Origin: a virus
Lineage: Duplodnaviria > Caudoviricetes
Virus record (IMG/VR): IMGVR_UViG_3300012952_000031
Coordinates: 1 to 47,253 of that record
Length of the DNA stretch: 47,253 nt
Direction: 5' to 3' (one strand)
Each line of letters starts with the position of its first letter. Within the stretch, counting starts at the first letter, position 1. Below are positions 1 through 47,253 of the stretch, one piece after another. The translations under genes were made by a program, and so were the position numbers. The notes under the pieces were generated by a model that worked only from the letters and a program-made list of their open reading frames with translations, made no database searches and had not been told where the DNA came from.

Positions 1-327
1 ACTAGACTTGATACCAAATATACGGCTAATACCATATACGTGTTCAGGAACTAGGATATAATTATCTCTTTCTGTCCACTCAGTTGTGCTACCAGCTACC
101 GTAGTAGTCTGGTTCTGAGATGCGAATCGTGTAACATCAGCAGCAGTAACTTCGTGCTTAAGAAGCATCTTCTCAGCACCGTTGTAAGTCCACTCAGAGA
201 ACTTCTGGAAGGCATCATCAGTCAGATCATCTATCTGCTCTTGGGCTACGTTAATTTGCAGTACAGGTTCTCCTAACTGCCTCTTACAGTATGCTTGTAA
301 TTCTGCTCTCGTGCTCGGTTTTGCCAT
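1..327 (-). CDS. gp13: T4-like neck protein gp13 (5' part; runs off the window edge)
   Basis: Not in ORF track; manual translation from ATG at 327: MAKPSTRAELQAYCKRQLGEPVLQINVAQEQIDDLTDDAFQKFSEWTYNGAEKMLLKH..., the typical gp13 N-terminus. Position after the baseplate/fibre genes matches T4-like synteny. Confidence 0.9.
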   Translation of the reverse strand, partial: MAKPSTRAELQAYCKRQLGEPVLQINVAQEQIDDLTDDAFQKFSEWTYNGAEKMLLKHEVTAADVTRFASQNQTTTVAGSTTEWTERDNYILVPEHVYGISRIFGIKSS

Positions 328-352
328 TACACACATTCTTACCCTTCTTCTA

Positions 353-359
353 TATTTAG
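353..359 (-). promoter_or_regulatory. Late promoter variant CTAAATA upstream of gp13
   Basis: TATTTAG on + strand, about 25 nt upstream of the gp13 ATG, overlapping the upstream stop codon. Confidence 0.6.
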
Positions 360-772
360 ACAGATAGGAAATGTCGCTTTAATATAGAAAATGGTATAAA
401 GTAAAACTGACTTTCTGTTAGACCCATAGAAATCATCTTGGCTATACGATGCTTGCCATCCAACATTCTATACTTGTCATTATATGGATTAGACATATCT
501 GTTATAATTCCTGGATACAGTTCAGGATCCTTACGTGCCCCAAAGCAACAAGGGCAATTATCAAAGGACATATGTGGATATAAATGCTTTCCTTTCCAAG
601 CAATATCCTCAAATTGAACTACGATTAAATTCTCTTCAGTTAGATATGGTAAACAATCTTTAATAGGTATATCGACACGAGAAAATGGGAACTCCTTATG
701 GAATCCCCAATCTCCAAATACATCTTCTCTTGGCGTTCTAGTATACCAAGGATGTTCGTACCACTCGCTCAA
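356..772 (-). CDS. Hypothetical protein with ParB/sulfiredoxin-like DGxHR motif
   Basis: 138 aa, TTG start overlapping the upstream TGA; YRMLDGKHRIAK resembles the ParB/Srx motif; also NCPCC. Confidence 0.55.
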   Translation of the reverse strand: MSEWYEHPWYTRTPREDVFGDWGFHKEFPFSRVDIPIKDCLPYLTEENLIVVQFEDIAWKGKHLYPHMSFDNCPCCFGARKDPELYPGIITDMSNPYNDKYRMLDGKHRIAKMISMGLTESQFYFIPFSILKRHFLSV

Positions 773-981
773 CTCTCGTTAAGAAGTTCTCTTTCTACTT
801 CCTCATCGTCAGGAGCAGCCTGATCTTTAACAATATTTAATGCTTCAACAGCACCCTGTAATTTAAGGTAGCGTTCTTTAGCAGTGTTTAATTTCTGTTC
901 CATCTCAGCGATCTCCTTCATAAGATCTTTCATCTGAGTAGAGAAGTTAACGATTAATTCGTCGGTATTCATATTGGCCAT
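769..981 (-). CDS. Small coiled-coil protein
   Basis: 70 aa with heptad pattern (LMKEIAEMEQKLNTAKERYLKLQGAVEAL) and acidic tail. Confidence 0.7.
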   Translation of the reverse strand: MANMNTDELIVNFSTQMKDLMKEIAEMEQKLNTAKERYLKLQGAVEALNIVKDQAAPDDEEVERELLNES

Positions 982-990
982 AATCGATGA

Positions 991-1019
991 ATAAAAAAGG
1001 GGGTTGTTATAACCCCCTT
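991..1019 (-). terminator. Rho-independent terminator
   Basis: Minus strand AAGGGGGTT-ATAAC-AACCCCCTT followed by TTTTAT, downstream of the 1793-aa gene. Confidence 0.8.
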
Positions 1020-1030
1020 ATTATATGTGA

Positions 1031-1037
1031 TATTTAT
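1031..1037 (-). promoter_or_regulatory. Late promoter-like ATAAATA
   Basis: TATTTAT on + strand in the intergenic gap; 7/8 match to TATAAATA. Confidence 0.45.
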
Positions 1038-1050
1038 CAGAGTGTCAAGA

Positions 1051-4000
1051 TTATGCCTGTGACTCACTCCAAGAAATACGTCCTGTTACGGTGAATGGGT
1101 TAGAGTTGCTAACACCCGTCAAGTCAACAGGTTCTGCGGTAACCGTTAGAAGGTCAGGTCCATTCGGGAAGATACCGTCACCACCAAGGATGGAGTTACC
1201 CATCTCAATGATAGAACTAATATCGTAAGAAGTAGATCCTGTTAATCTGTTACCACTGTTGTCAGTTGTACCACCAGCAGCACGGAAGGAGAAGATCTCA
1301 AGTCCACCTGCGTAGGTGTCATCATTCGTGTGCTTAATCAGCTGAGATAGTGAAGGAGGTGCCACGTCTAAGTACGAGTCTGTACTTAATGATGGGTTCA
1401 AGATTAGTTTAACTTCGCACTCGTGTGTGTTAACAACGTCAAGAGAGTTAAGTTGTAACTGCATTCGGTTGATAATTTCACGTTCACCTAGTGTACCAGA
1501 TAGAGATGAGTCAACAGAAGGTGACAATCTAATTGATACAAGAGGTATCTGCGAAGGAACCACGTTATCAGTACCAGCAACCGCACCAACACTCATTGTT
1601 GTTCCTGAAGGAACAGCAGGGTTACCTAGTGCGGTGTTAATAATGTTTGTACCTTGGTTCCACTGGAAGGTTGTGTTACCGTTAGAGTCAACGTATAAGA
1701 AGTCAACTTCTAAGTTACCACCTGAGGATCTAGATCTGTAGATAGAACGTCCATCCACGAACCAACCATTAGCAACAGTATTTTGATAAACTGTTGAACC
1801 CTGTGTTAGAACACCTGATTGACCAGTACTGAAGAATAATCTGAGATAGAATCTCTGGTTTCTAGACCAACCTTCACCAACATCATACTGTCTCTTAACT
1901 TGAGAGTTCTGATTAGTTGAGGAACTCTGTGACACTTCGTTAGTAAACTTAAGCAAGTTACCAGACGCTGTGAAGAGGTATGCTTTGTCAGAGTCGAATC
2001 GACCATCTGTGATAACAGAAGTACCCCAGTGGAACAGACTTGGAATGTAAGTAGGAATTCCTTCGTTCTGAATCTCGTAACGAGCAGGTAAGTTACCTGA
2101 TCTGAAGTATGCTTCGGTCAAACGGTTGTTGTGCTTGAATTCGTGTACGTACTTGACGTGACCATTTTGATCTTTAAATCCAAAGCGAATCTTACCAGCA
2201 CCATACCAAGAGTAATCCATATATGCCATCTGGATCTTAGTAATATCCAGAATGAATCCAGAAGGACCAGTTCCATCACACTTATCGTGATTCCACTCAC
2301 CTTGAGGAATCTTAGTGTTAATTGTCTTAGTAAGAATAATATTTTCAGCAGTAATACCTTTGTACTGAGGCTGAATAATCATTCTTTGGTTATTCACAAC
2401 ACGAATCACTTTATGTGATTGTCCACGAATAACAACGTATTCTCCTGCTGCAACTTGAGCACTAAATGTTGTGGATGATCCAGTAACGATGTTAGATCCC
2501 TTAGCAACAGATACACGACCTGTTAACTGAGTTGTGGAACTACGGCGAACGGCGTTCAGTGTAGAACCATCGTACTCGAAGTACATACCATTTTGGAAGT
2601 CGTACATACCAGCACGTACGTTGGAGTTAACCCAATTAAGTACGTGGTAACCTAAGAATCCAGAAGCAGCAGATGTTGTAGGTGCTTGATCAAGATTAAT
2701 AGTGAAACTAAATGCATTGTATACAACTGCAACTGGGTAAGTACCATTGTATGCTTCATCAGCAGAATCAACAAACTGTATGTTTGTACCTACTTCTAGG
2801 TTGTGTGGTAGTTTGGTTGATATAAGAACACGATGAATTGTACTACCGTCAACATATGGCCAGTAGTAAGCAGATGTAGCAGGGTTCTTAGGACAGAAGT
2901 TGATAGCGAGAGAACACTGTATACCTTTACCTGACTGGTAACGGAAGTATCTACGTGTCTGTCTACAAATTTGACCGTCAGGTGACTTACTGGTTCCAAT
3001 TTCCATACCACCGTCAAACGGTCTGTGTAGGAAGTATCCATCTGGACGTACATAGATCGAAGTATCGATAAAGTACTCAGTGTTACCAGAAGAACTACCA
3101 GAACCTGTAGTGAATATAGCATTGTCAGCCATTAGGAGTTGAGTGTCATCCTTAATAGCAGAAATGGTTGTTTCTACAATTGTAAACTGACCAGCTGAGT
3201 CGTTATTTACATATCTGAAGCTATCACCAACCTTGAAGTAACGTGTGAAGGTAGTATCAGTACCAGTAGCAACACGTGAACCAGTTGTAACTGCGATAGT
3301 ACCATTACCTACAACCTGTCCATCCATATTGGTGTGGATCAGTTTCTGTGCAGGTGTCTGTGAACCACCAGAAGTTAAGTTAACTTGAGTACCAGCTTCA
3401 GCAAGTGTAGTAGTCTCTGCAAGTTTGATGTGATCTTGATCAACTACGATAACGAAGTAGTCTCTGTTATCTGTCAATCCACCAACAGTTGTACCACCAG
3501 CATCTTGATAAATTACACGTTGTCCCGTTCTCATAAAGTGATTTGGGAGGTTTATCGTATGGTTAGTCGTATCGATTGCACCACTGTTACCAACTGTCCT
3601 TGAATCGAATGTCTTCGTCGTAGGAACAACTTGGAATGGAACGTCAACAACGAGTTGAGTTTCACTCTTGACCTGAGATACATTGTAAGCACCGTCAGTC
3701 GTACCGAAAGCAGCAGTCTGGTTCTCGAAGACCTGAGTACCCGATCCAGCCGAAGTAAGATCGACTTCTGAACCTGGCCAGGAGAATCCAAGAGAAGATC
3801 CAAGTGCGAACCTATCGTTACTAACAACTCTGACATAGTATGTTTGGTTAGGAGTTAAGTTACCTATCGCAGTTCCAGACGTTGTATAGAATAAACGTTC
3901 TCCTGTTGATAAGTTATGATTCTCATAATAAAGTGTGTTTCTTTGTGGGTTCTGGAAGATACCTGTCATTCCATAAGTACCACGAGCATCAATTAGTCTA

Positions 4001-6432
4001 TATGCTGAAGACCAAGTATACTCTTTAATTCTAAATCTGTTATCATCAACTCTTTCAACATATACAGTCTTAGGTAAACTTATTGTTGAAATGCTACTAC
4101 TGCTTGAATAGTAACGAGGATCGTTACCAGCAGTCTTAGTAATAGTTACCTGATCGTTAGTTGTAGCACCGTGATCTTCAACATAGAATGTATCGTTATC
4201 ACTTGTACGATCGTTAACGAGCATTAAGAATGCGTTACCGTAATAGTTTTCACTCCATCCCCAGACCCAAGATCCTTGATGATAAACATAGTTGTACCAC
4301 CAACTATATCCATATCTGTAATGGAATCCATCGTTATATCCTAAACTATAATTGTAATGATAGTTGGATGATCTATAGTTACTTCTGTCGTATAGTGGGT
4401 TGTAATCTCCATTAGATAGAGTTGTTGGAGACTCAGGTAGGTAGTCATCATATGTCCAACCACCATTCCAACCCCAAACTGAGTTACCACCTAGGTTCCA
4501 GTTGTTATTGAACTTACCACCGTAACTGGAGTTATTAAGATTACCAGAACCATTATACTGCTTACGATCCATAGTTAGGAAGTAAGCTCTATTCCACCAT
4601 TGGTTTGACATTCCATTTCTGCCACTATATTCAGCAAAGTCATATCCTGAATACTGTGAACCTTGAGTCCAAGCAGACCATCTCCATCTCCAATACCAAT
4701 CCCACCAAGGTTTTTCGTCAGTTACATATCTGTGTACTAAAGCAAAGTTATGCTTACCATAGTTGTATGTTGGGCCAGTTCCTTGTAAAGAACTACCGCT
4801 ATTCTCAAGATTAATTATACCGTTGCTACCTGGGTTACCACCATAGTATGCACTGTTATAAGCGTTTGAAAGTTTAACTACAGCAGTACCACCATCAGAA
4901 CCAGAAGTAGATTCTACTCTAGTATAGTAAATACCATTACGCTGTAAGTTCTCAATACAGTAATCACCTGGGTTTGGATAGTAAAGTAAGCAATACCTAG
5001 AACGCATATAGTTAGCGTTACTACCTTTTAAGGTAACAGTATGGTTACTATAATCTATATCACCATCATTAATAGTCCAGAGAGCAGTTGGTTTATGATC
5101 CCAAGGCTGGAACTCCGTCATATCTGGAGTCAGAGTTGTTGACGCTGTATTAGGATAATCAATTATAGGTGTTCCATCACCAGCAGTTCCTGTTGGATTG
5201 GTAATCTGTAGAATCTTAGGTGAAATGGTGTTAACGAAGTACAATGCAGTACCGTTAGAGAAACCATTTTCATACTCAGTATCTAAAACAACTTTAGAAG
5301 TTGAAGATGCTGAGAAATTAATTTCAAAACCAACACCACTATTACCTACGGTAGCATCGTAAGCATATAGAGTAGAAGGAGTGTTATCAGTAACGTAGAT
5401 ACGAACATAAGCATCAGCAGTACCTTCAGTACCGTTTACGTATACACCGTCAGTATAAGCAACACCACCACCGTGGATACCATCAGCAGTTGTACTTACA
5501 CGGAATGGATGACTTATGTTAGATGTATCATCTAATTTGAAGATGTACATACCGTTCTTATTAACGGTAAATACAGTACTTGCTTGAGCAATTCCGTCGA
5601 TTGTAAAGTATGCTTGTCCAGCAATATCTAAAATACCAACAACATATTCAAATGTATCAGCAACAATACCTTTAGATGTCTGAAGAGCAATGGCAGACCC
5701 TTCATAAAATAGACCTGGAATAATACTTGTATAAGAACCAGCAGCATCACCAGTAACTGACTGGGTAGCACGTGCCTTATATGTAAAGGTTGTTGGTGAT
5801 GGAACTGACTGAATTAGGTATGAACCTTCAGCAGTTGTTGATGCAAGACCAGATACAACAATAGGAATACCTGGTGTAAGACTGTGCTCATATAAAGTCG
5901 TAACCGTTACAGTGTCTGAGTTGGCTGTAACCTCAACAGACTCAATAAACGGAATTGTTGTGTCTGATGTAGCAGAATAAGTAGAAGGAATGTTGTTAAC
6001 CAACTGTAGAGTTTCCCACTTAGTTGCCTGTGGCCCGTACTCAAAGTCGGTGTCAATCATCGTTTCAGGGTTTGAAACTCTGAGTTTCGACACTGGGTCA
6101 ATTAGTGTCTCAGACGGTTCAAACGTTGCTGCTTCTGATTCGATGAAAATCTGGAGAATATCACCAGAATCCATAGTGCTGGTATCAGCAGCTAAGGAGA
6201 TAACTGTTTCTTCTGCTGTCTGATTGAAATCGCAACCAGTGTCAGCAGCAGATGGAGGATTAAATCCTTTTGTAGGATCCGAGAAGTTGTAAAGAATCTC
6301 GTTATCCGTAATATTGGTAATGAGGAGTATTCTATTACCAGAAATGTTATCCTTAATAGTAACCGTACCACCTGTTAAAGTCGTTGGATCGTACGGTACA
6401 AAAGAATAATCACTGACTAGTTTCTTTGCCAT
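1051..6432 (-). CDS. Large virion structural / putative receptor-binding fibre protein
   Basis: 1793 aa, Thr/Ser/Gly-rich beta domains; N-terminal RILLITN..YNFSDP and KLRVSNP..DTDFEYG motifs; repeated HxxxTG..YYV domains; central aromatic-rich segment. Confidence 0.75.
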   Translation of the reverse strand: MAKKLVSDYSFVPYDPTTLTGGTVTIKDNISGNRILLITNITDNEILYNFSDPTKGFNPPSAADTGCDFNQTAEETVISLAADTSTMDSGDILQIFIESEAATFEPSETLIDPVSKLRVSNPETMIDTDFEYGPQATKWETLQLVNNIPSTYSATSDTTIPFIESVEVTANSDTVTVTTLYEHSLTPGIPIVVSGLASTTAEGSYLIQSVPSPTTFTYKARATQSVTGDAAGSYTSIIPGLFYEGSAIALQTSKGIVADTFEYVVGILDIAGQAYFTIDGIAQASTVFTVNKNGMYIFKLDDTSNISHPFRVSTTADGIHGGGVAYTDGVYVNGTEGTADAYVRIYVTDNTPSTLYAYDATVGNSGVGFEINFSASSTSKVVLDTEYENGFSNGTALYFVNTISPKILQITNPTGTAGDGTPIIDYPNTASTTLTPDMTEFQPWDHKPTALWTINDGDIDYSNHTVTLKGSNANYMRSRYCLLYYPNPGDYCIENLQRNGIYYTRVESTSGSDGGTAVVKLSNAYNSAYYGGNPGSNGIINLENSGSSLQGTGPTYNYGKHNFALVHRYVTDEKPWWDWYWRWRWSAWTQGSQYSGYDFAEYSGRNGMSNQWWNRAYFLTMDRKQYNGSGNLNNSSYGGKFNNNWNLGGNSVWGWNGGWTYDDYLPESPTTLSNGDYNPLYDRSNYRSSNYHYNYSLGYNDGFHYRYGYSWWYNYVYHQGSWVWGWSENYYGNAFLMLVNDRTSDNDTFYVEDHGATTNDQVTITKTAGNDPRYYSSSSSISTISLPKTVYVERVDDNRFRIKEYTWSSAYRLIDARGTYGMTGIFQNPQRNTLYYENHNLSTGERLFYTTSGTAIGNLTPNQTYYVRVVSNDRFALGSSLGFSWPGSEVDLTSAGSGTQVFENQTAAFGTTDGAYNVSQVKSETQLVVDVPFQVVPTTKTFDSRTVGNSGAIDTTNHTINLPNHFMRTGQRVIYQDAGGTTVGGLTDNRDYFVIVVDQDHIKLAETTTLAEAGTQVNLTSGGSQTPAQKLIHTNMDGQVVGNGTIAVTTGSRVATGTDTTFTRYFKVGDSFRYVNNDSAGQFTIVETTISAIKDDTQLLMADNAIFTTGSGSSSGNTEYFIDTSIYVRPDGYFLHRPFDGGMEIGTSKSPDGQICRQTRRYFRYQSGKGIQCSLAINFCPKNPATSAYYWPYVDGSTIHRVLISTKLPHNLEVGTNIQFVDSADEAYNGTYPVAVVYNAFSFTINLDQAPTTSAASGFLGYHVLNWVNSNVRAGMYDFQNGMYFEYDGSTLNAVRRSSTTQLTGRVSVAKGSNIVTGSSTTFSAQVAAGEYVVIRGQSHKVIRVVNNQRMIIQPQYKGITAENIILTKTINTKIPQGEWNHDKCDGTGPSGFILDITKIQMAYMDYSWYGAGKIRFGFKDQNGHVKYVHEFKHNNRLTEAYFRSGNLPARYEIQNEGIPTYIPSLFHWGTSVITDGRFDSDKAYLFTASGNLLKFTNEVSQSSSTNQNSQVKRQYDVGEGWSRNQRFYLRLFFSTGQSGVLTQGSTVYQNTVANGWFVDGRSIYRSRSSGGNLEVDFLYVDSNGNTTFQWNQGTNIINTALGNPAVPSGTTMSVGAVAGTDNVVPSQIPLVSIRLSPSVDSSLSGTLGEREIINRMQLQLNSLDVVNTHECEVKLILNPSLSTDSYLDVAPPSLSQLIKHTNDDTYAGGLEIFSFRAAGGTTDNSGNRLTGSTSYDISSIIEMGNSILGGDGIFPNGPDLLTVTAEPVDLTGVSNSNPFTVTGRISWSESQA

Positions 6433-6449
6433 TAGTAGTCCCTGAGTTT

Positions 6450-6457
6450 AATTTATA
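6450..6457 (-). promoter_or_regulatory. Late promoter variant TATAAATT
   Basis: AATTTATA on + strand, 17 nt upstream of the 1793-aa ATG. Confidence 0.5.
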
Positions 6458-6476
6458 CGCATATAATAAAAAATTC

Positions 6477-6704
6477 TCAACCGCCCAAGGCAATTGAGAG
6501 AGCTGCAATACTTGAAGTTATGCCCACACCACCTATCTTTAGGGTCTTAGCAGTACCTGTCAAGTTGACATCTCCACCGATGTCTAAGTCGCCAACCACG
6601 TTTCCTGTTGCGACGTTTCTTAGGTTCCTTGATCCATCAAGTACTTCTGTACCAGAAACGGACAGTCCGTTCTTGGCATTAAAATTAACGTTTGAGGTTG
6701 CCAT
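6477..6704 (-). CDS. Mini fibre/linker protein (N-terminal KNGL motif, C-terminal SIALGG)
   Basis: 75 aa; MATSNVNFNAKNGL... IAALSIALGG; has its own late promoter and a purine-rich leader. Confidence 0.75.
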   Translation of the reverse strand: MATSNVNFNAKNGLSVSGTEVLDGSRNLRNVATGNVVGDLDIGGDVNLTGTAKTLKIGGVGITSSIAALSIALGG

Positions 6705-6753
6705 CGTGGTTCCCTTTCCCCCCGATCGATATCGATATAGGTTTTACTTCAGT

Positions 6754-6761
6754 TATTTATA
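6754..6761 (-). promoter_or_regulatory. T4 late promoter TATAAATA
   Basis: Perfect consensus (TATTTATA on +), intergenic. Confidence 0.85.
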
Positions 6762-6764
6762 CAA

Positions 6765-7940
6765 TTAGACATTCATTGTCGTTCTTGTGAACTGAATAAA
6801 GGTTCCTATTGTGGCAGTTGCACTTAATTCTAGATTAACACCATTGATCGTAGCAGTGAATGTGGCCACTGCAATTCCTGGATTTGAATGAACATCAGCA
6901 AACATTGTCACGAATGCATCTGTTCCATCGTGTGTGAGAATTACTTCACTAGTTGAGACGTGTCCACCGTGTGAAGCATATACTGTATACTTAGCACCAC
7001 GTACATTTGCAACGATTAATGAGTCAAATACTTCTGTCGCAGATGTTGTGGTTAATGTTCCAGCACTAATACCTGTCTTGTCTGTGATATTAATATGATC
7101 TGTATTATTTGTTGTACCAATCTTGATTACTGAAGGAGTTGATATATCTCCTGTAGTTGATAAAGTACCAGTTACAGTAGTATTTCTCGCTAATGAAATT
7201 GCGGTATCATCAATTGTAATCTGAGGAGTAGCAGCAACACTATAATTTGCTTCAAGATGAATTGCTGTCGAAGATGATTTAATTAAAGATTGAGAAGCAC
7301 TACTATCATCAAACGTCAATACGTTATTAACTATAACATCAGTTGCTCCACACTGTACAGATCCTTGAAGATTATTATTTTGACTTCTCAATACTAATGA
7401 ATTACTGCTTCCTACAATATTGGATCTAGTAGCACCTAATCCAAACTCAATAAATCTACCAGAGTCCAGATATATGTCACCAGCTGAAACGTGTAAACGA
7501 GCAGTTGGGTTTGCAGTTCCTAATCCTATGTAATGATTGATCTTATCAACTACAAGTGTTGTGCTGTCTAGGTTAACATTACCATTTACTTCTAGGCCAC
7601 CCATAGTAAAGGTAGCACCTTGATTTAATTTGATTGGATTAACACTTCCATCTGAAGGTTCTCCAACATCTATTGTATCTCCAATAACCAATCCATAAAA
7701 ATCGATACCTGGATTGGGAGGATCAGAAAATGTTAATTGATCGTTATTGATTTGGAAAGCAACATTTGCTTCCTGCATTACACCACCAAGTGATATAAAC
7801 AACTGCAAAGGAGACCCAGGATATATTACCTGTCCACCAACACGCAGATTGAATATAGTTTGCACACCATTAAACTGTGCAGCTACATCATCCAGTTTAC
7901 GGATGTTACCTATTTTTGGTGTGACACCTAGATACGCCAT
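6765..7940 (-). CDS. Tail fibre-like protein (MAYLG N-terminus, HDG-type C-terminal domain)
   Basis: 391 aa; MAYLG..P, LDDVAAQFNG...LGGVMQE domain, IGLGTANP shaft motif; C-terminal DSL..GAKY..HDGTD domain paralogous to the 514-aa protein. Confidence 0.75.
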   Translation of the reverse strand: MAYLGVTPKIGNIRKLDDVAAQFNGVQTIFNLRVGGQVIYPGSPLQLFISLGGVMQEANVAFQINNDQLTFSDPPNPGIDFYGLVIGDTIDVGEPSDGSVNPIKLNQGATFTMGGLEVNGNVNLDSTTLVVDKINHYIGLGTANPTARLHVSAGDIYLDSGRFIEFGLGATRSNIVGSSNSLVLRSQNNNLQGSVQCGATDVIVNNVLTFDDSSASQSLIKSSSTAIHLEANYSVAATPQITIDDTAISLARNTTVTGTLSTTGDISTPSVIKIGTTNNTDHINITDKTGISAGTLTTTSATEVFDSLIVANVRGAKYTVYASHGGHVSTSEVILTHDGTDAFVTMFADVHSNPGIAVATFTATINGVNLELSATATIGTFIQFTRTTMNV

Positions 7941-7956
7941 TGCTTTTAATTAGATA

Positions 7957-8931
7957 TTATGTAATGATAAATTTACCATCAGTACCAGAAGCACCAGCAT
8001 TGCCACCATTACCAGCAACACCTCTGTTTGGATCTGCATTATTTCCTGGAACTTCATCAGTTCCACCTAGAGTTGATCCAGCAATAACTCTGGTCTGATC
8101 GATAAAGGAAGATCCTCCACCACCACCGTGACCATTTGTATCACCTGAACCACCGCCACCACCTCCGTAGTAGCCGCCTCCACCGCCACCACCAGGATAA
8201 GGAAGCAACATTCCTGCTGTACCACCCTGAAGAGAACTGCCATCTACAGCATCAGTGAAACCAGCAAAACCACCTGCGGTTTGACTACCTCCACCACCTC
8301 CTCTTTGATCGAAGAGTTGTCCTATTTGGCCATTAGAAGCACCACCAGCACCACCTATTTGGTCGGCACCAGCACCACCACCACCAGCAGCAATCAATAT
8401 TGCATTAGATTGAACAGCAGAATTGCGGAAGATTCCTGTGAATCCACCACCACATCCACCATACTCAACACCAGCATTCATTCCACCAAGAGCACCACCA
8501 CATTCACCAGCAGTAACACCAGCATTAGAACGTGGATCTCCACCTCCACCAACACATATATGTAATATATCTCCTACAAGTAGTTCATATCCACCAGCAG
8601 TATATCCACCAGCACCACCTATTCCAGCAGTTCTGGATCCACCACCACCTCCTGCACCCCACATAGTGAACTGTACAGTACGTACACCAGTAGCAGAACC
8701 TACTAATTGAATAGTATATTCTCCTAGACCTAATGTTTGAGGACCATTAGTAAGATCATAATCAGTAGGACTTCCACCAACAGGTGTTATTCTAATGATA
8801 GGTGTAACCTCAAAAGCAGATTCACGAATTCTGGAGGTATCATAAAAAGGACGCAAATGTCCTTCATCGGTCATAGGATCTAACCGACTTTCATAGTTTA
8901 ATGTTTTAAGATTACCTATACGAAAGCCCAT
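7957..8931 (-). CDS. Glycine-rich domain protein, putative fibre tip/adhesin
   Basis: 324 aa; WGAGGGGG...GGGG...AAGGGGAG...GGGGGYYGGGGG...GGGGSSFI pattern of the Gly-rich polyglycine-II domain (ALK/LTK-like, gp38-like fold). Confidence 0.75.
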   Translation of the reverse strand: MGFRIGNLKTLNYESRLDPMTDEGHLRPFYDTSRIRESAFEVTPIIRITPVGGSPTDYDLTNGPQTLGLGEYTIQLVGSATGVRTVQFTMWGAGGGGGSRTAGIGGAGGYTAGGYELLVGDILHICVGGGGDPRSNAGVTAGECGGALGGMNAGVEYGGCGGGFTGIFRNSAVQSNAILIAAGGGGAGADQIGGAGGASNGQIGQLFDQRGGGGGSQTAGGFAGFTDAVDGSSLQGGTAGMLLPYPGGGGGGGYYGGGGGGSGDTNGHGGGGGSSFIDQTRVIAGSTLGGTDEVPGNNADPNRGVAGNGGNAGASGTDGKFIIT

Positions 8932-9305
8932 TATGTTTCTACATCTCCGATGGTTATAATGGTTACTTTTTGAGACGAATCAGTTAAACCAAATATAGCA
9001 TCATTTTCATCTGTTAGAACAATAGGATAATTTAGTTCAACGTAGAATGTTTCACCAGATGCCAACTCCTGTCTAAGAAACTGTTGAGGTTTAGTAGCAG
9101 TATCTAAAGTGTCTAATGCACCTACGTTATCTTCTATAAAATACAAGTTGACAGTTTCTACTGTCGTAGCACCATTAAAGATTATGAAACCTTTAATATA
9201 AGTTTTTGTTGTGGCAGGATTTATATAAATCGCAGCAGCAGTAGATGTAGGAACAAACTGTATATTCCTATTATTGTACTTTATGTTTCCTCTTGAAAGA
9301 GCCAT
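8931..9305 (-). CDS. Small beta-sandwich virion protein (putative fibre adaptor)
   Basis: 124 aa; aligns by eye with the 214-aa protein minus its insertion; TAATG overlap with the downstream gene. Confidence 0.7.
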   Translation of the reverse strand: MALSRGNIKYNNRNIQFVPTSTAAAIYINPATTKTYIKGFIIFNGATTVETVNLYFIEDNVGALDTLDTATKPQQFLRQELASGETFYVELNYPIVLTDENDAIFGLTDSSQKVTIITIGDVET

Positions 9306-9326
9306 TGTATACTAGAGCCTCCGTGG

Positions 9327-9333
9327 TATTTAG
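9327..9333 (-). promoter_or_regulatory. Late promoter variant CTAAATA
   Basis: TATTTAG on +, overlapping the stop codon of the 455-aa gene. Confidence 0.55.
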
Positions 9334-10697
9334 CTAAACAACCAGATGTCTCGCATTTCATTGCGATCACTGAAATCCAGATCAACAGTACCGTCAAAAT
9401 TTTGAGCAGAAACAACAAGGTTGTATCCTAATTCTGCTGTAGCGGTAGCTGGCATAATTACATTACCTAACCTAATTCTATTAGGTGTAGGGCCACCAGG
9501 ATCTGCTTGTATGGTGACACCACTTATGGTAGCATTATTTAGTGTCGGTGCACTTAATATACCAGCACTAGCATCTGCTTTTAAGGCAATCGAAGTATTA
9601 ACAGTTGCAGCAAAGTTTGGATCATCTCCCAATGCAGCAGCTAGTTCATTCAATGTATCAAGATCTGCTGGTGCAGATGAAACTAAATCAGAAAGTTCCT
9701 GTCTAACAAAACTAGTAGTTGCTAACTTAGTAGAGTTATCATTTAAAGTCTGTAAAGGAGCAGTCGAATCACCTGCAAGGTTAACAGTGGTACGATCAGA
9801 AAGGGATCCGATAGAATTAGCAGTAGTAATATAGGTTCCATCAGATACTAAAATATCAGTTGATACACCAGAAACAACTGCAAACATATGGAAGTTGTTA
9901 CCGTTCTGAACTAGTTCAGTTTTACCACCAGTAGATGCATCCTCAATAGTAAGTTTTGGTAAATTATTTGCTTTGATACGAAGTGCATTTGAACTTCCTT
10001 GACTATCGATATCAAGCTTAAATGATGGACTATAGTTTCCTATACCTATAGATCCATAACAATCAATATCTCTTACATTAATATCATCAGTTATTAGAAG
10101 TTCAGTAGCACCAGATCTTCCATAAAAAGAAGATACCGCACTGGTAGGTCCAACAAGTGAGGATGAAAATCCAATATGTGTTATCTCAATTTCACTATTA
10201 ATATTAGGAGCATCATCAAAACGAAGAGTAAGGTTCTGAGAAACTAATGTATATGCATTCTTATGCTGCACCAAACCATCGATGGTAACCATAATAGCGT
10301 GGTTATTTGGTGGTGCCTTTGTCATTACAAAGTCAGTTTGTACACCATCAGCAGTATACGTTTCAGAGAAGATCTCTGAACGATCCATATTATTAACTAC
10401 AGAACTCTGTACCTGTCCAAAGAATACATCGTTAGTTGCAGGTGCTTCTGAAAAATAAATTCTATCTCCTTGTACCCAGAATGATCCAGGTGCAGCTTGT
10501 GAACTACCTGTATTAGGTTGTTGATAAACACCGTTCAAACTGACGCTAAGTTGCATCGTTTGACCAACTGTTACAGGATCATTATTTGTCGTACGCAATA
10601 AAAAATTATTTGTAGTCCCATCAAATTGAGATGAAATATCTTGGATCTCCTTGATCTTTGATACGTACGCTTCTGGATTAAGACCAAGATATGCCAT
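9330..10697 (-). CDS. Tail fibre-like protein (MAYLG N-terminus)
   Basis: 455 aa; DISSQFDG..LNGVYQQP and ADGVQTDF..IDGLVQ domains; NDNSTKLATTSFV and APADLDTLNELAAALGDDPNFA tail-fibre motifs (P2 gpH-type); hydrophobic C-terminus RDIWLFS. Confidence 0.8.
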   Translation of the reverse strand: MAYLGLNPEAYVSKIKEIQDISSQFDGTTNNFLLRTTNNDPVTVGQTMQLSVSLNGVYQQPNTGSSQAAPGSFWVQGDRIYFSEAPATNDVFFGQVQSSVVNNMDRSEIFSETYTADGVQTDFVMTKAPPNNHAIMVTIDGLVQHKNAYTLVSQNLTLRFDDAPNINSEIEITHIGFSSSLVGPTSAVSSFYGRSGATELLITDDINVRDIDCYGSIGIGNYSPSFKLDIDSQGSSNALRIKANNLPKLTIEDASTGGKTELVQNGNNFHMFAVVSGVSTDILVSDGTYITTANSIGSLSDRTTVNLAGDSTAPLQTLNDNSTKLATTSFVRQELSDLVSSAPADLDTLNELAAALGDDPNFAATVNTSIALKADASAGILSAPTLNNATISGVTIQADPGGPTPNRIRLGNVIMPATATAELGYNLVVSAQNFDGTVDLDFSDRNEMRDIWLFS

Positions 10698-11341
10698 TAG
10701 ACTGATACCTCCATAATACTAGCAATGCAATCTAGGGAGCTAACAGTATCACATTTGACTAATATTTCATCACCTAATCCCACATCAACTTTAACTATTG
10801 AATCACCTGAAGTATGTGTAGTTGCTGTTGAGTTTGCTTGTGCTCTATCTATATTTACTGTAGTATCTCCAGCACCTGCTAAAGAAGTAACTTTCATAAT
10901 CTCATTATTAATCTTGAGATAATCTCCAGTATTAATCTTTGGACCTGTGTTATCAGTAATAGTCATTGATACAACACTAGGAGATGCTATGTTAGCCGCC
11001 AAAGTGTCAGTAACCGATGGGGTCGAATCTCTATAACCGTCAGGGTTATATTCTAAAATAATCTTTTGTCCCTGCATAACTTCAAACGCTGATCCAGCAG
11101 GGATGGGAACGTTCTTTACAATCATCACCTGATCCTTTGGATATTCAGGATCGATGGAATAAGCTGGGTACCTATTAATCTGCACTTCAGCAATCACAGC
11201 AGTCTGTGTGGTATTTGCTAAGTTACATCCAATTACAACCGTCTGTTTCTCGGTTTGTGTACCAGTAAGTTCAACAGCATATATGATAGCTGCTGATGTT
11301 CCTACGTTTTGTTTGGAAGTTGAGGTAAATTTATTTGCCAT
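10697..11341 (-). CDS. Putative fibre adaptor protein with inserted beta domain
   Basis: 214 aa; MANKF...VIGCNLAN...VPIPAGSAFEV..GQKIILE [insert] GDEILV...SIMEV; TAATG overlap with the next gene. Confidence 0.7.
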   Translation of the reverse strand: MANKFTSTSKQNVGTSAAIIYAVELTGTQTEKQTVVIGCNLANTTQTAVIAEVQINRYPAYSIDPEYPKDQVMIVKNVPIPAGSAFEVMQGQKIILEYNPDGYRDSTPSVTDTLAANIASPSVVSMTITDNTGPKINTGDYLKINNEIMKVTSLAGAGDTTVNIDRAQANSTATTHTSGDSIVKVDVGLGDEILVKCDTVSSLDCIASIMEVSV

Positions 11342-11347
11342 TGTTAA

Positions 11348-12001
11348 TTAACCGAGAGCGATAGCAAGTGCAGTAGCGTCAAGACCCGCTTCAACAGATA
11401 CACCGACCTGTGCAGCAAGGGTATTCACCTCAGCCTGCAATTCGTTAATCGCATTAACGAGGTTTGCTTTGTTTTGAGTAGTGAGGTTAAGAAGATTACC
11501 AATGGTAATGTCCTTTATTTCGTTAATAGCAGCAACTATACTAGATTTAGATGTTGTGCTTAAACTAGAAAGAACACCAATAATAATGTCTTTTGTTTCA
11601 TTAAGGGCAGCAACCAAACTGGTGTGATCAGCAATGTTTGCTGACAGACCTGCAAGGTTACCTACATCTTGATCAAGTTCATTTATTGCATTAACAATAC
11701 TAGTTTTATCAGCAGTAGTCAGATTAGACAAACCTTTGATAATACTATCAGTAATGTAATTAACTGCTTCGACAACATTGTCTTTATCGTTAGCGGGAAT
11801 TTCGCTAGTGATAGAAGCAATAGGACCAAGTTCTGTGTCTAATTCTAGCAGACAATCAGTGATAGTCTGAGCAACTAGATTGTTTGCTACAGACTGGGCA
11901 ACGATTTTGCCAGAAAAATCACCATTGTCAACACCGATCTCGTTAATCTCGACACGTTGTTGTTCAAATGTAAAAGTTTTGTCTACTGTTCTTACTGGCA
12001 T
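11348..12001 (-). CDS. Segmented coiled-coil fibre (fibritin/whisker-like) ending in AIALG
   Basis: 217 aa; about 5 repeats of ~26 aa LxTxxKxxIVxAINEL; C-terminus DATALAIALG. Confidence 0.7.
   Translation of the reverse strand: MPVRTVDKTFTFEQQRVEINEIGVDNGDFSGKIVAQSVANNLVAQTITDCLLELDTELGPIASITSEIPANDKDNVVEAVNYITDSIIKGLSNLTTADKTSIVNAINELDQDVGNLAGLSANIADHTSLVAALNETKDIIIGVLSSLSTTSKSSIVAAINEIKDITIGNLLNLTTQNKANLVNAINELQAEVNTLAAQVGVSVEAGLDATALAIALG
11430..11830 (-). repeat. ~26-aa tandem protein repeats (LxTxxKxxIVxAINE)
   Basis: DKDNVVEAVNY, DKTSIVNAINEL, DHTSLVAALNET, SKSSIVAAINEI, NKANLVNAINEL. Confidence 0.85.
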
Positions 12002-12023
12002 TAGACTTATGGGTTCTCGGTTT

Positions 12024-12031
12024 TATTTATA
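12024..12031 (-). promoter_or_regulatory. T4 late promoter TATAAATA
   Basis: Perfect consensus, intergenic. Confidence 0.85.
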
Positions 12032-13576
12032 CTAGGCAGTAATAAGTGATCTGAAGAATTTAACTGTGTTTACAGCATATACTGGTGTAAATACAATTTC
12101 AATATTTGCTCCATTGTACTGAGCAGTGATGGTACCTAGTCCACCCTGTGCAATACCACCTGAAGTCATAGTTGCATATTCCTCAACATATATGTCAGTT
12201 CCATCGTGAAGAATAAGAACTTCTTTTACCTGAGTATATGCACCTGATGTGCATTGAACCACATACTTTCCACTAGTGTAACTAGCGTGAGTAAATGAAT
12301 CAATAACAGCAGCAGTGATAGCAGCAGTAGTTGCTGTTCCTGCATCCTGTCCGTGAATTTCCTTAACTGTAATTAAGGATCCACCAGCTGTATCATCATA
12401 ACGAATCTTTTCATCTCCACCTAGACACATTCCCATTTTATCATTATCTGGACGGTAGAAACCATTGTCCTGATCCTGATAGAAACTGATACCAGGAATG
12501 GCCTCAGTACCGTCACCAGCACCAGTGAAACCAGACAGGTTAGTTAGTCCGTTACCATCTCCTATGAATGCAGTTGCTCCAACATTACCATTAACTTGTA
12601 GTATTTGAGCAAGAGCGTTGTTAGGATCCTGTCCAATACCAATTTTGTTATTAGTAGGATCACACTTGAATAATGCAACGTTAGAACCAGTTGGTTCGAT
12701 AGTAACTACAGCACCATCGAACTTAACATACGAGTTAGCACCACCTACATCAATTGCTTCTGCATCTAGATTACCTTTAAGAGTACCTAGAGTATAAGTT
12801 AAGTCACCAGTAGTGATACCAGTGAAAGTACCAGTACCCAAGGCAAACTTATCTTCTGATTCATCAAATCCAATAAAACCATTATCTCCACTACCACGTT
12901 CAATAACTATACCAGCATCACCAGTTGGTGCACCAACAGTACCATTACCAAGCTCAATTAATTTATCACCAATTACAGTGTTGGTTGTAGAAACTGTAGT
13001 CGTACCACCAAGTACTGTAAGTTCACCGTTAATTACTACATTATTTGCAACTTCTAAATCTTGTGTTGGTGATCCAACTCCAATACCAACCTTACCTTCT
13101 CCAGTAACAACTAGAGCATCGGTTAATGAGTTGACATTAGTATTACTACTACCACCAGCAGGTGATGTCTTAATACGTAGATATCCACCTGAGGCAGAAC
13201 CAGTAGATGCTCCACCTGAGATGATTAGATCAGATCCAGCAACGTCTGTACCACTAGCATCATCTCTACCAACCTTACCAGTAACAGATAGTGTAGTAGC
13301 TACAGATGCTGCATTGAAATTAAATGTACCAGTTCCAGCAATCTTTAAAGGTGTGACAGCACCATCCTGTATAACAGCAGTTCCAACAGCTTCTAGTCCA
13401 CCAGTAGAACTTAGTTTCTGAACTGTAATACTGTTATCGGCTAGTTTTAATGTAGTGATTGCACCGTTTCTAATAGTAGAAGTGGTGACTGCCTGGGTAC
13501 CAACTCCGCTATCTAGCTTCGAGTCACTAACCAGCCCATCGTTCAAACCAGTTCTTCTGATTCTTGTTAGAGCCAT
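12032..13576 (-). CDS. Tail fibre-like protein (MALTRI N-terminus, HDG-type C-terminal domain)
   Basis: 514 aa; IxxGAITxxKL repeats, VGIGVGSP shaft, IGDKLIELG..DAGIVIERG, PGISFYQDQDNGFYR; C-terminal DSF..SGKY..HDGTD domain. Confidence 0.78.
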   Translation of the reverse strand: MALTRIRRTGLNDGLVSDSKLDSGVGTQAVTTSTIRNGAITTLKLADNSITVQKLSSTGGLEAVGTAVIQDGAVTPLKIAGTGTFNFNAASVATTLSVTGKVGRDDASGTDVAGSDLIISGGASTGSASGGYLRIKTSPAGGSSNTNVNSLTDALVVTGEGKVGIGVGSPTQDLEVANNVVINGELTVLGGTTTVSTTNTVIGDKLIELGNGTVGAPTGDAGIVIERGSGDNGFIGFDESEDKFALGTGTFTGITTGDLTYTLGTLKGNLDAEAIDVGGANSYVKFDGAVVTIEPTGSNVALFKCDPTNNKIGIGQDPNNALAQILQVNGNVGATAFIGDGNGLTNLSGFTGAGDGTEAIPGISFYQDQDNGFYRPDNDKMGMCLGGDEKIRYDDTAGGSLITVKEIHGQDAGTATTAAITAAVIDSFTHASYTSGKYVVQCTSGAYTQVKEVLILHDGTDIYVEEYATMTSGGIAQGGLGTITAQYNGANIEIVFTPVYAVNTVKFFRSLITA

Positions 13577-13600
13577 TGCTTTAGTCGATTCCTATGTGAG

Positions 13601-13608
13601 TATTTATA
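13601..13608 (-). promoter_or_regulatory. T4 late promoter TATAAATA
   Basis: Perfect consensus overlapping the stop codon of the upstream 75-aa ORF. Confidence 0.85.
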
Positions 13609-13831
13609 GTTTTGAAAGGACTTCTTTTAAAAGCCCCTTTATCTCATCCATTTCTTGCCTGAGACCTTGTAAGTCCTCGGCATTGCTTGTAGATTGAAGA
13701 GCAATCGCTCTTTGTCTCTTATAGGCCTCAAATGCTTTTCTATCGCTGTTAACAATAGCACCAGTAGATGCATCTCTATGCAAATCGGGATGTCCTGAAA
13801 CTTTAGCACCAGGTAATTCACCCCAACTCAT
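13604..13831 (-). CDS. Small hypothetical virion-region protein
   Basis: 75 aa; KVSGHPDLHRD..TGAIVN plus C-terminal coiled coil; I recognise this type as commonly following vrlC-like genes; ATGA overlap. Confidence 0.75.
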   Translation of the reverse strand: MSWGELPGAKVSGHPDLHRDASTGAIVNSDRKAFEAYKRQRAIALQSTSNAEDLQGLRQEMDEIKGLLKEVLSKL

Positions 13832-14040
13832 CGGTCTGCAAAATATCTTTCAAGCACTTGAAGTCTTTCATCCCATTGTGCAATTTCATTTATTTCAACT
13901 TCCATAGCACCTAGAATATCAGAATGTTCTCCGATACCCACTGGTGACTGTAGATATATTTCAAGGTTTGCCTTATGTTTTTCAATATTACCTTGGTAAT
14001 AAGCACGTAAGGAGTTAATAGTATTAGATCTTGTAGACAT
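13828..14040 (-). CDS. Small hypothetical protein of T4-like marine phages
   Basis: 70 aa; KHKANLEIYL..PVGIGEHSDI motif; helical hairpin. Confidence 0.75.
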   Translation of the reverse strand: MSTRSNTINSLRAYYQGNIEKHKANLEIYLQSPVGIGEHSDILGAMEVEINEIAQWDERLQVLERYFADR

Positions 14041-14042
14041 AA

Positions 14043-17000
14043 TTAGAAGGTTGCGATTGCACGAAGGTCTCTTATACGAGGAGGTAGAGCAGGGTTTCTA
14101 CTCTTCATTATAATTTTAATTGCAAAAGAACTAAATTCTTTTAAGTTATCAATAGAATATTGATACTCTTTAAAGTCTGATTGTGATTCAGTAGTTGGAG
14201 AGAATCCAGTTCCACTGGTAGGTGTAACTTCTACATCAGGTGCACCAGAAATATTCTTCTTCTCAGAATAAGTAGGAATAGGATTAAAGTAAACCCAGTT
14301 AATATCCTTAAAGAATATCTGTTCAGATGAACGTTTAGTCTTGTACATCACTGTAACATCATCAATTTCTTGTAATGCTGCACTTAGAATTACATTAATT
14401 CCATTAGCAGGATTATCAATAGAAATTTCCTTTGTAACATATGTAGCTACGTTTGAAGAATTCTTCAAACGATCAGGAGTGTATAAGTATCCATAAGAAT
14501 CGTATACTCTCTTGATTGATACTGGTACAAAGAATGTTTCGTTGAGAATTGCCATTCCACCCAAGAACGTTCCATCACCACTAGCACCTTTTCCAAAGAG
14601 ATCTGAGGTATCAAAAGCAAATTCATTAGAAGTAAATGTCAATCTATAGTTTTCAGAATTCCAACGAACAACATTACCAGTCTTACCATCATCATTAGTT
14701 GCAAGTTTATCACCAGCCACTATATTAAAGTTTGCTAATGGTAATGAACCTCCAACATTTATTGGTCTTGTGAAACCATCAGATGTGGTACCACTATTAC
14801 CATTTAGGTCTAAATTGTATGTGGCAGATCCACCAAATTCTAAAGGTTCATCAACAATAAATCCATCCCCTTCAGTAATTCTTACATATAATTGACCAAT
14901 GGTCTGACCATTATCCCAATAAGATAAGATACCTCTAGTACCAGAGGTAAGACCTTTAACTGTTTGACCAGTACCACTTGTTACATCTATAGCATTAACA
15001 CTACCTAAAGTTGCAGGAGATCCAGCACTATCTTTTAATTGAAGAAGTACTGTCTTATGAAGTTCTACATCTTGTACCTTTCTACCATATCTATCCTCAG
15101 TACCTTCAGCAGATTCAACACGGTTTGTAGTTAAAATTGCCTTAGGATTCTTAAGGCTTATGATGGGTGAAAGATTAGCATTGTTAGTGCTAAGAGTTGC
15201 ACTAAGGGTAAAACTCTTGTTGTTGTTGAGTCTAGAGGCGAATAATTTTTCATTGAGTTTAGATGCGACTACTCTTTGTGTCGGGAAGAAGTATTCCTTA
15301 TTCAAAATAACGGGTAAAGCTTTATCTAAAGTATAGTCAACAGTTTCTACATCAGAATCAATTGGTTTAACCATTGCTGTAGTTACTGTAGTTGCCAATG
15401 TTGTAGATGGGAAGTCAAGAGAATCAACTTTAACATATGCCTTTTCAAACTTACTTTGACCTAAGGCCTTAGCATTACTACCACCACCAATTACACTACC
15501 ACCTGCAACAGTAGACATTCCAACAGTATAGAAATCAAGGCCTGTATTCAATACAGAAAGTATTTGACGATTTAATGCAGTAGTAGAATATCCACCAACA
15601 GATGTACAATCCTTAAGTGCCACATAAGATCCAACATTTAAACCGTGGTTCTTATGCAGAACTTTAACAACTTTATTGTTAGCAGCAAAGAGTTTACTAG
15701 ATGTAGTATTAGCACCACCATTATTAGTTTCCAAAGGATTTAATATTAATGGATTGTATCCAGAATCTCTATTAATTAAATTGATAGTACCAACTTCTGA
15801 AGTATCAAACTGTGCTCTATAAAGATCAAACTTCAGATCTTCATACTGATTTTCTGTCCATAGATTAGAGTTTTGAGACTTAAATAATGATCCAAGTAAA
15901 GGTTGAGTTGTAACTGTAGAGTTAGAATTAATCTCTGTTTCACCTAACCTAGAAAGGAATGTATGGTAAATAGTACTCTGAGATTCTATAATAACAGCAT
16001 ACTCTCTATCATTTTCTAAGTATACTGGGTATTGGAATTTAAATTTAGTTGGGACTAATGCTTTATCTGAAGTAGCAACACCCATTCTTACAGAAGGTTT
16101 TGTTATCTTGAGAACAGCTCTTGCTCTAGCAATTAGAGTTCCACTACCAACTATCAATACACTAGGTGCAGTTGTATATTCACTACCACCTAAAGTAGGA
16201 GTAATTTCATATACTTTTTGATCTGTGATTTGAGGAATAGCAGTTGAAGTAACACCGCCAGGTAACTGAGGAGATTCGATTGTTACTGTTGTAGATCCTG
16301 GATATCCATCACCCATATCATCAACTAAAATCTCAGAAACATATCCAGAGTCAAGAACGATCTGCATATTAACAATGTCGTCACCAGATCTTGAGTTATT
16401 TGCAACAGTTAATGAAGTTATTACTAAAGGTTCACCAGGTATGAAGTCTTCCTTGTTGTGATCTCCTAAGATCAAAGTATAAACCTGTGATGTACCTAAA
16501 GTATAGGTGTCATTAACAACAGGTACTGGTTGATTCTGAGAATCGAGTACACCAATTAATGGTCCTTGAGCATTAGAAGTATCACCCTCAATAATTTCAT
16601 TCTTAATTAATGTATGACTACCACTAGTAATAACTCTTATATAAGTGCTACTATCCATTGTGGAAATAGAACCAGGAATAACATTCTTGGTAGGCCTACC
16701 AGCAATAGTATCTGTTAACTTAACAGTTACTGGTAATGTAACATCTTTTGCTGAGAAATATAGATCAATAGATGATGCCATAACACCACCATCGAAACTT
16801 TCAACACGGAATGTTTGTGCTAAAGGATCCGATACACTAATAGCAGGATTTAAAATATTTTCTGTATACTGAGTACCATCTACTTTATCGGAAGTATCTA
16901 AACCTTCTAAAGCAATAATATCATTAGGAGCAGGTTCTTTTAAAGCAGATGCTTTAAATGTTACTATAGCAAAAGTTTCTGGATCTGCTGCATTAGTATT

Positions 17001-20000
17001 GCTACTAGTGAATTTAATCTTCTTATCACCCAATGGGAAACGCAATCCTGGAGCATTAGCATCAAAAGATAATGCTGAAATATCATCTTCATATCCAGTT
17101 CCCTTGGCTGGTTTTCTTCCTGAAGAAAGGAATAATATACCAGTTGCACTACCAGTATCATCAGTAACTAGAGTATCACCCCAGTTTCTAAGAGATGATC
17201 CAGGACTTCCAGAATAATTTCTATCTGGTACTAAGTAATCAGAAACATCCAATCCATCTATGAAAGGATAAATCCTAGTATTAGGCTTCATCCTACGAAG
17301 ATGGAATTCAATATACTGCTCTTTAATGTATAAAGTTATAGCAGTACTTAAAGTCTTTTCTCCTATAGTAGTAGATGATTGCTGAAGTGGAATCTCAGTA
17401 TTTTGTGCAGCAATATTAGAACTACTATTTGTAGAGGCCAATACAACTTCTGATTCTGGTAAATCTGGTGCGTCAGAACTTAATGAATTGACATTACTGA
17501 ATTCGGAATCATTACCACATACTGCAATCTGAGTAATATTATGAATTTGAGATAGAGCATTCTCTCCATCTTCATAGATTTCTAGAGGATCTAATGTCTG
17601 ATTATCGTTGTTATTAACAGATGGAAGAGCATCTTCATCAAACCAAGGATCAACATTAGGAGTAATTTCTGCTATTCCTTTGTAGTTGAAAATAAGGAAT
17701 GGATTTACAGCAGTAGTATTTGTAGCAAAGATGTTCTGACAGAGAATAGATTCTGTGAATGGAAGAGTTACTACACCGTGATTAACAACATACTTCGATA
17801 AAGTACGTGCAGTCTCGGAGGAATCCGCTTCCATTAAAGAAACAGTTGTCTCTTTAGATTCTGGTCTTAAAGTACCACGTGTTAAATCTAATGATGCTTT
17901 ATAATCAACAGAATTGATATGAGATAAACTAAAGCTTTCAAAGTTATCAACTACAAAACCAGATTTAAATCTGTCCATTCCAGTAGCGATGTCTTTAATT
18001 TGTGTATTTAAAGCACCCTGTTCTAGAACAGAAAGCATAGTATATCTTTCTAAACGTTCAACCTTCTTCTCCAATTTAGTGATATCACGCATCGTGAATC
18101 GCTTATTTTCTATTGGGAAGGTTTTAATCTTCTTAGTGTTATCAGTGTAAGCAGGGATATAAATCTTAAATACTTTAATAGCCTCATCTACAGTCTCAGC
18201 AGACTGTGGGTTTGTAGATCCTGCACCCTTCTTGACAATAAAGGTACCATCTTTTTTCAAATAAACGGTATCGATACGATCAACATAATAACTATATGAA
18301 CAAGAGAAAGTATATGGAGTTCCAATACTAGTTTTAGTGTCGGAAGGAAGAGCAGCACTAACACCACCTTGAGTAAACACTTCCGAAATATTGGAGTTAT
18401 TATCCATTACAGAAGCGTTAACATAACCAGGAATCTGAGCTGAAGTTCCAACTAAAGGACGGAAATCAATTAGATCACCAAGACTCTTTTTACCGTGTAC
18501 AAGTGAAGTAAAGGATGGTATCTCATCATACGACACACCATTTTCGTGTAGATAAGAATCAACTGTAAAGAAATCACCTTCTGAATGCTGGAAATAGTCA
18601 AAACCAATAACCATTGTACCAGTTGGAGTTCTTACACCAGGTTTTCTAACTAAGGTTGCAGTATCGTATAAGTTATCTCTTTGACCATCATCAAATAAGA
18701 AGAGGTCTGTGATATTTGTACCAGTATTTCCTAGTAAGTCACCATTTTCATCGACTGTAGGTGCAATTCCAGGAGTACCCTCATACACATAGCGTAGCTT
18801 ATATACATCAGAGTATGATTTAACTTGGCCTGTAGGATTATCATAATCATCACCTCTTAAAGGAATAATGTCGTTATCTATATCAGCATTAATAGAAATT
18901 CTCTTATTGATAACAGATGACTTAAGTTTTGGCTTAGCCTTAGAGGTTTCTATAGTTGCAGTAAGTTTCAACTTCATACCTGTTAGTTGAAGTCCACCAG
19001 ATTGGAAGAAGTAATTAAGTGGAAGCTTAACAGTTAATGCACCAGCATTATTATTGGATGCTCCACTAGTAACAGATACCATAGAAGAATCTATGTACAA
19101 GATATCTCCTTGTGATACATCATCTCCATTTGTACCACCGTATTTTATCCCACTACCAGTTCCTAAAGTATATACTTCAAGAACATAATCTTCTGGACTA
19201 AATGGAGCAAATTGCTGCTGACCATAATCTAATTGTGCAGCAATACTAACTGTATTATCAACACCGTCAATAGTTACACTTTCAATAAACTGTTTTCTAG
19301 AATAGTAAGTAATACCACTATCATCATCACTCTTAATTGTTCCAGCAATTTTTGAATTTGGTAGAGGAATTACAAGTGTTGCTTTACCAGAATTTTCAAT
19401 TTTAGCTCTAACACGTGTCACGGTATTAGATGAAAATCCTCTACATAAACGTTGCTTTAAGTATATACGAGCAGGATTATCTGTTGCTGGATCACATACT
19501 TTAGCAACTTCATACTTATAAGTCTTACCACTTATAGTAATTTGAATAAGATCATCTTCAACCAAATCAGTAGATGGCCTTGCACCGTAGTTTGTTGCCT
19601 CGATATAATCACAATCTGCTGTACCAGACCACTGTAAATTATTAGTAATTGTGTACAGATCTGTAGTATCAGAATCTGAGAATTGAATATCACCAGTTAA
19701 TTTCTTATCACTTTGACTTCCGTGTGTCATACCAAGGGAACGGACATCTTCTATACCATAAGTCTGAATGACATCCTTGAATAATACAGCTCTTACATAA
19801 GCATCTGGATCACTACCACTATGAGTTCCACTATCAGAAACTGAACATATAGGAGGTACATCAAATCTATCAAGAATCTGTCTGTATCCTAGATCAGTGA
19901 ATCTTACCTTCTGAATATAATTCGTTTGTCCATTTATACCATTTGCAGGTGCAGAAGTACAAGTAATATAGTTACTTTGATATTTTCTATTACCAATCTT

Positions 20001-22355
20001 TAAAGATATATCCTGTGCAGTGGCAGCATAATTTGATCCACCATAAGGAACAGTAAAGTGACTAATGCGTCCATTTACTGCTATAACAGCTGTCTTCGTA
20101 CTATCATCTGCATCATATATTTCTTCTCCTTCAACAAAAGAACCAATTACTTTAGATAAAGTAAGAACTGTTCCGTAAGATAAGGTAGCAATTGATGGAT
20201 CATTATTACCCACAGAAAGACCACCTTCTACAACAGCAGTACTACCACTAATAGAACCAATAACGTTAGCTCCTGTATCAAAAGCGTGATTTCCTACTAA
20301 TTTAATTCTTGTAAATAAGATTGGGTTTGTATATGACAAATCAAATGTGCAATCTTGATTGCTTTTAGAAGAAATTACATTCTTTGTTTTATCAAATCCA
20401 TTAGGCTTATTTCTAAATTTAAAATCTCTTGCAATTGCACGACCAATGATAGGTGACATTGGCATTGTGTAATCAATAATACAACCATATACTATACTAC
20501 CATTAGAAGTTGAGTATATCATACAGGTGTTTACGTTTGCAGCTGTACCACCAATCGTTACATCTGCTTCACAAGGGCCTTGTGCTTGTTGTGCTATATG
20601 AATATTAGTAAGAGTCTTAATCGGACCTCTAAGAATTAACTCCTGCACAACGTGGGGTACAGAACCTGGATTCATAGAACTATCTTCTGCCCAAGCTGTT
20701 AATCCTTTAACATCATCTTTAAATGCTACGTTTGTACGACCAGCAATTACCTCTACTGGTGAATGGTTGGCTCCATCCCAAACATACATTGTCTTTGCAG
20801 CACCAGTTTTCAACGTTGTGAATACTACATCAGTAATACTAGCAATAGGATCTGCTGTAATTGCTACACCACTAGTAGTACTAGTACCTTGATATACCCA
20901 GATGCTCATTACAGCATCTTCGTTAGCGTAAGTTGTTCCTCTATATGTGTTTGTTGAAAATACCTTTGACTCCGTAGTATCTTCTGCTTCGACATATGAT
21001 CCGTTTATTACATTTTCACCATCAGGATTAGTTCCAAAATGAGAATCGATATACTTACGGTATAGATCTATCTTTTTAAATGGAGTAGCTTCACCATCAG
21101 GAGTGGAACTAATAGGAACAGTACCTTTTACAGAACGAAGAGGAATACGAGATAAAGGAGATCCATATATTCTAGTATTTTGTCTATCTTGTGTTGCTTT
21201 GGCTTTATCTAAATCTATGTACTTAGGATCTGTATTTTCTACTTCATAACCACGAATATATGCTTTACCTGGACCTACATTCAATACTAACTTATCAGCA
21301 GCTTCATCTGTAGTAAAACCATTAACTAAACCATCAGCATCAACATCATAGAATCCAGCACCATTTTTATTGTAATATTCCTTAATATCTGATGTAAATG
21401 GCTTGACAACATAGTCTCCAGATTCATCATACGTTCTACGTGCTAATATTTCTTCTATCTGACTAGGAGCAGTTTGCTTAATCTGTCTCTGTATTCTACC
21501 TTGTTGGAGATATAGTAACTGTACAAAATTCTTATTTGAAGGAGAATCAACATCAAACTTCTCTAGTTGGAGAGTAATCTTTAATCTATGTGCACCTGGT
21601 GCAGAGAAATTAGAATATCCCTGTGCATTATCCTTAAGAGATACATCGTCTTCAGGAGTAATGATTGTTTCTGTAATGGTCCAACCAACCTTATATGAAG
21701 TATCAGTAGCATACTTCGCTAAAATCAATGTCTGAGCGTCGTTTTGAACGAAATGACCATTGATAAAGTAAATACCTCTTTGGACGTTTACAGCAGATCC
21801 ATAACCCATTGCAGGACTACTTGAAGGTTTGATGCCATCAGAACCTACAACTAGAGTGGGATTATTGTCTGTAGTTTCGTTTTCTAACTTAAGTGACTCC
21901 CCTTGACGGAATCTACTATCTGAATTATCAGAACCTGAACTGATATACTTAACAAAAACGGTATCAGAATCTAGAGTCGTTTCGTATGAATAGTTATCAA
22001 TAAATGCCTTAACACCAGAAGTCTGGCCGACCATAACCTTGCCAACCAACTGAGAAATGTCGTATTTAACGAAGTTAATTTCACCATCAACATTCTGAGC
22101 AATTTGAGAGACGCTACTTAACTTAACATATTCATAAGTATCCGAATAAGATACTTCACCAGGGATCACCATCTGACCCTGTTTAAACATACTATTACCA
22201 ACCGACTCAAGTTGCCCCTGCAACATTGACTGTAGTTGGGTTAGTTCTCTGGCTTGGATAGAATATCCTGGACGGAATAGAATCCTATAGAAATTCTTCC
22301 CCGCATCAAAGTCGTCGAAATACGGGGTTCTATTCAGGTTGGTATTTTGTGGCAT
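14043..22355 (-). CDS. VrlC-like / DUF4815 large virion structural protein
   Basis: 2770 aa; PYFDDF..FYRILFRPG..IQARELTQLQS N-terminus, APGAHRLKI, LARRTYDESGDY, RFTMRDI..LEKKVERLE, RFKSGFVVDNF, DPLAQTF, Q.EDLKF, P.IRDLRAIA C-terminus; follows gp8. Confidence 0.88.
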   Translation of the reverse strand: MPQNTNLNRTPYFDDFDAGKNFYRILFRPGYSIQARELTQLQSMLQGQLESVGNSMFKQGQMVIPGEVSYSDTYEYVKLSSVSQIAQNVDGEINFVKYDISQLVGKVMVGQTSGVKAFIDNYSYETTLDSDTVFVKYISSGSDNSDSRFRQGESLKLENETTDNNPTLVVGSDGIKPSSSPAMGYGSAVNVQRGIYFINGHFVQNDAQTLILAKYATDTSYKVGWTITETIITPEDDVSLKDNAQGYSNFSAPGAHRLKITLQLEKFDVDSPSNKNFVQLLYLQQGRIQRQIKQTAPSQIEEILARRTYDESGDYVVKPFTSDIKEYYNKNGAGFYDVDADGLVNGFTTDEAADKLVLNVGPGKAYIRGYEVENTDPKYIDLDKAKATQDRQNTRIYGSPLSRIPLRSVKGTVPISSTPDGEATPFKKIDLYRKYIDSHFGTNPDGENVINGSYVEAEDTTESKVFSTNTYRGTTYANEDAVMSIWVYQGTSTTSGVAITADPIASITDVVFTTLKTGAAKTMYVWDGANHSPVEVIAGRTNVAFKDDVKGLTAWAEDSSMNPGSVPHVVQELILRGPIKTLTNIHIAQQAQGPCEADVTIGGTAANVNTCMIYSTSNGSIVYGCIIDYTMPMSPIIGRAIARDFKFRNKPNGFDKTKNVISSKSNQDCTFDLSYTNPILFTRIKLVGNHAFDTGANVIGSISGSTAVVEGGLSVGNNDPSIATLSYGTVLTLSKVIGSFVEGEEIYDADDSTKTAVIAVNGRISHFTVPYGGSNYAATAQDISLKIGNRKYQSNYITCTSAPANGINGQTNYIQKVRFTDLGYRQILDRFDVPPICSVSDSGTHSGSDPDAYVRAVLFKDVIQTYGIEDVRSLGMTHGSQSDKKLTGDIQFSDSDTTDLYTITNNLQWSGTADCDYIEATNYGARPSTDLVEDDLIQITISGKTYKYEVAKVCDPATDNPARIYLKQRLCRGFSSNTVTRVRAKIENSGKATLVIPLPNSKIAGTIKSDDDSGITYYSRKQFIESVTIDGVDNTVSIAAQLDYGQQQFAPFSPEDYVLEVYTLGTGSGIKYGGTNGDDVSQGDILYIDSSMVSVTSGASNNNAGALTVKLPLNYFFQSGGLQLTGMKLKLTATIETSKAKPKLKSSVINKRISINADIDNDIIPLRGDDYDNPTGQVKSYSDVYKLRYVYEGTPGIAPTVDENGDLLGNTGTNITDLFLFDDGQRDNLYDTATLVRKPGVRTPTGTMVIGFDYFQHSEGDFFTVDSYLHENGVSYDEIPSFTSLVHGKKSLGDLIDFRPLVGTSAQIPGYVNASVMDNNSNISEVFTQGGVSAALPSDTKTSIGTPYTFSCSYSYYVDRIDTVYLKKDGTFIVKKGAGSTNPQSAETVDEAIKVFKIYIPAYTDNTKKIKTFPIENKRFTMRDITKLEKKVERLERYTMLSVLEQGALNTQIKDIATGMDRFKSGFVVDNFESFSLSHINSVDYKASLDLTRGTLRPESKETTVSLMEADSSETARTLSKYVVNHGVVTLPFTESILCQNIFATNTTAVNPFLIFNYKGIAEITPNVDPWFDEDALPSVNNNDNQTLDPLEIYEDGENALSQIHNITQIAVCGNDSEFSNVNSLSSDAPDLPESEVVLASTNSSSNIAAQNTEIPLQQSSTTIGEKTLSTAITLYIKEQYIEFHLRRMKPNTRIYPFIDGLDVSDYLVPDRNYSGSPGSSLRNWGDTLVTDDTGSATGILFLSSGRKPAKGTGYEDDISALSFDANAPGLRFPLGDKKIKFTSSNTNAADPETFAIVTFKASALKEPAPNDIIALEGLDTSDKVDGTQYTENILNPAISVSDPLAQTFRVESFDGGVMASSIDLYFSAKDVTLPVTVKLTDTIAGRPTKNVIPGSISTMDSSTYIRVITSGSHTLIKNEIIEGDTSNAQGPLIGVLDSQNQPVPVVNDTYTLGTSQVYTLILGDHNKEDFIPGEPLVITSLTVANNSRSGDDIVNMQIVLDSGYVSEILVDDMGDGYPGSTTVTIESPQLPGGVTSTAIPQITDQKVYEITPTLGGSEYTTAPSVLIVGSGTLIARARAVLKITKPSVRMGVATSDKALVPTKFKFQYPVYLENDREYAVIIESQSTIYHTFLSRLGETEINSNSTVTTQPLLGSLFKSQNSNLWTENQYEDLKFDLYRAQFDTSEVGTINLINRDSGYNPLILNPLETNNGGANTTSSKLFAANNKVVKVLHKNHGLNVGSYVALKDCTSVGGYSTTALNRQILSVLNTGLDFYTVGMSTVAGGSVIGGGSNAKALGQSKFEKAYVKVDSLDFPSTTLATTVTTAMVKPIDSDVETVDYTLDKALPVILNKEYFFPTQRVVASKLNEKLFASRLNNNKSFTLSATLSTNNANLSPIISLKNPKAILTTNRVESAEGTEDRYGRKVQDVELHKTVLLQLKDSAGSPATLGSVNAIDVTSGTGQTVKGLTSGTRGILSYWDNGQTIGQLYVRITEGDGFIVDEPLEFGGSATYNLDLNGNSGTTSDGFTRPINVGGSLPLANFNIVAGDKLATNDDGKTGNVVRWNSENYRLTFTSNEFAFDTSDLFGKGASGDGTFLGGMAILNETFFVPVSIKRVYDSYGYLYTPDRLKNSSNVATYVTKEISIDNPANGINVILSAALQEIDDVTVMYKTKRSSEQIFFKDINWVYFNPIPTYSEKKNISGAPDVEVTPTSGTGFSPTTESQSDFKEYQYSIDNLKEFSSFAIKIIMKSRNPALPPRIRDLRAIATF

Positions 22356-22372
22356 CTCTTAAGACTCTTTAA

Positions 22373-24190
22373 TTAGAACTCAACTACGAGCTTGATATCT
22401 TCAATCTGGTCAGAAGCACGAGAGATAGCACGACGGTTCTCAATGTAAATGATATCGCCTGAGTTTTTCGCAATCTCTGCATTAGAAGCACCGCTTGCAA
22501 AAACTACACCGCCATCTGTCTGTCCACCAGGTGTATTATATGAACTATTTACCGTAGCAGTAGAAAGTGATCCTGCACCAGAAACAACATCAGCTGTGTT
22601 GGTAAATGGGTAAACAACGCCATTATGTGTATGACGATCAGGAGACTGGAAGTATTTAAGGATGTTGTATGTTACACCATCAACAGTTCCCTTCCAAGAA
22701 ACAACTGTACCCTTAGCAGTTACCGATGAACCACCAGAAGTATATGTCTGTGAAATCTCTTCATCAACGAAGAAATCACCAGAAGGACTCTGAACCTTCA
22801 ATGCAGGAGTTGCACTTAAGTTATCAGCAGTTGCAAAGTCTGTAGTACCGAAGTTGTATGGGTCACGAAGTAGACCAATACGACGGAAGTCATTATCTGT
22901 TGGGAAGTCACCTTCTCCTTCATCATAGGTCAAACGAGTGTTGACCATAACTCTTTTACCACCCAATTCTTCTACAGGGTCAGCACCGTGTCCACCTTGA
23001 GGAGGAATGATAACTTCTACAGCACCACCAGTTGCGTCACTGTTAGCGTCAATATCAGATCCAGTTGTTAATCCACTATCACTATAAACATCTCCAAAGT
23101 TGATAGATGCATATGTGTATCCAGTACCAGCAGCCTGTAGACTTGCCTCAACAATAGAACCAGAATCAACTACAAGTTTTGCAATACCAGCAGAACCATC
23201 ACCCTTAATTGGAGTGTAGTAAGTACCAGCATCATAGTTAGAACCTGAATCGGTAATAAGAATCGTATCTATAGCACCGTTAACAGCAGCAGAAGTAACA
23301 GCAGTTTCTTCAATAATTGGAAGGAAGTCAGTTGACAAGAACTTCAATACGCTGTCAGTAGGGATAGTATACATATACTTCCATACATATGGACGCTTAC
23401 CATCTGTTCTGAATCCTGGGTTACCAGCATCTTCTGGTTCGATAAAGACACCAGAGATAGACTGAACCTTAGTAGGTTCTGTAACTGATACTACACCGTT
23501 AGGATCTGTAGGAGTTTGACCATTATATAAACACTTAAAGACCTCATAGTTGCTATTCATCACATAGAATGTAGAAGCAAATAATGAGGTAGCACCAGTA
23601 GCAGCAGTCTTAGAACTAGAATAATCGGGCTTGTACATATCGTACACTGTGTTAGCACCGAAATTATAACGCTTAACCACGAATGTTAAATCATCTTTCT
23701 TAACTCTTTTAAGAGAGATCATATCATCGTAGATCTCGAACTTCTCTTCTTGAGAGTCAAAAGGTGATGTAGGAACGTTCTCAGATCCAGTCCTCCACAC
23801 ACCAGCCTTACCAGTAGCACCACTTGCATTACCAGTAACAGTAGTACCAGCAACGAAATTAGAGTTCTGACCTAGTGTACCATTTACACCAGATAATAGG
23901 ACAGAATTTGGAAATACTTTTTCGACTGTACCATATACAGAAGCACCACCAGGATATGAAGTACCTTGATATACAACCTCACCTACTTGAAAGGTGTTGT
24001 TGATTGCATAAAGTTCAAGATATGCTTTCCATTCTTGGGGTCTTCCAATAAAGAAGTAGAGTCTTGTACGTTGTGTACCTGCCTCAGCTGCTGCTTCTTC
24101 AGCAGGAGTGGAGGTTGTGGGTTCAGATAATGCCTCGACGAACTGTTGGGCATTATGTATCCTGAACAGATCAGTGATAATAGCAGACAT
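22373..24190 (-). CDS. gp8: Baseplate wedge subunit gp8
   Basis: 605 aa; MSAIITD.FRI.NA..F, LYFFIGRP, FYVMNS.Y.VFKCL.N, YVWKYMYTIP, NDFRRIGL, IYIENR..I.R..DQIEDIKLVVEF. Confidence 0.9.
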   Translation of the reverse strand: MSAIITDLFRIHNAQQFVEALSEPTTSTPAEEAAAEAGTQRTRLYFFIGRPQEWKAYLELYAINNTFQVGEVVYQGTSYPGGASVYGTVEKVFPNSVLLSGVNGTLGQNSNFVAGTTVTGNASGATGKAGVWRTGSENVPTSPFDSQEEKFEIYDDMISLKRVKKDDLTFVVKRYNFGANTVYDMYKPDYSSSKTAATGATSLFASTFYVMNSNYEVFKCLYNGQTPTDPNGVVSVTEPTKVQSISGVFIEPEDAGNPGFRTDGKRPYVWKYMYTIPTDSVLKFLSTDFLPIIEETAVTSAAVNGAIDTILITDSGSNYDAGTYYTPIKGDGSAGIAKLVVDSGSIVEASLQAAGTGYTYASINFGDVYSDSGLTTGSDIDANSDATGGAVEVIIPPQGGHGADPVEELGGKRVMVNTRLTYDEGEGDFPTDNDFRRIGLLRDPYNFGTTDFATADNLSATPALKVQSPSGDFFVDEEISQTYTSGGSSVTAKGTVVSWKGTVDGVTYNILKYFQSPDRHTHNGVVYPFTNTADVVSGAGSLSTATVNSSYNTPGGQTDGGVVFASGASNAEIAKNSGDIIYIENRRAISRASDQIEDIKLVVEF

Positions 24191-24228
24191 TGTTTTCTAA
24201 AAGTGTTTCTGAGACTGGATCCGAAAGT

Positions 24229-24242
24229 TATTTATATTTATA
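24229..24242 (-). promoter_or_regulatory. Two overlapping T4 late promoters upstream of gp8
   Basis: TATTTATA at 24229-24236 and 24235-24242. Confidence 0.85.
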
Positions 24243-27200
24243 GATCTAAATCTGCGGTGATTATATAGTCACCTGCGACATAGGAGTCAGTATTGGCATC
24301 ATTAAACCACATCAACCTGACACCATATTGATCTGATGTCATATTTGTAGAATCATCCATAGAGATACGGATTATCGTTGTGGCAGTTTGAGCAGTGGCT
24401 GAGATATTGTGGGTTACTGTACGCCAATCATCAAACGTAGAGTCTGAATAAGTCGCAACTGACCCAATATCATTGAATGTAGTTCCACCATCTATACTGT
24501 AACTCAGCATCAAATCGTTTATTCCAGCAGAAGGTGTATTACCACCATTGCTACCGTTACCACGAATCGCACTAAATGTTACCGTATTGTATGTAGTCAA
24601 GTCAGTAGGAGCAAATGTTGCGGATCTAGCTCCACTTGCACCTGAGAATAAGAGATAATTGATGTTGGAAGCAAAACCTCCTGTGCCTGTACCTGTACCA
24701 CCTGCAACGACTGATGCCCCTACATTAGTAGTACCGAAATCATAAGCACTAAATCCTTTTTCGACTACACCTATTGGATTGACACGTGTACACCCAACAA
24801 AACGATCGGCAAATGCTTGTGTATACGTAATCTTCTCTCTCTTATCTTGATCACTGGCACTTCCAATAATTAAACTACCTCCACTAGCAGGGAATCCAGC
24901 AGTAGATGTAACAAGTAAAGTATCTGTACCATTTGGATTATCCAAAGCAGGATACTTTAAAGTTGTACCAAAATGTATTTTTGATCCTTGCATAAAGTTG
25001 AAGTCATTGGTATCACCAGGAGCTACAACTTTAGAACCAGCAATTTCAGCATTTTCAAAATCACCAACGGCAAGGGTAGGATAGAAATCAGAGAAGAATC
25101 CAATAGTCATATCACCCATAACGTAGTTAATAGTATTTCCTTTACCATCCACATAAGAACCAGTGTTATTAGTGGTACTTTGAGGTTGGATTTCAAACTT
25201 GAAGCTTTCTAGGTACTCTAGATGAGGACCAAGAAGGCCAGGACTGAATGTATCCTTACCAATCAATGAATCACCTAAATTACCAGCCTGTCTCTCAAGA
25301 CAACCTGACTGAGCACTAATCTTAGTTTCTGTCTTCTTATATTTCGATAAAGCAACTGACACACCTTGTACACCACCAGTACACTGAGTTTGTGTAACTT
25401 TAGTTCCTTTATGATCACATTTAAGATCTGCTGGTCCTAATTCAAATAGAATTTGTGGTTGACGTTTTGTGGTAATATCACTCAGAGGAAGAATCTTTCT
25501 AATGATAACTCTAGGATCAGAAGTCCTATTAATCAGATATGAAGGACTACCAGCATTACCAAATACCAATGTGGTACCAAGAGGTAGCATTGATCTCCAT
25601 TGAGGAGCAGAACCACCTTTGAAGATAGTGTCGATATATGATCTAAGACCACAACGAAGATCTATCTGTCTGTTAATACCGAAAGTAGTAAGGTTCTTAA
25701 TATTAATAGGATCCTTACGAATAACGAAATATCCTCTAGTAAATAAAACTTGAGGTGGTACTTTATATCCCGATCCTGATGAAATAATTTCAATATCACT
25801 TACTTCACCTCTAGTAACGATAGCATTTGCACGTGCACCACCACCTGTAGGTGATCCAATAGCAACACCATTTTCATCAAGTAAAGAAGCACTACGGAAA
25901 ACTAGTACTGGTGGTTCACGATAATTCTTGGAAATTTGATCTTCTAAATCATCTGAGTATATTGATGAAGTATAACCATATTCTTGTGATATGTTATTAG
26001 CACTTGCATTAGCAGGTATAAATGCTCCACCAAGACGATCTTCACCTTTATTCAATACATTATCATTTCTCCAGTTAAACTGATTATCAAAGTAAGTACT
26101 GTTATCTCTCTTAGAAACAACAAGACTATTAACACCACCTGGTTTTAGATATTGAAGACCAATAGATTCAGTACCAACAGTACCATCAATATAAATTTTT
26201 TCACCTGGACGGAAATTAGCCTCTACTGGATCAGTGTAAGGATTGCCATCTAGGTAGTTACTATACAATTCTACAGTCTTTCTAGCAGGAACGTAGTTCT
26301 TAACTGTAGCCTGCCATACTATAGCAGAACTAGTATTATTCTGATCAGCATACTGAACCAGAATATCGCCTGGTAAATATTCCTGATTTAACTGTCTACT
26401 AGAAACAAGTGTGTGGTATCTTAATTCTGCGTCAATACGAGCAACAGCTTGTCCACCATCACCCTCAATCTGTCCAGAGTAAGGACCAACGTTAACCACA
26501 ACTTCATACTCATAAGATCTAAAGAATGATCCAACGGTAGTATCACTGTCATAACCAGAGGTTACAAGTGCTTCTCTAGCAGCACGTATGATTGAACGTG
26601 TATCTGCCTCACCGTCGATTTGAATAAGATCTCCTGGTTTCAAATTAGATTCTAATCTATCTTGTCTATTAAATAATCTTTCTCTAAGATCAACGTTAAC
26701 TAGTTCTTCTACTGCTGTAACATTAGCATCAAGTAAAGAAGCACTAGCTCCTCTATCTCTCGTGATACTTATAGTACCACCTTCCCAGTTAACTTTCTGT
26801 GCTGTAACACCTTCGACGAATATAAGGTTCCTAGAACCAGGTTCCCAGTTCTGCTTATAAATTCTACCTCTAGCATACGAATACTCATAGGTATGTGCAT
26901 TAGAACTAGCATCAGTTGATACCCAACAATCAGCACCTTCAACAGGAATGATAACCTGTGTATCTAAAGTTAACTTGAAGAACTTCTTAAATGTGCCAGG
27001 TGGCTCAATATTATATCCTAAGAGAATACGTTCTGGATCTAAACCAAAGTAGTACAGAATGAAGCAAGCAGATCCTGTTGAAGGAGGTTCATTGAAAATT
27101 ACATAGTTATCTTCTATCCTATACGCTACTTTATTTTGCTGAATAACGCCGTTCAATATAATTACAATATTTTGATTTCTTTCTGCATAGAAAGGAACAC

Positions 27201-30200
27201 CACTACGTTCTAATTCAAATATAGTCTGAGCACTATTAAACTGAGGTTCAATAGAATCTAACTTGTAGTACTTACCGTGCTTATATCCGAAGAACAGTTG
27301 TTGAATACCTGGAGCAATAACATCAGTACTAGTAGAAGTAACAGTAGTTAAAGTAGCTTCACTTTGAACATCTTCACCAGCAAGAAATTCCTTCTCAGTC
27401 ATTTCTACCTGAATCTTATTAGGATTAGGGAAGTCCTGAGTTATCGTCATTAGATAGTTGTTGTTATTAAAAGCAGTCTCCTTAATAGTTGTAGTAACTA
27501 TACTAAACAACGTATTGATAGCGGATTCAACTTGAGCACACTGAGGAAGTGAATCAACAGTAATAGTAAGATCTCTATTAGCAGTTAAAGTACTATGAAC
27601 AATAGGCCATCTTTCTGGAATAGTTCTTGCTACATTGGCTTCAAATGTAGTTGGAGATTGTACTGCATCCTCGATTAAAGTAACAAATGTATTAACAGCA
27701 GATTCTACAGCAGCACATTCATTAGATTCCTTAGTGATAGAGGGATCTTTAACTTGTGTCAAACCGTGAGATCCAACTGCATTAACAGTATTACTACGTA
27801 TTACGTTTGCAAGAATAGTCTTTAAATGTCCCATTACATTTAAGACTTCTGGTATTTGGTGTTGAATATGCTCTAAATATCCACTTCTATCAATGAATAA
27901 ATCAGCAGCATCCCATACCCTGTTATTACCACCATACTTAAGGTTCCATACAATAGCCTTAAGAATGTCTTTAACGTCATCGACACAATCACCAAGTGCA
28001 TCGTGTGAAGAAGCACGAGGATAGGTATGGACAGTTTCGTGATTATCCATTGAACAAGTCAATGAAAGAGCATCACGGAAGAACTTAAATCCAGTTCCTC
28101 TAGACAATCTATGTTCTCCAATATCCATTATCAAATCACCTGTAATAGGATCATATCTACCTACAGTTGGTTCGTATGCTAATGGAAGTGATTTACCTAC
28201 AAATAATGTAATTGTACCAGCACCAGCATCTACTGATTGTAGACTTAATGTTCTACCATATGCAGGATCAGTAGGTCTAGGATAAGAATGAGGAGTCTCA
28301 TTTGCATCCATCTGACATCTCATTACAAGAGCATTAGGATCTATTGTGATGGTATTAGAAGTAGTTAAACTATGTCCACCAATTGTAAGAACAAGAATAC
28401 CAGTGTCGGGTGCAAATGTTGCATTAGTTGGAGTAAACTTAGCACCTGTATTAGCAGTAATTGAATTAGTTAATGCTCTATCAAATGTATGCTGATAATC
28501 ACCACCTGTCAGAATTACTGCTCTCTTAACACTATTTGGTAATGAACCTTGATATACGTGAGTAGTAACGTTACTTGAAGGTACTGTAGTATTAACTTGT
28601 ACTTGGAATGTATCACTTGTCTTATTCATTACCTTCAACCAAGAACCAGATGCAGGATCTTTCTTGTGCTCAATACCATCAGTCATAGCCTGATTTGCTA
28701 CGAAACTATGTGCTGTGGTGTTAGTAGAAGGAATAATATCTAATACAGTAACATCGAATGTTTGTCCTGAAGCATTAGAAATTTCTAACCACTTATTACT
28801 TGGGTAATCCGTATACCTAGGATATGAGTGTTGTGTCTGATTCGTGTCTTCTGTACAAGTAAATGTAAGTGCACCATCTTTAAATCTAATCCAATCACCA
28901 TCAGATAAGTTGTGTGTAACACCAACATCTACTGTTAGTACACCTGTACTACCATCATATAAAGTACCATTACCAGCAGTAAAGGAATCAGTTATCGCTC
29001 TAGGATATGCGTGATCATCAGCCTGTCCATTTTCATCACAACGGAATATAACAGCACCGTCAGCAAATTGTACATAATCTCCATTATCAAACCCGTGACT
29101 GGTGATAGTGACTTCCATAATACCCGTTGATGGGGTATAAGTTGCATTAGTTGGTGTCTGACCTACCTGAGGTGAGAATAGATGAGGAGTTGTATTTGAA
29201 GATTTACCAACGTTTGTTACAATAACACCATCTTGCTTAACAATACCATTTACAAGAGCAGAAACAAATGTGTGAACGGTCTCGTTAGTAGAAGGTAAAG
29301 TCTCTAAACATTGTATGTCAAAAGTATCAGGTGTAACATTTGATACAGATATCCACTTATCACTAATAGGATCTGTTGCCCTAGGATATGGGTGCCTGGT
29401 TAAGTTACCATCTTCCGCACAAGTAAAGGTTAATGATCCATCTGCAATCTTAATCTTATCTCCACTTGTTAGTCCGTGACCTTGAGATGTAATGCATAAA
29501 GGACCAGCACCTTGGAATGTATGAGGAACATTATGACTAATAACACCTTGACCACCATTAACATTAACAGTTACACTAGTATCATCTACTTTAAGGATTG
29601 GTAGGAATACATCATAAGCATAATCAGCACCACTTGTAGTATTAGCACCTACTGCTCTAGGATATGTCTTGGTTTGAGTTACGCCATTGTACTCACAACT
29701 GAATGATAGTGAGTTAGCAGTGATCTTAATACTATCGTAAGTAGTAAGATTATGACCAGCACCTAAAGTTATTTGCATATCACCAGATGCAGGACTATAT
29801 GCAGCATCTGATGGTGTAAATTGGAGAGTAGGTACTGTTAGAGTTACTATTCCAGTATCAGGAGCATATGCAGCATTGGTAGCAGTAAGAGGAGTACCTT
29901 CATACTTGATATAAGCAGCATCATCATAATATGGATCAGCTATAGTACCAACACCAACTTCTATTGGTGCAGATGATCCTTGGAATGTATGAGTATAATT
30001 ACCACCACTAATTAATGCACCAGCAGTAGCACTTATGAATGTATGAGCAGAATTAACACTAATAGCACCTTGGCCACCATTAACGTTAAGTGTAATAGTA
30101 GTTCCAGTTGCTGATGTAATCTCTAATGGAGTATCGTAAGCATAATCAGCACCACTAGATGTCCCTGCTCCAGTTGCTCTTGGATATGTGCTTTGACTAG

Positions 30201-33200
30201 TAGCTGATGCTATACCAACGTTACAAGAAACTGTAGTTCCTGTTACAGCAGTAATTGCTATTGCTTGGTTATATGCAGGGTCAGTCGTTCTTGGATATGG
30301 ATGATCAGTAGCGTGATTATCTGCATCACAAGTAAAGGTTACCTTACCAGCACCAATTGTAATTGTGTCACTAGTTGTGTAGCTATGACCACCGATAGTT
30401 AATTCTAATATACCTGTTGTTGGATCGTAATCAGCGTCAGTTATATCTTCTTGAGTACCAGCAATTGTAACTGCATTTGTTACTGTACCACCGCTATAAA
30501 TGTGAGTTCCAACAGCAGCAGGACACTCAAAAGTTAATGAATCTGTAGCAAGTTTAATACTTGTACCTGTAGATAAATTATGAGAACCAATGGTTAATAC
30601 CATATCACCCGATGTAGGGTTATATGTAGCATTTGATACATCATAATTTACAATAGGTGATGCACCCACATCAATAGTAAATGTTCCACCTGACTGGTCT
30701 ACAGATTTAATTTGAACTGTTTCACCACTAATAGGATCGGATGAACGTGGGTAGGTTTTATTACCAGAACCCATTGTACAACTGAATATTAATGAATTAT
30801 CTGGGATTCTAACAAATTGACCAGTAGTGTAAGAATGAGCTCCAATATTCAATTCTAGAATACCTGTTGCTGGTGTATAAGTAGCATCACTAACAGTTTG
30901 TAATGTACCAGTAGCCATTCTTGCTACTGCTTCTTCAGCAACGAAAATCTTGTTATCTGATATTAGTTTTGCAGCATCAATAAAGGTATTTGCTACAGGG
31001 TTGTCGATATTGTAAGGATCAGCATATACACCAATTGAATTTTGTGTTGTTTCTACAAATGTATGTGTATAGTTACCACCAGAAATAATAGCATCGTTAG
31101 CAGCACTAATAAATCTGTGAGTGTAACCTCCACCACTAATTACTGCTCCAGGAAGTGATCCAAGATAGGTATGTGGAGTTACATTGGTAGAAGGAGCTGT
31201 ATTCAATACGTTAATGGTAATAGTACCAGCACCTTGATCAGAGGCCTTGATATTAATTGCAGTATCGTGGAATGGATCTTTCTTCTTACTAATACCATCA
31301 GCAACTGCTGAAACAAATACGTGAGTATTAGTATTTGTGGAAGGAATTGCATCTAAAACAGTAACTTCAAATACTGTAGTATCAGCCTGAGTGTTGGAAA
31401 CCTTTAACCATCTATCGTGTGGATAATCCGTTTCTCTAGGATATGTTTTTGTCTGACCACCAGATGCAGCACCAACATTAACTGTGATAGTACCAGCACC
31501 TTGATCTACAGCATCAATTGCAATTGCTGTATTATAAGCAGGATCTCCAATACGAGGATATGTGTGAGTAGTAGCATTACTGTCTGCATCACAAGTAAAT
31601 GCTATAGCGTTTGCAGCAATTAATACAGTATCGCTGGTTGATAGAGTATGAGTTCCAATTGTAAGAACCATTTCTCCATTAGAAGAATTATAATTTGCAC
31701 CAATGACATTGTAGTTAGTTCCACCAGAAGAAAGTGCATCAATAGAAGTTCCACCAACATATGTGTGGTTTGTAGTACCATAATCACAACTAAGTGATAA
31801 TGAACCATCAGCAAATTTAATCCAATCACCATCTACTAATCCGTGGTCACCAGTTGTGGTAACACTCATAATACCTGTTGTTGGATTATATGTTGTGCCA
31901 GTAGTTGCGGTTAATGGAACTGTAGCTGTTCTAGGATATGAATATGTTCCACTACCTTCTGTACAACTAAAGGTTATAGAAGCATCTCTTAACTTAATAC
32001 TTTCGTTTGTGTTTAAACTATGTGTACCAATAGTTAGAACCATATCACCCGTCTGAGGGTCATATTGAGCATCACTAACATTATGATTTACTAAAGGAGA
32101 AGAACCAACTTGAAGTGTAATCTTACCCTTTTCTAACTCGATAGCATTAGGTACTGAACTTACGTAAGTATGTGCATCAGTGTTAGTAGAAGGAATTGTA
32201 TCTAATACTGATATATCAAATGTATTAGTTTGTACATTTGAAATTGGCATAAACTTACCACTAATAGCATCAGTAGGACGTGGATATGCAGAACCAGGAG
32301 AACTTACACCAACATCAACTGTAATAGTTGTGCTACCTACTGCTTTAATTCCAATTGCTTTGTTGTATACAGGATCAGTAGAACGTGGATATGAATGATC
32401 AGAACCAAAGTTGTCTAGATCACATTGGAAAGTTAATGATCCAGCAGCAATAGTAATTGTATCTACAAGTGTAAGATTATGTCCAGCACCAATAGTTAAT
32501 ATTAAATCACCAGTGCTAGGAGTATACTGAGCATTGGTGACATCCATTTGAGAACCACCTGTGACAGTTATAGCATTGGTTGCTGTTCCACCTGTATAGT
32601 TGTGAGTTCCACCACCATAGGTACAACTAAATGTTATTCCACCATCAGCAATTTTAACTTTATCTCCATTCTCAAATCCGTGATCTGGAACGGTAACAGT
32701 CATAATACCTGTAGTACCACTATAAACTGCACCAGTAGCAGTATGGAAAGTAGATCCAGTACTTACGATATTAACAGCAGTATCAAAGTAAGGATCGGTT
32801 GTTCTAGGATAAGTCTTGACTGTAGCCTGATCATCCATCTCACAACTGAATGATAGTGAGTTAGGAGCAATCTTAACAGCAGTATTTGGTTTAAGGTTAT
32901 GAGATCCAATAGTTAATTCTAATAAACCTGTAACAGGATCATAGGAACCATCAGTAGGAGTATGAGTAATATTAGTTGTAGCACCTACATTAACAGTAAC
33001 ATCATCACCTGTCACATTTGTAATGGCCAAAGTTGACCTGTAAGCAGGATCACCCTGTCTTGGATAAGTCTTATCGCCAGTTCCCATTGTGCAACTAAAT
33101 TTTAGTGCATTATCAGCAATGGTTATGAAATCTTCTGTAGTAAGCTCGTGATTTGGTATAGTTAGTACAAATGTACCATTAGCAGGAGTGTATACTGCAT

Positions 33201-36200
33201 TAGAAGGTGTTAGACTGAAGTTAGATGTTGCTGCTCTCTGATAATCATATAGATTGTCTATACCAAACTTATTACGTACCGCAAGGATAGTCATATCCTT
33301 AAGATACTTCATAGCCCATAAAGTTGCTTCTACTTCACCCTCAATATGCTTAATATCAGAATTAGGATCTGAAGGATCTAACAAATACTCTTTAGCAGCA
33401 TCAAATGTATTACTATTACCACCTTGGATAAGGTCATTTGCCATTGCCCTAAGAACAGACTTAAGGTCAACAATACACTGATTTCTACCTAATCCTGGAT
33501 ATTGGAAATATTCAGGTTTGAATTTACTAGTATCATCCAATATACCAACTGATTCTTCTGCTAATACAGAAGCATTGTCTTTAATGATATTAGCAGCATC
33601 TAGATACTTGTTGCCTCGGAAATATCTCTTAGCAACGATTTCACCTCTTGCTCCAGAAGTTTGGCCAACAACAAAGTCATTTACTAACCAATTAGTTGCA
33701 TCACCAATATCTAATTCTACAATCTTACCAACTTGTCTTGGTGCTTCACTAAAGGTAATCTTACTAGTACCAATACCACCTGGTGTTAAAGTAAATGCAA
33801 CATCAGGTTCTTGTATAACACCATCTAAAGAAACGTATAAATGATCATTTTCGGTAATAGTAATACCAAGATCAAATTCTTTAGTAGTACCATCAAATTG
33901 AGAAGTGATATTAGTCGCTTCTAGCATCCATTCAGCATTATTAGTATCATCCTGGAATTTCATCGACTTTCCGTAGAAAGTTACACCAGGAACAGCAATA
34001 CCAGTACGATCATCAATATATGGTCCTAATGGCGGTGAAGCAAAGGTTATTGTCGATCCACTGATTGTATAAGCAGTATCAGGATCCTGTAAAACACCAT
34101 CTAAAGTAACGATTAATTGTCTTGCGTTATATGGAGATAGTACTTCATTGATATCTTTCTTGAATAATGTAAATTGAGTCGTACCAGTGATTACCCCATT
34201 AGACTGAATAGCACCATCAAATTCTGGTGATAGATCTAAGTCAAATACTTCAATTTCAACGTTATTCTGTTCACTATAGTTAATAGTTCCCTTACCACGT
34301 TGTTTCGACATAGAATCGACTCTAACGTGGGATTGAGTAATCTTTCTTGACTTATGAGAACAAGTAACACCCAAAACGCCTGGTTCTATAATACTAAGAA
34401 CAGCACCAAAGCCATTATCCTTAATACCCGATTGTGGAGTGTCAATGGTCTTAGGTTGCGTTCCATCACCTTCAGACTCGATTAAGACCTCTCCAAAGAG
34501 GTTAAATCCAGCAGGATGGGTAAAACGCTTAACAAAGTCTCTCCAGTCATTAATAGAGATTGTAGACTTAACTACGTAAGAATAATCTTGATAATAGACT
34601 CCATCTTGGACTTTCTGCGAAACTGCACTTAATTTACTTCTATCACTCGAATATGAACCAACTGAAGTACTTGTGGGTCCAATTTCAGGAACAATGTCTG
34701 CTACAAAGATTTTTTGGATACTTGCATAACTACGAAGTGTTTCACCGTAGATTTGATACCTAGAATCGAAGTTTCCGTAAATACCCTTCAAACGAAGAAT
34801 ATTAATACCATCAACCCAATAATCGACTCTACCAGAAGCAATTACGTCTCCACCAAGGTTTCTTTGCGTAATTAGCTCTCCATTCAAGAATGCCTTATCT
34901 GGCATATTGTTTAGAGTCATTACAATAGGTGGATTGACTTGTGGAGTCAATGTTGGGTCATTGTTGAAGTCTTTACCCGAAGATATGATTTCTAGAGTTG
35001 CTAACTTACCAATATCGTCTCCGTGAGCAAATAACTTGACATCAGATTCATAAAGACGTAAAGTAGTTGTATCAGCATAATCAATACCTTCAACTGTAGG
35101 AATAATACGGCCTACACTTCCATCTGATCTTAATTCAACATTAAACTTAGCATTTGCTCCATTTCCAATATTTTCAAGCAATACAACGGGTTTTGAGTAA
35201 TTTAATCCAGTATCAGTAACTGTAACAGATACAATTCTACCATCGATGATATTTGGAGTAAAAGCACCTCTAAAACGCTTATTTAAGAAGACACCAGGAA
35301 CTAAAGGTGGCATTGTATAGTTTTTACCACCACTAATGACTTTAACCCTCTTAATCGCTCCTACAGCGTATAGAGAGTCCGTATAATACTGAACGTTCGT
35401 AAATCCTTCATTTTGAGGAGTAGTAGTAAGCCTATAAGCAAACTCCATCTCATATCCATAAAAAACGGGATGTTTACCTGCAAATGGATCTTCCACAAGA
35501 GTAAAGAACTGATTTTCGCTATCAACCTTATCAGCTACCTCTCCATAATAAATTTTAGGAGGAATATCTAGTACAGGTGTACTATTCCAAGTAGATCCAT
35601 CTATAGGTATACCATATCCCAATTGGAATGTAGTAAACGATCCAGTAGCACCTGGTTTAGTCTCTGATTCAAAAGACTGTATTAAATCGGTAGTTTTATA
35701 AACATTTTCATAGAATTTAAGATTCCTGTTGAGTAGAGAGGTATCACTAGTGTCAAATAGGTAACGATATGTTCTTTGAATATCTAATGTAATATTTTTA
35801 TTCCATTCTGTCTCTCCATCCTTCCTAAACCTAAATTTCAAAGAAGTATCTGGAGCACTGGCTATAGAAACCTGTTTAGCAGGAGTACTACCATCTAAAA
35901 ATGCAGATGATGTAGTAATTACTGTATCACCTTCATTCTGATAATAAACAGTAAGGTCTTGAGTCTCAGAATTGTAAGAATCTACAAATGCAGTATTTCC
36001 ACCAAAGGATATACTAGCATCTTTCGTAAATCTATAAACATTAGATACTAACGTTACAGATACACCTTCTATATGATCTTCTGCTTCAGATCCATTGACA
36101 CCACGTCCTACAGTTATTTCGTTACCTGAAACACTAACAACTTCGCAGAACTCATCAGTAATTTGAACTATATCACCTGCTGAAAAACCAGATGCACTAG

Positions 36201-39200
36201 TAGTTAATATGACAGCATCAGATTTGGCACAACCAGCAGCATCGACAAAGAATGAGCAATCTTGACTATTAACGTTACCACCTAGTAAACTAGATTGTAT
36301 AGTTAAGATATTTCCGTAACCATACCCATCACCTTTATTTGCTATAATAAATGACTCTACGTGGCCACCAGCATTTGTAGTAAGGGTAATTGTTGCACCT
36401 TGACCAGTACCAGAAACATTATTAAGGCTAAGTCCAGCAAAAGTAGTTGATGGTGTAAATCCACTACCAGCATTAACTACAGTTAATCTAGCTACCCCAG
36501 ATCCATTGATATCAGTGACTTTTGTGGGTGCGTTTAATTTAAGTGTGTTGTATTTCTTAGTCTCTACATAATATTTCTGTGTAGAGATACTAGAATCAGG
36601 TTGAACGGTAACAATAACATCATCACCAACTGCTAAACCGTGTCTCTTGGTAGCAGTTTTAAGAACAGCAATATTATCTTCTACATCAAGTAATGTAAAT
36701 TCTTTAGATAAAGATCTAACATTTACAATAGTTGCCGAATCTTCACCAATAGCACAACCATTACCATTAGCAAAGAATCCAAGTTTATTATAAGATGTGC
36801 TAGGGATAGTAACAGTATTACCATCTACAACAGTAGTTAATAAATCTGGGTTAGCATTCTGTAATTCTACAATAACAGTATTTTTATCAAATACGTTCCG
36901 TAAGACCTTACCAATAGCAGCTTCGTGTGATACACCACCATCATTAACAGCATAAACAATTAATGATCCAACATCTGCTACAACAGTGTCGTCAAAGGTT
37001 ATATTGTAAATTTCTGTAGTTGAACCGATTGGATCAAATTTATTAAATGTTCCTGTAACGTTTTTAACTACAAATTTATTATCTTCTTCAATCTTACCTA
37101 TAACTGTTCCTGTAGCACCGCTATTATCCTGTGTAAGGACAGTATTGTGGTTTAAGTATACATTATCATTACAAGTAAGATAAACGTTCTTAGGAGTGTT
37201 ACAGGACAAGGATGCAACTTCTTGACCTTGAATTTGGTCTACAGCAGCAAATAGTCCATCTCCATTATCATTAATAGAATTATCAACATATAGAACGTCT
37301 TCATTCGTGAAATTGAAAGAAGACTGATGAACCTCAACATTTGTAATTGGCCCATACTCAATTCCACTAACTCTGGAAGTTAATAACTCTCCTGTCTTAT
37401 CATTTGCACTAACAGTCCTTCTACGGACTCCATTTGGTAAAAATGCTTGTCTAGACTTAGGTTTCCAGTTTTCTTCGATAGGAACGTTATAAAATGCCTC
37501 ACCAATTGTATATGGGAAGGTAGGTGCTTCCGTATCATCAGTAGTCATAAAATATGCATAGACACCATTGGGAAATTCAGGTGTTGTGCAAAAACGTCCA
37601 TTATTAGCATCTAGATCACCTAAACGCTCTTCAAATTCATAATCATTAGTAAAACGACCTAATGAGTAAGTTGTTGTGCTTGGTGCATCGGATATTCTAC
37701 TTGTTTTGAGTTTCCAACTGGATCCCATCCTTTTTATGGTAGGATTAGCAGCAGTAACGTCTTGATAAGCATTTTCGTATCCAAAACTACCATATATGGG
37801 ATTTCCATCATAAGCCCATCCCAATATTGGAGAATGACTCTTATTTGATAAAGGGTTACCTTGACCATCGACATTATCTATTCTTTGCACCTTTAAAGAA
37901 GAAGGAGCAATGATATGACCATATGCATAACCATAATTAGGGTCATTAGAGTCTTCTACGATACCAGAAGCATTTCCATTGTCAACAGACATCTCTAAGT
38001 ATCTGTTATACTCCCATCTAGTCAAAACGGCAGTTGCAGATGCCATTCTAGACCTAGGAACCAATGTGACAGTTGTAGAACTGTCCACATAGTCAAAACC
38101 GCCAGATTGCTTAGTGAATCCAGTAATCTTACCTGTTGTGACATCTATTTGACAGGTAAAGAGTGCACCACCACCTTTTCCACTAGAATCGTAGATAAAA
38201 ACGTCTGGTGGCTCTGTATAATCAGAACCAGCATCAATTATTTGTGCTTGAGAATTAACAGAGAGATAAATGTTGGCAATTTCACCTTGTTGAATCAAAA
38301 CAGTGAATAGACCTCCCGATCCACTGGTAAATGTGACATCTGGAGCACTGGTATACCCAGATCCAGAATGTGTAACATTAACAGCAGTAATTTCGCCTAA
38401 CCCATTAATTTCAGCAGTTGCAGTTGCACCACCTTCAATATTAACAGTAGGTGGAACACTATAATTCCTTCCTGGGTCAGTAATAGTAATTTTTTGAACT
38501 GAACCGTAATCTAAACCTCTTTCTGACTTATGATTAAGTATAGGAACACCATTAACCAAAACACCAACTTCTTTTGAGGTCGTAATGTTCTTAGAACTAG
38601 CCTCTATTGGTTTTCTAGGTAAAATCTTAAGATATTCTTGATCTTGAGGTGTTTGAATATTGTCAAATGGTCCAATAGCATAAGATGGGAATCCAGAAGA
38701 CGCAATATAGTAATTTTCAGCATCTCTATAGATTGCAGAGACATCTGAAAGAAGTTTATCTTTAATATTGTTAGTTCCTACGTTACTTGGGTCGGAACCA
38801 ATTAATTTTGAGAAATTTTCATTAATAATCCATTCATTAGATAATGGTAAGTCATCAGAAAATCCAGATGACCTAAATTCAACCATATTGTTGAAATTAA
38901 CGTATGGAATACCACCACTAGCTACATCAAAGTAGTTGTCTGCGGTTTCATCATACTCTAGACCAGAACTTGCCTCTGGTTCAATACCTTTAGACTTTAA
39001 TCCAGATACAAGACCGTATATACGGAGATGCACTTCACCAGAAACTCCATTTTCGTTCCAATGACCAACTAGGTTGTTTTTAGTGAAGGCTCTAACTAAT
39101 TTCTTATGTGTGTACTCCTGTTTGTTCTGACTATTAACAGCATCCCTCTCTTTTATGATAAATTGAGTTGCAGTTTTACTGCTATAGGTAATTTCTTCAA

Positions 39201-40224
39201 TTCCTATGATAACTCGACCATCTCTTTCTGGAAAACCAATAGTAGAGAAGACATCTATACGATCTCCAGGTCCAGCACTGCTAGAAAGTTCATTCATTAA
39301 GAATGTACGTCTTGCTATAGCAAATTCACCCTCTTTAGAACCAGGTGAGATAGTTAATGTGTACTGTAAACTACCTTGATAAGGTTCACCGACTATATTG
39401 TCGATAATTGCATTCGCAGCAGTCAATTCTGGGTTGTATGGATCTGGACTCTGTACTACAGGATTACCAACAACCTTTCTAATGTCACCAGATATAGCTT
39501 CTACAACTAAAAGTTCTTTATTGTTCCATCCAGACTCAGATGCCTTATAAACATTCTCTTTTGGATAGATGATGTCAGGTTTGACACTAAACAGCATCTG
39601 GAAAATAAACTCCAATGACTGTGGTGTACCTTTGACGTTATAAAAGTCCTTTATCCTCTTAACTAAGAGGTTCTTATTCGTTTGATCTCTAAGATAAGGA
39701 TATGGGAAACCACTAGTATACTGTTCTTCGTAATTCTTGATTAAAGCAGCCAATAAAAGGTTACTTAAGTTGTTAACGACAGCATATTGCTTATGTACAG
39801 CAGCTGCAGAGTCAACAAATTTAATATCATTGTATAAATCGCCAAGTTCTGTCTTTGCACTATAACCACGAATACAATTCTTAAATTGAGTCTGGGTTTT
39901 GGACGTATATAAGAAGATTTCCTGATCGATCATTATCATCCCATTACTATTTGGGAATCCATCAGTATTATCTACTGTAATATCAATATTATCAGTACCT
40001 AACGTTATTTCTACTTCTAAACTTGCTGTCTTAACAAGAATCTCAGGTGAGAATGTATCTACATCAAGATATTTCTCAAAATTATTGATTACATCTTGCG
40101 GACCTTCGCTTATGGATAAGGCCTCATAGTACTTCGACAGAAAATTCGTTACGAGGGGATAATCCTCGACAATGAAATCTGGTAACTGACTTTCAATCAG
40201 TGCTGCTAGACTTGGACCTGCCAT
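24238..40224 (-). CDS. gp7: Giant baseplate wedge initiator gp7 with many accessory domains
   Basis: 5328 aa between gp6 and gp8; IESQLPDFI..YP...FL..YYE N-terminus, IKDFYNVKGT..SLEFIF, QDGVYYQDYSYVVKS...W...V....HPAGF.LFGE. Confidence 0.88.
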   Translation of the reverse strand: MAGPSLAALIESQLPDFIVEDYPLVTNFLSKYYEALSISEGPQDVINNFEKYLDVDTFSPEILVKTASLEVEITLGTDNIDITVDNTDGFPNSNGMIMIDQEIFLYTSKTQTQFKNCIRGYSAKTELGDLYNDIKFVDSAAAVHKQYAVVNNLSNLLLAALIKNYEEQYTSGFPYPYLRDQTNKNLLVKRIKDFYNVKGTPQSLEFIFQMLFSVKPDIIYPKENVYKASESGWNNKELLVVEAISGDIRKVVGNPVVQSPDPYNPELTAANAIIDNIVGEPYQGSLQYTLTISPGSKEGEFAIARRTFLMNELSSSAGPGDRIDVFSTIGFPERDGRVIIGIEEITYSSKTATQFIIKERDAVNSQNKQEYTHKKLVRAFTKNNLVGHWNENGVSGEVHLRIYGLVSGLKSKGIEPEASSGLEYDETADNYFDVASGGIPYVNFNNMVEFRSSGFSDDLPLSNEWIINENFSKLIGSDPSNVGTNNIKDKLLSDVSAIYRDAENYYIASSGFPSYAIGPFDNIQTPQDQEYLKILPRKPIEASSKNITTSKEVGVLVNGVPILNHKSERGLDYGSVQKITITDPGRNYSVPPTVNIEGGATATAEINGLGEITAVNVTHSGSGYTSAPDVTFTSGSGGLFTVLIQQGEIANIYLSVNSQAQIIDAGSDYTEPPDVFIYDSSGKGGGALFTCQIDVTTGKITGFTKQSGGFDYVDSSTTVTLVPRSRMASATAVLTRWEYNRYLEMSVDNGNASGIVEDSNDPNYGYAYGHIIAPSSLKVQRIDNVDGQGNPLSNKSHSPILGWAYDGNPIYGSFGYENAYQDVTAANPTIKRMGSSWKLKTSRISDAPSTTTYSLGRFTNDYEFEERLGDLDANNGRFCTTPEFPNGVYAYFMTTDDTEAPTFPYTIGEAFYNVPIEENWKPKSRQAFLPNGVRRRTVSANDKTGELLTSRVSGIEYGPITNVEVHQSSFNFTNEDVLYVDNSINDNGDGLFAAVDQIQGQEVASLSCNTPKNVYLTCNDNVYLNHNTVLTQDNSGATGTVIGKIEEDNKFVVKNVTGTFNKFDPIGSTTEIYNITFDDTVVADVGSLIVYAVNDGGVSHEAAIGKVLRNVFDKNTVIVELQNANPDLLTTVVDGNTVTIPSTSYNKLGFFANGNGCAIGEDSATIVNVRSLSKEFTLLDVEDNIAVLKTATKRHGLAVGDDVIVTVQPDSSISTQKYYVETKKYNTLKLNAPTKVTDINGSGVARLTVVNAGSGFTPSTTFAGLSLNNVSGTGQGATITLTTNAGGHVESFIIANKGDGYGYGNILTIQSSLLGGNVNSQDCSFFVDAAGCAKSDAVILTTSASGFSAGDIVQITDEFCEVVSVSGNEITVGRGVNGSEAEDHIEGVSVTLVSNVYRFTKDASISFGGNTAFVDSYNSETQDLTVYYQNEGDTVITTSSAFLDGSTPAKQVSIASAPDTSLKFRFRKDGETEWNKNITLDIQRTYRYLFDTSDTSLLNRNLKFYENVYKTTDLIQSFESETKPGATGSFTTFQLGYGIPIDGSTWNSTPVLDIPPKIYYGEVADKVDSENQFFTLVEDPFAGKHPVFYGYEMEFAYRLTTTPQNEGFTNVQYYTDSLYAVGAIKRVKVISGGKNYTMPPLVPGVFLNKRFRGAFTPNIIDGRIVSVTVTDTGLNYSKPVVLLENIGNGANAKFNVELRSDGSVGRIIPTVEGIDYADTTTLRLYESDVKLFAHGDDIGKLATLEIISSGKDFNNDPTLTPQVNPPIVMTLNNMPDKAFLNGELITQRNLGGDVIASGRVDYWVDGINILRLKGIYGNFDSRYQIYGETLRSYASIQKIFVADIVPEIGPTSTSVGSYSSDRSKLSAVSQKVQDGVYYQDYSYVVKSTISINDWRDFVKRFTHPAGFNLFGEVLIESEGDGTQPKTIDTPQSGIKDNGFGAVLSIIEPGVLGVTCSHKSRKITQSHVRVDSMSKQRGKGTINYSEQNNVEIEVFDLDLSPEFDGAIQSNGVITGTTQFTLFKKDINEVLSPYNARQLIVTLDGVLQDPDTAYTISGSTITFASPPLGPYIDDRTGIAVPGVTFYGKSMKFQDDTNNAEWMLEATNITSQFDGTTKEFDLGITITENDHLYVSLDGVIQEPDVAFTLTPGGIGTSKITFSEAPRQVGKIVELDIGDATNWLVNDFVVGQTSGARGEIVAKRYFRGNKYLDAANIIKDNASVLAEESVGILDDTSKFKPEYFQYPGLGRNQCIVDLKSVLRAMANDLIQGGNSNTFDAAKEYLLDPSDPNSDIKHIEGEVEATLWAMKYLKDMTILAVRNKFGIDNLYDYQRAATSNFSLTPSNAVYTPANGTFVLTIPNHELTTEDFITIADNALKFSCTMGTGDKTYPRQGDPAYRSTLAITNVTGDDVTVNVGATTNITHTPTDGSYDPVTGLLELTIGSHNLKPNTAVKIAPNSLSFSCEMDDQATVKTYPRTTDPYFDTAVNIVSTGSTFHTATGAVYSGTTGIMTVTVPDHGFENGDKVKIADGGITFSCTYGGGTHNYTGGTATNAITVTGGSQMDVTNAQYTPSTGDLILTIGAGHNLTLVDTITIAAGSLTFQCDLDNFGSDHSYPRSTDPVYNKAIGIKAVGSTTITVDVGVSSPGSAYPRPTDAISGKFMPISNVQTNTFDISVLDTIPSTNTDAHTYVSSVPNAIELEKGKITLQVGSSPLVNHNVSDAQYDPQTGDMVLTIGTHSLNTNESIKLRDASITFSCTEGSGTYSYPRTATVPLTATTGTTYNPTTGIMSVTTTGDHGLVDGDWIKFADGSLSLSCDYGTTNHTYVGGTSIDALSSGGTNYNVIGANYNSSNGEMVLTIGTHTLSTSDTVLIAANAIAFTCDADSNATTHTYPRIGDPAYNTAIAIDAVDQGAGTITVNVGAASGGQTKTYPRETDYPHDRWLKVSNTQADTTVFEVTVLDAIPSTNTNTHVFVSAVADGISKKKDPFHDTAINIKASDQGAGTITINVLNTAPSTNVTPHTYLGSLPGAVISGGGYTHRFISAANDAIISGGNYTHTFVETTQNSIGVYADPYNIDNPVANTFIDAAKLISDNKIFVAEEAVARMATGTLQTVSDATYTPATGILELNIGAHSYTTGQFVRIPDNSLIFSCTMGSGNKTYPRSSDPISGETVQIKSVDQSGGTFTIDVGASPIVNYDVSNATYNPTSGDMVLTIGSHNLSTGTSIKLATDSLTFECPAAVGTHIYSGGTVTNAVTIAGTQEDITDADYDPTTGILELTIGGHSYTTSDTITIGAGKVTFTCDADNHATDHPYPRTTDPAYNQAIAITAVTGTTVSCNVGIASATSQSTYPRATGAGTSSGADYAYDTPLEITSATGTTITLNVNGGQGAISVNSAHTFISATAGALISGGNYTHTFQGSSAPIEVGVGTIADPYYDDAAYIKYEGTPLTATNAAYAPDTGIVTLTVPTLQFTPSDAAYSPASGDMQITLGAGHNLTTYDSIKITANSLSFSCEYNGVTQTKTYPRAVGANTTSGADYAYDVFLPILKVDDTSVTVNVNGGQGVISHNVPHTFQGAGPLCITSQGHGLTSGDKIKIADGSLTFTCAEDGNLTRHPYPRATDPISDKWISVSNVTPDTFDIQCLETLPSTNETVHTFVSALVNGIVKQDGVIVTNVGKSSNTTPHLFSPQVGQTPTNATYTPSTGIMEVTITSHGFDNGDYVQFADGAVIFRCDENGQADDHAYPRAITDSFTAGNGTLYDGSTGVLTVDVGVTHNLSDGDWIRFKDGALTFTCTEDTNQTQHSYPRYTDYPSNKWLEISNASGQTFDVTVLDIIPSTNTTAHSFVANQAMTDGIEHKKDPASGSWLKVMNKTSDTFQVQVNTTVPSSNVTTHVYQGSLPNSVKRAVILTGGDYQHTFDRALTNSITANTGAKFTPTNATFAPDTGILVLTIGGHSLTTSNTITIDPNALVMRCQMDANETPHSYPRPTDPAYGRTLSLQSVDAGAGTITLFVGKSLPLAYEPTVGRYDPITGDLIMDIGEHRLSRGTGFKFFRDALSLTCSMDNHETVHTYPRASSHDALGDCVDDVKDILKAIVWNLKYGGNNRVWDAADLFIDRSGYLEHIQHQIPEVLNVMGHLKTILANVIRSNTVNAVGSHGLTQVKDPSITKESNECAAVESAVNTFVTLIEDAVQSPTTFEANVARTIPERWPIVHSTLTANRDLTITVDSLPQCAQVESAINTLFSIVTTTIKETAFNNNNYLMTITQDFPNPNKIQVEMTEKEFLAGEDVQSEATLTTVTSTSTDVIAPGIQQLFFGYKHGKYYKLDSIEPQFNSAQTIFELERSGVPFYAERNQNIVIILNGVIQQNKVAYRIEDNYVIFNEPPSTGSACFILYYFGLDPERILLGYNIEPPGTFKKFFKLTLDTQVIIPVEGADCWVSTDASSNAHTYEYSYARGRIYKQNWEPGSRNLIFVEGVTAQKVNWEGGTISITRDRGASASLLDANVTAVEELVNVDLRERLFNRQDRLESNLKPGDLIQIDGEADTRSIIRAAREALVTSGYDSDTTVGSFFRSYEYEVVVNVGPYSGQIEGDGGQAVARIDAELRYHTLVSSRQLNQEYLPGDILVQYADQNNTSSAIVWQATVKNYVPARKTVELYSNYLDGNPYTDPVEANFRPGEKIYIDGTVGTESIGLQYLKPGGVNSLVVSKRDNSTYFDNQFNWRNDNVLNKGEDRLGGAFIPANASANNISQEYGYTSSIYSDDLEDQISKNYREPPVLVFRSASLLDENGVAIGSPTGGGARANAIVTRGEVSDIEIISSGSGYKVPPQVLFTRGYFVIRKDPINIKNLTTFGINRQIDLRCGLRSYIDTIFKGGSAPQWRSMLPLGTTLVFGNAGSPSYLINRTSDPRVIIRKILPLSDITTKRQPQILFELGPADLKCDHKGTKVTQTQCTGGVQGVSVALSKYKKTETKISAQSGCLERQAGNLGDSLIGKDTFSPGLLGPHLEYLESFKFEIQPQSTTNNTGSYVDGKGNTINYVMGDMTIGFFSDFYPTLAVGDFENAEIAGSKVVAPGDTNDFNFMQGSKIHFGTTLKYPALDNPNGTDTLLVTSTAGFPASGGSLIIGSASDQDKREKITYTQAFADRFVGCTRVNPIGVVEKGFSAYDFGTTNVGASVVAGGTGTGTGGFASNINYLLFSGASGARSATFAPTDLTTYNTVTFSAIRGNGSNGGNTPSAGINDLMLSYSIDGGTTFNDIGSVATYSDSTFDDWRTVTHNISATAQTATTIIRISMDDSTNMTSDQYGVRLMWFNDANTDSYVAGDYIITADLDL
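28000..33230 (-). repeat. About 16 ~100-aa YPR repeats within gp7
   Basis: Consensus AxYxPxTGxLxLTIGxHxL...IxIAxxSLxFxC...HxYPRxxDP; 7 YPR motifs counted in 31035-33230 and 9 in 28000-30900. Confidence 0.9.
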
Positions 40225-40227
40225 TTA

Positions 40228-42042
40228 TCAGATTAGTGCTTCTTGGGTGATCAGGAATACGCTAGACTGCAAATCTAAACTTAGATATGCTTCACGATAA
40301 GCGTATATGTCTTTGTTTAAAGGAGTAACACGAAGTTCGATCCTTTCATCATCATAACTTCCTTTGATTATATTTAACCGATTCAACATTACCTCTCCTT
40401 TTTCATAATCTATTGTTCCTTGCTGTGAATTAAGGATAAATCGGTTTTGAGTGGTAGAATCTATTTTATAAAGGTAAACATTACCTTTTTGATCATCGGC
40501 CAAATAAACAACATCAGCAGGATAGTCTGCAACAACAAATCCACTACTTTGAACAGCAGGTGTTGTACACCCACTCTTCACTACATTTTGATAGCAAACC
40601 TCATATTGAGTAATTGTATTCAATACTGGTGTAAAATCCTTCCTTAATTTGATACTAGTCTCATTGGAAGTGATTGCATCATCAGTAGCATCAACTATAC
40701 CAACAATACGACTGTATTTAAACCTACCATTAAATTTTTCTAAATCCGATGTAGATCTATACTTGGTAAGTGAAGATACAACTGCTGCTTTCAACTCTGA
40801 CTCATTTAAAGTTGTCTTAGACTTGTTGTAGTATACGTTTGACTGTAATTCAACGTATGTAATAGAAGGATCAATAATTTCAGGTGTAACTGAAACTACA
40901 GCATACTTTTTAAGATCAGTAGAAATTAAATTTTTAGTATACTGTGATAATTTAGCAGAGTAAGACGGTTTTATTACGATTTTGACTTTACCGTATTCTG
41001 GTGGGCTAGCGTCTTCTCCACCATAACAAACGATGTCAGCAATTGCAGGGAAAATACGACGGATAATGGATTCGTAGTCGTCTGCTGTAACTGCTCTATT
41101 TTGTGCGTTAAAAAACTTCGGAGCATTTCTTTTGACAGAATCAATTGACTCAAGAGTTTCTCCTCCAGATGCTGCTGTAGTGGTTACTAATGAAACTGTT
41201 GGTGCATAATCACTAGCACCAGTGCTATCTTCTAATACAGCACCGTATGAGAAGACTTTAGCATTATTTGCAGCATCACCATTAGTTGTGATATATGATA
41301 CTTCAATATAATTGTTTGTGTCTAATTTTGCACCTAAGATGCCATCACCAAAGATAATCTCGTAACGTTCATCTTCACCTTCTTGTAAGAAGTATACTTG
41401 TGATGTACCGTCATATCCAATAATATTATCTGCTAGGCGGTACTCAACCACACTAGTACTACTAAATGTTGGTCTAATAGTAACTTTGAGAGAACTTGTA
41501 TCGATTCCTGGATTCTGAAGGATAAACCTTTGGGGAACCCCTGCATTGAATGTAAAAGTTTCGAGAACATAATTTCCTTCCTTTATTTCTACACCACTAA
41601 AGTTAGCAATACTCTGAGTATTCAATCCAACAACATAATCTTTAGCAGTAATGAAAGAGTATGTGGTACCATTGATTCTAGTAAGAAATTGTGATCCTCT
41701 AGGAAGTTTAACAATCTCTGGAATATTTTGCTGAGTACTAAAATCAGCAGCAATATCTAAAACAGCTGTTGGAGACACAGATGACTTGGGAAGATACCCT
41801 ATTTGCTTGGCCAGAGACACCACATTGTCCCTGAGGGTCGCTGATTCGAGGAACGCCTCATTTACTACCATATTAGCGTTAAACGCCGTGTAATACGTGT
41901 TATACGCTAATACATCTAATATGGTAGAAAGAGTCGAACCTTCAAAATCGTAATCAGTGAAATCACTATTACTACGCAGGTATTCCTTCAGAGAGGATTT
42001 AATCTCTGTAAAGTCTAAATTGGCAACTTGAACGTAAGACAT
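40228..42042 (-). CDS. gp6: Baseplate wedge subunit gp6
   Basis: 604 aa; LDF..IK..L..YL....FTDYDFEGS.LS..LD.LAYNTYY, AQNRAVTADDY, PPEYGKV. Confidence 0.95.
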   Translation of the reverse strand: MSYVQVANLDFTEIKSSLKEYLRSNSDFTDYDFEGSTLSTILDVLAYNTYYTAFNANMVVNEAFLESATLRDNVVSLAKQIGYLPKSSVSPTAVLDIAADFSTQQNIPEIVKLPRGSQFLTRINGTTYSFITAKDYVVGLNTQSIANFSGVEIKEGNYVLETFTFNAGVPQRFILQNPGIDTSSLKVTIRPTFSSTSVVEYRLADNIIGYDGTSQVYFLQEGEDERYEIIFGDGILGAKLDTNNYIEVSYITTNGDAANNAKVFSYGAVLEDSTGASDYAPTVSLVTTTAASGGETLESIDSVKRNAPKFFNAQNRAVTADDYESIIRRIFPAIADIVCYGGEDASPPEYGKVKIVIKPSYSAKLSQYTKNLISTDLKKYAVVSVTPEIIDPSITYVELQSNVYYNKSKTTLNESELKAAVVSSLTKYRSTSDLEKFNGRFKYSRIVGIVDATDDAITSNETSIKLRKDFTPVLNTITQYEVCYQNVVKSGCTTPAVQSSGFVVADYPADVVYLADDQKGNVYLYKIDSTTQNRFILNSQQGTIDYEKGEVMLNRLNIIKGSYDDERIELRVTPLNKDIYAYREAYLSLDLQSSVFLITQEALI

Positions 42043-42441
42043 TTATCGGGTTCTTTCTAGAAAGAATTCTACATCACGAACTTGGACATCAGTAGGTATA
42101 CCAATAATCTCAAACGAAATAGAGCATTCAAAACCGTTACCATCATAATCAGCATCTACATCACAACGAAGTAGATTGATTCTTGGTTCGTATTTGTTTA
42201 TTACATATTCAATCTCTTCCTTTAAAAGAGATGCAGTCGCAGCATCAAGAGGTTCAAATAACAAATCTGCAACATTACTACCTAGATCAGGCTTGAAGAA
42301 TCTTTCTCCCTTCCTGGTCATCACAATATTATATAACGCTCTTTTAACCGCATCTTCATCGGTGGTTATAAGAACGTCTTCTGTAACTGGGTTCATACCC
42401 ATCGAAATGGATAGATCCTTGAAGTCTACCTTTGTAGGCAT
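42043..42441 (-). CDS. gp25: Baseplate wedge subunit gp25
   Basis: 132 aa; FKDLS...NPVT.D, AVKR...NIV.T.KGERFF.P.LGS, YEPRI, FFLERTR. Confidence 0.95.
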   Translation of the reverse strand: MPTKVDFKDLSISMGMNPVTEDVLITTDEDAVKRALYNIVMTRKGERFFKPDLGSNVADLLFEPLDAATASLLKEEIEYVINKYEPRINLLRCDVDADYDGNGFECSISFEIIGIPTDVQVRDVEFFLERTR

Positions 42442-42465
42442 CTACAAAATTACTAGTTCGTCACT

Positions 42466-42768
42466 TTATTTAGCGACTTCGTAAAAGGTATACTTCAAAA
42501 ACAACTCTTCTCCCTTTTTAATGGGTCTAATAGTACGCATATGATATATCTTACCCCATTCTTCTTCTTCAAATACTTTAACGCAATTAGGAGTTTCACT
42601 GTGGTTAACAAACCCACCTAAAGGGGTTCTCATAATATCTTCATCAACCACAACGTGTGATATACCCAGATAAACATCATCGGGTATATCCTCCGTAGCA
42701 AATAGTCCCTGTCCAGCGACAGGGCTATCTTTTACGTGTATACATTTGGGTAATGCTTGGTATGTCAC
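42466..42768 (-). CDS. Minimal SET-domain protein-lysine methyltransferase
   Basis: 100 aa; SPVAGQGLFATEDI (motif I), GFVNHSETPNC (NHSxxPN), IKKGEELFLKY (ELxxxY); GTG start overlapping the upstream TGA. Confidence 0.88.
   Translation of the reverse strand: MTYQALPKCIHVKDSPVAGQGLFATEDIPDDVYLGISHVVVDEDIMRTPLGGFVNHSETPNCVKVFEEEEWGKIYHMRTIRPIKKGEELFLKYTFYEVAK
42467..42473 (-). promoter_or_regulatory. Late promoter variant CTAAATA upstream of gp25
   Basis: TATTTAG on +, overlapping the end of the SET ORF. Confidence 0.6.
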
Positions 42769-42902
42769 CTAAATTCCCCAATTTTACAAAGTTTAGCATC
42801 AACAGATTCAGGAGTAGCCTGAACTCTATACACCACATTATCTCTTTTGGAGAGTATTGTCAAGAGTTCTGCTACCTTGTTCCACATATTGCTGTAGTTC
42901 AT
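42765..42902 (-). CDS. Hypothetical 45-aa protein
   Basis: Manual translation MNYSNMWNKVAELLTILSKRDNVVYRVQATPESVDAKLCKIGEFR; 4-nt start/stop overlaps at both ends. Confidence 0.65.
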   Translation of the reverse strand: MNYSNMWNKVAELLTILSKRDNVVYRVQATPESVDAKLCKIGEFR

Positions 42903-43039
42903 CTCTTCCCTTGACCTCTGTACGGTTTACGTGCCTTATTACGTGAAGTAGCAGAATACTTAGTGTGAGCACCAGAGCCTTGACTGGTCTTTTTAGGGGT
43001 CGGTTCAATTTTGTCCTGTGTTTTAGAATAAAGTGCCAT
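42899..43039 (-). CDS. Small basic 46-aa protein
   Basis: Manual translation MALYSKTQDKIEPTPKKTSQGSGAHTKYSATSRNKARKPYRGQGKR; TAATG overlap with the PAAR gene; I recognise the YRGQG ending from cyanophage small ORFs near gp25. Confidence 0.8.
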   Translation of the reverse strand: MALYSKTQDKIEPTPKKTSQGSGAHTKYSATSRNKARKPYRGQGKR

Positions 43040-43587
43040 TAGTTAGAGCAATCAGTTACAGAGTTGTCACCAGGTGATTGAGATCCTGAACCACCACTTC
43101 CTCCAATAGAAGGAATTTTTAAGATGGGGAAAGATCCCAGTCCACCCATTGTAGCAGCAATATCCTTTAATTTCTCGGATGAGCTACCACCTTTACATAA
43201 TATCACAGTAGGGGCACCTACCGCAACCTTTGATCCGCAAGAGATTGCCGTACCTATCTTAGCAGGAGGAAGTCCAGTTGCACAAATCTTAGGTCCAATC
43301 TTCGCCATTACAGCATCTGTTTCCTTATCGCCTGATTTGGGCACCTTTGCAGGTACAGATGGAGACCCTACTCCGCAATCAACAGTAGCACAACCAACTC
43401 CAACAGTGCCTGGATGGCACGCAGGGTTCTTTCCACACGGTTTACAGTGTGTAAGACGCACTTGTGTACTCACAAGAGGTGGAATTTTAGTTACTAGGAC
43501 ACTTGTAACGGGTGAAGGGGCATATCCAGCTGGTGGCCAGCATCCGTGACCCGTACAAACACCTGTAGATAGTCCAAAAGCAGACAT
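43039..43587 (-). CDS. PAAR-like spike tip protein (gp5.4-like) with extensions
   Basis: 182 aa; CTGHGCWPP, H...H, AKIG..ISCGS.VA.G...V; His/Cys metal ligands; located upstream of gp25. Confidence 0.78.
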   Translation of the reverse strand: MSAFGLSTGVCTGHGCWPPAGYAPSPVTSVLVTKIPPLVSTQVRLTHCKPCGKNPACHPGTVGVGCATVDCGVGSPSVPAKVPKSGDKETDAVMAKIGPKICATGLPPAKIGTAISCGSKVAVGAPTVILCKGGSSSEKLKDIAATMGGLGSFPILKIPSIGGSGGSGSQSPGDNSVTDCSN

Positions 43588-46121
43588 TATATGTAAATAT
43601 GCAAGAAAGTATGGTCATTCCGCAAGTGTTGCTTGCCAACTGTCTGTTTGCGGTTCCTTAATAAGTTATTTAGAGTGACACTTCCGTCTTCATTGAGTGT
43701 TTTTCCGTCATAAAACGCAATTTCACGTGATTCTTCGTAAATAAAGGAGCTTCCAGTCTCCGCTTGGAGGAAAAGACGGGAATATGCGGTTGCTTGTATG
43801 CTTGTAGACGCTTTAAATGACAAATTAACCTGCGTTCCAGTGTAATTTGCAGCATCTTCCATTTGAATTGCGGTTTTTGTGTTCAATTGGTACGTACCAG
43901 ACGCAACATTACCACTTACAGTGATAGTATTATTACCTAGATCGACTGATTGGACGGAAATTACCGTATCAAGACCCTCTACAATCATTCCAACCACAAT
44001 ATCATCAAGATCAAAGTCCGTAGTTGCGTAATTATTGAAGCCTGTTACCGTTAATACACTAGTACCATCCGCAGTACAGTTAAAATCAACCGCAGGTATA
44101 AGTCTACTAACGCTATTAGTGTCCAAATTACCGTTTGCATCCTCTATTACTATACCTCTATAGAGTAGAGAGTAGTCATCAGCAGTATTCATATTGACAT
44201 TTGTGATGAAAGTACTTCCTATTGTGGTGTCTGCTGCTCCCAATAACTCAACGTCAGGGGCAGAGACGGTAATAATAGGTGATTGGATGTATCCACTACC
44301 ACCATTTGTGATCTTATATCCGTAAATACGACCTCCAGTCACTACTGCTTCTGCTGTTGCTTGAACACCACCTTGCAAATCTGGTGCACTTAGGGTAACA
44401 GTAGGGGCATTCATATACCCTAGACCTGGATTTAATGCGGTAATGTCACTAATTCCTTGTCCTGCATAGTCATAGTTGTTCAATTCAACGTATCCAAAGT
44501 CAGGAAAGGTCGCTGCATCGTAGTCAAATATCTTTATACTAGTGTCAGAGGTGTTTACGAACTCTTTTACCTGTGCTATTTTCACGTCATTATATGGATT
44601 ACCTTGTCTTTCAACACTTTCTGCCAATAAATCACGGTAAGTTGACCAATTTGAGTTAATTTCTAGGTCAATATTGTAAGTATGGGTCTCTTCTAGTCCA
44701 GCATTAGTCCCTAATATGTCATCGCAGAACCAACCACCAACAATTGTGATAGGAAATCGTTGTCTTCCCATCTGATGAGGGATATATTCGTAAATATTCC
44801 ACTTAATTCTTGGCCCAGCAGGAGGTACTGCCCTAAAAGAATGAGTTGACCACTCTTGCATCTTCTCAACATACCAATTAGAAGGTATAATTGTTGGTTG
44901 TTGCTCATTCATTGCATCTGTAACCTCTGCCATACCTATTGCCATATCAATAGGATCAGTCATCTCACAATTCCACGTACGCATCTCTCGCCACGCTTCT
45001 GCTGTATCTGTTGCTGTCTCTAATGCAGTGTCTGTTATTACTACGTCAGTCTCTTCTGCACCATCGATAATGTAATTCGTATGTTTTACTAGATCAGCAG
45101 GTTCACTTAAACCTTCTGTAAGAGCAGCATAGTTATCCATACTACCAAAAGGAGATCCACTACCACAACCAGAGGTTGCTGCTTCAAAGAACTTATCCCA
45201 ATTCGCTTCCATTTTCTCTTGAAGTCCTGTATGCTTCCAGTTCTTTAACTGAATAGGATCTCCATTGTCATCTTCTCCTAACAATGGTACCTTTACATAG
45301 ACTCCTGTATCAGCATTAATAGGCCACGTGCTTTCTCTAGTACAGGTAACTGTTGTCTTTCCCCAATTATCTTTTGATGATGTATCTCTGAAATTCTTTA
45401 ACCACCCTTTACTTTCACAACTAGCAAAACCAAATTGCTCATCCCATCCTGCTGTACCTTCTACAGTACCATCAGTAGACATATCACCTATAGGTCCACA
45501 AACGTCTACAAGGGTATCGCACTTGGGACTTAGGTATTTGGTATAGGAAACCTTCTTAGGATAGGCATAGAACCCGCTAATCGTCGCTACGGCAACTTCT
45601 GTGTTAACTGTAGTAGGTGGAACAGTATTGATTGTTGTATTACCAGGTGAATCGTACCACCCTGCCACGCAATCGGCGGTCGCCCCCGTTATAGACCCTG
45701 TTACTAACTGATTAGGAAAGTTACCAGAGGGATTATCAAGTTCTATTATGTCTAACCCGTTTGTCTCTCGAAAATTATGCCATTCCTTCACAGTACCCGT
45801 AGCACCGTTCGCTGCTGATACTGTCTCTCCTACCTTAAACTCTCCTGTAGCATTACGCACTGATATTCGCTCAGTACTGCTATCGCAGATCCATAACGAA
45901 AAATATTGCTCATCCCCAGTAATCCTTACTGAACCTGCTGCATAGTTATCACACATACCGTCAGTACAGGTGACGTTATTCAAGCCAAAGACAAACTCAA
46001 AATAATTCTCGTCATCAATACCTCCCAACACATTGTCAGAGGGATCTTGTGGGTCATACACAAATGGTGACCCATACGGTGAAGATATATTTAAACCTAC
46101 CTGTTCAAAATTACATCCCAT
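43587..46121 (-). CDS. Putative virion structural protein (spike/baseplate-associated)
   Basis: 844 aa, acidic, several Cys; NPGLGY..APTV and ITNGGSGY..SPIITV repeats shared with gp7/gp8/VrlC; TAATG overlap with PAAR. Confidence 0.65.
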   Translation of the reverse strand: MGCNFEQVGLNISSPYGSPFVYDPQDPSDNVLGGIDDENYFEFVFGLNNVTCTDGMCDNYAAGSVRITGDEQYFSLWICDSSTERISVRNATGEFKVGETVSAANGATGTVKEWHNFRETNGLDIIELDNPSGNFPNQLVTGSITGATADCVAGWYDSPGNTTINTVPPTTVNTEVAVATISGFYAYPKKVSYTKYLSPKCDTLVDVCGPIGDMSTDGTVEGTAGWDEQFGFASCESKGWLKNFRDTSSKDNWGKTTVTCTRESTWPINADTGVYVKVPLLGEDDNGDPIQLKNWKHTGLQEKMEANWDKFFEAATSGCGSGSPFGSMDNYAALTEGLSEPADLVKHTNYIIDGAEETDVVITDTALETATDTAEAWREMRTWNCEMTDPIDMAIGMAEVTDAMNEQQPTIIPSNWYVEKMQEWSTHSFRAVPPAGPRIKWNIYEYIPHQMGRQRFPITIVGGWFCDDILGTNAGLEETHTYNIDLEINSNWSTYRDLLAESVERQGNPYNDVKIAQVKEFVNTSDTSIKIFDYDAATFPDFGYVELNNYDYAGQGISDITALNPGLGYMNAPTVTLSAPDLQGGVQATAEAVVTGGRIYGYKITNGGSGYIQSPIITVSAPDVELLGAADTTIGSTFITNVNMNTADDYSLLYRGIVIEDANGNLDTNSVSRLIPAVDFNCTADGTSVLTVTGFNNYATTDFDLDDIVVGMIVEGLDTVISVQSVDLGNNTITVSGNVASGTYQLNTKTAIQMEDAANYTGTQVNLSFKASTSIQATAYSRLFLQAETGSSFIYEESREIAFYDGKTLNEDGSVTLNNLLRNRKQTVGKQHLRNDHTFLHIYI

Positions 46122-46330
46122 CAGAGATTAATATCTTGCCTTAGTTCTATTGTATTTAACCTATTTTCAACTGCATTTAGATATGCTGCCAGTTCCATAT
46201 GCTCTATGGAACCAGGAGGCTTATACATTACCTTTGCAATTGGTCTCTGAGATAACTCCTCAACCTTCTGTTCGAGTGTCAAGATTTTCTCTTCTAACGC
46301 TTCAAGGGGTGATTTTTTCGACTCTGGCAT
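46121..46330 (-). CDS. Small hypothetical coiled-coil protein
   Basis: 69 aa; LEEKILTLEQKVEEL and MYKPPG; TGATG overlap. Confidence 0.7.
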   Translation of the reverse strand: MPESKKSPLEALEEKILTLEQKVEELSQRPIAKVMYKPPGSIEHMELAAYLNAVENRLNTIELRQDINL

Positions 46331-46508
46331 CGGGGGATCCTTCTTTTAGTTTTTCCAACTCTTTCTCAGCATTCGCTGTGGAGCGAAATTTATGAGCATC
46401 ACTGGACGTACTTGTCCAGATACTGTCTTGCCTCCAGTATACCACACCCGAAGATAATTTGCTACCTTTGTGCTCTCTAGAGACGACGTAGAATGGTTTC
46501 TTAGCCAT
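46302..46508 (-). CDS. Hypothetical 68-aa basic protein
   Basis: Likely start at MAKKPFY (ATG 46508), downstream of the late-promoter motif, rather than the longer track ORF. Confidence 0.6.
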   Translation of the reverse strand: MAKKPFYVVSREHKGSKLSSGVVYWRQDSIWTSTSSDAHKFRSTANAEKELEKLKEGSPDARVEKITP

Positions 46509-46549
46509 AATGGAAAAAATTCTATAAGAGAAAAAATTTCTCAAAAAAA

Positions 46550-46556
46550 TATTTAG
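46550..46556 (-). promoter_or_regulatory. Late promoter variant CTAAATA opening the virion region
   Basis: TATTTAG on +, downstream of the terminator and upstream of the first late ORF. Confidence 0.6.
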
Positions 46557-46602
46557 CTCACTCGTTTGGTTCGTTATAGATTAGGCATTGCGAATTCTCA
46601 TA

Positions 46603-46639
46603 TAAAAAACCCCCCATCGGTTAACTGTCGATGGAGGGC
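46603..46639 (-). terminator. Rho-independent terminator ending the early-type cluster
   Basis: Minus strand GCCCTCCATCG-ACAGTTAAC-CGATGGGGGG-TTTTTTA. Confidence 0.8.
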
Positions 46640-46646
46640 GTGTTGC

Positions 46647-46784
46647 TTAGTAGAGTTTGATCTCTGCTTTGCAGTTAATTGAGTTTAACTGCTTTATCAT
46701 TCTTAGTGCTTTCTCATAAGTTGCAAAACTCATAAATCTGCACTTTTGGTCTTCGGGTGTCCAGAATCTGATGCTTGTGTTCAT
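46647..46784 (-). CDS. Hypothetical 45-aa protein
   Basis: Manual translation MNTSIRFWTPEDQKCRFMSFATYEKALRMIKQLNSINCKAEIKLY; stop directly before the terminator. Confidence 0.6.
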   Translation of the reverse strand: MNTSIRFWTPEDQKCRFMSFATYEKALRMIKQLNSINCKAEIKLY

Positions 46785-46883
46785 TAGGTCTAGTTATGAA
46801 GAGTGAATGCTCTATCTTGTGAAAATAGAGATAAGAGTGATTTGTCCATTTCTTGTAGATGCCCCATTTCTTGTCTTTGAAGT

Positions 46884-47018
46884 TCATTGGCAAAAACTGG
46901 GGTCAACCTGACAGAATTGGTCTTGTCTCTGATCTTGAAGTTCAGAGAAGTTATTAATGATGCTAGTGCCGAGGGTGACCCCGACAATAACAACGATGAG
47001 GGAAAGAGCGATTCTCAT
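46884..47018 (-). CDS. 44-aa membrane-anchored/secreted peptide
   Basis: MRIALSLIVVIVGVTLGTSII...FCQVDPSFCQ; TAATG overlap with the upstream ORF supports a start at 47018. Confidence 0.65.
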   Translation of the reverse strand: MRIALSLIVVIVGVTLGTSIINNFSELQDQRQDQFCQVDPSFCQ

Positions 47019-47185
47019 TAGAGGGTTTCGTCTAGAACGTCTTGTAGGAAATTCACTGGTGAAAGAGATACACACTCAGGGAGTGCATCATAGTTGCGAT
47101 CAGTGATTGCTTTCATTGCGGCGATCACGGCAGGGTCTCTGCGTGCGGCGGCATTTGAAAGAGTGTGCTGGAAGATGTTTCTCAT
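47018..47185 (-). CDS. Hypothetical 55-aa early-type protein (probably leaderless)
   Basis: MRNIFQHTLSNAAARRDPAV...; ATG lies 6 nt after TATAAT. Confidence 0.65.
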   Translation of the reverse strand: MRNIFQHTLSNAAARRDPAVIAAMKAITDRNYDALPECVSLSPVNFLQDVLDETL

Positions 47186-47191
47186 ATTCAA

Positions 47192-47248
47192 ATTATAAAC
47201 CCCCCGACCCACGAATGGGGTCAGAGGGTGACACTTTGTCAACTGTCC
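47192..47248 (-). promoter_or_regulatory. Early-type promoter element: inverted repeat + GC hairpin + TATAAT
   Basis: Minus strand GGACAGTTGACAAAGTGTCA-CCCTCTGACCCCATTCGTGGGTCGGGGGG-TT-TATAAT-TTGAAT-ATG. Confidence 0.7.
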
Positions 47249-47253
47249 TTGGC

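What the first reader, a model, noticed from the sequence alone, without database searches (positions are those of the whole stretch)
1051..13576. Plug-and-socket grammar across nine fibre genes: candidate modular, branched fibre-assembly system
Seen: protein termini recur in matched pairs at gene junctions. (a) A short hydrophobic C-terminal tail is each time followed by a gene starting with a compact beta domain: 217 aa ...ATALAIALG then 214 aa; 75 aa ...AALSIALGG then the 1793-aa N-domain; 455 aa ...RDIWLFS then 124 aa. (b) The paralogous 214- and 124-aa proteins are each coupled by TAATG to a fibre starting MAYLG or MGFRIG. (c) Two fibres (455, 391 aa) share the MAYLG + QF[DN]G N-terminus. 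(d) Two fibres (514, 391 aa) share the C-terminal HDG domain, one followed by the KNGL-starting 75-aa ORF. Inference: these are docking peptides and sockets chaining separate proteins (stalk 217 > adaptor 214 > fibre 455 > adaptor 124 > Gly-rich tip; fibre 391 > linker 75 > 1793-aa tip). Duplicated plugs and sockets would give branching or alternative tips. This resembles branched tailspike complexes of G7C/CBA120, but I know of no description of this peptide code.
Basis: partly seen in the sequence, partly recalled or inferred. Interest (0 to 1): 0.85.

Follow-up and report, generated by a model that had tools for sequence, protein, structure and literature searches.

The report
Plug-adaptor joints in cyanophage tail fibres
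In this T4-like phage, likely a cyanophage, fibre genes ending in a short greasy tail are followed by small connector genes, each connector class having its own tail class across many unrelated phages, so the pieces likely clip together into swappable, possibly branched host-binding fibres, although no binding has been shown.

Summary
The termini are present as described, and the pairings hold far beyond this genome. Of 116 viral genes ending ALAIALG-stop, 105 are followed by a relative of the 214-aa protein. Of 104 such adaptors, 92 have that tail upstream and 10 a close variant. Those upstream proteins share only their last ~10 residues. The 124-aa family is a distant paralogue with the same predicted jelly-roll fold. 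It follows aromatic tails (33 of 35 junction types), never AIALG. MAYLG-type leaders follow type I adaptors (85 of 128), never type II (0 of 44). The 1793-aa N-domain also follows AIALG tails (6 of 8 distant phages) but is unrelated to the adaptors.

Corrections: MGFRIG is a separate leader class; 514>217 is probably not a joint; HDG>KNGL is partial. Best reading: physical joints with a class code; branching is inferred only from two MAYLG fibres per adaptor. Against: YerA41 virion proteomics missed plug and adaptor (weak). I found no family or solved structure for these parts, and no paper describing the pairing. This scan noted the same system before on other DNA (58 findings).

The parts
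12032..13576 (-). 514-aa fibre protein; MALT leader, C-terminal HDG domain (about residues 424-514, 12032-12307)
   Evidence: HDG profile hit in the complete relative G001
11348..12001 (-). 217-aa stalk; TFEQ N-terminus (likely baseplate anchor), fibre repeats, class I plug at the C-terminus
   Evidence: PHROG tail-fibre hits; TFEQ genes follow the VrlC + short-ORF pair in 4 distant loci
11348..11380 (-). class I plug DATALAIALG-stop
   Evidence: last 15 residues invariant in 16 sequences against 68% overall
10697..11341 (-). 214-aa type I adaptor: predicted single jelly roll with an inserted ~80-residue beta domain (about residues 107-187, 10781-11023)
   Evidence: AlphaFold2 pLDDT 87; fold search; alignment to ~110-aa relatives
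9330..10697 (-). 455-aa fibre; MAYLG leader plus two QFDG-type domains, class II aromatic plug (RNEMRDIWLFS) at the C-terminus
   Evidence: first 10 and last 10 residues invariant in 16 sequences against 57% overall
8931..9305 (-). 124-aa type II adaptor, predicted single jelly roll
   Evidence: AlphaFold2 pLDDT 85; fold search; phrog_20100 of unknown function
7957..8931 (-). 324-aa glycine-rich tip with M-x-F-R leader; likely polyglycine adhesin
   Evidence: Pfam PF12810 ALK_LTK_GRD, E=1.4e-11
6765..7940 (-). 391-aa second MAYLG fibre with C-terminal HDG domain (about residues 300-391); not adjacent to any adaptor gene
   Evidence: ESM Atlas gave only unnamed viral clusters for the HDG domain
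6477..6704 (-). 75-aa linker; KNGL leader and class I-like plug (AALSIALGG)
   Evidence: S-TIM5 has an 81-aa counterpart between an HDG gene and a type I adaptor
1051..6432 (-). 1793-aa virion protein; N-domain (about 6133-6432) is a candidate second socket for AIALG tails, unrelated to the jelly-roll adaptors
   Evidence: phrog_5838

Best explanation
Nine fibre-region genes carry matched protein ends, with each adaptor class paired with its own tail class across unrelated phages, and these ends likely form physical joints that chain separately made proteins into tail fibres. Inferred mechanism: the 217-aa stalk is anchored at the baseplate by its TFEQ start, and its hydrophobic C-terminal tails, probably bundled as a trimer, insert into a ring of the 214-aa jelly-roll adaptor. 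The opposite face of that ring takes a MAYLG leader (455 or 391; possibly also the MALT leader of 514). The aromatic tail of 455 enters the 124-aa adaptor, which carries the glycine-rich tip. The HDG domain of 391 (and perhaps of 514) takes the KNGL leader of the 75-aa linker, whose tail docks directly in the N-domain of the 1793-aa protein. Shown: gene order, pairing statistics, protein-level conservation of the tails. Predicted: the jelly-roll fold. Inferred: binding, oligomer state, retention in the virion, and whether two MAYLG fibres give a branch or alternative tips.
For: Plug-first: 105 of 116 ALAIALG-stop genes are followed by a type I adaptor, 3 more by a cut-off MANxF start, 8 not. 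Adaptor-first: 92 of 104 strict, 10 close variants, 1 loose, 1 none; 0 of 12 non-adaptor ORFs that also start MANTFK have the tail. Conservation is confined to the last ~10 residues (entropy at most 1.1 bits at -1 to -7, about 3-3.7 from -12), synonymous codons and stop codons vary, and 62 complete upstream proteins fall into 25 N-terminal clusters. Type II: 33 of 35 junction types have an aromatic tail by eye, 0 AIALG; at 60% adaptor clusters the split is 34/0 against 0/7, p=4e-8. Leaders: Y-[IL]-G after 85 of 128 type I, 0 of 44 type II, 59 of 1328 other genes. Cultured phages found by adaptor similarity alone: 8 of 8 type I genes in 7 records have the tail upstream, and 5 of 5 further records show tail > adaptor > Y-[IL]-G leader, as does YerA41. 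1793 N-domain: tail upstream in 6 of 8 records, three of which have no detectable type I adaptor. Both adaptors are predicted jelly rolls; a jelly-roll ring linking a base to the N-terminal stalk of a trimeric head is seen in the HFTV1 turret (PMC12494034, section 9). Two Y-[IL]-G fibres go with one type I adaptor in the complete relative G001, and in YerA41 both such fibres were found in particles.
Against: In YerA41 the 135-aa plug protein (g040) and the 104-aa adaptor (g041), matched by length and order, are late genes not marked particle-associated (PMC7354516 Table S2). This is weak: they have 3 and 5 tryptic peptides of 7-30 aa, and g025, g031, g036, g038 (538 aa) and g039 of the same tail module were missed too. 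Exceptions exist: S-PM2 and Syn1 have the 1793 N-domain without a tail upstream; one type II clade follows a gene with no plug (L192, L198-L201). HDG lies upstream of only 19 of 95 KNGL genes. MALT is barely enriched after adaptors (5 of 128 against 23 of 1328, the latter inflated by orthologues). The two viral scans overlap (50 of 120 loci), and the type I cluster table includes loci picked by the tail. At 50% clusters the class split rests on 11 against 2 clusters (p=0.013). Fold matches are tied at Z 8-9 and show no function.
Confidence: 0.68

Rival explanations
1. The small jelly-roll proteins are assembly chaperones. They grip the hydrophobic C-terminal tail to start trimerisation of the upstream fibre and are released, or stay only as a cap, while MAYLG fibres attach elsewhere.
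For: Chaperone genes directly after their fibre are the rule in tailed phages (T4 gp38 assists folding of gp37: PMC6851490, passage). YerA41 adaptor and plug were not detected in particles. Class-specific tails fit chaperone-client pairs too.
Against: It does not explain why the gene after the adaptor has a class-specific leader (85 of 128 against 0 of 44). Upstream proteins can be 63-90-aa stubs with no receptor domain that would need folding help. The same tail precedes the N-domain of a 1793-aa virion protein. YerA41 has a separate annotated fibre-assembly protein in the cluster.
Confidence: 0.18
2. The joints are real but strictly linear and alternative: each adaptor ring carries one distal trimer, so 455 and 391 compete for the same site and give mixed, unbranched fibres. 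This is a sub-case of the best explanation that denies branching.
For: In the HFTV1 turret one hexameric base ring holds one trimeric head. No T4 gp10-like branching domain was reported by the Pfam or PHROG scans of these nine proteins.
Against: Some phages have one adaptor followed by arrays of many short leader-bearing genes (HMO-2011, HTVC010P), which is easier to fit with several sites per ring. The 214-aa adaptor has an extra inserted domain of unknown role.
Confidence: 0.4
3. The pairings are only co-inheritance: tail and adaptor gene sit on one recombination cassette, and the conserved stretch is a DNA crossover site or a translation signal.
For: Adjacent genes travel together; gaps between tail and adaptor are short (mostly 1-60 nt).
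Against: All four Ala codons, three Ile codons, five Leu codons and all three stop codons occur in the tails, and the intergenic gap varies. Substitutions are conservative (L/M/F, I/L/V). The pairing spans podoviruses, myoviruses and Arthrobacter phages.
Confidence: 0.04
4. The hydrophobic tails are membrane anchors or degradation tags, and the adaptor masks them.
For: ALAIALG resembles non-polar C-terminal degradation tags (recalled, not tested).
Against: The hydrophobic run is about 7-9 residues, too short for a membrane helix. The pattern is about 3200 stretches in viral contigs against about 150 in 596 Gb of prokaryote genomes, and two tail classes sort with two adaptor classes.
Confidence: 0.05

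Closest known systems
Branched receptor-binding systems of Klebsiella podophages KP32/K11/KP34 (PMC13352976; abstract and section 21 read)
   Same: A short conserved terminal peptide docks one separately made receptor-binding protein onto another and allows swapping.
   Different: There the peptide is N-terminal and binds a branching domain inside the first protein. Here a C-terminal tail and a leader flank a free-standing jelly-roll gene, in at least two classes, and binding is not shown.
HFTV1 turret base protein gp30 (PDB 8QPG; PMC12494034, section 9 read)
   Same: Small ring-forming connector that receives the N-terminal stalk of a trimeric head; chain TD (114 aa, taken to be gp30 by its length) matches both models (Z 9.1, rmsd 3.7, 104 aligned; Z 8.1, rmsd 3.2, 103 aligned).
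   Different: It sits on the capsid hexamer and inserts by its own beta-barrel stalk; 12-16% identity; the match is tied with nucleoplasmin, KHP40 cement and Ena pilin, so it shows fold only.
S16/T2-type gp37-gp38 adhesin tip (PDB 6F45; PMC6851490, passages read)
   Same: A glycine-rich adhesin capping the C-terminal end of a fibre trimer through aromatic, hydrophobic contacts; compare 455 > 124 > 324.
   Different: gp38 carries its own helical attachment domain with three tryptophans and needs no third protein. Here the aromatic residues are on the fibre tail, and the 324-aa tip gave no PDB sequence hit to gp38.
T4 long tail fibre gp34-gp35-gp36-gp37 hinge, and G7C/CBA120 tailspike complexes (recalled; CBA120 is mentioned in the section of PMC13352976 read)
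   Same: Fibre built from several gene products encoded in order, with small connectors or branch points.
   Different: No Pfam, PHROG or PDB sequence match of the adaptors to these parts.

Membership tests
KP32/G7C/CBA120-type branched RBP system | T4 gp10-like branching domain within the primary RBP | tested here: inconclusive
   No such hit in Pfam or PHROG scans of the nine proteins; only the two adaptors were folded, and a missing match does not exclude it
KP32/G7C/CBA120-type branched RBP system | Conserved N-terminal docking peptide on the secondary RBP | tested here: met
   Conserved MAYLG leader on two fibres, enriched after type I adaptors; met as conservation, not as binding
KP32/G7C/CBA120-type branched RBP system | Two or more RBPs on one anchor in the virion | not testable with these tools
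   Two leaders per adaptor in G001 fits either branching or alternative tips
T-even gp37-gp38 adhesin tip | Polyglycine-rich adhesin domain | tested here: met
   324-aa protein matches PF12810, E=1.4e-11
T-even gp37-gp38 adhesin tip | N-terminal three-helix attachment domain with three tryptophans on the adhesin | tested here: not met
   The first 90 residues of the 324-aa protein contain no tryptophan (sequence); no PDB hit to gp38
HFTV1 turret-base-like jelly-roll connector | Single jelly-roll fold of about 110 residues | tested here: met
   Predicted models and fold searches
HFTV1 turret-base-like jelly-roll connector | Homology to gp30 and hexameric ring on the capsid | tested here: inconclusive
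   No profile hit to PDB sequences; Z tied with unrelated jelly rolls; oligomer state unknown; genes lie in the baseplate/fibre module
Tail fibre assembly chaperones (Tfa, T4 gp38) | Sequence family membership | tested here: not met
   No Pfam hit above cut-off; PHROG hits over the jelly-roll part are of unknown function
Tail fibre assembly chaperones (Tfa, T4 gp38) | Needed for folding; absent from virion or capping the tip only | not testable with these tools
   YerA41 non-detection is too insensitive to decide

The most novel reading that the evidence does not exclude
A portable, orthogonal connector code for phage fibres. Seven-to-ten-residue C-terminal plugs, class-matched jelly-roll rings and class-matched N-terminal leaders, plus two unrelated sockets (HDG and the 1793 N-domain), let one baseplate stalk grow a three-armed tree (455>124>324, 391>75>1793, 514>75>1793). 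The same parts are shared by myo-, podo- and siphoviruses of cyanobacteria, SAR11, other proteobacteria and Arthrobacter.
Probability: 0.35. Interest if true: 0.88.

Novelty: new variant of a known kind. Interest (0 to 1): 0.72.

Why it matters
How marine T4-like and SAR11 phages build and reshuffle their host-binding fibres is largely unresolved, and these genes are annotated as hypothetical. A readable joint code would let fibre architecture be drawn from gene termini in thousands of uncultured genomes (about 3200 and 3600 IMG/VR stretches for one strict pattern each). It would explain tip exchange between unrelated phage families and give small orthogonal peptide-socket pairs for protein assembly. 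Each joint is directly testable with short peptides and 110-aa proteins.

Tried and rejected
Complex prediction of three copies of the 214-aa adaptor with three copies of the last 40 residues of the 217-aa stalk returned 'no answer' (best 0.26, mark 0.32; controls not folded). It counts neither way, and the 3+3 stoichiometry was a guess. Word-index protein searches found only close relatives (9 and 19 proteins). Foldseek on both models gave no informative match. PDB sequence searches with the type I, type II and 1793 N-domain profiles found nothing significant. Profile comparisons of the 1793 N-domain with type I adaptors and with the MAYLG/QFDG domain were negative; the ESM Atlas link to T7 gp17 N-domain/DUF4183 (0.86-0.87) is a lead only. 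My first adaptor-first count (83 of 104) took the longest instead of the nearest upstream ORF and was replaced. The HDG>KNGL table inside the KNGL-selected loci (18 of 21 against 75 of 283) is inflated by selection and was not relied on. The 514>217 pairing was rejected as a joint: all 15 HDG>TFEQ junctions are orthologues of this cassette. The S-TIM5 record labels linker and adaptor 'virion structural protein and packaging', but uses that label for the whole cluster, and the paper I tried for it was not held, so it was not counted. Papers on phages OC and Carin-5 gave no virion proteomics in the passages found. Literature: ten searches showed no description of these motifs in their listings; one search was swamped by unrelated words (30 of 1,372 listed), subscription journals are not covered, and supplements were read only for PMC7354516. 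Locus L505 has the window's length and was left out of the type II and junction counts.
Full report
Setting. The window is a 47-kb virus record with T4-like gp25, gp6, gp8 and DUF4815 genes on the minus strand. Its gp8 is closest to Synechococcus phages at about 48% identity. The cassette is present in the same order in close IMG/VR relatives (25 of 26 loci at 71-94% for the 124-aa gene; 14 loci printed). One of them, G001, is a complete 187-kb genome with photosystem II reaction-centre genes (PF00124). So this is likely a cyanomyovirus fibre module.

Observation. Matches to the T4 late-promoter motif TATAAATA (recalled) lie before the 514, 217 and 75 genes, with weaker ones before 124 and 1793. 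Among 9-16 orthologous sequences per gene, the last 15 residues of 217 are invariant against 68% overall, both ends of 455 are invariant against 57%, and the last 10 of 75 are invariant against 73%.

Class I joint. The N-terminal half of the 214-aa protein matches free-standing ~110-aa genes in podoviruses (HTVC010P, HMO-2011, HTVC115P) and myoviruses (S-TIM5, Melnitz, S-SRM01, S-BM3). All 8 such genes in the 7 records opened follow a gene ending in an AIALG-like tail. A scan for ALAIALG-TAA gave 120 loci of an estimated 3200 stretches. Four had no downstream ORF; of 116, 105 were followed by the adaptor, 3 by a cut-off MANxF start and 8 by something else. A scan for the adaptor start gave 120 loci, 118 distinct. 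Of these 104 are adaptors: 92 with the strict tail, 10 with close variants such as LILALG, one loose, and one separated from the tail by an inserted gene. Two were too short to score and had the tail. Twelve were other ORFs starting MANTFK, and none had it. The scans overlap in 50 of 120 loci. Conservation is limited to about ten residues, codons and stops vary, and 62 complete upstream proteins form 25 N-terminal clusters, or 13 by any shared segment. Five more cultured phages picked by adaptor similarity (OC, GN1, RHph_I1_18, Carin-5, S-SM2; 5 of the 51 records) all show tail > adaptor > Y-[IL]-G leader. In prokaryote genome contigs the tail pattern is rare (about 150 stretches); 11 of 39 in-frame cases are followed by an adaptor.

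Class II joint. The 124-aa family is a distant paralogue. From 103 adaptor hits, 35 distinct junction types remain, 11 of them from this clade. By eye 33 have an aromatic tail (RDxWL[FLM], DITxxLF and similar; one, LDIALFG, is intermediate), 2 have none, and none is AIALG. After clustering 223 adaptor junctions at 60% identity, type I gives 34 AIALG, 0 aromatic, 5 other; type II gives 0, 7, 0. At 50% the counts shrink to 11/0/4 and 0/2/0. The type I side includes loci selected by the tail.

Leaders. Over 1552 distinct junctions, Y-[IL]-G leaders follow 85 of 128 type I adaptors, 0 of 44 type II adaptors and 59 of 1328 other genes. So MGFRIG belongs to a different, looser class. Leader-bearing genes away from any adaptor, such as 391 here, are common. 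G001 has one type I adaptor, one type II adaptor, one 1793-type N-domain, two HDG domains and two MAYLG fibres. This surplus is the only evidence for branching or alternative tips.

The 75>1793 joint. The 1793 N-domain matched 46 phage records; I opened 8. Six have an AIALG-like tail upstream (S-CAM1, AG-345-P14, S-BM3, ctQRb9 and the Arthrobacter phages Sonali and Atuin); S-PM2 and Syn1 do not. No type I adaptor was found in the whole records of Sonali, Atuin or ctQRb9, which favours direct docking. The domain is not detectably related to the adaptors, and I did not fold it.

HDG and KNGL. In a KNGL-first scan, 19 of 95 genes with an upstream ORF follow an HDG domain. Outside that scan and this clade there are two cases, S-TIM5 and L067, both HDG > KNGL-like stub > AIALG > adaptor. 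The link is real but partial. The 514 HDG domain is followed by 217, but distant TFEQ genes follow the VrlC and short-ORF pair (4 loci), so 217 more likely starts at the baseplate.

Fold. AlphaFold2 gives all-beta models (pLDDT 87 and 85). Both match single jelly rolls at Z 8-9: nucleoplasmin-type cores, KHP40 cement, Ena pilin and a 114-aa chain of the HFTV1 turret. These are ties and show fold only. The 214-aa protein has an inserted domain at about residues 107-187 (best Z 10.6, rmsd 2.1, 79 aligned, a JBD30 baseplate chain). In HFTV1 a hexamer of the turret base protein receives the N-terminal stalk of a trimeric head (PMC12494034, section 9 read), which is a precedent for the role, not proof of kinship.

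Virion evidence. YerA41 has plug (135 aa) > adaptor (104 aa) > two Y-L-G-leader fibres (361, 386 aa). By length and order these are g040-g043 of PMC7354516 (passages and supplement rows read). Both fibres are particle-associated; plug and adaptor are not marked. This is against a retained adaptor, but five other genes of that tail module, one of 538 aa, were also missed.

Mechanism and status. The best-supported model is plug > jelly-roll ring > leader, in two orthogonal classes, plus two unrelated sockets. Pairing and protein-level selection are shown, the fold is predicted, and binding, ring size, retention and branching are inferred. It works like the docking-peptide system proven in Klebsiella podophages (PMC13352976, abstract and section 21) and like the S16 gp37-gp38 tip (PMC6851490, passages), but uses different parts and is not filed as a member of either. 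PMC13730344 (chain-like fibres of A1002; abstract only) describes a different build. Ten literature searches, listed under Tried and rejected, showed no description of these motifs. Earlier notes of this scan report the same system in other genomes (58 findings, at least 57 genomes), none on DNA like this 214-aa gene; they are not counted as support.

Noticed in passing
L083, L098, L224, L357 (MANP/MAAP-starting genes); L087, L260 (MARAYK/MGTLYK-starting genes): Further small adaptor-like genes scoring weakly against the type I profile follow their own tail types (SMIFGF, ANIFHG, AAMIF, YILAL; FLFGGM, LFLAGT), suggesting third and fourth classes.
   Followed up: partly
L225, L226, L265, L266: Two tails in series: a fibre ending AIAVALG, then a ~134-aa gene ending LILALG/LIVALG, then a type I adaptor.
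   Followed up: no
L127, L155, L107, L280: A ~149-aa gene (MANSATV/MADDASV start) is inserted between the AIALG tail and the adaptor.
   Followed up: no
window 24238-40224 (5328-aa baseplate protein): Holds three internal copies of the QFDG-type domain that follows the MAYLG leader, and a weak match to the domain inserted in the 214-aa adaptor.
   Followed up: no
L605 (Acidobacteriota MAG, near 4001-4360): An AIALG-stop gene followed by a homologue of the 1793 N-domain in a bacterial genome bin; prophage or not was not checked.
   Followed up: partly
L059:6101-7973 (HTVC010P record): The primary fibre is split into 448- and 178-aa ORFs overlapping by 11 nt, the second ending in the AIALG tail; possibly a frameshift or a sequencing error.
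   Followed up: no
L060:8338-14690 (HMO-2011) and L059: One type I adaptor is followed by long arrays of short genes with repeated leaders (MPYIG, MSTLKADTI) and repeated C-termini (GDLA, WPEKP).
   Followed up: no
G001 124077-157804: A second cluster of large fibre-like genes, one 1934-aa protein with a MALT start, has no adaptor or AIALG tail.
   Followed up: no
window 356-772: A 138-aa ORF (phrog_35149, unknown function) lies after the cassette here and in part in L012, but is absent at that place in most relatives.
   Followed up: no

What the first reader, a model, noticed from the sequence alone, without database searches (positions are those of the whole stretch)
27360..33720. Recursively nested (matryoshka) domains in gp7 imply a tree-shaped polypeptide
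Seen: the YPR repeats are not simply tandem. Complete repeats interrupt others at fixed points, e.g. ...GITFSC [full repeat ~32290-32620] AYPRPTDA, and three levels deep in YSYPR [..SLSLSC [full repeat] KTYPRETDY..GISKK] KDPFHDT. Closing strands then stack like brackets (PHTYL..GGGYTHRF..GGNYTHTF, ~31035-31180). The second repeat block (~970 aa) splits a helical domain between AEEAVARM (~30920) and DCVDDVKDIL (~27975), segments that are near-adjacent in the first copy (AEESVGIL..QCIVDLKSVL). Two closing helices (CAAVESAVN, CAQVESAIN) follow. The whole ~2100-aa block seems to sit inside a small GQTSGARG...FLAGE barrel. Inference: a dendritic appendage grown by repeated duplication into loops.
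Basis: partly seen in the sequence, partly recalled or inferred. Interest (0 to 1): 0.8.

Follow-up and report, generated by a model that had tools for sequence, protein, structure and literature searches.

The report
Nested domain tree in cyanophage gp7
A giant baseplate protein of what is likely a marine cyanobacterial virus carries 16 copies of one small repeat whose pieces are ordered like nested brackets, and close relatives carry 0 to 18 copies at the same sites, so the chain is predicted to fold into a branched tree up to seven domains deep whose branches are likely swapped between viruses by recombination.

Summary
Confirmed. In gp7 (24238-40224, minus strand, 5328 aa), residues 2335-4074 divide without remainder into 16 units of 101-113 aa, each built of six segments (A-F) that interrupt one another in bracket order; four units are circular permutants. 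Nesting beats tandem order and shuffles here and across homologues, and bracket partners co-vary. Orthologues carry 0-18 units at the same sites, and in insert-free ones the split helical domain is contiguous. In an AlphaFold model the halves of a split unit form one FCCH-like barrel. The two helical domains are phycobiliprotein-like and nested. The outer barrel has only weak support. The closest known case is the Si3 insert of cyanobacterial RNA polymerase (six levels; here six, or seven with the outer barrel). Function is untested; a variable host-contact appendage is my best guess. The scan reported this architecture before on six other genomes.

The parts
24238..40224 (-). gp7-position baseplate wedge protein, 5328 aa (residue i starts at 40224-3(i-1))
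   Evidence: ORF. Lies between gp6 and gp8; same order gp25-gp6-gp7-gp8-VrlC in P-HM2. PF23786 E 1.2e-4, under its cut-off
33616..33738 (-). Outer small barrel, first half (aa 2163-2203); tier 1, weakly supported
   Evidence: profile positions 15-31, 8.3 bits; complex prediction weak support
27319..27435 (-). Outer small barrel, second half (aa 4264-4302)
   Evidence: profile positions 39-65, 3.9 bits
33223..33615 (-). Helical domain H1 (phycobiliprotein-like), first three helices (aa 2204-2334); tier 2
27436..27609 (-). H1 closing helix with second Cys (aa 4206-4263)
   Evidence: profile positions 120-161 at aa 4211-4251; globin-fold chains align over model range 42-401 in the insert-free orthologue
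30913..31026 (-). Helical domain H2, first helix (aa 3067-3104); tier 3, inside H1
   Evidence: profile positions 2-32; joined to the rest by a 17-19 aa linker in the 8 empty alleles compared
27610..28002 (-). H2, remaining helices and closing helix (aa 4075-4205)
   Evidence: profile positions 32-162; model range 181-337 matches phycobiliproteins and globins
31027..33222 (-). Beta block 1 = unit 1 and its subtree: 1[2[3[4]][5[6[7]]]]; unit 1 is aa 2335-2416 + 3048-3066
   Evidence: a single contiguous unit here in 15 of 17 short orthologues, none in 2
31084..32976 (-). Unit 2 (three pieces), in the E|F loop of unit 1; branch point with inserts at D|E and E|F
32128..32751 (-). Unit 3, split at B|C by unit 4
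   Evidence: AlphaFold model of aa 2492-2699, pLDDT 88.7; contiguous barrels align over model range 1-208
32296..32616 (-).
31138..32091 (-). Unit 5, split at C|D by unit 6
31282..31920 (-). Unit 6, split at B|C by unit 7
   Evidence: both halves are closest to contiguous unit 14
31462..31779 (-). Unit 7, permutant FABCDE; deepest leaf (tier 7 counting the outer barrel, tier 6 without it)
28003..30912 (-). Beta block 2 (970 aa) inside H2: 8[9[10]] then 16[11[12]][13[14]][15]
29953..30912 (-). Unit 8 and its subtree; polymorphic site with 0, 1, 2, 3 or 5 units in orthologues
30010..30654 (-). Unit 9, split at B|C by unit 10
   Evidence: contiguous in P0005
30205..30513 (-). Unit 10, permutant FABCDE; carries a further two-unit insert at A|B in P0001/L001-L003
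28003..29952 (-). Unit 16, permutant starting at D (four pieces); branch point with three children
   Evidence: minimal form DEF[FABCDE]ABC in P0123, P0128, P0132, P0135
29233..29898 (-). Unit 11, split at A|B by unit 12
29491..29829 (-). Unit 12, contiguous ABCDEF
28522..29163 (-). Unit 13, split at C|D by unit 14
28663..28989 (-). Unit 14, contiguous ABCDEF
28189..28506 (-). Unit 15, permutant FABCDE inside the F segment of unit 16
40228..42042 (-). gp6 baseplate wedge (context)
   Evidence: three Gp6 Pfam families, phrog_219
22373..24190 (-). gp8 baseplate wedge (context)
   Evidence: PF09215, phrog_438

Best explanation
Residues 2163-4302 of this gp7 consist of 16 beta repeats and two helical repeats whose pieces are ordered like nested brackets, and the region is predicted to fold as a branched tree of domains inserted into each other's loops, which likely grows and shrinks by recombination of whole branches between phages and likely serves as a variable, exposed host-contact appendage of the baseplate. 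SHOWN in sequence: the six-segment unit, the bracket order, circular permutants, inserts at every junction of the unit in the family, and orthologues with 0-18 units at the same sites. PREDICTED by models: the unit is an FCCH/endosialidase-type barrel of about 105 aa; a split unit closes around its guest; H2 sits inside H1 and both have the phycobiliprotein (globin) fold. INFERRED: because the unit's two ends lie side by side (it tolerates circular permutation), a whole unit or subtree can sit in any loop without unfolding its host. The chain runs out along a branch and returns, so every joint is crossed twice; leaves can fold first and the root last. A double crossover in the conserved segments either side of a loop moves the guest subtree between alleles or genes. 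How the first insertions arose is not shown. GUESSED (about 0.4): adsorption aid or glycan contact.
For: Grammar: cost 0 against tandem 16 and 10, 0 of 500 shuffles. In 60 of 74 distinct homologue block strings: nested 117, tandem 911, shuffles 374 +/- 11 over 2951 segments, 59 of 60 below their shuffle mean. In 26 blocks from proteins not used to train the motifs: 83 vs 237 vs 121 +/- 6, 21 of 26. All 16 units measure 101-113 aa under the parse. Co-variation: Mantel rho 0.51, p 1e-4 for bracket pairing against 0.11 for first-in-first-out; in 127 split homologue units rho 0.27 against 0.007 for random partners and -0.06 for the next downstream partner. Orthologue series. Model of unit 3[4]: pLDDT 88.7, and 76 residues of the phi92 endosialidase barrel (Z 8.2, rmsd 2.1) and of UBA1 FCCH (Z 7.9, rmsd 2.7) align across model range 1-208. 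Insert-free orthologue model: pTM 0.72, H2 at 181-337, H1 matches spanning 42-401. The helical profile splits 2-32 / 32-162 exactly across block 2. Recombination: the P0001 insert is 75.5% like P0034 against 55.7% to own-type units. Filled and empty site-2 alleles occur side by side in four clades of sisters (97-99% identical N-flank); the filled alleles of P0128 and P0132 are 96.4% identical against 82-84% in the flanks, with a shared downstream signature. Outer barrel: complex score 0.48 against best control 0.01, verdict weak support; that mark was reached by 116 of 157 solved and 2 of 215 mismatched pairs, but at 0.60 or under by only 18 solved and both mismatches; run agreement at least 94%, partner pLDDT at least 73.
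Against: No experimental structure. Only one two-unit module and one insert-free orthologue were folded, not the deep tree. Automatically called block 2 is not significant on its own (48 of 500). Segment A does not co-vary with B (rho 0.16, p 0.12). The bracket partner beats the next-downstream partner in only 83 of 127 units, and the strict parser left 3992 of 11690 segments unparsed. The outer barrel was unfolded in AlphaFold, is weak by profile and is never contiguous in the orthologues seen. Nothing tests function: orthologues with no beta units exist (2 of 17), so the tree is not needed for the core baseplate role. The recombination reading rests on protein identities and FastTree trees of 23 of 27 orthologues (4 dropped for a missed motif).
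Confidence: 0.78

Rival explanations
1. The bracket order is real, but the separated halves complete domains between different gp7 chains (domain swapping among the wedge copies or in an oligomeric fibre), so the product is a mesh or fibre, not a single-chain tree.
For: Baseplates hold several gp7 copies (six in T4; recalled). Sequence tests cannot tell pairing within a chain from pairing between chains.
Against: Strict last-in-first-out order is expected only for pairing within a chain. Sisters differ by whole subtrees. A single-chain model closes unit 3 around unit 4 with high confidence.
Confidence: 0.07
2. The tree grows by intragenic duplication of a unit or subtree into a nearby loop; presence/absence among relatives is repeated loss.
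For: Some units within the gene resemble each other (6 with 14, 3 with 11, 9 with 12), and some duplication must have made the first copies.
Against: Off-diagonal DNA matches between the window gene and L001-L005 are mostly 65-77% identical (one 66-base stretch at 82%). The newest insert is closer to other phages' proteins than to own-type units. Empty alleles in four clades share a specific 17-19 aa linker that deletion could not recreate, and filled alleles carry co-inherited flanking residues.
Confidence: 0.2
3. The beta tree is a largely neutral, structurally tolerated passenger or spacer (selfish repeat accretion); the functional payload is the phycobiliprotein-like hubs or the C-terminal domains that it positions.
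For: Zero-unit orthologues exist. Unit number varies 0-18 among close relatives. The most conserved unit residues look structural.
Against: Units stay intact and in frame, with balanced brackets, in most blocks tested. The same three-unit allele recurs in four clades. The unit is also found in proteins annotated as short tail fibres.
Confidence: 0.3
4. The pattern is a chance by-product of shuffled tandem half-repeats or of mis-assembly.
For: Purely tandem variants of the unit exist (L013, L014, L032, L034). A tandem pair can also be read as a nested permutant.
Against: (shuffles keep neighbour pairs). Tandem cost is 3-8 times higher. The same strings occur on independent contigs, and a comparable tree in cultured P-SSM4 has nested cost 2 against tandem 16.
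Confidence: 0.01

Closest known systems
Si3 insertion of cyanobacterial RNA polymerase beta' (RpoC2), built of sandwich-barrel hybrid motifs
   Same: One small beta domain repeated and inserted into copies of itself. PMC10895346 (passages): eight SBHMs, four of them discontinuous, crystal structure. PMC13114784 (passages): eight domains in a six-level recursive architecture, the paper's example of deep nesting among 2.7 million domains.
   Different: Different fold (no SBHM among the 50 VIA rows shown; inconclusive). A virion protein, not an enzyme. 16 beta units plus two helical domains; six tiers, or seven with the weakly supported outer barrel (level counting may differ from theirs); up to nine tiers of beta units alone in homologues P0010/P0011. 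Circular permutants; copy number varies 0-18 among close relatives.
E1 FCCH domain (PF16190) and the beta-barrel of phage phi92 endosialidase
   Same: Best structural matches of the unit (Z 7.9 and 8.2, 76 residues); weak Pfam match to profile positions 2-25. Both are themselves inserted domains (recalled).
   Different: Single insertions, not self-nested. The Pfam score is under the cut-off (27.6 of 29.5 bits over the block). The YPR, Cys and His motifs are specific to this family. Sialic-acid binding by the endosialidase barrel is recalled, not tested here.
Phycobiliprotein beta subunits (CpcB/CpeB, PF00502)
   Same: H1 and H2: VIA Z 14.1 to phycoerythrin chain 5aqd_M (rmsd 4.8, 167 aligned) and 12.7 to ApcE (rmsd 2.3, 118 aligned). 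Profile match to phycocyanin beta, probability 87%, with the two phage cysteines aligned to beta Cys82 and Cys153.
   Different: Fused inside a virion protein, starting near beta residue 31, split by inserts. Pfam score under the cut-off (19.9 of 22.2 bits). Pigment binding untested.
T4 gp7 baseplate wedge protein and the gp7 of T4-like cyanophages (P-SSM4, P-HM2)
   Same: Position between gp6 and gp8; N-terminal PF23786 match (E 1.2e-4). Cultured P-SSM4 gp7 (7312 aa) has a 64-segment nested block, cost 2 against tandem 16.
   Different: T4 gp7 is about a fifth of this length and has no such tree (recalled). The trees differ between cyanophages.

Membership tests
Recursive domain-insertion architecture (Si3-like build) | A1-B-A2 pattern applied recursively, with guests that are themselves hosts | tested here: met
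   uninterrupted hosts in orthologues
Recursive domain-insertion architecture (Si3-like build) | Separated halves form one domain in three dimensions | tested here: inconclusive
   supported in predicted models for unit 3 and for H1; weak for the outer barrel; no experimental structure
SBHM/HABAS (Si3) domain family | Sandwich-barrel hybrid fold or sequence | tested here: inconclusive
   not among the 50 VIA rows shown and no Pfam or PDB sequence match; a family not listed is not excluded
E1_FCCH (PF16190) | Pfam gathering score | tested here: not met
   27.6 bits for the block and 14.4 for one unit, cut-off 29.5
E1_FCCH (PF16190) | Small beta-barrel fold superimposable on FCCH | tested here: met
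   Z 7.9, rmsd 2.7, 76 residues, 17-21% identity; predicted model, middling Z
Phycobiliprotein (PF00502) | Globin/phycobiliprotein fold | tested here: met
   VIA Z 14.1; Foldseek probability 1.0 but E only 3.7e-3
Phycobiliprotein (PF00502) | Pfam gathering score | tested here: not met
   16-19.9 bits against 22.2
Phycobiliprotein (PF00502) | Bilin-attachment cysteines (beta 82, beta 153) | tested here: met
   aligned; Cys in 577 of 597 and 211 of 409 occupied rows; both present in H1 and H2 of the window
Phycobiliprotein (PF00502) | Covalently bound bilin | not testable with these tools
   needs spectroscopy or mass spectrometry
T4 gp7 baseplate wedge | Gene between gp6 and gp8 | tested here: met
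T4 gp7 baseplate wedge | Baseplate-wedge domain above the curated cut-off | tested here: inconclusive
   PF23786 22.1 of 27 bits; PHROG 'baseplate wedge subunit' and 'virion structural protein' families match strongly
T4 gp7 baseplate wedge | Present in the virion baseplate | not testable with these tools
   no particle data for this phage

The most novel reading that the evidence does not exclude
Cyanophage gp7 is a combinatorial protein dendrimer. A circularly permutable barrel accepts guests at every loop, phages trade whole branches by recombination to retune an adsorption appendage, nesting runs deeper than the six-level case highlighted in the ECOD survey (seven tiers here, nine tiers of barrels alone in relatives), and the phycobiliprotein-like hubs from which the branches grow carry bilins attached by the phage's own CpeT-type lyase, giving a pigment-bearing baseplate.
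Probability: 0.2. Interest if true: 0.92.

Novelty: new variant of a known kind. Interest (0 to 1): 0.72.

Why it matters
Deep recursive insertion is rare; the ECOD-wide survey PMC13114784 gives six levels in cyanobacterial RNA polymerase as its example (passages). Here it is the normal build of a virion protein family: 760 clusters at 50% identity match the unit, and in the phage collection all 176 matching records are named Synechococcus, Prochlorococcus, Cyanophage or Marine. Intermediates with 0-18 units survive among close relatives, so the way such trees grow can be studied directly. The unit is also a natural scaffold that tolerates inserts at all its junctions. The architecture explains why these giant 'structural proteins' defeat linear domain annotation, and it gives testable predictions for baseplate appendages and host range. 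My paper searches listed no paper describing this in a phage; the library lacks most subscription journals. Earlier notes of this scan describe the same thing on other genomes.

Tried and rejected
BLASTP self-comparison reported only the self hit; replaced by an ungapped diagonal scan. DNA search of the H1 region in phage genomes: no match; the best cultured relatives of the upstream part are about 30-33% identical, so no cultured close orthologue was found. Unit profile against PDB sequences: best E 0.12. Foldseek of the unit 3[4] model: nothing at E <= 0.001. ESM Atlas: unnamed clusters at 0.96, FCCH cluster at 0.92 (a lead only). Helical domain against PDB sequences found a designed repeat protein, and the whole-protein profile A7 was uninformative. 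The plasmid search gave only E >= 0.2. A scan of bacterial genomes with the unit alignment could not be run for lack of a conserved stretch, so presence in cells is untested. AlphaFold did not fold the outer barrel from a 25-row alignment. CpeT and bilin reductase were found in P-HM2 and P-SSM4 but not in the 55%-complete contig of an insert-free orthologue; two near-complete orthologue contigs were not searchable. Papers read as passages gave no evidence on gp7 function: PMC1079782, PMC9910659 (mutations in gp8 and other structural genes), PMC3037559. Gasper 2017 on phage CpeT was not held. No supplements were opened. A metal site formed by the unit's conserved Cys and His residues was considered but not tested.


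Full report
Setting. The window is a minus-strand tail module of a T4-like phage: gp25-like (42043-42441), gp6, a 5328-aa ORF (24238-40224), gp8 and a VrlC-like gene, in the same order as in Prochlorococcus phage P-HM2. One repeat unit finds 176 records in the phage collection, all named Synechococcus, Cyanophage, Prochlorococcus or Marine. The host is therefore inferred to be a marine cyanobacterium.

The observation. The repeat has six segments: A (Y.P.TG hairpin), B (H.L..GD...F.C), C (YPR), D (DP.Y), E (I.VNVG) and F (H.F...AI). Residues 2335-4074, minus the H2 helix at 3067-3104, divide into 16 units of 101-113 aa with hand-set boundaries. Block 1 is 1[2[3[4]][5[6[7]]]]. Block 2 is 8[9[10]] followed by 16[11[12]][13[14]][15]. 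Units 4, 7, 10 and 15 are circular permutants (FABCDE), and unit 16 starts at D.

Grammar test. I scored segment strings by edit cost under a nested and a tandem grammar, against shuffles that keep neighbour pairs. Hand parse: cost 0 and 0, tandem 16 and 10, 0 of 500 shuffles in each block. Automatic calls: cost 1 and 3, reached by 1 of 500 and 48 of 500. In homologues (strings), 60 of the 74 distinct strings of 18-75 segments (out of 347 blocks) gave nested 117, tandem 911 and shuffled 374 +/- 11; 59 of 60 lay below their shuffle mean. The motifs were trained on those proteins. In 26 internal blocks from the 41 proteins of at least 1500 aa among 149 new representatives the costs were 83, 237 and 121 +/- 6, with 21 of 26 below. 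Cultured P-SSM4 gp7 has cost 2 against tandem 16. Purely tandem variants also exist.

Are the bracket partners the true partners? Across the 16 units, similarity of A+B tracks similarity of D+E under bracket pairing (rho 0.51, p 1e-4) but hardly under first-in-first-out pairing (0.11); A against B is not significant (0.16, p 0.12). A strict parser recovered 1209 distinct complete units from 160 proteins and left 3992 of 11690 segments unparsed. Inserts occur at all junctions (E|F 253, D|E 123, A|B 102, C|D 78, B|C 62, F|A 29), and beta-only depth reaches 9 (P0010, P0011). For 127 units split between B and D, the bracket partner co-varies with B (0.27), random partners do not (0.007, maximum 0.067 of 200), nor does the next downstream partner (-0.06); the bracket partner is higher in 83 of 127.

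Natural insertion series. Directly after the H2 helix, orthologues carry 0 (P0006, P0008), 1 (P0007), 2 (P0005), 3 (window, P0002-P0004) or 5 (P0001) nested units. Seventeen shorter orthologues keep the same scaffold with 0 units (2), 1 (10), 3 (4) or 4 (1); the distance between the barrel halves falls from 2065 to 372 aa. In the empty alleles the two parts of H2 are joined by 17-19 residues, and a profile of contiguous helical domains splits 2-32 / 32-162 exactly across block 2 of the window.

Models. AlphaFold2 on unit 3[4] (aa 2492-2699, 18 rows) gave pLDDT 88.7 and pTM 0.59, all beta, confident in both outer halves. Contiguous barrels of about 80 residues (phi92 endosialidase Z 8.2, rmsd 2.1; UBA1 FCCH Z 7.9, rmsd 2.7; 76 aligned) match over model range 1-208, and other barrels match 43-150. 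The outer halves therefore form one barrel in the model and the permuted guest another; these Z values are middling. An insert-free orthologue (L068, 459 aa, 25 rows) gave pTM 0.72 with confident helices. H2 (181-337) matches phycobiliproteins (Z 14.1, rmsd 4.8; ApcE Z 12.7, rmsd 2.3), and several globin-fold chains match 42-401 (best Z 10.4, rmsd 2.9, 113 aligned), which reads as H1 closing with the last helix around H2. The outer barrel was not folded in that model. Its halves hit complementary parts of a barrel profile weakly. As two chains they scored 0.48 against a best control of 0.01: weak support, with run agreement of at least 94% and partner pLDDT of at least 73. The mark was reached by 116 of 157 solved and 2 of 215 mismatched pairs, but at 0.60 or under by 18 solved and both mismatches, and halves of one domain can pass by likeness to solved structures. 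Depth is thus six tiers firmly (H1, 1, 2, 5, 6, 7) and seven with the barrel.

How it changes. L001 is 97-98% identical in DNA to the window gene but has two more units inside unit 10. That insert is 75.5% identical to P0034 and 71% to P0073, against 55.7% to own-type units 3/4, and P0073 and P0084 carry it at the same A|B junction. Among the short orthologues, filled and empty alleles of site 2 occur side by side in four clades whose sisters are 97-99% identical in the N-flank (trees of 23 of 27 orthologues). The filled alleles of P0128 and P0132 are 96.4% identical against 82-84% in the flanks; all 4 filled alleles share downstream residues that the 8 empty ones compared lack; and the empties share a linker that deletion could not rebuild. 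I infer double crossovers in conserved flanks that carry whole subtrees. The origin of the first insertions is not shown.

Function. Untested. A variable, exposed, dispensable appendage on a baseplate protein, made of barrels whose best match sits in a tailspike and that also occur in proteins annotated as short tail fibres, most likely aids contact with the host surface (about 0.4); a neutral spacer is the main rival. The helical hubs keep cysteines that align with phycocyanin beta Cys82 and Cys153 (577 of 597 and 211 of 409 rows). A review states that T-type lyases serve Cys153 and that CpeT occurs in 31 of 153 cyanophage genomes (PMC10452541, passages). P-HM2 and P-SSM4 encode CpeT and a bilin reductase. 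Pigment attachment is a testable side hypothesis; the window itself is only about 25% of a genome.

Comparison and verdict. The closest known build is the Si3 insert of cyanobacterial RNA polymerase (PMC10895346 and PMC13114784, passages), a lead I took from earlier notes of this scan and then checked. This case works like Si3 but with a different fold, more units, permutants, two domain types and variation among close relatives. My searches listed no paper on it in phages (listings and abstract starts only). The scan noted the nesting before on six other genomes and the pigment-domain idea in eight further notes; those are unchecked notes, not support. Verdict: real, a new variant of a known kind, interest 0.72.

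Noticed in passing
window 33223-33615, 27436-27609, 30913-31026, 27610-28002: Both helical domains are phycobiliprotein-like and keep cysteines aligned with beta Cys82 and Cys153; P-HM2 and P-SSM4, which carry such domains in gp7, encode CpeT and a bilin reductase. Candidate substrate for the phage lyase.
   Followed up: partly
L013:4125-12134, L014, L015, L032, L034: A variant of the beta unit without a recognisable YPR segment occurs in purely tandem arrays (ABDEF repeated), a possible ancestral or non-nesting form.
   Followed up: no
P0015, P0017, P0027, P0030-P0032, P0037: One four-unit nested subtree is repeated four to six times along a single protein, so whole trees are also duplicated as blocks.
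   Followed up: no
P0010, P0011: A single block of about 150 segments (about 25 units), nine beta tiers deep, in 6600-aa proteins: the deepest case seen.
   Followed up: partly
every beta unit, e.g. window 28663-28989: Invariant Cys (end of B), YPR and His (F) in an alignment of 102 units; might form a metal site or a staple for the returning strand.
   Followed up: no
window 24241-25000 (C-terminus of gp7): Reelin subrepeat-B-like domain (PF21471, E 6e-12) ends gp7; the shorter orthologues listed lack this Pfam hit and differ at the C-terminus. A YHYH domain lies at aa 771-897.
   Followed up: no
window 14043-24190 and 43587-46121: gp8, the VrlC-like protein and the 844-aa ORF contain contiguous copies of the small 'F..GE.V.G..SGA' barrel that is split in gp7.
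   Followed up: partly
L091:29845-30886 (P-HM2): A second gene annotated gp7 lies downstream in P-HM2, so such giant repeat proteins occur as paralogues that could donate subtrees.
   Followed up: no
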